The translations under genes were made by a program, and so were the position numbers. A stretch of DNA of 64,000 bases. Source: Marsupella aquatica. Taxonomy: Eukaryota > Plantae > Marchantiophyta. Positions within the stretch are counted from its first letter, which is position 1, and every line of letters starts with the position of its first letter. A model generated the notes under the pieces. It was not told where the DNA came from, ran no database searches, and was given only the letters and a program-made list of their open reading frames with translations. Below, piece by piece: positions 1 through 64,000 of this stretch. The stretch covers positions 10,509,874 through 10,573,873 of the forward strand of contig OZ316894.1 of assembly GCA_973895155.1 (NCBI GenBank), read 5' to 3'.

Positions 1-795
1 GGCCCGAATATGCAAAAATACGCGAGTTTTGACCCTTTTAAACCCGTTTTTTCATGTTTTTTTGCACTTTATACGCGATTCTGGTTGCGAATACGTGCGC
101 CTTTTCCAGGGGCTTTAAACCCCTTTAAAGAGCTTTTTCGAAAAAAAATCCTCTCCTCCTCCTCATTGGTTGTGCCGCATCCAGGGCTCTATGACCCTCC
201 ATTTTAACCGCTTAGACAGGGGGAACGGCCCCCTATGACACTTGTCGGATTGTGCGAGAATATTCCTGAAAAACATAGAGCTATTTTTTGGCCATCCGAC
301 AAAGATTCCGTTCGCCGAACTTTTTTGGTTCTTTTTCAGCGAGGTTGTAGCCATTGAAGTTGGCAACGCGGTGCACCGATCACATCACAATTCCGACGAT
401 GGGTTGTACTTGGTATTTTGGTTATTCCCTGAGGTGGTCAAAATGGGGGAGTTTCCCAAGGTTTTACCCACCTCGACCAAAATTTGATTAACTTTTCCGT
501 CAAATTTTGATTTTGATTTCGGTTTTCAGTATTGGACTCCTAGCTTTGTGGGCTACGTGGCGGTGTTGAGTTTTGAGTTTTTTGAGAAGTTGTGAAAAAC
601 AACATTTTTGTGATTTTCTCATATGAGTGATTCGGAGGAGTTTTTCGAAGACGTAGAACTTGAAGCACGAGGATCAGCGTGGTGGTTTGAGGGGCAGAGA
701 GAGGAGCAAGAGGAAAAGCACGTGACACCGGTACCATCACCGGTGCGGCGTGTGGTGAAGGAAGCAGTACTACTACCGGAGCTCACAAGAAGAAG

Positions 796-1989
796 ATGGG
801 GACTTTCAAGCTTGGGGGACCCAAGTATGAAGTGACAAAGTATGATGGGCGCTCTGACTACTTGCTATGGGAGAAGCAGGTGAAGGGAGTGCTCTATGCA
901 TCAGGGATGGGCCAACTGCTGAGCCCTCGTGAAGACGATGTTGATGAGAAACAATGGGACCGCATGCAGGAGCAGGCTCGGGGGGGTCACTATATGGAGG
1001 GTCATACATCGCGTGCGACGTTTTAGGGTTTGACCCCCCTAACTTTAAAGTGAAAAATATTTTTTTGCAAAGCCCTTTCTTTCTTAAAATTTTGTCATTT
1101 TTTTATTAAAAAACCCCTAAAAACTTTATAGAAAGTATTTTTTGCAATTAAATAGGCCTATGTGTTCTTTAAAGTCGACCAATCAATAAAACATGCCCTA
1201 TGTGTTCTTCCACCAAACTTTGGAAGTCTTCCGCCACACCCATTTAAATGGGCCTATACTTCGTCGCACGTGATGTGTCACTTCCGTGGAAGTGACCCCC
1301 CCGAGGGAGCAGGGAGTGTGGTGTGTTACACTCTATCTCATTCCTCCCATCATCAAGCAGTTGGGTGCACATAAGGATTGCATGTTCTTGTTTGCGGAAT
1401 TGCAGAGCAAATATCACCGCAAGGAGTTGTCGAACTGGCTCTACACTTCCTACAAACTGATGAGTTTCAGGATAAAGAAATCCGGTACGAAGTTGCAAGA
1501 CCATGTTGATGCTTTCAACGACATGGTCGTTGACTTGGAAAACCTTGGGGAGACTTTGAATGATGAGACAAAGGCTCTACGCTTCTCATTTCATTGCCTT
1601 CATCTTACCAGTCCCTATCACAAGTGTTGTTGCATCGTGATAGGGATACCATTTCATACAATGATGTGATAAGTTCTTTGCTTAGTGATGATCTTCAGCA
1701 GAAGATGCACATCACGTCACAGCCTTCATCATCTGGTGCTGCCCTCAATGTTAACCGTGGGAGGAGTATGCAGCGACCAACTGGGGACCGTAGAACCCAA
1801 TTTAGATCTAAATCCAGATCTAAGTCCAGGGGTAAATCCCCTCAGAGGAGGCAGGTGACATGTTGGAAGTGCAACCAAGTTGGACACTTCAAGCGAGACT
1901 ATAAGGGAAAGGCAGCGAAAACTTCATCGGCAAATGTGGCTAGGGCTGATGGAGAAGCTGATTTACTCAATGATGAGTATGTTTTATGA
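796..1989 (+). pseudogene. gag: Copia gag (split by TIR element, frameshifted, degenerate zinc knuckle)
   Basis: KYDGRSDYLLWEKQVKGVL N-terminal motif, LQDHVDAFNDMVVDLENLG and PSSYQSL (UBN2-type gag), and CWKCNQVGHFKRDY (CCHC with last C changed to Y). Frameshift near 1590. Confidence 0.9.
977..1305. mobile_element. 329-bp non-autonomous TIR element (MITE-like) with 8-bp TSD GGAGCAGG
   Basis: Left end CTCGGGGGGGTCACTATATGGAGGGTCATACATCGCGTGCGACG and the right-end reverse complement CTCGGGGGGGTCACTTCCACGGAAGTGACACATCACGTGCGACG form ~44-bp imperfect TIRs. GGAGCAGG occurs at 969-976 and 1306-1313. AT-rich interior. Confidence 0.92.
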
Positions 1990-2160
1990 AGCCGAGGGTA
2001 TGCCTTGTGCACGTCATCTAGGAGAGCAGATGATGTGTGGATTCTTGATTGTGCTTGCTCTTTTCATATTTGTTACATTCGTGAGTTTTTCAGTTCTTAC
2101 TCTGTTTCAAATGGTTCAGTTCTGATGGGAAATGATCACTCCTATCAAATTGAGAGAATT
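1990..2160 (+). pseudogene. Copia aspartic protease, 5' part
   Basis: Translates ...DDVWILDCACSFHIC...GSVLMGNDHSYQIERI (degenerate WILDSGAS.H motif). Continues in frame at 23000 as GSVKIQMFDG. Confidence 0.88.
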
Positions 2161-2190
2161 CACTAGTATAAACCGGGGGGTATTTAGACC

Positions 2191-2520
2191 CCATTAAACG
2201 ACTATTCAGTACTGTATAGGACTTGGAAACGACTGGGAAGGACTCCAATCCTTCATAGGACTGGAAGTCGTATGTTTTGTTACTATAATCAACTGAGTCC
2301 TTTATAGAACTAGTTTATAAGTCGTTTAATAGACTAGATTTTCAGTCTATTGTAGTCTTTGTGTGGGTAGCTTTGGTGAGTCGTTTTCAGTCTTTTATAG
2401 GCTACGATGGTGAGTCGTTCAGAATGACTAAAAAGGTTATGGAGGGTAGTCTTTAAATATACTTTGTGGGTTTATAAAACGACTAAAGTAAACACTTTGT
2501 AGGGTATGTATAAGTCTTTC
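2191..2520. repeat. CACTA subterminal repeats (ACGACT/AGTCGT motif, both orientations)
   Basis: Repeated aaacgact / agtcgt(tt) and decayed variants next to the left TIR. Decayed variants (agtctt, agtcat) near the right TIR. Typical position of TnpA-binding sites. Confidence 0.7.
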
Positions 2521-3022
2521 ATGTCAACTGGATATGAGTGATGAAGACCCCACTATACTACTTGGAATGAACTCACTCTTGTGCACAAATAACACATTCC
2601 ATTCATGTTTTAATGTGTATTTGGAATGAACTCACTCTATAAGCTCACCATTCATCATGTTAACATTAGAACACATAGAGTTTTAGAAAGCCATCTTCTA
2701 TACCATGTACACTAATATGAATTCACAGATTCAAACATCATAGAATACAAAGAAGGTCACAAAGTATTCTTCTATACCATACACACTAATATTGAAATGA
2801 TACAAAACAGATTCAAGTATCGTAGACAATCACCATAGAACCATAGTTTGACATCAATCACTTGTTTCATACATACAGAATTCATAAATATCAATGTCAC
2901 ACAAGCTCCTTCATCCTCTTTACCAACTGGAAAAATTGGTACAGATATTTCTTGGATCTTTCCAAGGCAATGTCAAAATGTGACACAATTCACATGATTC
3001 TATCTACACTTGCATTTAGTCA

Positions 3023-6000
3023 CTACAGACTAACACACTCTGATGGCCACAGCACAAGAGATCCTACTGCATCTGCAATTATTTCTTGAGGTGGATCATC
3101 GTCTCTATTCGGAAATGGCAAATTACAACCGGATACAATCACTGTATTCAACAACACCACTACATGGTCATCTGGGACCACTTTGTCATGGAATTTAGCA
3201 TGATCCGGTCGCAAAATGCCTGTACCCACACATACCTGCCAGTCATCCTCCCATGATAGAAGATTATAGATTGGCTCTGTTGTGGCTATCACCTCCACCT
3301 TACCCTGGTTGTTTTTCTTGGCTTTCCTAGGTGGCTTATACATGACATTATTCATACCTTGGTTGTGAGTCATGACTTTGGCACGAGTGTTTTGTGCTGG
3401 TGATTGAGAATTGGCTACACTCTTCTTCAAAGAATCTGCATCCATATTTGACACTTCCGATTGTGTAGCAGGATTTCCCTACGACATCATCTCAGTATCT
3501 GCCAACATTGTACTTGCTTCAATTGAAGCATCTACAATCTTACTTGCATCCAATGTTGCTCCCAAGTTTCAACGTCGCTTCACCCTGCTCCCACTTGGTT
3601 GAGAGTCTATCAACTCTACATCAACTACAATTCAGTGTCATGTCCAACATAAGTCAATCACTCATGACACGTGCTAAATGTACATGTCACCAACCACAAA
3701 GTTGTCACTATCTCCTTACCATTATGAACAACCTTCTTCCCCTTCTTTGCCATTGCCATATCCTCCATGTTTGCTTCTGCTGATCAATTTACACACCACA
3801 ATATTCAGGTTGAATCTATTAACCACTGAATTGTTTCTCAACATTCATATAGAGGAATTTAAAGCATCAGCTTACCTGATACCTCCTTGGCTATGGTCAC
3901 TGAGGCACTGGGCACATCTTTTTCATTATTGCTCTTTGAATCACCTGATACATCAATCATGATGTCACTTCAAATCCCAGTTGATCCAACCAGTTCTTAC
4001 AGAAAAGATTACCTCCAACCTGCTTAAGCTTCACAAACTCCATGCACTTTTCAAATGATTCATACTGGATCATAGCAGGTTACCTATCTCAGCAACCTTC
4101 TTGCCCTTCTGCTTATTGATTACAGGGTCCTTCTTTGCCTCCACTCTTCCTGCATTCAAACCATTGAACACTTAATTCATGAAAACTTAGTTCTAACATT
4201 TGAACATAGGACACAATGAACAATGGGCCGGTGTCATTTCCATACCTGTGTCAGATTTGCCAATTCCCTTTTTTGTTAACAAGGGCACACTTTGTACAAT
4301 GTTGCCCTCATTGTTTGATTGGGAACCACCCAATTTTTCAATCACAAGCTTGAAATTAGATTCCATTGATGCAAGAAGGTTTGCTACAGATGCCTCCACA
4401 ATATCCAAACAATCAGCCAATTTTGTTTCCACTCGAGGGAGTCCACACTCTAATGACTTCAACCGTTCACACATCTCTGTGAGAGTTGTAACAGTTTCCT
4501 GTCATAACACAACTTACATATCTCAGATAACTGTCCCCAAGAACTGGTTGCTTACTTCCTACTACATTTCTTTCTGATGCTCAAGGCCAAATAGTCACAG
4601 AACATACAGAATTACAACATAATCACCTGTTTGGAAGTCACACTTGTCACCTCACTCCTTTGTTTCATGAACTCCTCTCTCACTTCTTGTGCTGATGGTT
4701 CTTCACCTGTCAATTTCTTCTGCAGTCCACATCAACATACATATGAATGAAACCAAGTATTGATTGTCAATGAAAATATAATAATGGTAGCAAGATGATA
4801 AGTTTGAGGCTTACTATCAGGCATGTCACTGCCTTACCAATTGTTCTTTCACTAGAGCATAACTTCCTCTCCTAGCCTGTGAAAGGTGTTTCACTTTGCC
4901 TTGAGCATTTGACATCAGTTCACTCTTGCTCTGTCCAGCCTCCGACATGAACCCTTTGATTAACCGTATCCATTGATCCAGTTCCAATGATGGGGGTGGT
5001 GGCATTCTCCTGTTAGAACCATTGTCTATCCACATCCTTTTCAACCTATGCCTCTCTTGTTTCAAAATCCTCATTGCATAATCTGATATGCAATCTTCAA
5101 CTGGGCCCTTACCATCATTACCAACATAGTCCCACCGTTCAAGACTGTCCTTGCAGATAGCAACCCAATCAGCTTTGTTCTGACTCCTAAACTCTGTAAT
5201 GCTCAAATCTAACCAACGCAATACTTCTCCTCTTAGGTCAGAATGCCAACGGTTCTTACCATCACATGTGGGAGTTATCCAACCATCGGAATTGACTTCT
5301 ACTTTACCAAATTTGTTACTGTCTCCTGCCTTGGTACTCCCTGAAGCGCTACTAGGTGTCCCTCCACGGCCTGGGGTCCCTCCACGGCCTGATCTCCCCC
5401 CACGGCCTGGATTGCATTGTCCAAACCTCCCTGGAGTCCCTGCACATTTACGGGATCCATTAGGTAAGTATGAAGCATAAATTTTGCTGCCAAATATACA
5501 CTGGACTTCAGAGCAATTCTGCAATGACCAAGTTACCTCTCCCTTGGCGCATAGATGGTTCTGGACCACCTGTCCAATTGCTTTGTCTTGATGAATTAGC
5601 GCCATTTCTCCCGCCTGTGAATGATTGCCTCCTATCTGAACGTGGATGGCCTTTGTTGTTTTCGTGATTGTCCCAATCAGAGTCTGCATAACAACAGGTA
5701 CATGCCACACTGATGGACCTGTAAGATAAACTCTTTGCCATAGCTAGACATCAGATAAGTCCATATTGAGCTAAATCTCTACTACCATCACAAAATCACT
5801 AGCACAAGGCACTTACTTGTCCAATCATCCTCCTCACCTTTCCATTGCCCTCTGTACCCGTCTATACCACGCTCTGGGTGTTCATATTCATCCCATCCAT
5901 CTTCTGCTCCATCATAGTCATCATCATAATCATCAAGCGTCCCTTGCCAATAACTCTGGCTCCTTCTAGGGTATGGATTATGTGATTTCTCTCTAGCTGC

Positions 6001-6158
6001 CCACCTACCTGGCACTTGATGAGGGCCCGTGCATCCTGCACAGGTGCATTTTTCTGTGAGCCCCCTGCATCTGGATCTCCATCCATATCCAATCTTTCCT
6101 CTTCACCCCACTCTCCAAGCCCCATGTCTGTCTCCATGTCATCACCCTCTTCCCCCAT
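3023..6158 (-). pseudogene. TnpA-like (ORF2) multi-exon CACTA accessory gene, probably disrupted
   Basis: Acidic N-terminal exon (5862-6158), ORF 4826-5710 with GRGG repeats and ...QWIRLIKGF...SELMSNAQ, small exon KKLTGEEPSAQEVREEF (~4650-4720), and C-terminal FHDKVVPDDHVVV...LPFPN...IADAVGSLVLWP. Typical of plant En/Spm second ORFs. Exon structure only partly resolved. Confidence 0.7.
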
Positions 6159-6335
6159 AGCTTATGCACAGCACCCACAACCAAACAGGGAGAATCAGCA
6201 CACTAGATTCAAAGTATCAATCAATTTCATGCATATCCAACTATCCTAAACATCATTCCAGGCAGCAATTCCCGTTCTGTGACTCTGTGCAGGTAGTCAT
6301 CCTCAACCTCATACTTGCCAATTGCCAATTGTTGC

Positions 6336-9300
6336 CTATTGCACATCATCAACCTCATCATATTCCATCTCCCCAGGTTCATCATATGTCTCTCTCAATG
6401 TTAACGGGATGAAGTCGGTCCTTGCCCGAGTTGGAACTACAGTCTCCTGACTAGGATGCTCGAATGCTGCATGGTCGTCCAAACTGAACTCTACTTTACT
6501 TCCATCCATCCGCCTGTTCCGTGCTTGGCTATGGCATACCACCCTCCAGTCATGTGACCCCTCCACATCTAGAAAGAAAGCCTGTTCAACTTGGCTAGGG
6601 AAAACAAAAGGTTCAGACCATTCTGGTACTCTGGATCTAAAATTGGCCAACAAGAACCCATCAGGATCACGCTTCATGGTGGCCCTTGGCCTCTGCCATT
6701 CTGATTTCACCCATGCTTCCTTCATCAATATTACAGGGACACTTGTGTTACCATAATTCAAGACCCAAATGTCTGTCGACTCCCCCACGTAACCCATCTT
6801 CATCCACCCCCTCTGTTCTTCAGAGGTTCTCTGCTCAAACACAGATATCAAACCACAATCATATGATACACAATGGTCACCCTGCTCATCCCTCACTTGA
6901 TAATGATTTCCATGTAAGCTCTCATCCGTTTGTAGGTCAGAATAGACAATCGTGGTGGCACAGATAGAAGATACAAATCCTTCTCCATATTTGGGTGATG
7001 TCTACTATGCTCTCGAATTGCCACCCGAATCCACTGCTCGAACTGTGGGAAGGGATCCTGCTGCCCAGAGTGTGCAGCTTTTTGCATATCATATTCCCTG
7101 CAATATGAGGTACAGGCATAGTTAGGTCTAAACAACACATGATAACCTAAGATCACCCTTGGAATAGACAAGAAGCATCACAACAAAGGCAAGTCAATTC
7201 AATCACTCACCTCCATCATGGTTGCATAGGCTCTGTGTTTGCCAGCATATATGAATGAGCCTTGTCTCGAATCGCAACAGACAGCTGCACAACACGTCCC
7301 ACACCTTCAACAACCTCGCCACTCCATCATCTTCACCAGATTTCCAAACTCTTGTCATAGCTTCACCAGACCCAGCCATGTACTCTGTTAGGAACCCCAA
7401 CGTCTCATCCTTAATGTACCCCAATGCCATGGAAGCCTCTGGCCTGTAGTATGTTCTCACATGACCTTTCAACAACTTCATGTATCGCTCCATAGGGTAC
7501 ATCCATCTCGTACTGACTGGCCCATACTGCCCTAGCTCTTCTGCCACATGGATTAGGAGATGAGTCATAACATCAAAGAAAGCAGGGGGAAGTATATCTC
7601 CAAGTCACAAAGGACATAAGCAGCATCCTGCTTCAACTGCTCCAATCCTTGGGGATCCCACACTTTCACACATATACGGCGAAATATATTGCATAGTCGA
7701 AGAATGACATTACGGACTGGTTTTTGCATGAGACCTCTGAGGCATAGGGGCAAAATGTGCTGCATCAACACATGGTAGTCATGTGTTTTCATACTGCCAA
7801 GTTTATTCTTTGTAATATGCTTCTTGAAGGCACCAGCATAGCCAGAGGGCACTTTTAGACAGCTCAATCTATACAAGAATGTCTTCCATTCTTCCTGTGT
7901 GCACACATAGGGAGCTTGGAACTTGAGAAGTACATTGGGATTGCTTGCATGGGGCTTCAACCAAAGGTGAGGGCAAATCCCCTTCTATTGCATATCAGCT
8001 CGAACTGCTCCTGTATCTTTCTCACCCGACAAGAACTTCAGCAAGCTCTCACAAATATTTTTCTCAATGTGCATGACGTCCACATTGTGTTTGCTGGGCT
8101 CAAATTCCTGCACTCCACAAAGCAAAGAATTCAACAACAGAAACACTAATTAACCAAATAGGAGGATTGTAACCAACATCAATCCACCATTGCTCCAATC
8201 TAAAATGTAGATCATACAGGGGCTGAAGGCTAAGTATATTACCCTCCAGTACTCCAACTCCAAGTCCATCAAGGTCTGTCTTTTCACACCGTGTCTCACC
8301 ACTGGATCCTCAGGTTCTCAATCAGTGGCACTTCTCTTGTCCCAATCAGCCTTCCTGGCTGCCCACCTCAGGACTTGCTCTTTGGTGACCCTCTGTGGTG
8401 GGCCACGAAGCTCTGTTTTGTTGTTGAAGTGTGCAATTTGAGACCATGTGTGCCTGTAAGGATGATCAGCAAGCAGATACCTTCTATGCCCCTGAAATTT
8501 CATACTGTGCAGGGCATGCGACCACTCACTTGTCACATTTTTCCCACATGGTGTGCACCCCACATAGCCCTTTGTCACTCGTCCAGATATGATGCCATGG
8601 CCTGAGTAATCTGCTATATCCAGCAAACAAATTGCATGCAGTCTAAAGGGGCTGGGTTGAAGAAGCCCCTTCAGAACATCATGGGTTAATACCCCTTCTA
8701 TCCACAAAGTCTTCGACTCTTCCACTGCTGGAGCCAACATAATATCTATGAATTGCTCGGTCAGAGAAGTTGGTCCAGGGATTAGCAGCACCATCATCAC
8801 ACAAAACCTCTTTGTAGTCATCCATGGGGGAAGGTTGTAATTTAGCAGTGTAACCGGCTAACATGAACAATGGTTGTTTTTGTCTCCAAATGGGTTTACT
8901 CCATCCAGTGATAGACCAAATCGAAAGTTCCACTTCTCTGTAGCAAACTGTGGCCACCTCTCATCAACAAATTTCCAATGGTTGGAATCTCCAATGTGAC
9001 GCTGCATGCCATCACTGTTGTTGTTATCAGAAGTCCATGTCATCAGCTTGGAAATGGCAGGGCATCTAAACAGACGTTGTAGTCTAAGAATGAGAGGAAA
9101 ATGACATTGAAGAACCTTGGCAGGGTGTGTACATTTCCCTACATTCTTGTACCTGTGCTTACCACAATGAGGGCATGTCAATTTATCTGCATGCTCTTTG
9201 CGAAAGAGAACACACCCATCAGGGCATGCGTCAATAGACACATAGTTCAGCCCAAGGTTAGACATCAATTTCCTAGCCTCGTACATATTTTTTGGAATTG

Positions 9301-10040
9301 AATTACCATCTGGTAACACATTTCGGCGCAAGAAGGTCAACAAATTTGTCACAAATATATTGGGAACATTGTGATTGCCACAGATGTTCAACAACAACAC
9401 AACAAAACCCAGCTTGGAGCAATTTGACCCCTCGTAGATAGGAATGCAAGCTTCTTTGGTGTGTTTTGGGCCCCCAAACACCCACTCCCTCTCTGCTGCA
9501 CCTTCCCAGATGTCAAAGTCAGGTTCAGGTGGGCCGTGTCCAATGTGTGGCTGTGGTTCATTGTCCTCTTCTGATTCCACTATGTCGTAAAAAGCATCAA
9601 GGTCTTAAAAAATCTCTTGAACCATTCTTGGGACATCCATCCCACCGTCCTCAGTGACTGCCTCTGCATCTCCATCTTGGTCATCCACGTTCTCGATCAT
9701 GTTGTACCCCAGGACCATCCTCTGCACCGTCTATGTCCTGCTCTACGTAGTCTCTACGCCTAGCTGTATTAGAATCCACAAAGTCAGCTCTCCACTCTTC
9801 ATCAGAGGAGTCTTCTTCTGCTGGTACATTCCAAACCCTTCACCGAGGGTGCCTTTCATGCCGTAGCAGGTGAAGGTGCACAGTGTTCAAACTCAACGAC
9901 TTGAATCCTTGGCACTGTGTGCATGGGCATCTCATCCTCCTACCCCTACCTTGGGCGGCCCGGGCTTGTTCACGCATCCACAATTTAGAATCATGATGCC
10001 TAATCCTAAATGGGTTATGAAGAGGCAACCTTGGAGCCAT
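6336..10040 (-). pseudogene. CACTA TnpD transposase (Transposase_21 family), several frameshifts
   Basis: Motifs RCPCTQC, YVSIDACPDGCVLF, FGLSLDGVNPFG, DVMHIEKNI (~8055-8085), MKTHDYHVLMQHILP, HLLIH...GPV..RWMYPMERYM and EPFVFPSQVEQAFF, spread over several frames. Probable intron ~8110-8242. Confidence 0.95.
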
Positions 10041-10371
10041 CACTATAGACACCCACTCAGCGCCCTGTCATTTTATTATGCAAGTGAAAAATACACTCCC
10101 TGTTAAGGATTTCACCCCCGACTGTACTTGCCAAAAGACGTAGCATAACGTTCCAAAAAAGCAAAAAAGCAAAAAATATAGGTGCCTGAGTCATGTACCT
10201 ATTCTCAAGTGAATGAGACAAAATTCCTAAATGTTTGAGGGTGTAAACTCCTCCGCTGTCCTCACATGTACTGCCTCTGCACGTACATCCATGACCATAT
10301 CAGAGTCCAATCATGTATAGTCATAGACACAGGTGCCAGGTGCGAGACCGGTGTGAGATGTCCTCATCTTA

Positions 10372-10904
10372 CTACCACATCAAATACGGATACCAATCCT
10401 GTTGTCGATGCCACTCAGCCCTGAGGTACTCAGGCATGTACATTAAGTCATCAAGGTCTAAACCCTACTCATGCCATGGTGGTCTTCGATCCGTGCCTAC
10501 AAGCAGTGGCAGTAGTGCCCTCCACGGTGCACATGTTGCTACCAAGTCCCTCCACTGGGTACTAATTAGTCTATATTTGCAGATATCTTGTGCGCCAGAC
10601 ACACAAGAACCCTTGGCCAGACATGTGTAAGAACTATATCATCTGCCAAATCAGGCAACAAGGAACCCCCTACAGCATCGTGCTTGTCTAACTCATCTGC
10701 TGAAAAGTAAATGTCCTCTTCGGACTGTGCATCCTCATTCACTACAGCATTCACAACACATCCAAGGTCTGCAGGCATTATCTCGGATGGAGCTACACTC
10801 TGTCTGGTTACCAATCTACACATGTAAGCCCAAGCAGTAGCCATGCACGATGCAACCCATAGGAGGACCCTACATAGGGCCTGCAGGTCTGGAAGAGGTA
10901 GCAT
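10372..10904 (-). pseudogene. F-box-domain cargo ORF (one frameshift, one internal stop)
   Basis: LLPDLADDIVLTHVWPRV then, after a frameshift near 10595, AQDICKYRLISTQWRDLV. These are the two halves of the F-box consensus (LP.E/D.I...I...L / L.R...VSK.WR.L). Confidence 0.72.
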
Positions 10905-11080
10905 ACCCACCAAAGTCTTCAGCCAAACAGAGCCTAGCAAGTAGATTCACAGTCACACCCCACGCAGCAGGAAACAACAATCACTTCAACTGCGACCAGC
11001 CATGACAAGATGAGTTAGTTCAAGCATCACATTTATTACAAAATTGTGATTTATACAAAAATATGAGGGACTCCTACTCC

Positions 11081-11937
11081 TCACTCTCTCCCACCATTGC
11101 TAAACATACATCTCCGCTGAATCTTGGAGGGCCAGGCCTCAAAAATATCAAAGTCCCAAGCATTCTGTCGCTTCCCTCTTGTTGCTGATTCCAGAAGCCA
11201 ATCAGGGGAAAGCACCCAAAGATTGTTGTTCATGACAAAATGACGCACTGTTGTCTTAAAGAATTTTCTGCATATTTTCATGTATGACAGACCTACAACA
11301 TGAGTGGAGGTTTCTGTTAGACTCTCCTCCACTGTCCCACCTAGCTCAACAACTATGGACTTGTACAGTCTGCACTTAGTCTCCCCAATTCCCTCTTCTG
11401 CAAATACCACACTAAACCCCTTCATAATGGTATTTCTCTCCTTGCCATGCTCATTCAATATAGCATCTGCACGCATACGATGGTGTCTTATGTTGACAAC
11501 AGGTCCATATTGGACAGAAGCAAAGTTGGATTTCTCTGCCGTTGCTTCATAGGCTTCCTTTTCAGCCAAAGCCTCTGCAGTGGCATCCTCACTCTCCCAC
11601 GTACATTCAACTCATATTGCTCAGTACTCTGTACACACCTATGTTTAACAGAATCAGTCAGCCAAGAGACTTCAACTACTTTTAGACCTAGGTTGGTAAT
11701 GGCAGAATCAATGAAGGACCATGACCACTTGTTCATCACATCCAGCCATGTCCCTGCAACAACATGTGTAGTCTGTGGAGTGATGTCCTTGACTTCAGTC
11801 CCATGGAACTCTGAGAATTATTTTTGTACGATTGGCCAACTCACTTGGGTGAACCCATAGTGGCTAGGAATCAAAATGGCTTTGATTCCAGCCAACAGAG
11901 GCGGGTGGTCAACCTTTGTACGTTTCCTAGAGGCCAT
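11081..11937 (-). pseudogene. Tandem-BRCT cargo ORF (pol lambda-like BRCT), one stop and one frameshift
   Basis: BRCT1: LLAGIKAILIP...*FSEFHGTEVKDITPQTTHVV...KVVEVSWLTDSVKHRCVQSTEQYEL, with a stop at 11818-11820. BRCT2: MKGFSVVFAEEGIGETKCRLYKSIVVELGGTVEESLTETSTHVV...WVLSPDWLLESATRGKRQNAWDF. Confidence 0.85.
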
Positions 11938-12232
11938 GTACACACGGGCCACCTAATCACTACAGACCGGAAGATAATGCGTTCACCTGATAATCGAAGG
12001 GCCCTTAAAATGTTGCGTTTATAGCTTGGTCCAGTCCAGTCGTCTGATGAGTCTCTGCTCCGATTCCAAATGGAAGAAATATTGGGACAAACGTACTAGA
12101 CACCTGCAAGGATGCACCTCATAGTTTGAATATGTGCCTTCACAATATTGAAGGTGACAAGTGCAATTGTTTTGTGATGCCACATACAGATGTTGTAAAT
12201 GGGCAGACATTCAATGAGAATACAAAATGTTG

Positions 12233-15200
12233 GTACACTTTAAGGGAATTCTCGCAAATTAAATAGCATGTAACTTATATGCTCATAATGAGAAGTTCTG
12301 ATTTAATTTAAGCAGTGTCATGTAAGTCGTGATCAAAATGATTGCAGCGTTAAAAAAGTTCCTAGAAGGCTTAAGGGGAGTTTTTGAAGGCATGTACCCA
12401 GGAACAAGTAATGAACAACGGTCATTCAGAGAGAGGAGACAAGAGAAATTGATCTAGTCACACCAAGGAGACGCAGAAGTGGCAGTGTGGGCTCGGGCAC
12501 TTCATCGGGAGGCCGGATCTGACTATAAGCTCGGAGGGATCAAGGGGAGATTGGCATCATAATGGGCAGTATGTTGCGAGCCGTCTCATGGAATGTGTGT
12601 GGGCTGTGTGAGCCCAACAGAAAGAATGCGGTGAAAAATTGGATTGAATCTCGGAAGGAAAGGTTGGACATTTTAACACTGCAAGAAATTAAAGCTGACC
12701 AGTTTAGGCTTGATATTGCGTTGAGAGTAATTCTGCCTGCGTATCAGTGTGTCACTTCAATCCCTGAGGAGGGACGGGGAGGCACTTCCCTTCTCATACA
12801 CCCTGCCATTAAAGTGGTAGCTTCAGGCATTGTGGATCTCGGGCGAGCAGCATGGGCATTAGTAGAGTTGGAAGAATGCAATTTTGGTGTAGTGAGCGTG
12901 TATGCTCCTAATTCCCCCAAAAGGAGGGCTATTCTTTGGAATGAATTAAAGCTGCTGCTGCCCCAAGCAAACTGGATTGTTTGTGGGGACTTTAATATGA
13001 CTGAGAGGCGGGTAGATTCTATTGGGAATTCTCCTTTTATCAGGGGCCGAGAAGCTGAGTTTTGGCGATTCTTTAAGGTGAGATTTAATTTGGTGGATGC
13101 AATACTCTTGAAGGGAGCAGCAAATGGGGCATGTTTTACCTGGCGCAGAAATAGGAACGGGAGCATGGTCCAATCCCGGCTGGACAGGTTCTATTTCAGT
13201 GATAATGGAGACTAGATCGAACAGCTGCTGAAGCTTGAGCATGACGGTGGTTCGGCCCTCTCGGATCATGACCCTATTGTGATTTGTGTGAGAATGGTTG
13301 ATGGTCTGCGGGGGGACTGCCCTCGGAAAAGGATTAGACTCTTTAAGGCAAATCCGGCACTATTACTGATTGATGGTACAGTGGAGGCTTTGCAAGCGGC
13401 ATGGTATGAAGGAAAAGGGGACTGCTCTGAACCAATACTGGCTTTTGACAAGGCTAGCAGGAACTTGAGACGAGTGTACATGGGGAAGCAGGCTTCACCC
13501 AAGAAGCAAGAGGAAGAGATGCTGCTATTGCGAAATCAGCTACGGGTGCTGAAGGTGGCGATTATGGAAGAGAGTTCAGAAAATGAACTGCAGGAGTACA
13601 TTGAAACGGAAGACCTATTACACGCAGCGGAACTAGAGGAGGCACATAGAGTAAGACGACTGGCAAGAATCAAGTGGCTGGGGGAGGGAGAGGAACCCTC
13701 TCAATTTTACTTCGCAACGGTAAAGGCAAAGCGGGAACGGGAGGCGATGAAGTACCTAATGTTAGAGGGAGGGACGGTGATCACAGATGCGGGGATGATA
13801 ATGAGAGAAGTTGAAAAGGTGTGCATTGAACTATATGCCCCCGCTGCTCCCACTACTCATGAGAGGGGAAATACTCTTAGGGAACGGGGCAAACTGCTGG
13901 AGCACACTTGGGCTTCTTTATCCACTGCGGAGACTGCAAGGCTGGAGGGGCTGCCAAGCGCTAAGGAAATCCAAGAGGTGCTTTGGGTACTCCCAAAAGA
14001 TAAAGCCCCTGGCCCGGATGGACTTTCGGTGGAGGTATACCAGGCGTGTTGGGAATTCATGAACGAGGATCTGGTCGCCATGGTACAAGAGTTCTGGCTG
14101 ACTGGGAAGCTGGCAAGTGGGATCAAGGAGGGGACGATTAAGTTCATACCCAAGAAGCCTGATAAGAGAATGCTGAAGGATTGGAGACCTTTAACTATGC
14201 TGAACACCATATACAAGCTGATTGCTAAAATATTGGCACTTCGATGAATCAGGATTCTGCCACAACTTATCAGCCCGCAGCAGACGGGCTTTATCCCGGG
14301 AGAAATATTTTGGAAAACATTTCGCTGGCCTGGTTAACCTTTGACTGGCTGAAAAATAGGAAGCATGAGGCACTATTTCTTAAGCTAGATTTTGAGAAGG
14401 CGTTCGATAGAGTAGATCATGATTACATATGGGAGACGATGCATCTGTTAGGCATAAGTAGCAATTTTATTAAATTGGTACAGGCACTGTTGTCGAATTC
14501 AACGTCAAGAATTTACCTAAATGGGATGGTATCCACTGAGATTGAACTTAAAAGGGGAGTCAGACAGGGCTGTCCCCTATCATCGCTCCTGTTTGTAATC
14601 TCCACGCAGCCACTAATGGACTTCATGGATGCAGAACTAGCTATGGGTAGACTTGCAGGGATACAGGTTTCTGAGGCACTTACAATTTGTTATCGTTTCT
14701 TCACGGATGATTTGGGGGTGTTTACGCCTGCCACGGAGAGGAATTTTCAACAGGTTACTGCAGTAATTGAGTGCTATGAAGCTGCCACGGGGGCCCGACT
14801 CAACTTGAGGAAATCGATAATAATCCCGGTTGTTCTGGGGGACATACCGAGATGGCTTAGGGACACGGGATGTATGATCAGTGGAAGGGGGGAGTTACAG
14901 AAATACCTTGGGGCTCCATTAGGCGTTGACTTGAAGATTGAGCAACTGCACACCTTTGTCCTGGACAAAATTGGACAGAGACTATCCTCATGGGCTAACA
15001 AGCTTTTGACATTCACAGGACTATTGCTGCTGGTGTGGCACATCCTACAGGCTATCCCGATTTATCACTCCATGTTCCTCAAGGCATCCTCTGGATTGGC
15101 GAGGAAAATGATGGCGCTGTGTAGAGACTTCTTATGGGGATATAATGCGGAGGGGGGACGGCGGGTGCCATTGGTATCTTGGGCCAGGCTGTCCCGCCCA

Positions 15201-16714
15201 CAGACTGAGGGGGGGTTGGGGATTAAGGACTTTAGGAGTCACTCGGATGCGCTGCTGGCTAAATGGTTCACTAGATCGCTTGATCACCCTGAGTCAGAAT
15301 GGGCTTGTATGTTTGCGGAAAATTTAAATCTGATCGGATGGACAAATTACAAAGTGGTAAGACAAAACAAATACTCTTTTCGGGACAAGATGTTACTCTG
15401 CAGTCCGGGGGCACTCCATGGATTGGCTTACACGGGAGGACTCTGGAAGGCATGGGATTTGCTGCGGTCAAATCTGATATTCTGTCCAACGGATAGGATA
15501 CCGGGGAGGTGGTCGGTTGGGGATGTACTCCGGTGCCTGAAGGGCTTTCAGTCTTGGAGCAACGCGGATATGGCTGCTACCACGGTGCTCTGTGGGAGAC
15601 TGGGTATAAGATGTATACAGGACCTCTGGTCGGAGGACAGACAGGAGTGGCAAAGGATAGAAGGACGATGGGAGCATTTGAGGGGACTCACACCTGAGCA
15701 CCTGACTCTAGGCAGGAATTTTATGGAGGCCTTGTATGAAATTGCACATTGTGAGTGGAGATATGAACCAGGACCCGATTGCTGGTGCTGGGCTGATAAT
15801 TCCGCCCCTTTGAAGTGCTTCAAGCTCCCCAATCGGAGGGCTTACCACCTACTTCGACCTGTGCTGGGGGATGCGCCCAGTCTGAATAGGACGTGGGGTA
15901 CAGGTAAGACTGAGATGGAATGGAATGTGTGTTGGGCAGGTATGTGGGCGGCAAGCATGTCACTGCGGGCCAAGACCTTCATGTGGAGAGTAATAGCTTC
16001 AGGGCTGTTTATTGGGGTGAGGGCGGTTAAGATCGGTCAAGAAAGTGGGGATTGCAAGCTATGCCCGGGAATACTTGAGTCCATTCCGCACTTATTTATG
16101 GATTGCCCACATGCACATAAATGTTGGGCTCTCTGTGCACAAGGCTTTGGGGGAATCTTTGCTGGATACACGGGGGGACTGATTGGGTTGGTGGATTCTG
16201 CAATTGGAAGGCGCCACAACAAGACTGTTATGATGGTAGTGCTTTTTCAGATGTTGTGGGCTTTGTGGCTGGGGCGGAATGAGCACATGTTCCAGGTTGA
16301 TGGGAGTAGGAAGTTAGACTTCAGATTCATATTGTCGGAAGCAGCGGATCATGTCTCTGCTATGTTAATTACATTGCCAGTTTGTAATCGGAAAACTCGA
16401 TTACTGAGGGCTAAGGAAATGATTAATAGGGAACGGATTGCATGGATGAGGCGTAGTGATGTATGGATCACTTCAGGATAGGACAATATGATCTGGGGGA
16501 ATTCTGGTAGGAAGACATGATGACAGCAGTAGCTGCTTGCCTGGCTGTTTGGCGGGGCTGTTCGCATATGTGGCTCTTGTGACCCGCCTTGGGGTCTGGG
16601 CCATCAGGTCTGGGTTACTTTTTGGCTCTTTTTGCTGTTTGGTGCTTGGAATTGTCTTTTGGTTCTGTCTGTGTCCTCTGCCACGGGGTTTTCGTGGCCA
16701 CCATTTAAAAAAAT
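12233..16714 (+). mobile_element. L1-clade LINE, 5'-truncated within ORF1, inserted in the CACTA
   Basis: 13-bp TSD ATACAAAATGTTG at 12220-12232 and 16715-16727. Short A tail 16707-16713. T-rich 3' UTR. Confidence 0.92.
12562..16481 (+). pseudogene. LINE ORF2: AP endonuclease, reverse transcriptase, C-terminal zinc finger
   Basis: SWNVCGL, LQE, VYAPN, GDFN, SRLDRF, SDHDPI, KAPGPDG, WRPLTMLN, LDFEKAFD, GVRQGCPLS, FTDD and CKLC...HLFMDC. In-frame stop at 13213-13215 and frameshift near 14245. Confidence 0.95.
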
Positions 16715-16832
16715 ATACAAAATGTTGTAAGGAAGCATCCTCTCCTAGAGAGGTCCTTCTTCTCAAAATTGGAATGTCTGCAATCTCCAAGGTATCCACA
16801 TCAGGTGCACTATGCATGTACATTATTCAGGT

Positions 16833-17513
16833 TCAAAGCCAAGAAATGTGATCTCTCATGGGAGTGTGCAAAGTAGGATCTATGGCATGGCGATGACAAT
16901 AGAAGATCCATCAATCAACACCATGTGCAGAGTGATGATAGATGTGTCTGTCACAAGCATAGCCTTTTGCTTGACACTCCTTCAAACAATGAAAGTGCCA
17001 CATGGTGGGACACCTAACACAGTGGACTATGTCCACCCAAAAATCTTCATCGTGCTGACCACATGCCTTGCACTTATGAAGTGGGCAAGCTGTGGCAAGA
17101 TTGGGCAAACATGAAACACAAAAGAACCTCACACAATATCTGTCAGGGCATTTCCTAACAAGTGGTGGAGCATCAACAGAGCCCTCATAAGACCCCAACT
17201 TCCCACACTGTGCACACTTAGCCTGCTTCTCCAAACAATCAGTGCACATCCAGCCTCCTTGGTGTGCTGACGGGAGGCCTACCCCTGGACAGTTGTTTTC
17301 TGCAACAAGGTCAGACTCCGGGTTGAGGTGGAAATGCCTCATGCAAGGGCCCTCACATATGGCTAAGCCCCAACCATCGTCACAAATGGCACAACAATGA
17401 GCTGCCTTTTGGAAAATCTGACTTGCGGATAAGTTACTACCATCTGGCCCAACTACACCTGTGTAGCTCATCTCTGTCCCCCGCTTCTTGGCTCGGATTT
17501 TAGGGCGTGCCAT
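16833..17513 (-). pseudogene. EDM2-type PHD-finger cluster cargo ORF (single internal TGA)
   Basis: CAICDDG..LAICEGPCMRHFH, C..C..K..KC..CGKLGS, CPLHKC..C and C.RCP..WH..CL. Past the TGA at 16911-16913 it reads WIFYCHRHAIDPTLHTPMRDHISW, matching the recalled EDM2 post-PHD motif LIYC..HEID..L.TP.RDH. Confidence 0.85.
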
Positions 17514-20500
17514 GCCTACGCATGAGACAGATAGTATAATTTAGCAGAGTGCACAGACAATTTAGCAGTGTACAAAAAGTACAGTGTAGCATATAGACTA
17601 GAGTGGCAATTGCTACTGCAATGAAATGTTCACACACAGATGCAGAGTAGACATACTTTTTGGTTTGTTGACCCCACACTAAAAACTGATCCCCTAGTAC
17701 AATAGCTCCACCTACACCTCAATTTTGTGGCTATGATTTACCAAAGGAGATCTGCAACAAGATTTAATGCATTTGAATCACATACAATAGTCGTGACATG
17801 TAAAACAGGCATTTTTTGAATAGGATTGGTATCAAGCAGTGTGATCAGGGTTGTAATTTATACATCCTAAATAGGCTATGATAGTGAATGAGACAAATAA
17901 GTTAGGCATAAATCACTTTTTCCAGGTTATCACATGGCCCATTAATTCCAGTCTTTGAAAGGAGACTTTTAAGTGAGCTTGCTAGCCTCTTAAATTAGGA
18001 TATTGTACTTAGTGCAGCCATAATAGGATAAGTTATGTACTGTTGACCCTAAACCCTGGACCCAAAATTGCTCATAATTCAAAATTTTAAGTAAATATCC
18101 TCTTTGTTCAAGTCAAAGTGTTAAGTTATAGGTCAATGGTCTCTGGTCTGTGCATGCGGTGTGACAAGTGGTCCTCTAGAGCGTGTGATCCAAACATGTG
18201 TAGACACCAAAGTGACCGGTGGTGGGGTCTGGGAGGGCAGGACAAGTGACATCGCCAGGCACACTACAGGATGGCGAGTGGTTCCAGATGATACATTGTG
18301 CTCTGTGAAAAAACCGACATCCAAGAGAACGGTCATCCAACTCTAGGCTAGAAGCCCTACAGGCAGGGCAATCATATTGGCAACTGTGCACACACCCTTG
18401 GGCCCTAATTTGTGGCGGGTCATGTACGAGAGACAAAAATACTAAGGATGTTGGGAAGGGTGGAGAAGCAGGTACAGGCCGGCTGTAGTTGTTCCTGGCA
18501 ACAACAGGGTACTCAAAGTACCATGCAAACTGGGCTGGAAGGATCCCAAGTTTGACATACTCAAGGCGCAACATCTCTGCCTTGCGTGCAAGCCGCACAT
18601 GTTCAACGTTGTGGGTCCTCACCATAAGTGCTGCTTTTGTGGAGATGACGTGTGTTCACGTCGTCTGATAAGCACCTTCGATCAACAAGGTGAGCAGGAG
18701 CTGTACTTGCCTCACCAACAGCAACCAACCTTAAATTATCAGTTCCCACTCACTGTGTCATTCCATTGGTTCCAGCTAGAGGTCACAGTATAAACATAGC
18801 ATGAAACACTCCTAATCAACTTGCTTACAAACTACAATATCCAGAAAGAGTGAAAGTCTCACCCTGCAGTGAGCAGTAGAGAGGTAGTTCACTGGATGTG
18901 TTGATGTGCAGTTAAACCTCCACTATTGCTTACTTCCGATGTATGCTGCTCAGAAGAAGACATCTTAGTAGTAGGAAATTGCAAATAATGGCCATAAGCA
19001 AACCGTGAGAGTTTGCAGAATGCTACGACAAGTAGGATTATGAAATTCAATTGTGAGCAAAGGGAAAATGTAGTCTTACTAATACTTCACCTTCTGACTG
19101 AATTCTAGAGGATATTTGAATTTCCAATTATAGCAGGATCAGAATGAGTGTGAGATAAATGCTTTCATTTCATATCGAAGCTCAACTGAGCAGGTCAAAG
19201 CGACAGTTGCAATGAAGGACACTATGTACATAGACACAATTAAGACAAGAATTCTTCAATCTATACTGGAATCAAGGTTGCACAACTTACCAGGAAAAAG
19301 GGGCAATTGGAGCAAGATCTCTGCAAGAAAGGGCACCCCCACAAAGAATGCTAAAAGATGTCAACCGCCCATAGCTGAAGGTAAACACTGTGAGCTTTTG
19401 AAAACAGACAAGGCTTGAGGGATTCATCCAATGTCCCACTTCAAGGCAAGACAAGACTATTCATCCATCACAGCAATGCTCAACAGGAATGAAACCAAGC
19501 AAAATTTGGTGACCTCGGCCAATGACAAGGCCAATGTAGTGAACAATCCTTGACCGATCAGGATATGGATTGGAATTACAATTAGTCAGCTCTTCTTCTT
19601 CTTTGTTTTCTAACTCTGGGGGAAATGAGCATGACCAGGGAATTCTCTGAGAAATAGAAGTGCACAGGGAAAATGAAATTGGCTCATTCAGCTGCACAAG
19701 ACCGACCATTGCAACATACTTGAGACAGTTGTTCCGCAATCCATAAAATACCCTGACTTACATGCAATCTGTGTAGTGCTTCTGTTGGCTGTCCTGCAGC
19801 TCACGGCAGTGCCGTTGGGATAGGGTAAGTGAATATTGCCATAGCTGAAGCACATTCAGCTTGCAGCAAGAAGTGAAGGAGCATGGCCAAAAGCAGAAAA
19901 GACAAACACTTGATTGTTCTTCCCTAATACACTGAAGAATTGGTGCAAAACTTGGGCAGTCAAAGGGGAGAGAGGGAGAGGGATTGAGAGACAGAGCTAA
20001 ACGCGTCTCTTGGCAACAGGAAACCATGACTCATGCACTAATAGAATGATTGGGTAGCATGGCAAAAGGAAAGACAAATTTCAAAATGACAACATGGCCC
20101 GCTTGAGCCCTTAATTTGACGGTGCTAGGTGTCCGTAAGATGACTGCCCGGAAGACAATCCGGACAACCTCATACGACAGACTGCTTTTCTAGTGTGAAG
20201 AAATACATGATTACAAGCAACACCACGCCTCATCCAAGCAGGGAATTGAAAATAGAACCATGTCATTCCTGTATTTGACAGTGTCCTCTGACATTGCACT
20301 GGATAGTTGTTATTCCATGTTGGTTGTCAACAGTTTGCTGGCTTGGCACAGCCTAGATAGAACAATAATATCCTGTACATGAATACAACAACATAAATCT
20401 GCATACAGCGATGGCCCGATCACTTGAGGCTTTCGAGCCCTCACAATGTCAGATGGTACCAGGATCTACAGGGGATGCTAAATGGCTTCTCTCAAATCAT

Positions 20501-21102
20501 GGAGTCTTGAATAACTCATATCCAGCGACAAACAAACTCAACAAATTCTGAATTCCTACCGAATCCAATCAGAATCGGCAATTTCAGCAGCTTTGACTGC
20601 CAAGACAAATCTTAATGAATTTCATTGTGTTGGGGTTTTCCATAACTCTTCAGCCATAGGGAGAATGTGTTGAACCTAATCTACCATTCAATCGGGCAAG
20701 CTGTATGCTACGGAGGTATGACATTGCTCAAAATAGGATGGACCAGAGGAGATGTGGCTACTATGCAGCCAGCTGAGAACAGAGCGGAGCGGATCTGCTT
20801 GAGCTCTGTTACTTGTTGTTTGGTTTTTGTGCATGAGTGTAAGGAGTGCGTGCGCAAGCCAGGGCCTATAGTAACCTTCAGCCTGTAGAGGCAATGAAAG
20901 TATTCAACAGACAACCCAACAAAACAATGTGGAACTAAAGTTGCTGGAAAAGGGATGAAAGAAGTGCACTTTGAGCTGCATGGCCGGGACTAACCTTTGG
21001 CTGATGACACTGATAACCAATGGCAGCACTATCAACTGCTTCCTCCTAAGAAATAACCGGCTCCCGATTCTACAACTGCTCTTTATGCTCCACGACCTCC
21101 TT

Positions 21103-21480
21103 CACAACTCCAATGTCCACCTTCCGCAGCAGCAACGATTGCCTCCCTGCTCAGCCTCCTTTCAATGCCTCCACGAGCTTAAGGACCCACTGCAGTCCAC
21201 CTTCCGCAATGGTCGCCTTCCACAGTGCCTTCACAACTCCAATGTCCACCTTCCGCAACAACAACGATTGCCTCCCTGCTCAGCCTTCTTTCAATGCCTC
21301 CATGAGCTTAAGGACCCACTACAGTCCACCTTCCGCAGTGGTCGCCTTCCACAACGCCTTCACAACTCCAATGTCCACCTTCCACAGTAGCAAACGATTG
21401 CCGCCCTGCTCACGCCTCCTTTGAATGCCTCCGCAACCTTAAGGACCCACTATAGTTAAACTTCCGCAGCAATCGCCTCA
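21103..21480. repeat. 129-bp tandem repeat, three copies (third degenerate)
   Basis: CACAACTCCAATGTCCACCTTCC starts at 21103, 21232 and 21361. Confidence 0.9.
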
Positions 21481-22999
21481 CCTTACGATAGACCTTGGCA
21501 CCCTAAACACCTTCCCAGATCATAGGTGCTCCCCTCAGCTAAACCCTCAGCGCCTCAGTGCCCAGATCACAACTCCTCTCGAACTGCAACTCGCTGAAAA
21601 CCTAAGCACTCAGGAGTGCCCTCGACAATGTTGCCATTGCGCTGCACATTGCCCTGCCGCACGACATTTCTCATAAGGAATGGAATAACCTAAGCACTCA
21701 GGACTTCCCTGGACATTGCCGTTGCGCTCCACATTGCCTTGCTGCACATCGTTTCTTGGTAGAAATAGAAAAATCTGGACCTCCAACACAATCTACAAAT
21801 CCTTTTGCAAGCAACTGGCCCTCTCCTCAGCAGGTCGCGATGGTAGCATGACTTTCTTGAAACAAATGGCAACACCAAGTCGCTTTGGGTGCAGCCACAA
21901 CACATCGGCGGTGTGGGTCAGGAGAAACGTGCAACAATGAGAGGCCACAAGAAAATGGGATCACTAAACCTCATTGTAGAGACGTTCCCACCAAGAGAAC
22001 ACGGAAAACCTTGCTCCGATCCCTAAACTCCCGATCCCACCAAGAGAACACAATAGGGCGGCTCAGATCGGAAGAAAGAGCCCTTGTGACTGTAAAACCC
22101 TTGGAACACTACGAAGCCCTGCAAAACCTCAACATTTGACATGCATTCGATGCTCTTCACTCACAACACTCACTAAACCAACACTTAGTGGGAGTAGTCA
22201 CGCTTACTCTTCACCCTGCCATGATCCGTTGAGATGAGCCGTTGAGTCTGCACCGTTGCGCACATGTAAGGGGTTTGTAGGATTGCCAAAATACCAAAAT
22301 ACTACATTAGGCCCTAAACAAGTCAGGTTAAATTTGGGCTCAGGGTTAGGGACAACTTTAAAGGAAACCCTTACCTACATGGCCATATTGGGTATGTTAT
22401 ACATTTATCTTGGCCTGGCAAACTTCAATAAAGTGGGATGTTGGTGAAGTAGAGTCGGCTGTGGTCGTCCAAATTATGCTAGCCCAATATGTGTGCACAT
22501 TTTTCTTGGCTAGGCAAACTTGAACAGAACGGGATGTTGGTGAAGCCAAGCACCCTAAATAGAAATTGTATATGTTGCCCATGCATAGCAAGGCCGATGA
22601 ATGAATTGAGCATAATAGCACTTACTATTTGGCAATCTGACCCATGCCCTTTTAGGGTGGAGGACAACAACGTCTCCTTGAGTCGAATCACTATGAACAC
22701 AATGAAGAGGGGGTTTAATCCAGTATGCAACCCCATGACCACCGCTGTCAACGTCCCCTAGAATTACCCTCCTCAGCATAAGTGGTCATTACCCATGATG
22801 TGCTAGACTATTCATCCTTCACAAAGTAGCAAGGTTACTTCTCATAGTCTTTTAGTGAACCATAAAACACTAATAGTCTTTTCTAGTTTTCAACAAAACC
22901 GGTGCAATGGGTGTGAGTCATTTTAAGTATGGAAAAAGGACTTAGTGGGCTTAGTCCTATAAGGTATGGTCTAAATTGCCCCGGTTTCTACTAGTGATT

Positions 23000-25677
23000 G
23001 GGTCTGTGAAGATTCAAATGTTTGATGGCGCTGTGCGCACAGTGTTCGGAGTCAGGTATGTACCTAGCATGCGTAAGAATCTGATTTCACTCGGTGTGTT
23101 GGATTCAAATGGTCATCAATAGAGCGTTATTGATGGTGAACTTCAAGTTAGGTCTGGAGAGACAGTGATTTTGAAGGGGAGCAGACAGAAGAATTTGTAT
23201 GTATTATAGGGCAATACTGTATGTGGAGAGGCCAATGTAACCAAGTCTCACGAGGAGATGACTCAACTGTGGCATTCACAGCTAGGCCATATGAGTGAGA
23301 AGGGTTTGGCTATCTTACGGAAGAATGGACTCATTTCTGATTTGCAATCTTATAAATTAGAGTTCTGTGAGCATTGCATTCTTGGAAAGCAGCATCGTCG
23401 TGCTTTCGGTGTTGGAACTCATCGTTCCAAAGCGGTTCTTGAGTACATACATAGTGACGTGTGGGGTCCATCCCCGACTCCCTCACACTCTGGAAAGTTA
23501 TACTATGTATCATTTATTGATGATTACTCAAGATTTGTGTGGATTTATTTCATGACGCATAAGTATGATGTCTTGTCCATTTTTAAGAAGTGGAAGGTCC
23601 AGGTGGAGAATCAGACTGGAAATACGGTCAAGTGTTTGGATACAAGGGTGAAGAGTCTAAGGTCAGACAATGGTAGGGAGTACACTTTAGTGGAATTTGA
23701 AGAGTACTATTCAGAACAGGGGATAACTCAGGTCTCCCGTACTGACAAAGGAAAATCTCCTATCCCGGATCTCATTGAGGGGGAGATTGGTCATGAGGTG
23801 CATGACCGGAGAGAAGGAGTTGCTCCAATTATGGAGTTGGTTCCCGTGCCAGAGGAACCAGAGAAGTTTGTTGATGTTGGTGAGCAGCAAGTGGATGCTG
23901 CTGAGCTTCAAATTGTACCAACACACGCAAATCAACCAGAGTCATCGGCTAGAAGAGCATCTGGTCGCACTGTACGCGCTCCACCAAGGTATGGACAGTG
24001 GGTTGATTCATCTCAATTGCAAGAGGAGGACTTTGTTACTGATGATGAGGGTGACGCGTTGATTTTGGAAGAAGGGGAACCTTCTTTATTGTATGAAGCA
24101 AGTGCTTCAAAGGAGAAGTAGGAGTGGGCTGTAGCAATGCAAACGAAAATGCAGTCACTGAAGGACAACAAAACTTAGGAGCTTGTCAAGCTGCCTGAGG
24201 GACAGCAAGTGGTGGACAGCAAGTGGTGGACAGCAAGTGGATATACAAGCTGAAGGATCAGTTCACAGGAGGTGGATCGAAGGTCTACAAGGCTAGGTTG
24301 GTAGCCAAGGGATTCACACAGGAAAAAAATGTGGATTACAACGAGGTCTTCTCACCAGTTGCTAAGTACTCAACAATACGGCTATTGTGTGTGCTTGTTG
24401 TTATGTTTGGTCTGCTGCTAGATCAGATGGATGTTGTCACAACTTTCCTCTATGGTACCTTGGAAGAGGTGATCTTCATGAGACAGCCGCTAGGTTTTGT
24501 GAAGAAAGGGCAAGAGGATTTGGTTTGTAGGTTGTTGAGATCCTTGTACGGGTTGAAGCAATCACCAAGATAGTGGAATAAGCGGTTTGATGATTGGATC
24601 CGTGCACAAGGCTTTCACAGGAGTGTGTTTGACCCATGTGTGTATCTTAAACCGATGAAAAATGTTGTTTTTGGGTTCATTTTAGTACTTTATGTGGATG
24701 ACATGCTTATTGCGGCCAAGGATAGGTCTGAGATTGTTAAGCTCAAGGCACTGCTTAGTGCAGAGTTTAAGATGAAGGACTTAGGGCTAGCTAAGAGAAT
24801 TTTGGGTATGGAGATCACTGGGGACTTGAAGGCTGATAAGCTATGGTTGACGCAGAGCAGTTATGCGAGGAAGGTAATTGCAAGGTTCAACATGGGGGAT
24901 AGCAAGCCAGTAAGTACCCCATTGGCTCCACACTTCAAGTTGTCATCAACTTTCTGTCCTATGAATGACACAGAGAAGGGGTTGATGTCAAAGGTTCCGT
25001 ATGATAAGGCAGTGGGGAGTCTCATGTATTTGATGACTTGCACTAGACCTGATCTTGCCATGGGTATGGGCAAGGTGAGCAGGTACATGTTGAATCCAGG
25101 GAAGGTACACTGGGAAGCAATGAAGTGGATTATTCGGTATTTGAAGGGTATCGTGGATCATGGTCTATTGTTTGATGCACATGCTGATAATGCTAGATCA
25201 TTGATGGGCTATGTAGATGCTGACTATGCACAGGATCTGGATCGGAGGAGGTCAACAACAGGTTATGTGTTCACACTTGGAGGTGGATGCATAAGTTGGA
25301 GGTCTACTTTGCAGAAGTGTATTACTCAGTCTACTACAGAAGCGGAGTATGTTGCAGTGCTAGCGAAAGCAGCAGCGGAAGCGATTTGGTTGGATAGACT
25401 TATCACTGAGATGGGATTGCCACAGGGGAATGTGAAGCTCCATTGTGATAGTCAAAGTGCACTCCACCTTGCTGTGAACCAGGTGATGGATAGCAGAGTG
25501 AAGCACATCGACGTCAGGTACCATTTTATCAGGCAGGTTGTGTCTGATAATATGTTTGAGCTAGTCAAGATTGACGGTAAACTCAACCCGGCTGACGCTT
25601 TTACTAAAGTGATTCCTTTGGAGAGTTTTTCTAGACACCGTGATGCGTTGCAGATTTTACAATTGCCTCACAAGTAG
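23000..25677 (+). pseudogene. pol: Copia pol remainder: protease end, truncated integrase, RT, RNase H
   Basis: VRYVPSMRKNLISLG, LWHSQLGHMSEKGL, CEHCILGKQHR, IHSDVWGP, FIDDYSR, RSDNGREY, YKARLVAKGFTQ, MDVVTTFLYG, SLYGLKQSPR, LYVDDMLI, DADYAQDLDRRRSTTGY and KHIDVRYHFIR. Several stops and frameshifts. Confidence 0.95.
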
Positions 25678-25868
25678 GGTTACTTAACATTTGTGCAGAT
25701 ACTGAGATATGCTCTTGCTCATTCCTTGTATAGGCTACGACTTAGTTCTGGTCTACTCTCGTATAAAGAGGGAAAAACCGGTTTGGTTTTTCTTTCCAGA
25801 ACTTCCAGCTGAGCAGTCATATTTGTAGCAGTCTTTACCCTCCCCTAGACCAGAGTCAAGGGGGAGAT

Positions 25869-26213
25869 TGTTATGATTTACTCTTAGGTCTAGAGTTACA
25901 AATGTACCATAGTTAAGGCTAACTTTAGTCGCAGACTTGGTTAGGTTAGTCATGCTGTGCACACTCTATAACCAAGCGGTGTTTGCTTGGAGAGGGGGAA
26001 CTCAGGCACATTGTTACGGAGCTAGTTGAGAGATAGAGAGAACTTGTGCTGTGGATGCTTGGTATGGCCGGTCGGCCTAGAGTGCAGTAAAGCTCATGTG
26101 TGTTCCCGTGGACGTAGCCTCATGTGGAGGTGAACCACATATCTCTCTGTGTCAACTCTTGTGCGTTGGATGGTTCATGGGCTTGCCGTTGCGATTGTCG
26201 TCTATGCTCAACA
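25869..26213 (+). repeat. 3' LTR of the copia element (345 bp), preceded by PPT AAGGGGGAGAT
   Basis: PPT at ~25858-25868 directly before TGTT. Ends AACA at 26210-26213. TATA-like CTATAA near 25966. The right boundary is inferred from the terminal inverted tetranucleotide because the 5' LTR is unavailable. Confidence 0.75.
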
Positions 26214-28528
26214 GTTTATGGGCACAAGTCACATGTTCCTGAGATTTTCCTTCCTCCAATGGTTCTTATATAAGAAAGAAACATGTGTGTCATACTTGCC
26301 TCCTGTCCTTGAAGTATATCCAAATTAGCTGATAGGTCACACTTTTATTCCTTTGCTTTTGTTTTCTATTCCTCTATTGTTGTAAGGGCCTCCTTGGCTT
26401 GTTGGACCTCTTTGGTAGTCTTGGGGCCTTTCCCTCCCTTTATTGGGTTTGCTTTATGCCCTTTAGTACCGTGATATATATTTTTTGTTACTCTAGCTGT
26501 TCGCAATCATGCAATATGGTGAGGGAAATAATATTCCAAAGCAAAAGAGAAGCATGCACTTTGCTGTCCTATGGAGATTACTTTGGTTCATCTTACTACC
26601 AAGTCACCTACTCCATCATATTTGAAGGGTCCCTGTAGAGTTCAACTTATTTCCAGCCGTTCGCCAGTTGTGTTTTTGGTATGAGGCAATAGCGTGGTTG
26701 TGGTACTGTCTTGAGAGATTAATTTCTCTGTGGAAGGTAGGTGGTCCTAAGTGGAAGGAGGAGGGAAAGGAATGATGGTAAAGTGAGAGCTTGAGGTCTT
26801 AGTGGGGTCTTTCCCTTTCCCTGTTCCCACTATTTATTGGGTCTTTTTGTCTTTGGGATCCTCTCTCCCAGTTTGGAGCATTTGTCCTTTGGCACTGTGT
26901 TAACATGACGCAAACAAAATTGTTTCAATACAACAGAGATTATTTCTATATCACTCTGGGGGGAGAGAGTATCCCAACTGCAAAGTGACCTAACAAAGGG
27001 AAAAAAATCAAAGGACGAACACCAGGGAAAACCTGAGGACGACCAAGGAGCAAAAAGGAAGTAAAGCCTTACCACACATTGAACTGCAAGGCCCGAGTAA
27101 CTCAAGCAATAAATTGAAAAGCCTGTAAAGCTCAGGAGTAGCAGCATAAGAGGGTCCCCTTTCTAAATCTCATAATGACACTAAAATTAAGTTTGGCTAG
27201 CAAAAGAAGCCTTTCTGGTTCTAGTCAAAGTGTTAATTTCCTGTTTGTAATTCAATAAAACAATGATTGCCAATGATACAAAAGCTACTGTAGCGCTTTT
27301 GTATGATCTAAGGTTATTTTTTCCATCATTCTTGTTTTCACTAATTTTTCATTTGAAAGGTAAAGTAGGTGATCAAGTGGTATGGTTCATACTTATTAAA
27401 AACTTTTCACTTACCCCTGTCGTTAGTCTATTGTCAAAATTGCACTCTAAGCACGGATAGACTGAGATAATGGCTCTGAGGCAATTCTGAACAATCCCGT
27501 TTAGAAGGAAGAATCAAACAAACTCCAACAACGAAAAAGTAAAAGAGATTCAAAGCCCCAACTTTGGATCAAGGGGTTCAAAGCAGAGAAGTCTGGAGAG
27601 GCACCAATGGAAAGAATTGCAAAGGTAAAACCCCAAAAACCTAGAAGTAAGAAGAAGAAAAAACCCAGAGTTGCTTATCATCTCATCACTCCTAAATTGC
27701 TTTCTCATACGAACTGTTGCTTAATCTGTACTAGCCACTCCAGGCTTCCTATTCTTCTCCACCATCGTCACCTTTCTTACTAGAGGATAGAGCAAGTTTT
27801 TTTGTATGGACAGAGCGATATACCCTTGGAAAAGTTATATCTATTTGGATTCGTACTGCTTTGCTCAAAACCGCATGCAATGACTCGATTGCTGACTCAA
27901 TTTCGACATGAACGATCGATATTTGTAAGTGCTTTAACGACACCGCAATTCACGAGGTGACTGAAATTTGAGGTTCACAACAATTCCTCGTGCATCATTG
28001 ACATATGAGGGCACCTCGAAAACCGTACAGTTACTGTGACTACCTCAGTGTACAAAAGCATACGTAGCAATTTTTTCCACAAGAAATATGGTTTAGCTTG
28101 CAGTACCATCCACTGCTTTTGATTTGCATTCTCACTCTTATGTGAGTTGTAAAACATTCACGGCTCAGCAGAACGCGTGAGAATGTTTCTTCTCAGGAAA
28201 GATATCTAAATCCCTAAACGAGACTGTCGAAATTACCTACTACCTCCGGGAAAAGCGCCAGTCTGATGAGTGAAAAAAAAGGTACTGTCTACAAGACTCA
28301 TCATTCAGAGTAGGTGATTGAGAAAACGACTTTCTTTTCCAAAAACCGTTCCGTGATTAAGGATGATTTGCGAATCGCAGGTGCTAGGCTGGTGAGCAAC
28401 ACGAGCAAAGGTTTGTTAACTCAGCACTAAAATATGTCTCAAATCTCTATAAGTTCTGTACAATTTGTATAGCTACGTTCGTCGTGATGGCCAAAATCAA
28501 TTTCACCCTTGCTTCACTCTGATGTGTT

Positions 28529-29369
28529 TCAATCGGTCTTCAGACCCACTTTCTGAGCTACCTTCTCTGCGTCACGTTTGACTGCCTTGGCTGCCTCCAC
28601 TCCTACCTCCTTCAGCCCGGTCGCAGTTTCAGACACCTTGCTAGGCATGTCTTTGAACATATCCTTCGCAGTATCTACATTCTTGGCCACCTGACCTGCT
28701 GCTTGATCTTTCGCTTCAGTTGCCTTTCCTCCTGCCTCGGCCGTCGTCTCCTTCACCTTTTCTTTCGCTTGATCTTTCATTGCGGTTGCCTTTTCTCCTG
28801 CCTCGGCCGTCGTCTCCTTCACCTTTTCTTTCGCTTCACCGACCTTGTGAGAACTTTCAGAAACCACATCCTCGGCGACTCCCTTGGTTTGCTCCTTTTG
28901 TTGTTTTATTTCGTTCGACTTCTTTTCATAGCTATCATCCACACTTCCCCCTCCCTCATTGACCATCTTTCCACTTTCATAATCACGAGTCTCTTCATTG
29001 TCGGCCTTTGCCTGTTCTCGTCATTAGTAATCGAGAATCACAATCAGTCCGTTATCGGGTGTTAGCATCTTGATCATTGTCTAACGCAAACCTCTCGGCT
29101 GGGAAATTATGTGATTTTAAATACAACCTCTTCTCCCCTAAGCTATCTCGGATGTACTATATGAAGAGACTCGGCACCTCAGAGAAGGAAACTTACGCAA
29201 CAAATGAACTTATAGAACTAACCTGAGCGTCAGAGTGTAATCCCCGGCTAGGGAAGAGCCGTCCTTGCCAAGGAACCGCAAGTGCCTCAAGGCTGGTGCT
29301 ACTGCCGTTGCCGATGCTCGGCCGCTGCAAGAGCGTCAGGAACTGCGCTGATATTCTCCGTGCAGCCAT
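28529..29369 (-). CDS. Group 3 LEA-like protein with predicted mitochondrial transit peptide, copy 1; exons 29369-29223 and 29011-28529, 209 aa
   Basis: Arg/Ser-rich MAARRISAQF...SRGLHSDAQ leader, phase-0 GT-AG intron, and K/E/A/T-rich 11/22-mer repeats (AKEKVKETTAEAGEKAT..KDQ). Very hydrophilic mature region with no Cys or Trp. Confidence 0.82.
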
Positions 29370-29649
29370 TGTGAAACTTGCTCGATCACCCCGGTCTACA
29401 ATGCTACAAATACTGAACAATACGGCAAAGCAAATATTGATCAAACTGGATTTGTGCTACTGGATCGAATATACGATACAAATTCTATCTTCGAACTGTC
29501 ACAAGAGTTCAGCGTCAGGGCGGAAACCTATTCCAAAGCGAGTGCAGGGAAACTCGTTCAATCAAAGCTCGACGTTAACGGAACGATCCTCGGTGAAATA
29601 TCACAACTGCTCAGAACACACGGGCAAAAGCGAACCTGCAAGACGACCG

Positions 29650-30100
29650 AGAGCAGCACGAATTCGTCCAAGCGTTCGCAGGATTTACGCGTCAAAACGA
29701 AGAAACGCGACTCGCTATCGAACCACAGCTCGCAATTGTCTGTCAAACCTGCACGATAGAATGTAGCACAAATTGGTCGAAGTGGGACACTGTTCAGAAA
29801 CGAGAATTCAACTTCAAGACTGATTTCTCCTCCAATCTACTCGTTAGTTGGAGGAGAAATCAAGACCCGCCTGATTTAGTCAAGTAGCACGAATTCGTCG
29901 AAGTGAAACAGTTTTCAGAAACGAGAATTCCACTTCAACACGGACTTCTGCTCCAATGTCCTAGAGACAGAGGAAAACCTACCTCACTCAATCAATCCAG
30001 TAGGACGAATTCGCCGAAGTGAAACAGTGCTCACACACGAGAATTCAACTCAAAGACGGATTTCTGCTCCAATTCACTCGAGAGTAAAACCTACCTCACT
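29650..30100. repeat. Degenerate ~115-bp tandem repeat (about 4 units) upstream of LEA copy 1, probably in a 5' UTR intron
   Basis: Recurring AGCACGAATTCGTCGAAGTGAAACAG...CGAGAATTCAACTTCAA near 29655, 29765, 29886 and 30001. Related units at 50020-50220. Confidence 0.7.
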
Positions 30101-30471
30101 TAATAGTCAGAGCTCGCCGATGCTGAAGGACTTCTCCGGGGAAGTAATGCTCTGAGGTTGCGGTCGATCTGCGGCGTGCCATGGCAGGTAGTTGCATTGA
30201 AATTGGAATTGCATGCGAGGGGGCAGAGTGAGCTTCGTCAGGTGAGAGCAAGGCACGTACACTTGTTCTCATTTGACGGGGCCAGGCGATGCGCTTTGCA
30301 AGGTGGCAGCTCCTTGATGAGCCGCGTGGTGTTTGAGGGCACTCCACATTTCTACTCTTTCTTGGGCACCCGCCCCCTGCCCGCGGGCACGGAAACGCGG
30401 CCCCTCCATTCGAAAAGCTTCCGTGTTACCTCTTTGACACCATTATGCTCAGGAGAGTTCCTGTAGTTTAT

Positions 30472-33400
30472 ATATATATATATTTATTTAAAATTAAACA
30501 TTTATTCCGCGTGAACCCCACTGATGGGGGAACCAGCAGGCCCAAGGGCAATAGAAGCCAGAAAGGCCAAGAAGAACACATAAAGCCAACAAGCGAGTGT
30601 ACCTGAGAGTCAAGAAAAAGTGTCACACAATCCAAAGCTTACAGTCTTCTCAGGATCACCTACCAATCCCAGAGCAGTACCCTAATCAAAAACCTCCAAC
30701 CGGGTTGCAGATTGCCCAGTCCATAAAACGGGAGAGATCCCAACAATTACCAGCCCACAAACACTAGGCACCCCATCTCCATCTGTCAACAGAATCTACC
30801 AGCCCCAGAATCTACCAGCCCCACAGCCATCTAACAAGCCTATGTAGCAAATCTAATTCCCCTTTGTGAAATCAAACGAGCACTGATGTTCCCTACCAAC
30901 TCCTTGGCACGGAGAGGTCGGGTGTGTTTCCTGCTTGGAGGAGAAGATCTCCCAGCCGCCAATAACATGTCATTTACCTCAGATAAAACCAGTGAAAGAT
31001 CGAAGCTTCTTCTCTTCCTATGATCAAATGTCTGCTCATTTCTGCCCAGCCATAACGTCCACAAGACCTGAAATAGAATATAGGCCTTCAGTGTGCTAAC
31101 ACAATCCCTCCCCACAGTGGAGTCCAACAAGGGGAGAAGAGCCAAAATAGGCCAGTTGAACCATCCAGCTAGACAGTCCTGTGTTACCTGCCAGCAACGC
31201 CGAGCATGTCTGCACTCAAAAAAGATATGAGGAATTGATTCCCAAGCATCATGACACAGCAGACATCGTCTGTTTCCTTTCCCAATTTTCAATGCCCGCA
31301 CTCCAGAGAACAGACCCTGCGCAGTGATCCTCCATATAAAGGTCTTGGCACGTGTAGAGATATCAAGTGTCCATAAATTGAGCCATAACTTACTCCATTC
31401 TCTCTCTGTCCTAGTACCTCCCCAGATCCTATTGAGTCGATTCATCTCCGAACCTTTTGGCCTAAGCAATTGATAGATCCTCCTGTTATCAAGCCTAAAC
31501 ATTCTCAGCCTATCTTCATTGTCAATCCAACGCCATGCAGTAGGTCTAGTAAGTCCAGTATAAGCCCCAGCCAAACAAGTCCTAGCAGAAGAGATCACTC
31601 CAATCACCTCCATACAAACGGTTCTGAGTGCCTGATCAATTCCACGAATCCTGTCCAATCGTTCTGCCACCGAGATCCAACATCTCTTACTCCCTGACCA
31701 TAGTGCATCAACTCTCTTAAGGCCAATACGGCCACAGACCTCAGCAACCGAGTTCAGACAGTCCTCCGGTAAAGATTGAAATCCTTCCAGACATTTGATC
31801 AGTTCAGAAAAACCCCAGTGCCCTGGGATAGCTCCATCCCGAGGGCAGAAAACCAAGAATAACCTAAGTGGTTCCCAAGCCTTCCACAGACTCCCAGTAT
31901 ACCTCAATTTACCAAAATTTGCTGGTGAACAAAGTAAAATCCTATCTGTCATTGAATAGCCATTTCTTCTAATATTCTTATAATTTTTCCACTTAGCCAA
32001 ACAAAGATTAGCCCCAAAAAGCAGGGCCCACTCTGTATTAGGGTGGTCCAAAGCTTTAGTAAACCACTGACACAACAATGCATCCGAATGGACCCGAAAG
32101 TCCTTGAAGCCTAAACCGCCCATCACCTTGGGTCGAGTCAAGGTACCCCAGGCCACCAGCGGGACCTTCCTCCCACCAGCCGGATTATAGCCCCAAAGAA
32201 AGTTACGACAAAGCGCTGTCATCTTTTTCCCTAGTGCTACAGAGGACTTTAGAAACATCATATGATAAATTGGTATTGCCTGCAGCACATGTTTAACCAG
32301 CAGAGCTCGCCCGGTGAACGATAGAAGTCGAGTAGTCCAACATGACAACCTAAGCACAATTTTATCCAAACAAAAGTCATGCAGTTTAGTTGTTAAAAGG
32401 TCCCGGCCAAAGGGAGCCCCCAGATACCGTTGTACCTCCCCAGATCCACTGATAGTACACCCAGACTGAGCCAGCCACTTAGGTATCACCTCAAGCGCCA
32501 AAGGTATTATCATTGACTTGTGGAGGTTCAGGCGAGCCCCGGAGGCCAACTCATAGACAGCCAGCGCATCCCTAGTTTGAACAAAAGCCACCTCTGTGGC
32601 CGGTATAACCATACCCAAGTCATCCGCAAACAATCGATAGCAGAGAGTCATTCCAGGTGTAATCTGAATTCCACTAAGTTTTCCTGATTTAATCTCAGCA
32701 TCTAGAAAGTCCATCAGAGGTTGCGTAGAGATGGTGAACAGCAGAGGTGAGAGCGGGCAGCCCTGTCTCACCCCCCGTAGCAACGACACCTCCCCTGAGA
32801 ACATTCCATTTACATGGATCCGAGAAGCAGAATTGCTTAATAGACCCTTCACCAGCAAAATAAAATGTGCGCTCAGCCCAAGTAGGTGCATTGTCTCCCA
32901 GATATAAGAGTGACTGACTCGATCAAAGGCCTTCTCAAAGTCCAATTTCAGAAAAAGGGACTCACATTTGTTATGCTTAACCCAATCCTCTGTAAGCCAT
33001 GCAATAGAAATATTCTCAAGAATATGTCTCCCCGGAACGAATCCAGTCTGCTGCACACTGATAAGGGAAGGGAGCAGCACTTTCAACCTCACAGCCAGCA
33101 GTTTAGCAATGATCTTGTATACAGTGTTTAGCATCGTGAGTGGCCTCCAGTCTTTCAGTCTTCTCTTATCAGGTTTCTTGGGGATGAATTTGATTATCCC
33201 CAACTTGATAGAGCAAGCCAGATCCCCATTCACCCAAAAAGCCTCTATCATTCTCATCATGTCATCCTTCATAAAGGACCAGCATTGTCTGAAAACCTCA
33301 ATTGTGAAGCCATCAGGCCCGGGGGCCTTATCCGCATGTAGCATCCAAATCGTCTCTTCTACCTCTTTAAGTAAAGGAAGGGCCTCCAGTAGCCTCGATT

Positions 33401-34130
33401 GTGCCTCAGTCAATGCCTTCCTGGTATTTCCTAATAGCCATTGTCGTGCCTCCCTTACCGCCCGAGCTTTAGACTCAGAAGACCCCTCAGGAGCAAAGAG
33501 CAAAGAGCATTGCTTCTCAACCTCAAGCAGTACGTCCATCTCAGAAGAGAGCGTTGTCCCGTCTTCCAAGAGCAACGAAGGCATTGCCTCCCTACTGCGC
33601 TTAGCTCTAACCATCGCAAAATAGAAGCGAGAGGGCTCATTACCCTCCCCAAGCCACTTGATTCTCGCCAATCTTCGCCCCAGCTGAGCCTCATCCTGTT
33701 CCGCAATTCTCATCTCATCCTCTATCGTTAAAAAATCTTTAAGCATTGTTTCCGAGTACTCGCCCATCATTGCCACCTTCAGCGATCTAAGTTTGTCTCT
33801 AATAGCCTCTAGAGCCACTGTTTTGTCCATTGGGGTACCTTGAATTCTTTTCAGGCACTCACGGAGTCTCTTTTTTGTTTGAACAAATCTCAGATGTGGG
33901 TCAGTAACCAGCAGGTTTCCATCTTCCCAAGCAGCACGCAGTTGATTCCAATTTTCCTCTGATTGTAAGAACGCTGGATTTGCTTTAAAGTACGATTATT
34001 TCCTGCTTACCCCAGCTTCTTCTATCCGTGCCATTTGAATTTCTACCAGCACAGGATCATGATCAGACAGAGCAGAACCACCATCATGCCTAACCATGAT
34101 AAGCCGCCCAAGCCACCAGCCTTGCTCACT
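30472..34130 (-). mobile_element. 5'-truncated L1-clade LINE
   Basis: 15-bp TSD GTTCCTGTAGTTTAT at 30457-30471 and 34131-34145. 3' end has AATAAA and an A/TA-rich tail. 5' end breaks off at the end of the endonuclease (HDGGSALSDHDP). Confidence 0.93.
30840..33830 (-). CDS. LINE ORF2 fragment, uninterrupted 996 aa (RT plus zinc finger, no endonuclease)
   Basis: KAPGPDG, WRPLTMLN, QQTGFVPGR, LDFEKAFD, GVRQGCPLSPLLF, FADD and CLLC...HIFFEC. Confidence 0.9.
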   Translation of the reverse strand: MDKTVALEAIRDKLRSLKVAMMGEYSETMLKDFLTIEDEMRIAEQDEAQLGRRLARIKWLGEGNEPSRFYFAMVRAKRSREAMPSLLLEDGTTLSSEMDVLLEVEKQCSLLFAPEGSSESKARAVREARQWLLGNTRKALTEAQSRLLEALPLLKEVEETIWMLHADKAPGPDGFTIEVFRQCWSFMKDDMMRMIEAFWVNGDLACSIKLGIIKFIPKKPDKRRLKDWRPLTMLNTVYKIIAKLLAVRLKVLLPSLISVQQTGFVPGRHILENISIAWLTEDWVKHNKCESLFLKLDFEKAFDRVSHSYIWETMHLLGLSAHFILLVKGLLSNSASRIHVNGMFSGEVSLLRGVRQGCPLSPLLFTISTQPLMDFLDAEIKSGKLSGIQITPGMTLCYRLFADDLGMVIPATEVAFVQTRDALAVYELASGARLNLHKSMIIPLALEVIPKWLAQSGCTISGSGEVQRYLGAPFGRDLLTTKLHDFCLDKIVLRLSCWTTRLLSFTGRALLVKHVLQAIPIYHMMFLKSSVALGKKMTALCRNFLWGYNPAGGRKVPLVAWGTLTRPKVMGGLGFKDFRVHSDALLCQWFTKALDHPNTEWALLFGANLCLAKWKNYKNIRRNGYSMTDRILLCSPANFGKLRYTGSLWKAWEPLRLFLVFCPRDGAIPGHWGFSELIKCLEGFQSLPEDCLNSVAEVCGRIGLKRVDALWSGSKRCWISVAERLDRIRGIDQALRTVCMEVIGVISSARTCLAGAYTGLTRPTAWRWIDNEDRLRMFRLDNRRIYQLLRPKGSEMNRLNRIWGGTRTEREWSKLWLNLWTLDISTRAKTFIWRITAQGLFSGVRALKIGKGNRRCLLCHDAWESIPHIFFECRHARRCWQVTQDCLAGWFNWPILALLPLLDSTVGRDCVSTLKAYILFQVLWTLWLGRNEQTFDHRKRRSFDLSLVLSEVNDMLLAAGRSSPPSRKHTRPLRAKELVGNISARLISQRGIRFAT

Positions 34131-37100
34131 GTTCCTGTAGTTTATTTATCCGATACAGCTTCATTGCCATTAAAATTGTTTGAATTTACAATGCTCAGGA
34201 GAGTGGTTTCTTTCATGTAGTGTATTTATCCGATACAGCTTCATTGCCACTAAATTTTTTTGAATTTATAATCCTGCCATGTTTCCAAATATAGGTCCCC
34301 TGTTTACCTAGTTAAACTTGTCATCTATGTACTAAACCATGAGATTTTTATAAATACAGAAAAAAGAGTGACACTATTGTCAATTAGAACATCTTTAGTG
34401 GCAAAGTACTTAAAAGATGTTATCGGATAAGGGCATATGGTCTTCTTTACGCTTTTTACAAGATATAGTGACCTTAATATGTCTATCTGCATATGTTTTA
34501 TAGGATGACCTTATGTCTATTTGCATATATTTTGGAGGCTGCAATAATGGCCAATTGCAAACACCTTTTGGCTATCTTGTCTTATTCAAAGTGCTTTGCA
34601 ATCTATTTTATATTAATCTGGTGTAACTTGTGCTTTTGCCCTGTATTATTTTAAATTCAGTAACTTCTCCCAGTTACTTTAATATTCTCATTCCTGAGTT
34701 TTTATTCGGTACATTATACTTTACCAGCATTCCTCCTTATTTGCATGAAAAGGTTGGACTCTCCAAGCCCAACCAGGCAACTAAGACTCTGTCTATTGAT
34801 GGAATGTAACTTATTTGTCCATTGGTTAAAATGTTTACAATGTTTATGGATCAATAGGTGTCAAGTGGATAGGGAGCAGGGCTCTACCTTATTTGCATAA
34901 GAAGGTTTGACTCGCCAGGGCCAGCCAGGCAACTACTGTAGGACTCTATCTATCAATTGCAATGTAACTTATATGTCCATTGGTTATAAAATTTACAATG
35001 CTTATGGTTTATGGATCAATAAGTGTTCACATAAATAGAGAGCCACTCAAAATAGAGCAGAAAAATTAGAAGGATACACTAAGTTAGAGTATGATACTTT
35101 TCTTTGAATCACAGAGTATTGCACCTATAAAGATGCAATGATCGGTACATTCACGTTAATGTATAAAAAATGCACAACTTCGACCTGAAGTCTCACCCAG
35201 AAAGTATCGTACCTCTCTTCCCTTTAAAGGTGTGTATTTTTTCCCATTAACTTTCTTATAATCATTCTTTCAATACTTTTGAATAGGATATGATGGTTTG
35301 TGTTTCATAAACTAGTTAAATTAATAATATACTGAATCAGAACTACTAGAGTTTATTAGTTCAAATAGCTCTCTCTTAGAAGGGGCCAACTGTATGTAGG
35401 GAGAAATAAAGGAGTTCATATAATAGTAAGGCACTAGCCCCGACTACCCCTTCTTTGAACATGAATAGCCCAGAGGATAATAAAACTGTCACCAAAGTAT
35501 ATTCCTTAGTCATATTCTTTGAATGTTAATGAAATGATAAAAAAACTATCATGCATGTCATCATCCTAATAACAATACATAACATACCATCATCTTTTAT
35601 ATGCACATCCCTCCTTCTATGCACATATGTTATGGTGGGGCCATAGAGTTCATTTTTTAAATATAAACAAAAATCATGACAAAAAGCATGCATAATAATT
35701 ATCATTTGAAATGCTGCCATAAGTTTCCCCATTCACATGGTGAGCCATGGAGTTACAGTATAAAGACTTCACTCTACAAGCCTAGGCCCCAACTCTAGCT
35801 TGTAGATTGGTGCTTTATAAGTAAAATGACTTTGCTTGTATTTCCAGGTCTTGTGTTTGGCTATTAGTGGACCACCTCTATCCTCCTTACACTCCTGCCC
35901 TGTTTGCCACGTTCCACTTTGCGAGGAGGCCCTGTAACTAGTAAGGAGAAATTGTAAACTAGTTGAGGAGAGATGTAATTGGGCAAGGACTACAATAAGT
36001 GAACACACAAACCTTAAAGTGGGGAATACAGGTGTATATACTTCCCCCTTATATACCGGCAAGTGTCCCTTAAACCACAACTGCCTGTAAATAAGGGGGA
36101 AGTATTCAAGATTTATCCCGTTTGGCACTTTCCATCCACTTCTTTCTTCAAAAATGCCAGACTACTCCATGATTTAGGGGAAAAAATTACTACTACTAGT
36201 GAATTAACTATAGCTCTTGAATGGCAGCTGTGATTTAATAGAGTAGTACACTCAATAATCAATTGGGCAAATCATCAACTTACTTGTATCTCATAAAGTC
36301 ATTGAGTATACAGTTTGAGACATTTCTATAGTCATAAATTTTGGGGATGCGTAGCATGGTAGCAGTCATATTGTGTTTAAGATGGTGATATTCCAGTTTC
36401 TGGTCTTAGCCAAAACATTGATGGCCCTCAACTCTAGGTAAGGTCATACTTTGAAGCACTTGCACAATAGTAGTTTTTGGGTTCTGGTCCAGGCCACCCT
36501 CCAGTGGCTCTTCTGGCTCTCATGTCCTGACTAGATGTTTTGTAGCTTTTGTTGGGGTGTCTCGCCCCAGGGTGGAGCTTTGTGTCATGTTTCTTTTGGA
36601 TTGGGTAGTTGTTCCCCCCTGTGTGGTATTCAGTGGGCTGGTCCCTCCCCTTTTTGAAAAAAAAGAGGTTGTCATAGACACAACAAAACTACCCCTAACA
36701 TTTACCAATGAGCTTGTGGTGGGCCACTATGCATTTACAGCCTCCCGTATGTCTCCCTATATAGCATGCTCATCCTGGAACATGTTTTACTTTTTGTCTT
36801 GTAGTGATATTAAGTGGACAAAATTAAAGAGTAAGACTAGAATACATATCAAATGTGAATGAAATCAAATAATATAAATAAAGTACATGCAATAAAAGCA
36901 CATAGTGACCAATGGAAAGTACAATTTTATTACACAAAGTTGCTACTAGTTGTGCACAATGAAATCAAATAATATAAATAAAGCACATGCAATAAAAGCA
37001 CATAATGACCAATGGAAAGTACAATTTTATTACACAAAGATCCTACGAGTTGTGCACGTATTTCAGTGTGTCTTATTAATGACTTTTATTCAATAAAAAC

Positions 37101-38602
37101 CATAAACTTAGGAAAGAAAGCCACAAGGGGAGCTTAAGACAGGATGTGCTGACATTTCTTAGAATCATTCCTCTCACTCATGAGTATACTTAAAAGCGGT
37201 AGAAAATGAAACCCTTAGTTTCTCTCTAGGACTTAACAAATTATACAAATTAAGGGGGCTGCCAAAATAAATTCAAAACACTATAGAATACCAAAAATTT
37301 AAAGGGGTCCAAAAATGAATTAAAAGTCTATGTGATACAAAGGATGCCCCTTGTTAAGTTACATTCAAATAAAAATTCATGATACACAAATATGAATAAG
37401 ACAAAACATGAGAGTTGGATTCACCATATAGCAGCTTCAATATGCATTTACAGCCTCCCGTATGTCTCCCTACATACATGGTCAACCTTAATTTGCAATA
37501 ATGGTCCATCTCGGGGACCCTTACTATCAACATAATCTCTTGCCAAAAACCAATGTTGAGAAACCTTTCTGGAAACTAATTATGTGATATACAGGAGGTC
37601 TAGACAGGAGACTAATTACTTAATACTAGCCCCTGACTACTCATTCGTTGAACGTGAATAGTAGGGAGGACAAGAAAATTATCACCAAATATATTCCTTA
37701 TTTGCATTTTTTTGAAGGTTAATGAAATGATAAAAACCCATCATGCATGTAATTATTTTAATAATCATACATAACATACCCTACTCTTTTCTATGCACAT
37801 ATGTTATGGTGGGGCTATGGAGCTCATTTTTTAATATAAATAGAAATCATAATAAAAAGCATGTATGATTATCATTTGTCATACATCATAGTCATGAGTT
37901 TCCCATCCACATGATGAGCCATGGAGTTACAGTCTAAAGGCTTCACTCTCGAAGCTAGGCCCCAACTCTAGCTTGTAGTTGAGGCTTTATAAGTAAGATA
38001 AAGGAGGTCTGGGTAAGGGTTCTGGCCAGCAGTTTCTGTACTACTGAATATTGGTTACCTGTGTGTAACCATTTTTGGAATTACTTGCTATATTCCATAT
38101 CCTTGCCCGGAAACTCATGCTCAGTGCCTTTTTCCCGAGCCACTAGTTATGTTGTAGAAAGGGGGTCTGGGTAGGGGTTCTAGACTGAACCTACTCCCAA
38201 AATACTTGGAAAAGCTTCCCATTCACAGCATGCCAAGCTTTTGCTCATTTTCTGGTCACAAGGTTAGAGGCTAATAATCCAACCCAGACCACCATTATAC
38301 TATACGTAAATTTCTTACGGAATAAGGGTTACCAGAGGGTAACCATTTCTAGTCCACACTCCTATTCTCATAATCTAGTGCCCACAAATATACAGCAGGG
38401 TAATCTCTTCCCAGACAGGACTTACCCACAATTATTAAGGTCAGGGCAGGGATCTAGAGTGTAACCTTGCTACATGAATGTTTGAAAATGCTTCCTGACT
38501 GCCAGTTAGGTTATTCTCACATTTTTGACTCAGGGCTACACCACCCTAGTAACCCCCACCTAGACATTGGCTATACTAGTCATTTGTGGATGCAAACCTA
38601 GG

Positions 38603-39680
38603 TTTATGGCCTAGTTCTAAAGTGAAGCATATAGACCTTAACTCTGCCTGTGTCACTCAACTTTGGGGAACTTTGGGGGTGTGGGGTATTGAGACAAATC
38701 TACAACTATAATAAGGGATCCCGCCTTTTTTTTGTCTATTGTCCGAATACAAAAAAGTTCTTGGGCATAAAAGATTCACAGCCGTTGGATTCGATTAGCT
38801 ATTTTCCTTGACCATTGATGGAAGAAATGTGCACCCCTAGCACATATGTGCTTCCAACTGCCCCATAAATGCCCCGGCCCTCCTTGGACAGTGCAATGCA
38901 CTGGCATAGGGCTCGTCATAATATAATGAGTGTAAAAAATAAATAATGGTTTTGTTGGAAGGTTTATTTTGTACTCACCTATATTTATTGATTTAAAAAA
39001 ACAGGTAGTCAGGCTAATAGAACTAACTACAATGAGAAGCTAGAGTTTGGTTCTAGGCTATAGAGTGACCCATCTAGACTTTGACTCTAGGGCCCCACCA
39101 AACTTATGCGGAAGGAAAGGAGGGGATATTCTGTTATTACTAGCCGATGCCTATGCATTACACAAGATTTTGAGGTGAGGGAAAATTGGCAAGATGAGAA
39201 ACAGATGTAAAGATAAGAAAAATATGTCAAGGAGAGAAAAGATGTCAAGGGTGAGGGAAAGATGTCATGGTGAGATAAAGATGTAAAGGTGAGAAACAGA
39301 TGTAAAGATAGAAACAGTTGTAAAGATAAAAACCGATGTAAGGGTGAAGAAAGGATGTCAAAGTGATAAAGATATAAAGGTGAAAAAAAGATAAGATATC
39401 GAGGTGAGAAAGGATGTCAAAGTGAGAAACTAAATCAAGCCAGGTGAGAAAAGATCTTGAGGAGAAAAAATATGTTTAGGGTGCAAAAATATTGAGAAGA
39501 AAGAATATGTGTAGGGTGAAAAGATCTTGAGAAGAAAAAATATGTTTAGGGTGAGAAAAATGTCATGATTATATTATGATTTGTCTCAATTCCCCACACC
39601 CCCAAATCAAAGTTCCCCAAAGTTAAGTGACAAGGGCAGAATTAATGTCTACAGGCTCCACTTTAAAACTAGGCCATAAA
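38603..39680. mobile_element. Fold-back / long-TIR non-autonomous element with internal ~20-bp minisatellite
   Basis: ~100-bp inverted repeats at 38603-38700 and 39578-39680 (TTTATGGCCTAGTT...TTGAGACAAATC). Purine-rich repeats like GAGAAAAAGATGTCAAGGGT at ~39170-39560. No TSD identified. Confidence 0.65.
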
Positions 39681-40336
39681 GTGGATGGATGGGAAGGACA
39701 GTGATGGATGGGTGGATGAGAAGTGACGCTCATGGCTTGGGGAATTGGAGTGGATGGGATGGGAATTAGAGTGGATGGGATGCGCGCATGGGAATTGGAG
39801 TGGATTGATCCACTCCAATAGTCCAATCTCATCCGATCCGATCCACTCTAATTCCCATGCGCGCAGAAGAGAAGAGAGTGCTGCATTGCCCAGATTTTTG
39901 TGGTGTGGAGACGTGAGGAGAGCCGACGCTCAGAGCTCGAACAGAGTGAGTGACATTGCTCAGCTTCTTGTGCTGTGGGGAGACGTGAGGAGTGCAGACG
40001 CTCAGACAGAGTGAGTGAATTATGCAGTAGCAGTCGACGAGAAATCGGGCGAACTGTTGAATGCTTGTCCTCTTGTTGTTGTTGCTTGATTGCTTTCTTA
40101 GTTTCTATCTGCGGTGACATCAAGTAGTTATCGTTGTCATTTCGGATTGGAAGAGTTGGGGAGTTGGAATCAGCCATCAGTCTTGTTTTCTTTCGTTCTG
40201 CGTTTGTTGTGGAGTGAGTTTCGGTCGTGAGTGTTGCGTTTCGGATTTACAGCTTGTGGGTGTGTGTCGTCCCCCTCTGCTCGCGTTTCAGGAGCGCGAC
40301 GGCATTGTGTTGGAGGAAAAGGGAGGGTGCATCAAA

Positions 40337-41923
40337 ATGGCGTTGAGACACTTCGCAGCTCAAACAGCCACTGCCCTGAGGGTGCGATGTGCTCCGAGGA
40401 TTCCTTCCGGATTCTCTGTACCGCTCTTCCGATCGATGTCGACTGGTACGCTTTCACACTCTCATGAGCACAACTCAACCGCTTGGTTTCTTCAGTATCT
40501 GGCAGGCTTCACTCGAAAGGAATGCAAGGGGACATCCTTGTACTAAATGGCCTTCCTCTGTACTATCTTTGAGGAGTGCATTCTGGCCAAGGAGGTCTTT
40601 TCGTATCGGTGAGCCGGTTGCAGCGGTGATTTCTGCTTGTTATGCACTGTACTTGGGCGAAAATTCCTGTTCTTGAAGAAATGCCAAAAAGAAATGCCTG
40701 AGGCCAACTGTCCCTGTTGCGCTCCGGATCCATCTTGATTTTGCAGCATTTTCACTGCATTGCGTGTAACCCAGAATGCGGCATACCGTTCATGGACCTT
40801 AGAGCCCGTCATTCAAGATTTCGGGCCATATTATCAACTAGCACAGATCTCTCGGGCTGTATGTGACTTTTTAGAATGTACCCTTATTGTTGACTCTCTT
40901 TCGTAATTGACAAAGTATTCGTCGCGACAGTGATTCTTCAGTACTTCGTGATGGGACTCACAAGCAGCATGCGATTAAAATCTACAGGGGCATCAAGACC
41001 GTTTTGTGTCGGACACATTCATTTTCTCTGGGGCCATTTCCTGTTTTTCCCTGGGAATCTAGTGTATTCATGCGAAATGTTGGTCTGTCTTTGCGCAGTT
41101 CTCGAGAATCTGAAGTATGCGCCTTCTCACGAATGGGTCAGAGTGGAAGGAGATGTCGCTTATGTCGGCATCACCGACCACGCTCAGGTAGGTACATGCC
41201 TTTCTGGCGCTGAATTGCCCAGAAAATTCGCTGTGGCTGTGGATGTGAGGACGCTTAATTTCAAGGAAAATGTTCACGTATCGTGTGCGACTTCTTAATG
41301 TCTGCTATCATTGAAAGGCTTTTTGTGCGTGCGCATTCATTTTTATCAATCCACTGCTTTTCGTGTCCAATCGATTAGTCGAATGAGCTGAAATTTAATA
41401 TCCTTTCACAATGCGTCGTCTAAGCTTTGATATCACTCGCAACCTGCAGACTGAGCTCGGAGATGTCGTCCATGTCGAAGTGAAGATGGCAATAGACGAG
41501 AAAGTGACCAAGGGTTCCCCTTTCGCAGTTGTCGAGAGTGTCAAAGCAGCCAGCGATGTATACGCCCCCATATCCGGCACTATCGTTGAGATCAATGACA
41601 CCCTCGATGGTAGCAAAAGCCCCGAGCTGGTGAGTTGCACTATCTTAGCGATGAGTTCGAGGCACAATATCCCCCACAGATCCTCGCTTTGATATTTCTT
41701 GTTAACTTGCAGGGCTCCTAGAATCAGAACCATCCAGTCGGAAAGAGTTGGGGGTGCTAGTCGAGTCATGTTTTGACAGTCATGCTATTTTGACGTGCAG
41801 GTGAATAAAAGTCCATTCGAAGAAGGATGGTTCGCGAAAATTAAGTTGACGAATCCCTCAGAACTTGACAGTCTATTGGCTCCCAAGGCTTATGAGGACC
41901 ATGTTGCAGCTACTGCTCATTAG
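40337..41923 (+). CDS. GCSH: Glycine cleavage system H protein, mitochondrial; exons 40337-40445, 41099-41187, 41450-41629, 41801-41923, 166 aa
   Basis: Transit peptide, [25 protein letters not shown], lipoyl motif [16 protein letters not shown] and [10 protein letters not shown]. All introns are GT-AG and the frame is consistent. Confidence 0.95.
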
Positions 41924-42697
41924 GGGCATAACGCAGGGCAGACGCGGCAGAGGCAACACATTAACTTCTGTCTGGTGAAACTGGGCAGCAGTTAATTGCG
42001 GAGTGCTCGGGGCATTGTGTTCCCCGGTCACCTTTTGTCGAACTGAGGAACACGACGAAGGATGTTTGAACGTGCCCCTCCGTTTTGCTTGTCCACGACG
42101 GTGGAGTAAGTTTATTCCGTTAGGTTCTTATTCTCATTAACGTTGCTCATAATTTGGTCGTCACTTTTCTAAGGGTAGCCCAAGATGGCCGTCTTTCGCA
42201 TGAGCTTCTTGTACAGTTTTACTCTAGCTCCTTTTCCTTCTGCCAGAGCTCCAAGACTAGCTCTCTACTCACAGCGTCAGATGCCTGGCAATCTTGTATG
42301 CCCTTTCATTGGGCAAGTCTCTGCTACTACAATTCTTCATTGTGGTCGTCTCAAGACCAGAGACTTGACTCTTTGTTGTGATTAATTATAACTTGAAGTG
42401 CATGCTGAAGTAGTTCTATAGTGACATTTCAATTTGCACTAATCAGGGGACAATGCAAGTCAATTGCAGAGACAGCCAAGATGTGATTCCAATCAAGTGC
42501 AAATTGCTAAGCAAGTGCTCCTGATCTTGAGGGGGTTGTATTGTGACACCCAGCTTCGCAGTCTCTGTTGCTTTTCTCTTCGCTTGAGGGACAGGATGAT
42601 CTGATTGGGAATGATATGAGCTGGTAGCTGTTGCAGATCCATGGAAAGATGGCAAATCTTGTTCACCCAATATGTCAATAGGAGAAAGTTCACTCAA

Positions 42698-42822
42698 CTG
42701 ATTGCAAAGATGGAAAGTTCACTCCTCTGATTGCAAAGATGGAAAGTTCGCTCCTCTGATTGCAAAGATGAAAAGTTCACTCTGACTGCAAAGATGAAAA
42801 GTTTACTCTGATTGCAAAGATG
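42698..42822. repeat. 26-29-bp tandem repeat, about 5 copies
   Basis: CTGATTGCAAAGATGGAAAGTTCACTCCT units at 42698, 42727, 42756, 42782 and 42808. Confidence 0.85.
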
Positions 42823-45649
42823 GCTTTTGAGAGTGTAACAACAAGCAGGCATCGTTATTTTTACCGTCTTTATGGTCGAGTTCTTCAGTGACACATTTTC
42901 ATGCAAAGTGGTTGGAGACCATTGTCCCGGGCCTTTCACAAGTTTCTCCAGACTACCATAGGATTCAATAATGCTAAAGTTTCTGGCATGGTGGGAATGC
43001 TTTTCAAGACGACGGATGTGCAGTACACGTGACTTTATCCTTTATGTCCTGGGTGAATGTAAAATATGATTATTTCATGAACTTCAAAAGCCCTCCAGAC
43101 CATTCAAACGAAGCCACATTCCTCGATGATCGAAAGTGGGCCCCTCCTTCACTGCCCAGGGTACAAGAAGGGGTCGTTTTTATGTAATCCACCTCCACTC
43201 AAATTTGAGAGTAACTGAGAAGAGATATACCCTATAATGTTTTCCATCACTAGTATCTTATGGTAATTTGTGATCGAAGCTTCCTCTTTAGGACTACAGT
43301 TTAGATTGAAGACTCTAGACTGTGACATGAAGCCTGACGACTCTAGACTGTGATTATAAGGGGGGAAGGATAAAGCCTCTAGACTGTGACTGTAAGGACT
43401 GAACCTAATATTGGTCTGGGGATGGAAACTAGTGGGGGTGGAAGCCGGGCCTGTCAGTGAGTAAGCAGAATGATTGACAAAGGAATCCAAGTTTGTGAAC
43501 TAGATGGATTGAATGCAAATAACTGAATGGGCAAACATCCCGTGTTGACATTCAAACCAGGACGTTGTGAAGTAGCTGGTGCTATAGAGCTGCGTGATGG
43601 AGCTGACAAGTGATTAGAACATTTGATAGATTTAGACAACCTAACAATGACAGTGTTAGGCTTGCCTAAATTTCTGAATTTTAGCTTTCTAATGCAACTC
43701 CGAATCTCTTTAGTACTTGACTAAATCTATCCACATTATGTTCACTGGAAAGCTATAATTTCTAAAACTTTTCTAAGAATTCTAGGCATGAATGGTTGTA
43801 TCGAGAGATGATGAAGGAATTTTTAAAAAGAAATTGGTTAACAACAGGGCTAGACTTTCAGGGAAGGTAAAACAAATAAAAGAATTGTGATTTGTTCAAT
43901 ACTTGACTAACTCTAGCAATGTTAGATTCTAAGCAATCTAAGAGGTTTCATTCATAGATGAGGGAGCCATTGGAAATGGATTGAGGGTCATCCAAACTTC
44001 AACTTCCAAGTTAAATTTTCTAATTTATTGAAAGGAATGGAGAGAAAGAAACTGGTGATAGTGCCCCATTAATAGTGGGACGCTTAAGCTGGGTTCATAC
44101 TTAAACACTAATTTGGAGACAAAGTAAGAGATAAATAATGAGCGCATCATGGAAAGTGTCCAAGATTCAAGTTAATCCACACAACTTCAATGATAGGAGA
44201 TCCAGAATTAGGAGGAAACATGATGACCACTGATGTGGAGATCCAAATGGCTTCACCTTTAGGGTTTCTGAGTGAACTCATCCAAACAGAGTAATCTTCC
44301 AGGTTGCTCCATGAGCCCACATGCTGTATTCACGTGACAATAGTGAATACGTGACAATAGTAAACATAGGTGGACCCACAACTTTGATATAGCACTACAG
44401 TCATTTCTCGAGTCATTTCCAAAGACCCCTCTCTCTAATTGAATTTAAGAATCCCTAAAGAGAGACCGGTCCACAAACTAATTGCAAGTCCAACTTAGAA
44501 TCTTGCATGGTTTGTCTACAACACATTTTAGAAAGAATGCCCCTGAGAGCTTAAACTCTACTTTTCAGGAGCTATTAATGCCCATAATGTTCTAGAAGTA
44601 GGGTCTTCATACACTACGAGTGTCAATGATTTCTATTTCTACTAGTGTAATTACAATAGAGGCAAATTTTCCTAAAGAGGTGAAAGAAATTGTAACTGGG
44701 CATTGTGGGATACAATGTCCTGAGAATGAGAGTTTTAGAATTGACTTTTGAGGGGCTTTTGTTGTCCATAGTAGAGGAGAATTTTCCTACAGAGGTTATC
44801 CAAATCTTGACTTGGCATTGTGGGATTTAATGTCCTACAAAGGTGAGTTTCAGATCCACTTTTGAGGGCTATTATGCCCATAATGTTCTGGAAGCAAGAC
44901 TTTAATAGTGCATGCTCTGTATATAGGGCATTGTAAGATAGAATGCCCTAAAAACAATAGCTAAGGCTTGATTTGGGAGGTTATTATTGCCCATAATATT
45001 TGAAATAGGAGCTTAATACATTTAAGACCCTTAAGGATTCTTATTTCTACTAGTTTTATTAATGTAGTGGAGAATATTTCTAAAGTGGTGATCCAAATCT
45101 TGACTAGGCATTCTTCACCATCCCAAAGGAAAATCGCAACCCGCACTAAGCATATATACAGTCATGTTCTTCACTATATATAAATACAAAGGGAATTAAC
45201 TATGTATTAAAGTCATGTTTGAAGGGAATTGTGGAATGTGATGGCCTCACAAACACAGCTTTAGCTTGAGTTTTGAGTGGTTATTATTGTCCATAATGTT
45301 AGGGGAAGAGTAGCCTCTTACACTACTAGGCCTATGAGATTTTGAGTTTACTCATTTTAATGAAACTAGAGAAGAATTTTTAATATGAGTCAGACATCTT
45401 CACTCTGCATTCTTCTCCATAATTGCACTCAAAGTTCCTACCAGAAAAATCAGGAAGTGGATTAACTCTATGGACACATAAATCAAGATAAACTGAAAAA
45501 CTAATAAACCGCAGGGGACTTTCCGGGCCTTCAATCTCAAGTGAAGCCTCTAGCCAGCTATTTTCTGGGCCTCCTGTCTAGAGTGAAACCTCTAGACAGT
45601 AACTCTAAGTGAAGGCCACTACTGAAGTGCGGTGCCAAGATGTGCCAAG

Positions 45650-45850
45650 ATGAACAGGAAAAGGGGGTATCCTCTTTCCCACAAGGTGTTTTTTTGTTGT
45701 GTAGACAGGGATGGGGGCAAAGAGGAAGAGGAAATAAGGGGGTATACTTTATTTCAAGGTTTTTTGTGCAGGCAAGGATGGGGAAAAGATGAACAAGAAA
45801 TAAGGGGAAATGGTATTTCCTGCAAGCTTTTTGGGGATATCCATCTTTCT
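45650..45850. repeat. Dispersed repeat, second copy at ~47341-47590
   Basis: TTTTTGTGCAGG.AAGGATGGGG.AAAAGATGAACAAGAAATAA.GGG and GCAAGCTTTTTGGGGATATCCATCTTT occur in both places. Confidence 0.75.
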
Positions 45851-46224
45851 TTACGGACCCCCATAAGAGGTCTCTTGCAAATTCCCTGCCACGAGGTTGT
45901 GCCACATCATCACAACCAGCCACAAACAAGAATGATCATACTTTTAACAATAACAAACATGCACATTCCTGTTTGTGACAAAAACAACATAATTTTTGGG
46001 GCGTCATGCCGTAAATATTGAACGTAAAAAAAACCAAAATACAAAGGGAGATATGTCATTTAGTAAAATAAAGTTACCATTTTGATGTTTGTCAAAGATA
46101 TATCAGTGTTTTATATCAAAATGTTTGTATTTTTTAATTGTTTGCAAGCTTGAAAAAACCAACCAATAGAAATGTACATAGTTAAAACCCCTTTGGTTTC
46201 ACATTGTAAAACTAAATAATCAAT

Positions 46225-46710
46225 CTCTTTAATACTTGATAAAATCTGTCAATGTTTGATTCATTTAAAAAATAAAGATCAAGATTTAGAAACTCGTTAC
46301 CTCTGTAGTATTGTCTTGATAAAATCTTTCAATGTCACACTCATTGGAAAACTAAAGTAAAATTAAAAACTCATCATCTCCTTAGTACTTGACAAAATCT
46401 ATCAATGTTAGGTTCATTGGAAAGCTAGAGAAATTCAGATACTTATGATCTCTCTAATTCTTGACGAATAATCTCAATGTCACACATTAGAAAGCTAGAG
46501 ATTGAAAACCTCATGATCTCTTTAGTATCGTGACAAAATCTGACCTAAAATTTGTCAATGTCAAACTCAATGTTGGAAAGCTAAAAGAATTCATGAACTC
46601 ATGATCAAAATTTCTTATACTCACACTCATTGGAAAGGCAAAGAAATTTAAAAACTCATTAATTTTGGAACTTGACAAAATTTGTCAATCTGAGGCTCAT
46701 TGGAAACCCT
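46225..46710. repeat. Degenerate AT-rich satellite, ~70-80-bp units
   Basis: Recurring CTTGA(T/C)AAAATC..TCAATGT...TCATTGGAAA. Confidence 0.7.
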
Positions 46711-47809
46711 TTTCTCGATTAAGAAATATCACAATCTCATCACCGTCACAGACTTAACCGTTAAAAAATGATTTCTTTGATTACGTCGCCATCCCTTGTC
46801 CACAATGCTTGCTTCTCGGGTTGAATTGTTCGCATTCCTCTAGTCTTCAACTGAAGCTCACTTTGAACACAAATTGACGCCAAATGCAACTTTTATGTCA
46901 AAGAAACAATCGTTGGTCTCCCCCTCACACCATAGCTTTCTTAAATACAAAAACTACGAATCCTTCATGTGAAGCAATGACTTGTTTGTTTTGTGTGTTC
47001 TTTCCACCGAATCGACAAGAGCTCTTTTGCCAATAGCTAAGTGTTGTCCTCCAGTCTGTCTTGTGGCGGTAATGCTTAATGTAACTCACAAGCAATCAAT
47101 CATGAATGATAGAAACACGATTTCTGCAATATGTAAGCAAAAACAGTCAAAAAACTCAATTCCTCCATATTCAACCTTCCGTTGATAAATCTCCTCTATC
47201 TTTTGAGTTTTTTCTTTTGTACAAACACACACCAAGACCATCGGGAGACTCAAAACCGTAAATTATCGCCTTGTTGAAAATTGATTTCACTTCATCAAAC
47301 ACACATTACTTGAATGAACATGGGGGTCCACGAATTAATTGCAAGCTTTTTTGTGCAGGTAAGGATGGGGGAAAAGATGAACAAGAAATAACGGGGAATG
47401 CTTCTTAGGGCAAGCTTTTTGGGGATATCCATCTTTGTTTTCAAGGTTTTTTGTGCAGACAGGGATGGGGAAAAGCTGAACAGGAATTTAAGGGGATTGC
47501 TTTTTCCTGCAAAGGTTTGGGGGAAATCCTTTCCCTACGAGGTTTTCAACCTTGTTTTGCGCAGACCACATGGATACGGGGGCAAAGTTGAAGAGAAAGG
47601 GGAAACTTTTGGCTTCATGCTTTCAACCTCCAAGGTTGAGTCGGTGGATTATTTGTCAATGCTGAATTTGCAACTTGCTTGCCCGGCAGCTTCTTATTTC
47701 TTATTAGACTACTTGGGTCATAGTTTCTCTTCGTGTGTGCTACTTTGCTCACTAGAACTTATTTGCCTGGCTGCTATGATTGACAATGTTGCCACATTCG
47801 AGTTCATTA

Positions 47810-50800
47810 CTCATCATCTCATTATTCCTAGATTGCACTCACACACGCGCTGCTGCTATTCTGTACGTGACACTGCTGGATTACTATTCTTCTCCACCAT
47901 AGCCAGTTTTCTTGCTAGAGGGTAGAGCAAGTTTTTGTATGGACAGAGCTATACACCCCTAGACAAGTTTCAATCCATTTAGACAGCTTTGCACAGAACA
48001 ATCACATGCAATGATTCCATTGCTGACTCGATTCGACTGTGTCATTTAGCGACACTATGATTTGAGAATGACTGAAGATCGTTGGTTCACCACAAATCAT
48101 CCTCGATCATTGTGACACACCAAGGACCTCGTCAACCGCGTTGTTAAATTTTACTGTGACTACCGTAGTGTACAAAAACATGCGTAGCAATTATCTGTCC
48201 ACAAGTCAATGCTTTAGATTTGCAGTCCCATCCACTGCTTTTAATTTCCCCTCACATTTCTGTGTAAAAATGTCACGGTCAACAAGCGAAAGGGATTTTC
48301 TTCCCAGCAAAATGTCCAAACCCCTAAACAAATTGAGACATTCTTTAAATTAGCTGCGATCGATTCCTGAGGAAGTGTTCTGATGAGCGAGAGAAAAAGG
48401 ACTCTCCAGAACACTCATCCTTCAGAATAGCTATATGCGGAAACGAGTTTTCTCTTCAGAAAATGTTTCGTATCCACGATTGACGAATCGAAGATGCTAT
48501 GCAGCTGAGCAACACGAGCAAGTAAAATGTTTGATCATTCAGCACTAGAATATGTCTCAAATCTCTTCAAGTTCTGTACAGTTTGATTAGCTAAGTTCGT
48601 TGTGATGGCCAAAATCAAATTCTCCCTTGCATCTCTCTGATGTGTTTCACTCGGTCTTCAGACCCACTTTCTGAGCTACCTTCTCTGCGTCACGTTTGAC
48701 TGCCTTGGCTGCCTCCACGCCTACCTCCTTCAGCCCGGTCGCAGTTTCAGACACCTTGCTAGGCATGTCTTTGAACATATCCTTCGCAGTATCTACATTC
48801 TTGGCCACTTGACCTGTCGCTTGATCTTTCGCTTCAGATGCTTTTTCTCCTGCCTCGGCCGTCGTCTCCTTCACCTTTTCTTTCGCTTGATCTTTCACTT
48901 CGGTTGCCTTCTCTCCTGCCTCGGCCGTCGTCTCCTTCACCTTTTCTTTCGCTTCGGTCGCCTTACCTTCTGCCTCTGCCGTCGTCTCCTTCACCTTTTC
49001 TTTCGCTTGATCAACCTTGTGAGAACTTTCATCAACCACATCCTTGGCGACTCCCTTGCTTTGCTCCTGCTGTTGTTTAAATTCGTCAGACTTCTTTTCA
49101 TAGCTATCATCCACACTTCCTCCCTTGTTCATCATCCATCTTCCCATTTTCATAATCACGAGTCTCTTCATTGTTGGCCTTTGCCTGTTCTCGTCATTTA
49201 GCAATCGAGAATCACAACCAATCCGTTATCAGGTGATAGGATCTTCGTTATATTCTAGCACAAAGCTATTCTCTGGGAAACTATGTGATTTTAATTACGA
49301 CCTCATCTCCCCTAATGTGTCGTGGCTCCGGTTAGTGGATGCTCCATCGACTGATTAACCACGAAATCAGCGAATACATCACTGGTAGGCGTCGGATGGG
49401 CATGGAGGTTCTGGAAGTATAGCCACCAAGGTTATCAAAGCTGGATGTCCGACCTTCGTTTAAAGTCCAAGTATGAGGTAGCATTACGGCCTTATTCATG
49501 GATGTGGAGGCAACAAAGCCTAAATCCTCATGTGCACTTCGGTAAGACTGTGCATATGTGGGAACGCGGCAATGAAAGACGTATTAAGTGTGGTGTCTGC
49601 AGCTTATTCATACGGTACTAGATGAGGAAAATCAGCAACAACAGAGGAGCAAACTTAACTAACACGATGAACTTGGAAAACTCACCTGAGCGTCGGACAG
49701 TAATCCCCGGTTAGGGAAGAACCGTCCTTGCCAAGGAACCGCAAGTGCCTCAAGTCTGGTGCTACTGCCGTTGCCGATGCTCGGCCTCTGCAAGATCGTC
49801 AGGAACTGCGCAGATATTCTCCGTGCGGCCATTGTGAAACTTGCTCGATCACTCCGGTCCACAAAACTACAACTACTCAACGATTTGACACAGCAAAGTA
49901 TCTCTCAAACCTGCACGAGAGAACACAGATCGAATTCAGTTTACAAACTGTCACCAGACTTCAAACGAGACGGATCCGCCTCAAATGCACTCGAGAGGGA
50001 GACCCACCTCCCTTAATCCAGTATCACAAATTCGTCGAAGTGACACAGTAAATAAAGACGAGAATTGAACTGCAATGTACTAGAGACACAGGAAACCCTA
50101 CCTCACTCCATCAATCCAGTAGCACGAATTCGCCGACGCGAGACGGTACTGAAACGAGAATTCAGCTCAAAAATGGATTTCTGCCCCAATGCACTCGAGA
50201 GTAATACCTACCTCACTTGTTGATCAGAGCTCACTGATGATGCTGATGGACTTCTCCGATGAAGTGATGCACTGAGGTTGCGATGGAGCTGCGGCGTGAC
50301 ATTGGAGTGTGCATAGCATTGAGCTTGAAATTGCATGCGGGGGGGGGGGGGTGGGGGGGGTCAGAGTGAGCGTCGTCATGTGAGAGCAAGGGACAGACAC
50401 TTGTTCGCATTTGACTGGGCCAGGCGATGCGCTTTGCGAGGTGGCAGCTCCTTCATGCGCCGCGTGGTGATTGTAGAAGCTGCGCATTTTGGTTCGTTCC
50501 CGGGCACCCGCCGGCTGCCCGCGGGCACGAAAGGCGAAACTTCCGTGCTTCGGTGTGACCTTTTTGACCCTCCTAATAATAACGGGTTTACATAAACAAC
50601 TTTCAACTACTTCACCACTAAATATATATGATAGTTCCCAAGGGCAAACAAGGCCGAACCGGGAGACATGATACTAAAGCAACCCAGTGAACTAAAGATG
50701 TTCGATTCTAATTAACAATAGTGCCAGAGTTTGTTTTATATTAATGAATATGTCATGGTTTCATATCTATACAACAAGTTCACCAATGTAACAAAGGAAA

Positions 50801-50893
50801 CTATATACTAAAACGGTGGAGTATTTGTTTTATACAAAAAATAATAATGATAATATTATAAATCCAAAATCTTTAGTGGCAATATACTTAAAA
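47810..50893. repeat. Direct segmental duplication of the LEA locus (paralogous to ~27676-30470 plus ~34145-34415)
   Basis: Collinear similarity covering downstream flank, CDS, intron and upstream region. ATCTTTAGTGGCAA..TACTTAAAA is shared at 34391 and 50869, beyond the LINE. Confidence 0.88.
48647..49832 (-). CDS. Group 3 LEA-like gene, copy 2 (exons 49832-49686 and 49184-48647), apparently frameshifted
   Basis: Near-identical exon 1 and C-terminus to copy 1, with one extra repeat unit. With the homologous acceptor, exon 2 is 538 nt (3n+1) and reads ...GKMDDEQGRKCG*. Confidence 0.7.
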
Positions 50894-50939
50894 ACCTTTT
50901 ACAAAGATTAGGAGGCAGGTCTGTGCTTTAGTGAGGGTA

Positions 50940-52037
50940 TCTGTGTGTAACCATTTATGGAGGCACTTGCCATTTTCATAATATTGTGCCTGAAAACTCA
51001 TGCTCTACGTGGAATTCTGCAAGCCATTTCTAACCAGGACTTTAGTGAGGGCTCTACAAAAAGTAGGAGGTCAATCAAACACTACTGTAACACTTTACTG
51101 AGACTACCGGTGTGCAACCATTTCTACAGGTATCTGTTATTTTCATAATCTCTCCCTAAAAAACTCATTATCAGTGTGGAAAGTTATATGCCATTTCTTA
51201 CTAGGCTTTAGTAGGGGCTCTATAAAAGTTGGAGGGCGCTAGAGCACTACCAGAACACTTTAGTGAGGCTACTCATAACCATCTGGCTGCTTGTTTGCCA
51301 TTTCTCACTAGGGCTTTAGTAGGGCCTTTACAAAAATAAGGAGGTTGGTTGGGCACTAGGGTTGAACACTAGGGCTTTAGCAAGGCTACTGGTGTGTAGC
51401 CATTTCTGGAGGTACTTGCTATTTCCATGATCTGTCCCCCAAAAACTTGACTCAAAAGTTAATAAGCCATTTCTTACTAGGGTTTTAGTCCCAGTTGAGC
51501 ACTAGCGCTTTAGCAAGGGAACTGGTGAGTAACCATTTGTGGAGGTACTTGTTATTTCCATAATCTCATGCCTAGAAACCATGATAGACACTGAAATCTA
51601 CAAGCCACTTCTCACTAGAGCTTTTATTAAGGGCTTTACAACAAATTAAGCGGCCAGTCAGGCACTAGGGCTGTAGGAGGCTACTGGTGTGTAGCCATTT
51701 TCTTGAGGTACGTGCTATTTTCATAATCTCTCCCCAAAAAACTCATGATCGACGCGGAAGTTAATAAGCAAATTTTTACTTGGGCTTAAGTGCGGTCTTT
51801 ACAAAATTAGGTGGCCAGTCAAGCACTAGTGCTATTTTCATAATCTCTCCCCAAAAAACTCGTGATCGACGCGGAAGTTAATAAGCCAATTTTTACTTGG
51901 GCTTAAGTGCGGGCTTTACAAAATTAGGTGGCTAGTGCTTTTACAAAATTAGGTGGCCAGTCAAGCACTAGCGCTTTAGCCCCGGCTTTAGCAAGGCTAA
52001 AGGTGTGCAACCATTTCTGGAGGTACTTGCTATTTCC
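50940..52037. repeat. Degenerate ~130-165-bp tandem array; a related unit at ~38060-38140
   Basis: Recurring A(A/G)CCATTT.TGGAGGTACTTGCTATTT.CATAATCTCTCCCCAAAAAACTCATG. Confidence 0.75.
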
Positions 52038-53055
52038 ACACACCAAAGTAGCCATTCACACCATTCACACTCACCAAAGTAGCCAGCCATTCACACCATT
52101 CACACTCACCAAAGTAGCCAGCGGCCGTCTGAACCACAAAAAAGCTGGTTTGATGGGAAGATAAGGGAGATATGTTACAAACCATGGAGGTCTTTTGAGA
52201 TTATTGGCGTACTGTCACATCCAGCAACTGGAGTTCTGGGCAAGGGATACATGTGGTCACTTTTCTTAAGCAAGCCATGGAGCTCTGTTAAGATTTTTAG
52301 CTGACAACTAGCGTTTTGGACAATGGAGACATGTGGCAACCTTTCCCAAGGAAACCATGGAGGTCTCTGGCATACTGTCAGATCCGACAACTAGCATTTT
52401 GAACAAGAGAGATATGTGCCAACCTTTCACAAGGAAACCACACCTGGTTAAACCTCTATCAAAGTGATCACAGCTTCCAAAATTGGTGCGGCTTCTTGAG
52501 TGTGCTAGGATTAAGTCTATACTGAAGTTAGTAGAAGAATTGAGGTGCGATTCTGGTGACTCAGGGTGCATTTCATAAATTCTGACTGTTCAATCGACTA
52601 ACATTCATGATCAATTTTACAGAAAACTTACCTAATCATGAAGACAAACAATTTATCACCCATCGTGAACAGACTGCATGAAAATCGATTACCAAATCAC
52701 AACTCATCTGCAATTTCACATTGGACTTCATAACCGTTCACTGTTAGTAGATTTTTTTTCCTAGTCTTAGTATTCCGACAGGCTTGGAACTTGACGATAT
52801 GGATCTCAAAAATCAATTATTGCACCTCGCCCCCCGTTCATAAGATACGAATCCTCTTCTAAGCTAAGACTACCTTGTTACTCAGAATACGAGTTAATCT
52901 AAAAATAAACCTACTTGCCTAAGTTGGTGGCAGGATACTATTTGGTAACCATGCCACTCCGATGAATATTAAGAAATGGATCTCTCTAATCTTTCTTGTC
53001 TCGCCGACAAGTGGGAGGGGGTGCGAGCACAAAATTTGGCTCAGAGTGCAGGGTC

Positions 53056-56000
53056 TTATGATGGTTCTGGGGGGACCAACTTGAGACTGCGCATCCACTC
53101 ACAGAAGCTAAGTTCATCTGTAGGCACAAAGCTACTCTTCAATCTAGCTCTTTGATCTGGTCTTAAACTTCTGAGCTGTGGAAACCTGGCTTCCTGCATG
53201 GACCACAAGATAAGCCATCCCATCTTTCAGAATTTCTTTCCTTTCTGCATAAGTTTGCGCCAGGCTTGAGAAGACGTTATCAAGCCCTAAAGAAGCCATT
53301 GCTTCCCCGGGAAAAATGCTTGGAGAATCAAATTCATTATGGTGTGACCAGAAAGCGTGCAAGCATATATTGCAATTGTAAATTACGAAGAGGCTGATGA
53401 CTTGTACCTGTTCATGAGTAGGATCTTTGTGGGCAGCTATTAGCCTAGATTTCAGGTATCTAGCCTGTGAACTCGATTCCTGCAAAACCCAGAATTTTTC
53501 TTATAAGATCAGTGAGGTGCATTCATAATGCAGAATAACCATAAAGAAGTAACAACAGCCCGAGAGGAATGAAGACCTCCACAGTAGGAGCATCTCTTTA
53601 AGAAACCTGGGTCCTCGAAAATGGTTTAGATCTCTGAAGAATGACACACCTTAAAAGCAAGTATCCGTGGGGATGGAAACCGGCTTTCTGTAAGCTCCTG
53701 AGCGAGTGTTCGACAAGCAGCCAATGCTGCAGCATTTCTTGCTTCGTCGGCCACGACATCCATTCCCTGATACATAAATGAAATCCCAAATGAAAGTTAA
53801 AGGACATGAGTGAACCTTCAGATGTACAAACTTGAAGGTAACTCAAGGTCACAATTGCAGCAACTGCGAGACACCGAATGCAGTGATTCAGGAGTATCTG
53901 TGGACTCTAAACCTAAAGCCTGAGTGAGCATTGTCACCAAAGCATCCTCGATGGCCCTGATAACTAACATGCACAAGAAACACATTATACAGACAGTTGC
54001 ATTAGAAGAGCTCCGGTTTCATTTTCCGGTCATTCTACGCCACAAGAATCACCTCCCACGTGCCTCTTACTCCATAAAACTCTTAACTATCACCCTTTGA
54101 ATAGGACTGTAAAAGAAACTCTCCTTCTTGGTCACAAACAATTGTACAAGATTGGATCCAAAGAACTGTTAGAGAACACATTCAGCAAACCTGCGTTAAG
54201 AGAGAAGAAAAATACCATCCATATAAAAAGATCAGTTCCATGATCCATTACTAGAGACGTATCGGACTGCATGGCTAGATCATATGCAGGTAGTTCTTCA
54301 AATGTTCCACCCTCACGATGCATCAACAGCCGAGGGGCCATCATCCGCAATGATAAATCAAATGATGCCTGCAAGAAGATGGATCTATATACAGCTCTTT
54401 CATCTTCATGACCCACCACCTTGCCCAGCATTGGGCCACTCCTCAAGTGATAGAGCAGCTCCGGTAATCTTGGGAGCTCCTTTGGAAATTTCCACAGCTT
54501 CGTTTTAGGCAACTGTGCTCCAAACTTTGAAGCAATATCTTTAACCCTTTCACCAACTGAACCCTGGGCATCAGGTAGGTCAGAAGCCTGCTCAGCAAGT
54601 AAGACAGTTTTCTTTGCACTAATGACAGCTGCAACCTCGTCATCAACACTTTGCAAGTACGTTGATGGACTACCAGTGGTTGGAAGCCTGACAGTAATGA
54701 CCCTGGTCAGTTGCATCTGGAAGATATTAGTGTAACGGGCTACGAACTGGAAGTAGACGAAGTCACCAGTTATATTCTGTACCAACTCCATGCTTAAGGC
54801 AAACCCCTGACTGTCTTCAATGCTCAACATTCGGACTGCTGTACAAGTATCCTTTCGAAACTCCGAAGAATCGACTCGTGCTTCTTCACCAGGACCTATG
54901 ACCCGGGTAACAGCAACCTCGCTGGAGCACCTCACCTCCAAAACTCCTCGAAATCCAGACGCTCGACGAACCGAACGCTGCATATTTAAACCAAAGGTTT
55001 CTCCAAAGTCATCGTGAAGAACTAGCACACCACCAGAAGCCTTTGCCAAGGGTTGAAGTATCGGTATTCTCACTGGACAAGTTCCAGCACACAACACATC
55101 CACTGCTGTGTCTAGCCGCCGGGCTTCATGACCTAAATGATCCATTTGTTTGATTGCCTTCTTCTCTAAGTAGGCATAATTGGGATGACTCCTGGAATAC
55201 GGTAATGAACCAACACCCGTAGTGTTCGGTCCACCTACACATGCAATGATGCGATTACTCCCTCCTGACCTCTTCACTGTGCTCCTCGGAAGCTCCGTGG
55301 AGGGACCCTGGATTAGAGACAGCGCCACCTCAACAGCTGTTCCTAAGCATCTATCCCGAGCGGCCTCCGGCAAGTCCCCCCTATAGGACCGGAGTGATGA
55401 AATAATGTTGTGAGCAACTGAAAGCCCCGCATGAATTGGGGCAAGGTAGACACCGGTTCCATAGATGAGCATTTTAAGAAGTTCTTGATTAGGAGAGGAG
55501 TCACCGGGTAGAACATCAGCTGCTGCCACGCCCACCTCCGACAGATCATAAACAGAGACCGTCCGTCCAAAGGTGATAATTCCAATCCTAGTTGCCGGTC
55601 CCAATGAGTCAAGGAACGAATGTAGAGAGCTTTGCAGGTGCTGCAGATGAGGATCATCTAAACTCTCATCTATCAGTATAACAACGGGTGCTGCCATTGT
55701 TGAATCGGAGACAGAGACAAAGCCAGGTCGTCTCGTTCCACCCCCATCAACATAATCAACAACACTAGTTACGAGTTCGGGCCAATTCTGGATGTTCTCA
55801 GAAGCGGCTGACCTGTACTCCCCCTCACTACTGTTTAGTTTGTTACATAAGGAGCATCTCCAATGACCAGAATTAGGGATAATCCCACAGAAGAGATTGA
55901 CGTAAGCTCCACAGCTCCGACATCTAAGCCCATCTCTTCTCAATATTGAAGGACCAGGCGTTGTCTCTCTTCCCGGAGTAACCAGGCACCCAAAACCCAA

Positions 56001-57719
56001 ACTTGGTGCGTTTGCTTTCTTTTTGTCTTTCAGCACCTAGCAGAAAATACACACCACGGAGACTTCAGGAACTTTCACTAAATCTTTCACTCAACCTGCT
56101 AAATGGAAGTGGACAATTCATACCTAAAGAATCACAAAACAAGACAGTACCTGTAGTATTTGCAATCAAAACCATTCAAGCAATATTCCCATCCTATAGT
56201 AAGTTCAGAGATGAGTTCCAGTGCGTTCATCAATCCTTGCAGTCGGATCAAAAAGACAACGTTGCTCAAGACTGCTCGTGGAAATCAAACTTCCTGCCCT
56301 ACGTCTCTACAATGTCATCCATGTTTTGCGCAACTTGCAAAACCGCTTAAATCGGTGATATGTGATGATACAGTGTAACGCTACGAAATTCCTTAGTGTG
56401 AGCGATTTTACACAGATCTGTACAGAAAGTTAAAATTCCGTCCACTTTCCAACAAAGAAATAACGTCCGTCAATTCCCTTACTGTCATATAAGCTCACCT
56501 TATCGGCAACCCAAAGCAGACGGTGATACAAACGGGTTTAACAGATATATTTCTCAAGCTCCTCAGAACCGAAAATTATTGGGATGCACACGGATATGCT
56601 CTGTCCCAATACTCTACCCAAAAGCAGCCGAGTACAGAAATTTTTCAAGCTCGTAAGAACCGAAGAATGTTCGTAGGCACTGGAATATGCTCTGTCCCAT
56701 TACTCTTCAGAAAAGCAGCCGGGCACAGAGATTTAAACTCCTCCGGCCCCAAAGGATAGAGATATACTCCCGGCAATCATATAAATAATTAGGCAGCTCA
56801 AAATCAACGTTGCATTTTAATCGCAGCTTAAGAAGGGAAGCATAAAAAAAAGGGTGACTGAGAGCCGACAATAGGAACAAATGTGCCACTCCAGAACATG
56901 GTGTTGACAACCTGTCAAAGAAAGAAGGATGGGTTTTGCAGGGTAATTGGCCAAAGGACTATGAGGTGCCGCTCAGTGGAAGATACTGTGTGACCTAATT
57001 TTCACTGGACCTTAGTGACCATTCTAAACGAGAAAATCGCAGGTGCAGAGGAAATATCTTACCGTCTGAGCAGAAAACAACACGAAGGATGCCGACGCTG
57101 AAAAGCTGGAGGCATCAAATTCGTCTTCTGTGATTTTAGAATAAAGAGGCTGATCCGCATTCCCAAAATCGGCAGTTGGTGGAGTTCCAGGCACCAAGGG
57201 TATCTCCGAAAAGGTGCTGCCTCCTCTCCCAGGTGATGCCACGGCATTAAATGACGGGATAGGCCGCAGAGGGCTTGCGAATTGGGGTGGCTGAGTGAAG
57301 TGGCTCGGAGGAGGGCCCATCGGAACTGCAGGTGCAATAGATCCCATTGGAACATTGTACCCGCCGTTGCTTAATCCATGACTACTCGAAGTGGAGTACG
57401 ATTTCCCATCTGATCTCTGATCCGCATTTGACTGAGTTCCTGCTTGGTTGGACGACTCCTGAGTTTCGACAGGGGATGCGGAAAAGTCCCTCACAGAATC
57501 CGAGTCTGCTTGGAATACAGCCGAAACAGGCTTTTCGTCGCTGCTGCTGCCTACACGAGACGAAGAGGAGAAGGATGGCAAGGGCGGCGGAGGAGATGGA
57601 GTGACTGGCTGAGGGGGTGATGCAAACGGATTCACAGCAGGAGCTGCAAATGCCGGAGGTGCTGCCCGCCGCCTATCCGCCGGTGGTCCTTGAGCAGGCG
57701 TCCCCGGTGGATCAGCCAT
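53056..57719 (-). CDS. SEC23A: SEC23A-like COPII coat protein; exons 57719-57063, 56036-54216, 53766-53650, 53479-53408, 53193-53056, ~934 aa
   Basis: Pro/Ser-rich N-terminus, zinc finger CRSC...CSLC, trunk (vWA) domain VILIDES...IGIITFG, gelsolin-like DHGTDLFIW, SSQARYLKSRL and C-terminal SFCEWMRSLKLVPPEP. Resembles the recalled Arabidopsis SEC23A. All introns GT-AG, phase 0. Confidence 0.93.
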
Positions 57720-58251
57720 ATACACACCTCCTCCTTAAAAACCTCAGCTGCTCCTCTGCATAACCGGGCGGCCAGCTCAGGAGGATCAAAATCTTTCCCT
57801 CCCAGCGAGAAATCCCTATCTACAAATCGATCTCAGGCACCCCGAAGCAGGAGAAGAAGCAGATCCTCACAGAGACTGCAAATTCGCTGCTAGAGTTCCG
57901 GCTGAGCAAAAACCAAGCAATACATTACATCCCCGATCAAATCACGAGTAGTCAAAGCAGGACACGGCTCCGCTACACTCCACTCCGAGGATTCAGCGGA
58001 CACACGTCCAATGAGCCAACAACCATCATCAGTCTTCCGATGCAAGAACTTCCGTTTCTCTCGTGTTTCCTTCTATTTGTCGCGTTTCTTCGTCTCGCTC
58101 TCTCAGCTGAACCCTGTGCCTGTCCTTCTTCTTATTAGAAAAGGACGAGTTCCCTGTTGCGGTGGATTCGAAGTAAGATATAGTCTACCCGTGTATAAGT
58201 GCACATGTATAAGTGCAAAACGTATATTTGCAACGTGTATAAGTGCATTCC

Positions 58252-58680
58252 GTGGGAACTCAGGTCGGTCATGTAATCCCCTAATATTACTACACTTATT
58301 TTCTATAAATGCACCAAAACATGGGTAACTCAGGTCGGTGATGTAGTCCCCTAATATTACTAAATCTTTTTTTGTAAATGCACCAAAGCATGGGTAACTC
58401 AGGTAGGTCATGTAATCCCCTAATATTACTACATTTTTTTCTGTAAATGCACCAAAACATGGGAAAAGATGGGTAACTCAGGTAGGTCATGTAATCCCCT
58501 AGTATTACTATGTAGTTCTGTTGTAAATGCACTAAAACATGGGTAACTCGGGTGGGTCATGTAGTCCCCTAATATTACTACATTTGTTTTTTTGTAAATG
58601 CACCAAAACATGGGCAACTCAGGTCTGTCACACAGTTACCTAATATTACTATTTTTTATTTGTAAATGCACCAAAACATG
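58252..58680. repeat. ~69-bp minisatellite, about 6 copies, upstream of SEC23A
   Basis: CATGGGTAACTCAGGTAGGTCATGTAATCCCCTAATATTACTACATTT...GTAAATGCACCAAAA repeated head to tail at 58320, 58389, 58458, 58538 and 58609. Confidence 0.9.
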
Positions 58681-61600
58681 CACCATCTCTAAGTGCAGGT
58701 TGAGCAGGTAGATGTCACTAAACACCAAGTACTTAAGCGCATTTTTGTCACTAAATAACATATACAAAAGCGCATTTCTGTCTATAAGAGTGTTCTATAA
58801 GAGTGCACATACATCTATCAGTTAGTGCAACACATATGCTTGAAGCATTTGTTGATAAGTGGAGTGGAGAACTACACATGGTAGTTTCATGCACTTATTT
58901 AACTGAATTGTGCAATATGAGGAGTCCCATGCATATGACCTGAGAAGACACTTGCGACAGTGCATAGGTGATTTCACATGCACATATGGAGAAGTGAGTG
59001 AATGATGTCCATGCACTTATGACAAAGTGTATAACTTGCATGACTTATGATATGGATAAGTGCAGGTTTGGGGTGTCTTCCTAGGAGCCTGCACTTGGAC
59101 ACGTAGACTGAACAGACACACAAGTCAACAAGCAAACATGCAAGGAATTGGGGAAAGGACAGTGCATTGTTGCAGGCTCACAGGGGGGATAGTTCGAAAG
59201 TTTTGGAAAGTGTGCCTGACGGTAAGGGGGGCTTTACAAGACGGTGGGGGCCATTGACTGCCTCTCCATCTAAAGTGAAGTTCATGACCATTTCAAGACA
59301 CTAAAGTTAAAATGCTTGAGCCAAAATATGTCATTGATAAATGTCATTCCCTAAAGAGAGCTTGCTCAATTTTTTTAGACCACCACAAGAGGAGGTCTAA
59401 GTTTTTGACAAAATAAACATGTACACATCAGCCGAAAAAGGGGTCCACTAAGAGATGACTAGGTTTGACAATAGTTTTGATTCATTGTGCCCCCAAGTTC
59501 ACGTAAAGTGAAGTCGAACCTGTTCCCACATTTGAATGGTTAGGATTGCGTCTCACACATAGAAAAAGAGGAAATGTTGCCCCCAGGTTCTTGTACAGCC
59601 TCCCTTAAGAATAGTTGGACTTGTAGGGCAGCAGAAAAAACTCAGAAAGTTGAGACTGCGATCAACAGTTGGTGAGTGGAAAGTGATTGTGATTCAGGAA
59701 GAACGCTAAAAGTGTGTCGGAGGAGGAGAAGCGGACTTGCGACATTGCTATATGGTGAACACCTTCTACCTTATTTTGTCTTATTAGAAATATGAGTTCT
59801 GAATTTTCTTTTAAATCTGGCCTAGTGTATCATTTCACTTTGTATTGGTTTGAATTTAACAAATTATCTAACCCCTTTAATTATTTCAAGTTTATGATTT
59901 TCATTTGATTTGATATGTCTTACTGTGATAGCTTATCATGTATTTGATGAGATTTTTTCTCTGCCATTCATTCTCTATTGCACGAGATGGTCAGACTCAC
60001 CAGGATGCACCCAGTACAAACACCAGAGATGCCCTGTAGGTTATATGTCCATTGGTGAAAAACTTTCCAAACGTTATGGTTTAAAGGTTAACAGGTGTCA
60101 CCTAAATAGTGAATTTTTCAATAGGGCCTAAAAGTAGAGTACAAAGCCAGAGTATAAAGCTAACATACTTCTATGTCAAACACAAAATACTATACGGACC
60201 TCTAGGGTACATCTTACAAGTTATGTACTTGTTTTTCACCTAAAAAGTGCATAAAGGTGTGCATTTTTATTCTATTTATTTATTTGATTCACTGTTTTAA
60301 TGTATTTGAATATTATGCTATAATTGCTATTTGATAAACTATTTAAATTAATTGGTAGTTTACAAAGGATACAATTGACATTATTGTCAATAAGTTAAAA
60401 TAGCTGTGTCTTAGAACGAACATGCTATATTGCAGCTGTGTGAAAACAGGTTGTGAGGACAGACAGATTGGTATTTTATTATATCAAAGTGCCAAAGACA
60501 AAAAAAAAACCAAACCAGGTGACAGGGTCCCAAACCCAAAGCAACCCAATCGGGAGGAAAAGGAAGGCCAAAAGGCCCCAAGACCAAAAAGGTCCAACAA
60601 TGCAAGGAGTCCCCCGTCCTCACACCAACAAAAGAACAAAGAACCCACTAAATAGCCCAAAAGACTAACACCATACAGGACAGAGAACTGACAAGTCTAG
60701 CAGTGCTCCGAAGTAAACCCATGGAAGGGTCACAAACTAGTGGAATCTGTCTAGAGACCCTAAAACCAACTAACTCGGCTTTACAAAAGATAGTGAAAGC
60801 TTGAGTCCTCTGAAGTGCAATAGACACCCTTTGTATAACAAAGATGATGAGGACAAAGATAGGGGTTTAATTGATCACGAGCCTCTAAAGGCAAAAATGG
60901 GGGTAATGTCTACTTTCATGTCTACTAGAGGCAAAAACTACAGTGTGCACAGAGATTACACACCTTGTGAGTGCATGAGGAGTTTACAAATCCTGTCCTT
61001 TGGAGCCCCTATTGCTTTTCAAGGAGAACGGCACTACCCTGGATTTAGTAGGGGTCTCAAACCTGTAGACTTAATAGGAGGGTTTTAGCTAGAGTTTCTA
61101 GGGGTCTATTATTGCCCATAATTAGGTGTTAATAACAGGGTTACTACCCTTAAAGCTTACATAAGGTTTTTAATTTGCTAAGACTAGCAGAGAAATTTCA
61201 TAATTGCCTGTGTTCTCCCATTTGCACCCAACATCATTATATGGAGCTCATGGACATCTCAAAATTAATAGGACCACTCATCCTCCACCCAGAGTGACAT
61301 CAACTATCTTGCAAGCATACCTGGAATTGCTGACTCTGGGCTAAATGACAACCTTGATGAACACCTCAAGCTAATATTCCTCAATCTCACCATCCAAAAA
61401 CATTAATACTATCTCCTCCACAAACTCCCCCCCCCCCCCCCCCTTGTGAAACCTCATAACAATCAACCACTGCATACACAAGGTCCCTGACAGACAATCT
61501 TGCGAGAATAGGGCCCCAACATAATTTGGGCAACATGAAACATTCAGCCGTTAGGTAGGGACAGCACAGAACCAGGTAAAAACAACTAATAAGCTTAATG

Positions 61601-64000
61601 CATGGCAATGGAAACCCATGATAGATCTATTTGGAGAACATCGATGGCCCAGAAAAATGCAGCTGTCAGATAGGGGGCAGCAGAGACGTACTAGGTAGAA
61701 ACAACTCAGAAGTTTAGGGCAGGGCAATGTGAAAACCTCAATAAATCCATACTGAACACATCAACGGTCCAGAAAAATTCAGCCGGCAGATAGGGGCTTC
61801 AAGGAACCAGGTAGGACAACTTTTCTCGATCATAGATCCTAAACCAGTATACCATTACATTAACTTGACCACAGGTCGTAACCTGACCACGGGTTGGGAC
61901 GCAGGAGTCAGTCAGCAATTAGTTACGTGAAACCCGGCGGTGGACCGTACAGGGATTATCAACCGGTGCAAGGACGTCGCCCGTTATAAAAACCGGTTAA
62001 GCACGATTCTTCTATGTCGCAAACGGTCTCATTCGTGTTTACTACATAAGAAATAAGTCCAATCCTGTTTGCGTCACCGCGCACCGGGACGCGCACCGGA
62101 AGTCCTGAGAGGGACCGGACCCTTCACTTTTAACTCTCTTGTGCGTTATTATTAGGAGTACATTGTTTAACTCTCTTGAGAAGACATCGATATTGTCTCC
62201 GCTTCGAACGACACAACAATCATCACATCGGATGTTGTCGCCCACAGAAAACACCACAATATACTTCACACTTCTCTCGATACATTTAGCCACGATTGGG
62301 CCACGACCACTGCCAGTCGATGCTGTGAACCTGCGATCGTCTGACGTTCATCACGACGACGATAGCCTCTTTACGATACGACCCTCGTCCCCAGTCGAGC
62401 TGAGCCGAGCGCATAGAGCGTGCTAGTACGCTACTACAGTAGTGGTCTCCGTCAATGTTCATGGCCTTGCCCTGCTCGAACCGAATCGAATCGAATCGAA
62501 GCGACGGATTGCTGGAAACGTAACTCTGCAGGTACTGTTTTCTCGAATCAGAAATGTCGAGTTTTAATTTTTATGGTGTTTGCTTCTTGTGCTTCTTGTT
62601 TGCACCTTCGCTACCCGCGCTGCTGCTGCGGTTACTGCATCTCAATGAGTTAGAGAGCGAGTGAGTGTGTGCTTTGTGTGAGTAATTGCTTCTTCGGTAC
62701 TGGAGTGCGTATGAGTTTGGTCGCCGACCTAAGTCTTGAGGTCAAGGTTTTTCACGATGATGAGGATGAGATTGGATTTTTCCTGTGTACAGAACTTTGT
62801 TTGAAGCGGCTTGACGGGAGAACAGACTCCAAGCGTAGGTTGATGGACGAGTCGGGGAGCGGTGTAGTCCGTGTTTCATCGCAGCAGCTGCGGTGTTTTG
62901 GAGAGAAGCGTTTGAGCTGGGAGACGTCGCTTGATCGTCGAGCGTGAGGGGCAGGCTGGGCAAGCAGGCAGGGACGACAAGGGAGGTATCGGGCTATTTC
63001 AGCTGTCATTTTGGAAGCAGGAGCAAGCCTCGCTGTGGCGGTACGGTGGCAGATCCACGATTGGTACGATGATGGCAGAAGAGGTACGTTGCCTTCTTCG
63101 ATTTCGCGAGAGGAAAATTTGGATTTTCTATGAGTAGAGATTGGCGATGAGGACGAGCCCTGTTGCATCGCCAAAAGATCTGCATTATTAAGTCTCAGAG
63201 AACCGCGTCTCTCTTTTACTGTGGCGTCTCTGAGCCATATGATGCCAGAAGAAATGTTCTATAAAACTTAGAAATGGGAGTCACGATTACTATCGCTGGG
63301 AAGTGACTAGAACCTGCCGAATGAAAGAGCAACCTTTGCGCTACAATTTTGTCAACTTTATTTGACGTATTTTGTTGGCGAAATCGGCGGAGATCTAATC
63401 CGCGACCCAGATTATTGGATGTCTAAGAGTGGTGCTAGTGCGTGGAAAACCTCAGGGTATGTAGTTTCTGGTGAGCCTCTGAAGGCATGCTCATCGATTG
63501 AAAGCACGAACGAGCTGCCATCGAGCTTTTAGTGGTCGGGACAGAATTTTCGGGTCTCAGCACTCCCGCAGCATTCATTTCGACAGTTCAAAACCCATGG
63601 AGATCCTGAGCGCAGATCATTCGTTCGATAGGATATCAATGATATTAGGGTTTTGCGTCTACAGTATGCAGATTGTTAATCCCGGTTGCGACATTGGAAA
63701 CTGCATCCCACTCCCGCGCAAGTTAGTCTGGACGGGGAAACTAGCGCCAACTTGTTATTTCGATTCTCCCTTGTAAATTGTAGGGAATTTAATTCATGGC
63801 GTATTATAGCTATTGCTTGGGAGGGCACGCCGCGCCTTTTCCGCTAGCGTTCTTTTGCTTTCTATTGTAGCTTTTGAGAATTTGTCTCAGCTCAAATGAT
63901 TCGTGTGCCACTCTATCTGAAGTAGTCGAGATTCTAGTGTAGTCCCATTTGGACAGTGCCTCTGCAATAGGGATGTGATGGCGCAGAATGCTGGATATTC

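Follow-up and report, generated by a model that had tools for sequence, protein, structure and literature searches.

To our knowledge, tests of anti-silencing accessory genes in plants have been confined essentially to the VANC proteins, which belong to a single clade of MULEs. The VANC gene of the VANDAL elements was described as an extra transposon gene that probably stems from a MAIN-like host chromatin regulator (PMC13547354), and its product acts on the chromatin of its own element (PMC5735166). Fungal EnSpm/CACTA transposons were reported to carry a stable TET/JBP accessory gene, for which an aid to silencing escape was proposed (PMC12730594). Host-derived sequence 5' of the transposase is described for Pack-CACTA elements (PMC8978399, PMC13317346), and an F-box isoform of Zisupton provides a precedent for this motif in a DNA transposon (PMC12062965). 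On the host side, EDM2 was reported to bind H3K9me2 chromatin (PMC7529245, PMC7890070).

Here we analysed a stretch of 64,000 nucleotides of Marsupella aquatica, referred to as the window, with a CACTA transposon that carries PHD, twin-BRCT, and F-box-like ORFs. Similar to VANC and KIU, this cargo is encoded by a transposon family, but VANDAL elements are MULEs, and VANC is a DNA-motif binder that leads to demethylation, whereas the window cargo includes a predicted histone-reader fold. No Pfam match to a MAIN/PMD-related domain was obtained in any ORF scanned. With the fungal families the element shares the retention of a chromatin-related accessory gene in EnSpm/CACTA transposons; there it is an enzyme (an eraser), in contrast to the non-catalytic reader with BRCT and F-box-like ORFs of this plant element. 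Pack-CACTA captures are near-identical copies, often non-coding and mostly found in non-autonomous elements, whereas the window holds whole ORFs with a family history of their own in a transposase-bearing element. The F-box of Zisupton, a fish transposon, is part of the transposase protein, whereas that of the window is a separate and weakly supported ORF. To the following reading as a whole we give roughly even credence: the region represents the 5' coding portion of a CACTA element of 20.8 kb that has decayed, the three ORFs stand ahead of the transposase family-wide, selection has likely maintained the PHD and BRCT ORFs as accessory genes of the element, and the PHD protein is predicted to bind H3 tails on silenced copies as an adaptor or decoy without an effector.

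Anatomy of the element and distribution of the cassette

The segment from 2161 to 22996 is one decayed CACTA transposon of 20.8 kb with terminal inverted repeats (TIRs), an ATT duplication, and a broken TNP2 gene (Table 1). Its short TIR, typical of CACTA termini, starts with CACTAGTATAAACCGGGG and matches the inverted partner in 17 of 18 bases; ATT at each flank represents the 3-bp target site duplication. The copy is nested in a copia element, the coding sequence of which is collinear over the insertion site. Pfam matches of the transposase comprise PF02992 (E 1e-35) and DUF4218 (E 2e-22) as well as PF13963 and DUF4216 below the cut-off. No relevant Pfam match was obtained for the ORF pieces 3' of TNP2, which, judging from motifs, we presume to be of TnpA type. 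A check for subterminal repeats revealed the short motifs GACT/AGTC 11 times in 2198-2513 and twice close to the opposite end. The core of the element is depleted of CpG (observed/expected 0.24-0.35), and thus copies of this transposon have been methylated over long periods.

Table 1. Features of the CACTA element in window coordinates.
Feature	Position	Strand	Remarks
CACTA TIR, 3' end of element	2161..2190	+	ATT target duplication at 2158-2160 just before
ORF pieces 3' of TNP2, where TnpA-type exons are expected	3026..5743	-	
TNP2/TnpD-type transposase, at least 7 broken pieces	6339..10067	-	Transpos_assoc, Transposase_21, DUF4218, DUF4216
F-box-like ORF, frameshift near 10602, stop at 10467	10372..10904	-	start codon 10904, 10844, 10823 or 10778
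Twin-BRCT ORF, basic N-terminus, one stop and an 8-base insertion	11081..11937	-	
Nested LINE (endonuclease, RT, zf-RVT)	12417..16732, ends approximate	+ (opposite to cargo)	missing from other copies
Mini EDM2-type triple-PHD ORF, 226 codons, one internal stop	16833..17513	-	stand-alone family member
Family-core stretch with a 149-aa Cys/His-rich ORF (18625-18176)	17675..19008	-	
CACTA TIR, 5' end of element	22968..22996	-	ATT at 22997-22999 just after

A co-oriented PHD, BRCT, and F-box cassette between the TIRs and ahead of the transposase, closely spaced once the nested LINE is removed, had been put forward in the preliminary description. All three ORFs indeed share the transposase strand and lie within the TIRs 5' of TNP2. 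The LINE separates the PHD side from the BRCT side; without it, gaps of approximately 580 bases (PHD to BRCT), 180-260 bases (BRCT to F-box), and 330 bases (F-box to the transposase start near 10040) remain.

The cargo is not limited to this copy, since contigs of three other runs (X1, X2, and X5) cover it. Coverage across the family was assessed as summed contig depth per bin, which is not a copy number, and the PHD ORF lay outside the stretch by which the runs were picked. In X1, depth reached 84,000-201,000 in the cargo bins and 209,000 in TNP2, compared to 1,700 in the LINE. A similar pattern was observed for X2, with cargo close to core and a low LINE, and a weaker one for X5. In X1 and X2, the coverage of the cassette resembles that of the core, while 20343-22343 lies 30-60x lower, and the copy-to-copy variation of cargo that characterises Pack-CACTA was absent from these two runs. 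A single X5 contig links 12416 to 16733 without the LINE, with 88 letters on its short side; this joint sets the approximate LINE boundaries and connects the PHD and BRCT sides. TNP2 is far deeper than the cargo in X5 (806 versus 79-548) and X9 (423 versus 0.6-3.3), a difference to be expected if the cargo is missing from other CACTA families or these are too diverged. Among the contigs listed, none spans from transposase to cargo. Locus searches yielded no family member in metagenome contigs with two PHD alignments (the five loci found are unrelated PHD genes) or in viral contigs with PHD and BRCT queries, and no family locus in genome contigs with a TNP2 query, apart from one chance match of 13 residues.

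The stand-alone PHD family

The PHD ORF extends from an ATG at 17513 to the stop at 16833 and is interrupted by a TGA at 16913-16911. Matches to three NSD-type PHD models were obtained, all below the Pfam cut-off, and the ORF displays the triple atypical (NSD-type) PHD cluster of EDM2 and EDM2-like proteins (AAE complex). EDM2 and EDM2-like proteins comprise 600-1800 aa, with an N-terminal RFD and a long C-terminal (PGR/ELP) region in EDM2 proteins of about 1300 aa, whereas both regions are absent from the mini-PHD of approximately 220-226 aa; the RFD occurs only in the long rows of the alignment. Intact homologs P0004, P0005, and P0006, with 76, 71, and 37% identity, respectively, end at the DHISWL stop of the window, and the window ORF is collinear with its homologs and lacks introns.

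These homologs and the window ORF belong to a family of stand-alone proteins of about 220 aa that are only 29-36% identical to host EDM2-type rows (n=28). Trees were calculated from 42 rows, i.e., the window, 13 short, and 28 long sequences, with the other homology-search matches left out. All 14 short rows fall into one clade against the 28 host rows (UFBoot 100; FastTree 0.999), with a stem of 1.33 substitutions per site and a neighbouring branch of UFBoot 61. The best matches outside the family are EDM2-type, with liverwort proteins nearest. In all ten full-length short rows, 21 of the 24 Cys/His ligand columns are invariant, even though distant rows share 30-52% identity. A family-specific CxxC replaces the HxxC of the host proteins, PHD2 is shorter by approximately 25 residues, and the residues ahead of the first PHD cysteine are unlike those of angiosperm EDM2. 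Recent passive capture of EDM2 is excluded by this monophyletic, stand-alone, and strongly diverged family with retained zinc ligands; likewise, the near-identity to host genes including their introns that such a capture would leave was not found for the PHD ORF. On the basis of sequence, the mini-PHD is a miniature version of EDM2, a chromatin reader of the host, from which it diverged long ago. Due to an identity of approximately 33%, the H3K9me2 binding of EDM2 is not transferable to it. For P0004 a fold resembling NSD PHD tandems was predicted (pLDDT 88), but this model draws mostly on host rows (a model from a 4-row alignment reached pLDDT 45) and therefore indicates fold compatibility rather than independent proof. 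The best Z in the VIA-align structure comparison, 5.4, lies below the tool's own noise level.

Protein-level conservation served as the measure of selection on the PHD and BRCT ORFs in place of dN/dS. In neutral simulations with 300 runs each, one PHD frame was still open at 40% identity and no BRCT frame at 60%, figures that disregard the bias of protein databases, in which only open frames are listed; at 78% identity, 7% of PHD frames remained open. The 18 substitutions classed represent differences between window and family and are too few to demonstrate selection. Since relatives of the PHD and BRCT ORFs are kept intact elsewhere, the cargo likely consists of the transposon's own accessory genes.

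It is conceivable, but rather unlikely, that mini-PHD and twin-BRCT represent gene families of the host in an unannotated plant lineage, and that the CACTA family captured copies once and amplified them as passengers or as camouflage against silencing. Capture of gene fragments 5' of the transposase in CACTA elements has been described (PMC8978399), and the homologs of both ORFs are known as protein sequences alone; as accessory genes, they would also reside in CACTA elements. Moreover, many copies carry the BRCT frameshift: the 8-base insertion is missing from 52% (X1), 69% (X2), and 100% (X5) of the depth, so that about half of the X1 depth and a third of the X2 depth keep it and broken alleles have therefore been amplified. 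The 43-base skip at 10695-10739 in X1 and X5, inside the F-box ORF, points in the same direction. Against host families argues that, of the clusters looked up, all 7 of host type but none of the 16 short-PHD ones had an NCBI source, even though annotated genomes do include EDM2-type genes from liverworts and angiosperms. At least 5 of the 16 break off mid-domain into unrelated sequence, the behaviour of decaying repeats. The collinear, intron-free window ORFs do not fit such a capture either, nor does the window PHD, in which all 24 ligand columns are retained and which is 78% identical to its nearest homolog.

Twin-BRCT and F-box-like ORFs

The BRCT ORF runs from an ATG at 11937 to approximately 11081, with a TAA at 11820-11818 and 8 extra bases at 11607-11600. 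PF00533 matches twice (E 1e-8 and 4e-4), and an intact homolog of 294 aa is collinear with the intron-free ORF, starts at the same Met, and is 65% and 56% identical across the two halves. Similarities to LigIV, BRCA1, and TdT are all weak and about equal (TdT E 0.06 in phmmer; profile values of 0.012, 0.03, and 0.24 for LigIV, BRCA1, and TdT, respectively), and Atlas returned a generic BRCT at below 0.9. These values therefore lend no support to an origin from X-family polymerases (Pol lambda/mu/TdT). No host donor gene was found for the BRCT or the F-box ORF.

Alternative splicing is a feature of En/Spm, and the cargo ORFs lie on the same strand immediately 5' of TNP2. They could thus be exons spliced onto TnpA/TnpD transcripts, i.e., domains gained by the transposition proteins, and domain gain in CACTA coding sequence was reported (PMC8978399). 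We regard this as very unlikely, since the BRCT homolog begins at the Met of the window ORF, and the PHD homologs (37-76% identity) each have a Met of their own, a basic N-terminal end, and a stop that is conserved immediately behind the final PHD residue.

The F-box is the weakest of the three labels, because only the second half of the ORF matches F-box and F-box-like models (E 0.02 and 0.04, below the cut-off). The ORF lies in two frames that meet near 10602, where loose contig ends in X1 and X2 have one base more. No homolog was identified among 20 candidates, and no Pfam match to a C-terminal substrate-binding domain was observed in the at most approximately 45 residues after the motif. 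The degradation of host restriction factors that had been assigned to this ORF is thus not supported. A decoy fits better than a degrader; the ORF, possibly a passenger, would at most encode a decoy that binds SKP1.

Possible roles of the cassette

Concerning the preliminary description of an accessory module rather than random capture, the module itself gains from the family-wide occurrence of the cargo and from the intron-free PHD ORF far from host genes, whereas H3K9me2 reading, an X-family origin of the BRCTs, and degradation of host factors are not supported by any of our tests. Judged by sequence, the accessory genes would help the element to cope with host silencing and repair. The proteins may have been provided in trans by intact master copies in which the ORFs were expressed, and broken copies like that of the window would then stay mobilisable. 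The mini-PHD, devoid of the RFD and C-terminal domains of EDM2, would occupy heterochromatic nucleosomes and either shield them from host readers or tether the transposition and transcription machinery to them, while the BRCT pair might dock onto break-repair proteins of the host where the element is excised or inserted.

Chromodomains direct the integration of chromoviruses into heterochromatin, and the PHD, a reader without effector, might as a selected accessory gene steer integration in the same manner instead of countering silencing. The position of the window copy inside a copia element and the CpG depletion of long-methylated copies are compatible with this role, but it relies on a single insertion site, and the PHD is a separate ORF that is not fused to the transposase; we consider it unlikely.

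Returning to a role against silencing, it is tempting to speculate, although only tentatively, that non-model land plants harbour a widespread CACTA lineage with an old cassette of three or four genes: a miniaturised EDM2-derived histone reader decoy as its core, which counters heterochromatin reading by the host, a twin BRCT that recruits repair to breaks, and an F-box that decoys SCF. If true, this cassette would represent the first counter-silencing system of a plant CACTA element to be derived from a host reader, and a candidate for a second type of anti-silencing, mechanistically distinct from VANC as a histone reader versus a DNA-motif binder. A stand-alone EDM2-derived PHD would have been kept by a CACTA family through 60% sequence divergence, an argument for regarding some "captured fragments" of non-model plants with large genomes as evolved genes of transposons. 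As a naturally minimised EDM2 PHD module, the mini-PHD has a directly measurable ligand. Regarding a fourth gene, the 149-aa Cys/His-rich ORF had no match in Pfam, PDB, or Atlas, nor did it match the PHD profile; the stretch around it, beyond the cassette described earlier, is likewise covered as family core, and the ORF is a possible fourth cargo gene.

Architecture of the element

The 20.8-kb element is a CACTA member with an ATT target duplication at either end, and the surrounding copia coding sequence is collinear across it. The copy present in the window is dead. Nesting is three deep, with the LINE inserted in the CACTA element and the latter in a copia-type element; a second LINE (30843-33995) with an open frame of 1051 codons (RT, zf-RVT) is related to the LINE inside the CACTA element (short arms match at 71-76%). 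In the CACTA core (2161-19000), CpG observed/expected is 0.24-0.35 and CHG is near 1, pointing to prolonged methylation of CG sites and minor decay at CHG sites.

As stated in the preliminary description, PHD, BRCT and F-box-like ORFs are located 5' of the TNP2 gene on the same strand. With the LINE removed, gaps of about 580 bases (PHD to BRCT), 180-260 bases (BRCT to F-box) and 330 bases (F-box to TNP2) remain. The region 17675-19008, the deepest-covered part of the element in contigs of sequencing runs X1 and X2, possibly represents a fourth cargo gene or a cis element.

Features of the CACTA element and its surroundings (window positions)
Feature	Position	Strand	Remarks
Copia-type LTR retrotransposon hosting CACTA	620-2160 and 23000-25680		broken by several stops
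CACTA transposon	2161-22996		ends CACTAGTATAAACCGGGG and, inverted, CACTAGTAGAAACCGGGG
TNP2 transposase, broken pieces	about 10040 to 6339	minus	Pfam PF13963, PF02992 (E 1e-35), DUF4218 (E 2e-22), DUF4216
LINE nested in CACTA	about 12417-16732	opposite to transposase	
PHD ORF	17513-16833	minus	226 codons, one TGA
Twin-BRCT ORF	11937-11081	minus	one TAA, 8 extra bases
F-box-like ORF	two frames joining near 10602, stop at 10467	minus	weak Pfam score
Cys/His-rich ORF	18625-18176	minus	149 aa, unannotated; inside 17675-19008

Occurrence of the cargo in other sequencing runs

Parts of 4800-12230 are contained in 9 of 11 listed runs (five coded organisms and one without code, none RNA on record). 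Contigs of X1, X2, X5 and X9, from organisms A, B, C and E, were aligned to 3001-23000; the runs were chosen by 4800-12230, a stretch that excludes the PHD gene, and may include the window's own species. The contigs show 1649 differences from the window, 40 of which are listed. In X1, summed contig depth, which is not copy number, reaches 172,000 for F-box, 84,000 for BRCT, 201,000 for PHD and 209,000 for TNP2, against 1,700 for the LINE and 3,400 for 20343-22343; X2 has the same pattern. The cargo is not peculiar to the window's copy, which would have spoken against the preliminary description, but is real and family-wide.

By the same measure, again not copy number, TNP2 bins far exceed cargo bins in X5 (806 versus 79-548) and X9 (423 versus 0.6-3.3), which suggests other CACTA families lacking this cargo or too distant from it. 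At low depth, X9 contigs nevertheless match PHD (30 differences in 227) and the F-box side. A direct joint of 12416 with 16733, without the LINE, is present in one X5 contig (short side 88 letters) and in an X2 contig whose short side of 28 letters is below the tool's bar. Among the contigs listed for the four runs, none links transposase to cargo.

The 8-base BRCT insertion (11600-11607) is absent from 52%, 69% and 100% of the depth in X1, X2 and X5, respectively. The frameshift is retained in about half of the X1 and a third of the X2 depth, so that a broken sub-lineage has multiplied; a protein that works in trans, or one that is not needed, would allow this. In case of the F-box ORF, X1 and X2 contigs carry one extra base at the frame-shift site 10602, and a 43-base skip occurs in X1 and X5. 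The 5' part of the element (19009-22343), with X1 coverage 7 to 80 times below the core and several joints skipping pieces, is variable and copy-specific; it includes a 129-base tandem repeat (21099-21356).

A family of miniature PHD proteins

A word search yielded three relatives of the PHD ORF among 28 candidates, P0004, P0005 and P0006 (226, 220 and 217 aa; 76, 71 and 37% identity), all with a Met start, a basic N-terminus and the DHISWL end of the window ORF. Searching 1.84 billion representatives with a PHD profile gave 360 matches. Seven of the top eight are short proteins (166-245 aa); host EDM2-type proteins rank next, those named coming from Calypogeia, Riccia, Marchantia, an orchid, mango (EDM2-like) and Artemisia. 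Trees built from 42 rows unite the 14 short ones, the window ORF included, in a single clade apart from 28 host rows (FastTree 0.999; UFBoot 100, stem 1.33) and adjacent to liverwort-type proteins (support 89). In contrast to host EDM2-type proteins, the short family lacks the RFD, has CxxC instead of HxxC in PHD2, and misses about 25 residues there. Of 150 matches, 8 carry this CxxC, all of 143-245 aa, 124 carry HxxC and 18 neither. Across 10 full-length short rows, 21 of 24 Cys/His ligand columns are invariant, and the window ORF retains all 24. The predicted fold of P0004 (pLDDT 88, pTM 0.82, 50-row alignment) matches the PHD tandems of NSD1-3 and JADE1.

Due to the deep short clade, the family-specific residues and an identity of only 29-36% between the window ORF and the 28 host rows, recent capture from EDM2 is excluded, and the recent passive transduplication weighed in the preliminary description does not hold for this gene. 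Together with the kept ligands, the sequences show, at the protein level, that a miniature version has been under purifying selection for a long time; the PHD gene is clearly old. None of 16 short clusters looked up has an NCBI source, versus 7 of 7 host-type clusters; short clusters lie on 0.9-13.4-kb contigs, and at least five go off-frame mid-domain. This fits, without proving, transposon copies in unannotated genomes as the place where selection acted. That the CACTA passively carries host mini-genes would agree with the widespread BRCT frameshift in X1 and X2 and with the F-box skip in X1 and X5, but sits poorly with this difference in source, and we consider it rather unlikely.

Origin and putative function of the cargo

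The twin-BRCT ORF has an intact counterpart of 294 aa, a cluster with 2 members, which begins at the same Met and matches the two halves of the window ORF at 65% and 56%. At that divergence the frame stayed open in 0 of 300 neutral runs, which simulated substitutions alone and are set against databases restricted to open frames. Both BRCT domains, 22% alike and about 55 residues apart, are present as described, but the proposed X-family origin is unsupported, since TdT, LigIV and BRCA1 score similarly weakly; the Atlas gives a generic BRCT score under 0.9. Likewise, an F-box-like ORF exists, but only its latter half gives a Pfam score (E 0.02 and 0.04, below the cut-off), no substrate domain was detected, and no homolog occurs among 20 candidates; this ORF may be a passenger. 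That the ORFs are spliced domains of transposition proteins is improbable, considering the own Met and DHISWL end of the PHD homologs and the shared Met of the BRCT homolog.

The "toolkit" functions of the preliminary description are hypotheses. We give about even chances to the PHD and BRCT ORFs being selected, element-borne genes, with the mini-PHD acting on silenced copies and the BRCT pair on repair proteins. An autonomous master element would have borne intact ORFs, each likely transcribed and yielding a small nuclear protein working in trans. The mini-PHD, an effector-less reader, would bind H3 tails of silenced copies as adaptor or decoy, and the BRCT pair would dock onto break-repair proteins. 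The adaptor or decoy role is plausible since EDM2 is reported to associate with H3K9me2-marked chromatin of transposons and to favour transcripts that run through it in full length (PMC7529245, PMC7890070). The window protein is predicted to work like the EDM2 PHD module, yet is not an EDM2. Judged by 33% identity, the H3K9me2 ligand cannot be transferred to the mini-PHD, which carries other residues in place of the acidic ones that precede the first cysteine in angiosperm EDM2. A PHD serving integration targeting is an unlikely alternative.

Precedents are VANC/KIU of VANDAL (PMC5735166, PMC13547354, PMC13317346), although nothing in this cargo is a VANC, TET/JBP genes in transposons of fungi, including EnSpm (PMC12730594), fragment capture and domain gain by CACTA elements of Chenopodium (PMC8978399), and, for an F-box in a DNA transposon, Zisupton (PMC12062965). 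The combination of PHD, BRCT and F-box in a CACTA was not reported in the literature searched, which was without most subscription journals, Repbase and supplements.

Elsewhere in the window, a LEA-like gene with its flanks is duplicated 20 kb apart (28400-30400 and 48500-50550, 83-93% identity), a Sec23/Sec24-family gene has an uninterrupted frame of 634 codons (54135-56036), and degenerate arrays of 70-170-base repeats occur at 50900-52060 and 58228-58660.

Follow-up and report, generated by a model that had tools for sequence, protein, structure and literature searches.

The window analysed here, a stretch of 64,000 nucleotides from the liverwort Marsupella aquatica, contains a CACTA (En/Spm) element of 20,836 bp that carries a small gene for a triple-PHD protein (Table 1). 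This gene had been proposed to be transposon-borne, and the structure of the element bears this out: its ends match at 17 of 18 bases, an identical 3-bp target site duplication (TSD) flanks it, transposase domains lie inside, and a Copia reading frame is continuous across the insertion. Terminal pairs in the window with at least 13 matches were compared; the pair 2161/22996 is one of two with 17 matches and stands alone in having the same 3 bp on both sides. CACTA termini, a 3-bp TSD and a Tnp2 transposase, the features that define the superfamily, are all found in 2161-22996. When the CACTA element was excised in silico, the reading frame of the interrupted element was restored. The CACTA element is therefore nested in another element, which we take to be of the Copia type from its motifs.

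Table 1. Features of the CACTA element and its PHD gene (positions in the window)
Feature	Position	Strand	Remarks
CACTA (En/Spm) element, 20,836 bp	2161..22996	-	TIRs 2161-2178 and 22979-22996; TSD ATT 2158-2160 and 22997-22999
Further CACTA-type ORF remnants	4826..7001 (6336-7001, 4826-5743)	-	No Pfam match
Broken Tnp2/TnpD transposase	7000..10020	-	Transpos_assoc, Transposase_21, DUF4218; ends approximate
Broken tandem-BRCT gene, second cargo gene	11081..11937	-	Stop and frameshift
Nested 5'-truncated LINE	12233..16714	+	Endonuclease, RT, zf-RVT; inserted some 120 bp beyond the end of the PHD ORF
Triple-PHD gene, EDM2/NSD type, intronless, 226 codons	16833..17513	-	Pseudogene in this copy
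Post-PHD tail	16839..16883	-	Common to streptophyte EDM2-family proteins
Finger 3, C148-H209	16887..17072	-	Last ligand pair past the stop
Premature TGA, codon 201	16911-16913	-	Only in this copy; the family has Arg
Finger 2, C100-H146	17076..17216	-	Cys for the EDM2/NSD His ligand; EDM2 insert of about 27 residues reduced to 7; family signature
Finger 1, C41-C93	17235..17393	-	Long EDM2-type spacer between His and Cys; acidic residue before Cys41 missing; Gly48 changed to Trp in this copy alone
Basic N-terminal decapeptide	17484..17513	-	NLS-like; also in histone H3 tail register

The PHD gene is located upstream of the tandem-BRCT and transposase genes, on the same strand as both. The transposase gene is broken and gave clear Pfam matches (Transposase_21, E 3e-51; DUF4218, E 7e-21). 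The product of the tandem-BRCT gene has a basic start and matched BRCT clusters in the Atlas at under 0.9; it is a second possible reader of chromatin or damage marks in the element. A 126-aa ORF between these two genes (10566-10946, minus strand) contains two stretches resembling the start of an F-box and was negative in Pfam. The ORF remnants resemble DUF4216/TnpA. No Pfam match was obtained in the six frames of 17541-22996, and a 129-bp tandem array of 2.9 copies (21099-21468) was observed near the 5' end of the element.

A 13-bp direct repeat suggests 12233 as the 5' end of the nested LINE, and run X2, in which one contig has a loose end, suggests 12418. The first 12 bases of this loose end, to the left of 16733, are identical to 12406-12417 (a single contig, compared by eye), which indicates a LINE-free copy in which the PHD side is joined to the BRCT side. 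Capture of the PHD ORF by 3' transduction of the LINE was ruled out, as the ORF lies past the A-rich end of the LINE and on the opposite strand. A PHD-BRCT fusion was likewise rejected, since the family proteins stop at the same terminal motif. At about 18186, several contigs connect distant places to 18186-18187, and X2 cover is gone after 18217; another nested repeat probably ends here within the CACTA element. Outside the element, the window contains an inverted repeat pair at 34372 and 50723 (17 of 18 bases matching, flanks unlike), possibly the ends of small elements, a second, near-intact LINE ORF2 (30840-33995, minus strand), and a duplicated repeat gene (28529-29020 and 48647-49225, minus strand), presumably LEA-like, whose repeat number differs between the copies. 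A SEC23 exon in the window is 94% identical to that of Calypogeia fissa and 82% to that of Marchantia paleacea, which makes a leafy liverwort the likely host.

The original prediction described a 200-codon ORF with a basic N-terminus, followed by an in-frame TGA and a read-through tail, and translation reproduced all of these features at the same coordinates. Pfam detected three consecutive NSD-like PHD matches in 16833-17513 (E 7e-4, 2e-3, and 6e-3, all below the curated cut-off). The zinc ligands, read from the sequence, are C41/44/53/57/H62/C75/90/93 in finger 1, C100/103/122/127/132/135/143/H146 in finger 2, and C148/151/165/168/H173/C176/C206/H209 in finger 3. The claim of three successive Cys/His fingers agrees with the Pfam matches, but not with the 200-codon product, in which finger 3 is incomplete because the C206/H209 pair lies downstream of the stop. 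Similarly, the segment gained by read-through had been taken for an EDM2 motif. In the alignment, this is true of its last 15 or so residues, whereas the preceding part completes finger 3. Among the rows shown in the alignment, the post-PHD tail is missing from the oomycete sequence and degenerate in the chlorophyte one.

The protein had been called EDM2-like, and its best matches in profile, BLAST, and pairwise comparisons are indeed of the EDM2/NSD type rather than unrelated PHD families. The window protein aligned with residues 225-432 of Arabidopsis EDM2 at 29% identity over 211 columns (E 3e-23). Among 361 matches from a profile search, the best 150 comprised 134 EDM2/NSD-type proteins (a class that includes two non-plant-like rows), 14 further short family members assigned by pattern, and 2 unclassified sequences. 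The post-PHD tail was found by pattern in 107 of these 134 proteins, and EDM2 C-terminal motifs in 68. The named proteins among 30 that were looked up include EDM2 of Arabidopsis, Aristolochia, and Selaginella as well as long and short liverwort paralogues. In the Atlas, a cluster of NSD-like PHDs from streptophytes came first (0.93). Among metagenome contigs, one of 207 stretches was confirmed, and it encodes an unrelated PHD-repeat protein.

The standalone homologues (about 220 aa; about 30-80% identity) have the start, the end, and the finger signatures in common. As predicted, the methyltransferase-like domain of EDM2 is absent: the family proteins of 217-245 aa end directly past the tail and have no such Pfam match. 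Pfam also detected neither an N-terminal RFD nor an N6-adenine methyltransferase-like (ELP) domain in these proteins, and no SET or PWWP match alongside the PHD array. Linkage to CACTA is demonstrated only for the close relatives of the window gene.

Two trees were calculated, with 59 rows (4 fragments dropped) and 38 rows, respectively; animal NSD rows are absent from both. The standalone family forms one clade (100/100) with a long stem in each. It was placed near the short liverwort paralogues in the 59-row tree (87/70), and as sister to all green-plant rows in the 38-row tree (93/34); the AU test does not reject a group of the family with the non-plant rows (p=0.32). The EDM2-like identity thus stands for the PHD module and tail, and the position relative to the EDM2 clade shifts between the trees. 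In mean BLAST score, a bryophyte EDM2-family group came first for 8 of 8 members, and the short liverwort paralogues were the best group for five of the eight; non-plant rows scored lowest for seven (some rows were grouped by tree position and not by name). An EDM2-family PHD module is the likely origin of the family. The clearest single pointer to a streptophyte EDM2-family donor is the post-PHD tail; the placement of the exact donor within the EDM2 family is unstable between the trees. The short liverwort paralogues P0013, P0014, P0016, P0054, and P0056, which end soon past the PHDs, form a clade of their own (100/100); no description of it was found in the EDM2 and Marchantia literature at listing level.

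Two of the fingers differ from those of EDM2. An acidic residue precedes the first Cys of finger 1 by 2-5 places in 122 of 127 EDM2-type rows and in none of 15 family rows. In fingers of the AIRE/BHC80 type, the acidic residue at this place binds unmethylated H3K4. Because it is lost, the histone specificity of EDM2 cannot be assumed for the family, and that of finger 1 has likely shifted. In finger 2, the family has Cys instead of His and a spacer of 7 residues compared to about 27 in most EDM2 rows. Zinc ligands are kept in the family down to about 40% identity. An intact family member was modelled from a 44-row alignment with a pLDDT of 88 and a pTM of 0.82; an earlier fold from 4 sequences (pLDDT 47) was discarded. 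The nearest solved folds are the PZP of JADE1 (E 1e-4, low TM) and NSD PHD-C5HCH tandems, with NSD2 PHDv-C5HCH as the best VIA match (Z 5.0, rmsd 2.7 over 75 residues). No EDM2 entry was among the matches listed in the fold searches, and a sequence search of the PDB found AIRE PHD1 alone (E 0.1-0.5).

The N-terminus may have a meaning beyond nuclear import. Counted from the residue behind the Met, Ala1, Arg2, Lys4, Ala7, and Lys9 of the window protein are in register with the histone H3 tail. The start M[AT]RxK occurs in 8 of 20 family rows (7 at the start, 1 past an internal Met), compared to 3 of 134 EDM2-type rows and 0 of 120 SEC23 controls; the remaining 12 family rows include 3 that are N-terminally cut. 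All eight rows with the motif have Ala or Ser at position 7, and five have Lys at position 9, while the linker behind is hardly alignable. The basic "NLS" may thus be a mimic of the H3 tail, and it also fits a plain NLS. Part of the H3-like start may have been inherited from host EDM2, as 13 of the 134 EDM2-type rows start with M-A-R, host bryophyte and algal EDM2 proteins included. In the structural model, residues 1-10 and 11-20 have confidences of 66 and 46, with strand bridges at residues 2 and 6-7. The predicted complex of the PHD module with the N-terminal 30 residues, calculated without alignments, scored 0.07 against a mark of 0.34 and so speaks neither for nor against an interaction. 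The three EDM2-type rows with M[AT]RxK are all short PHD-only proteins, on a separate branch where placed. P0021, P0029, P0044, and P0083 are short PHD-only EDM2-type proteins of a seed-plant branch, three of which start with M-A-R-x-K; they may be an independent counterpart of the liverwort family.

Sister copies of the gene were assessed in contigs from 4 of 12 listed runs, covering 3 organisms and 3 studies (best share of words 0.51). The 1651-bp stretch around the PHD gene was found in 117-1893 contigs per run. The premature stop had been attributed to a CGA-to-TGA change. This proved correct, as Arg is present at this site in three of three close homologues, and position 16913 is G in 97-100% of the depth in all four runs; splicing around the TGA was ruled out, the family having Arg at codon 201. 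The three standalone homologues (217-226 aa; 76, 71, and 37% identity) are intact and end in the same motif. The prediction was to fall if the consensus copy were never open or lacked zinc ligands; we found open sister copies, and the family keeps its ligands. Dead sister copies exist as well, because a low-depth contig of run X2 has 8 gaps in the PHD ORF.

The 40 best-supported of 235 differences were analysed, 30 of them inside the PHD ORF. A difference was called private when it reached a share of 0.88 or more against the window in each of the four runs; this cut-off was chosen post hoc, on rows already inspected. By this measure, 11 changes are private to the window copy (1 synonymous, 10 not), and they look like neutral decay. 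Of the 19 family polymorphisms, 10 are synonymous and 9 are not, compared to 23% synonymous expected (p=0.005), and the two classes differ in this respect (Fisher 0.02). None of 12 listed indels (of 18 in all) falls inside the 681-bp ORF (p about 0.002). The PHD gene therefore shows signs of being maintained by the transposon family under purifying selection, and this selection together with the presence in sister copies, from a partial variant list, is what marks an accessory gene of a transposable element. That its homologues form one clade with signatures of their own also argues for a maintained gene and not a passive fragment. For a binding test, the repaired window ORF would be a poor stand-in for an intact family member because it differs from the family by 9 more amino-acid changes of its own, Gly48 to Trp among them.

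Taken together, we see an even chance that the window gene is a decayed copy of a liverwort CACTA accessory gene whose product engages the H3 tail and, as a chromatin binder, weakens or bypasses the silencing of the element. The PHD protein would be expressed along with the other element genes, enter the nucleus through its basic tail, use finger 1 to bind H3 with a specificity that has moved away from that of EDM2, and compete with host readers or writers of H3K4 and H3K9 marks. The H3-like tail might close over finger 1 of its own chain like a lid, or else act as a decoy substrate. With the acidic residue gone, finger 1 may also not bind H3 at all. The PHDs of EDM2 bind H3K9me2 plus other marks (PMC7472560). 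A bolder version, which we consider unlikely, would see a dedicated anti-silencing protein made by the transposon from a host heterochromatin reader, combining an H3-tail mimic with its own PHD reader. Host K4 and K9 enzymes would modify the mimic or be titrated by it, marking of the tail would turn the reader on or off, and the element would sense and subvert host histone methylation, with the tandem-BRCT protein completing a two-reader cassette.

It is similarly improbable, in our view, that the PHD protein, perhaps together with the BRCT protein, serves as a tether linking the transpososome to chosen chromatin and so steering insertion. Two likely chromatin-reader genes do lie directly upstream of the transposase, this copy inserted in a Copia element, accessory factors of transposable elements can alter integration preference (PMC13547354), and PHD fusions are known in MULE transposases (PMC12973397, Table S6). 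However, a single insertion site reveals no bias, the PHD protein has no evident transposase-binding part, and the H3-like tail would be superfluous. Even less probable is a role as a stand-in for EDM2 that recruits AIPP1 and ASI1 and thereby protects long transcripts of the element from being polyadenylated too early in H3K9-methylated chromatin. The PHD module is of the EDM2 type, the CACTA element is long with several genes, and the ASI1-AIPP1-EDM2 complex promotes full-length transcripts over intronic heterochromatin (PMC7472560, PMC7529245, PMC10241880). Yet the RFD, the methyltransferase-like domain, and the C-terminal parts are missing, and the host lineage already has long as well as short EDM2-family proteins of its own. 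The original prediction favoured such read-through of H3K9me2 chromatin; it is weakened by the retention of the PHDs alone, the acid lost from finger 1, the remodelling of finger 2, and the marks reported on Marchantia transposons, namely H3K9me1, H3K27me1, and H3K27me3, in a profiled set that does not extend to H3K9me2 (10.1101/827881).

Two further explanations do not ascribe a function within the element. A host family of small PHD proteins, lately captured by this one CACTA lineage, would owe its deep conservation to a host function. We regard this as very unlikely, even though the element context is known for close relatives only, and liverworts have short EDM2 paralogues near which one tree placed the family. 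None of the six family members examined comes from an annotated genome, despite the Marchantia, Riccia, and Calypogeia proteins in the collection; the gene has no introns, the ends of several members look frameshifted, and the synonymous excess was found among many near-identical copies. CACTA elements capture gene fragments, and the window copy decays neutrally beside broken neighbour genes, as would a functionless passenger of the Pack-CACTA type. This we hold to be the least plausible explanation, given the synonymous excess, the lack of listed indels in the ORF, the common start and stop, the zinc ligands kept in distant members, and the long stem to any host protein.

To our knowledge, few counter-silencing proteins of plant transposons have been described. 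If the reading as a chromatin-binding accessory protein is right, a host-derived histone-reader module has been kept as a selected CACTA gene, which makes the small (226 aa), well-folding protein a directly testable candidate that bears on how DNA transposons read chromatin, here in a liverwort lineage whose transposon chromatin is unlike that of flowering plants. Should the N-terminus be a histone mimic, a trick of animal viruses and host enzymes would extend to plant transposons. The family also offers a natural minimal EDM2 PHD module, and no solved structure of EDM2 PHDs was found in our structure searches.

Compared to Arabidopsis EDM2 and ELP, the family shares the tandem atypical PHD module, the long finger 1 spacer, and the post-PHD tail. 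By its architecture, however, the family protein is not an EDM2 protein: with 226 against 1297 aa, it has no RFD, no methyltransferase-like domain, and no acid before finger 1, while finger 2 has exchanged His for Cys and lost its insert, and the gene is transposon-borne. The short liverwort paralogues (Marchantia Mp1g03210; Riccia and Calypogeia proteins of 690-770 aa) also start with M-A-R, have their PHDs close to the C-terminus and have no methyltransferase-like motif past them. Unlike the family, they are annotated genes with an N-terminal part of 400-500 aa, and they keep the His and the insert of finger 2; their sister relation to the family is unstable across trees. The tandem PHDs of NSD1/2/3 resemble the family in the three weak NSD-like Pfam models and in the NSD2 fold match, but no SET or PWWP domain was seen in the family, and the non-plant rows, which scored lowest for seven of the eight members, are without the tail.

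As a separate element-encoded gene beside the transposase, the PHD gene resembles VANC/VANB of VANDAL, MURB of MuDR, and TnpA of En/Spm; the available text of the two papers (PMC12973397, PMC13547354) does not describe these as histone readers of host origin. Table S6 of PMC12973397 has PHD in 5 MULE rows and in no CACTA row, with one BRCT row for CACTA; this negative is weak, as the family falls under the Pfam cut-offs and Calypogeia is not named in the available text. In PMC13547354, the available text makes no mention of PHD or EDM2. No report of a CACTA-borne PHD gene of this type was found in the literature searched, with Repbase/Dfam and subscription papers beyond reach. The gene, of EDM2 type, PHD-only and selected within a liverwort CACTA family but dead in this copy, is real and, as far as these searches show, undescribed. 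Chromatin readers on mobile elements include the chromodomain of chromoviruses, the PHD in LINE ORF1, and the PHD of RAG2, and histone mimicry by a short H3-like motif in a non-histone protein is exemplified by influenza NS1 and G9a. Distinct from these, the gene described here is a standalone triple-PHD gene of a CACTA element that unites the reader and the H3-like tail in a single chain.
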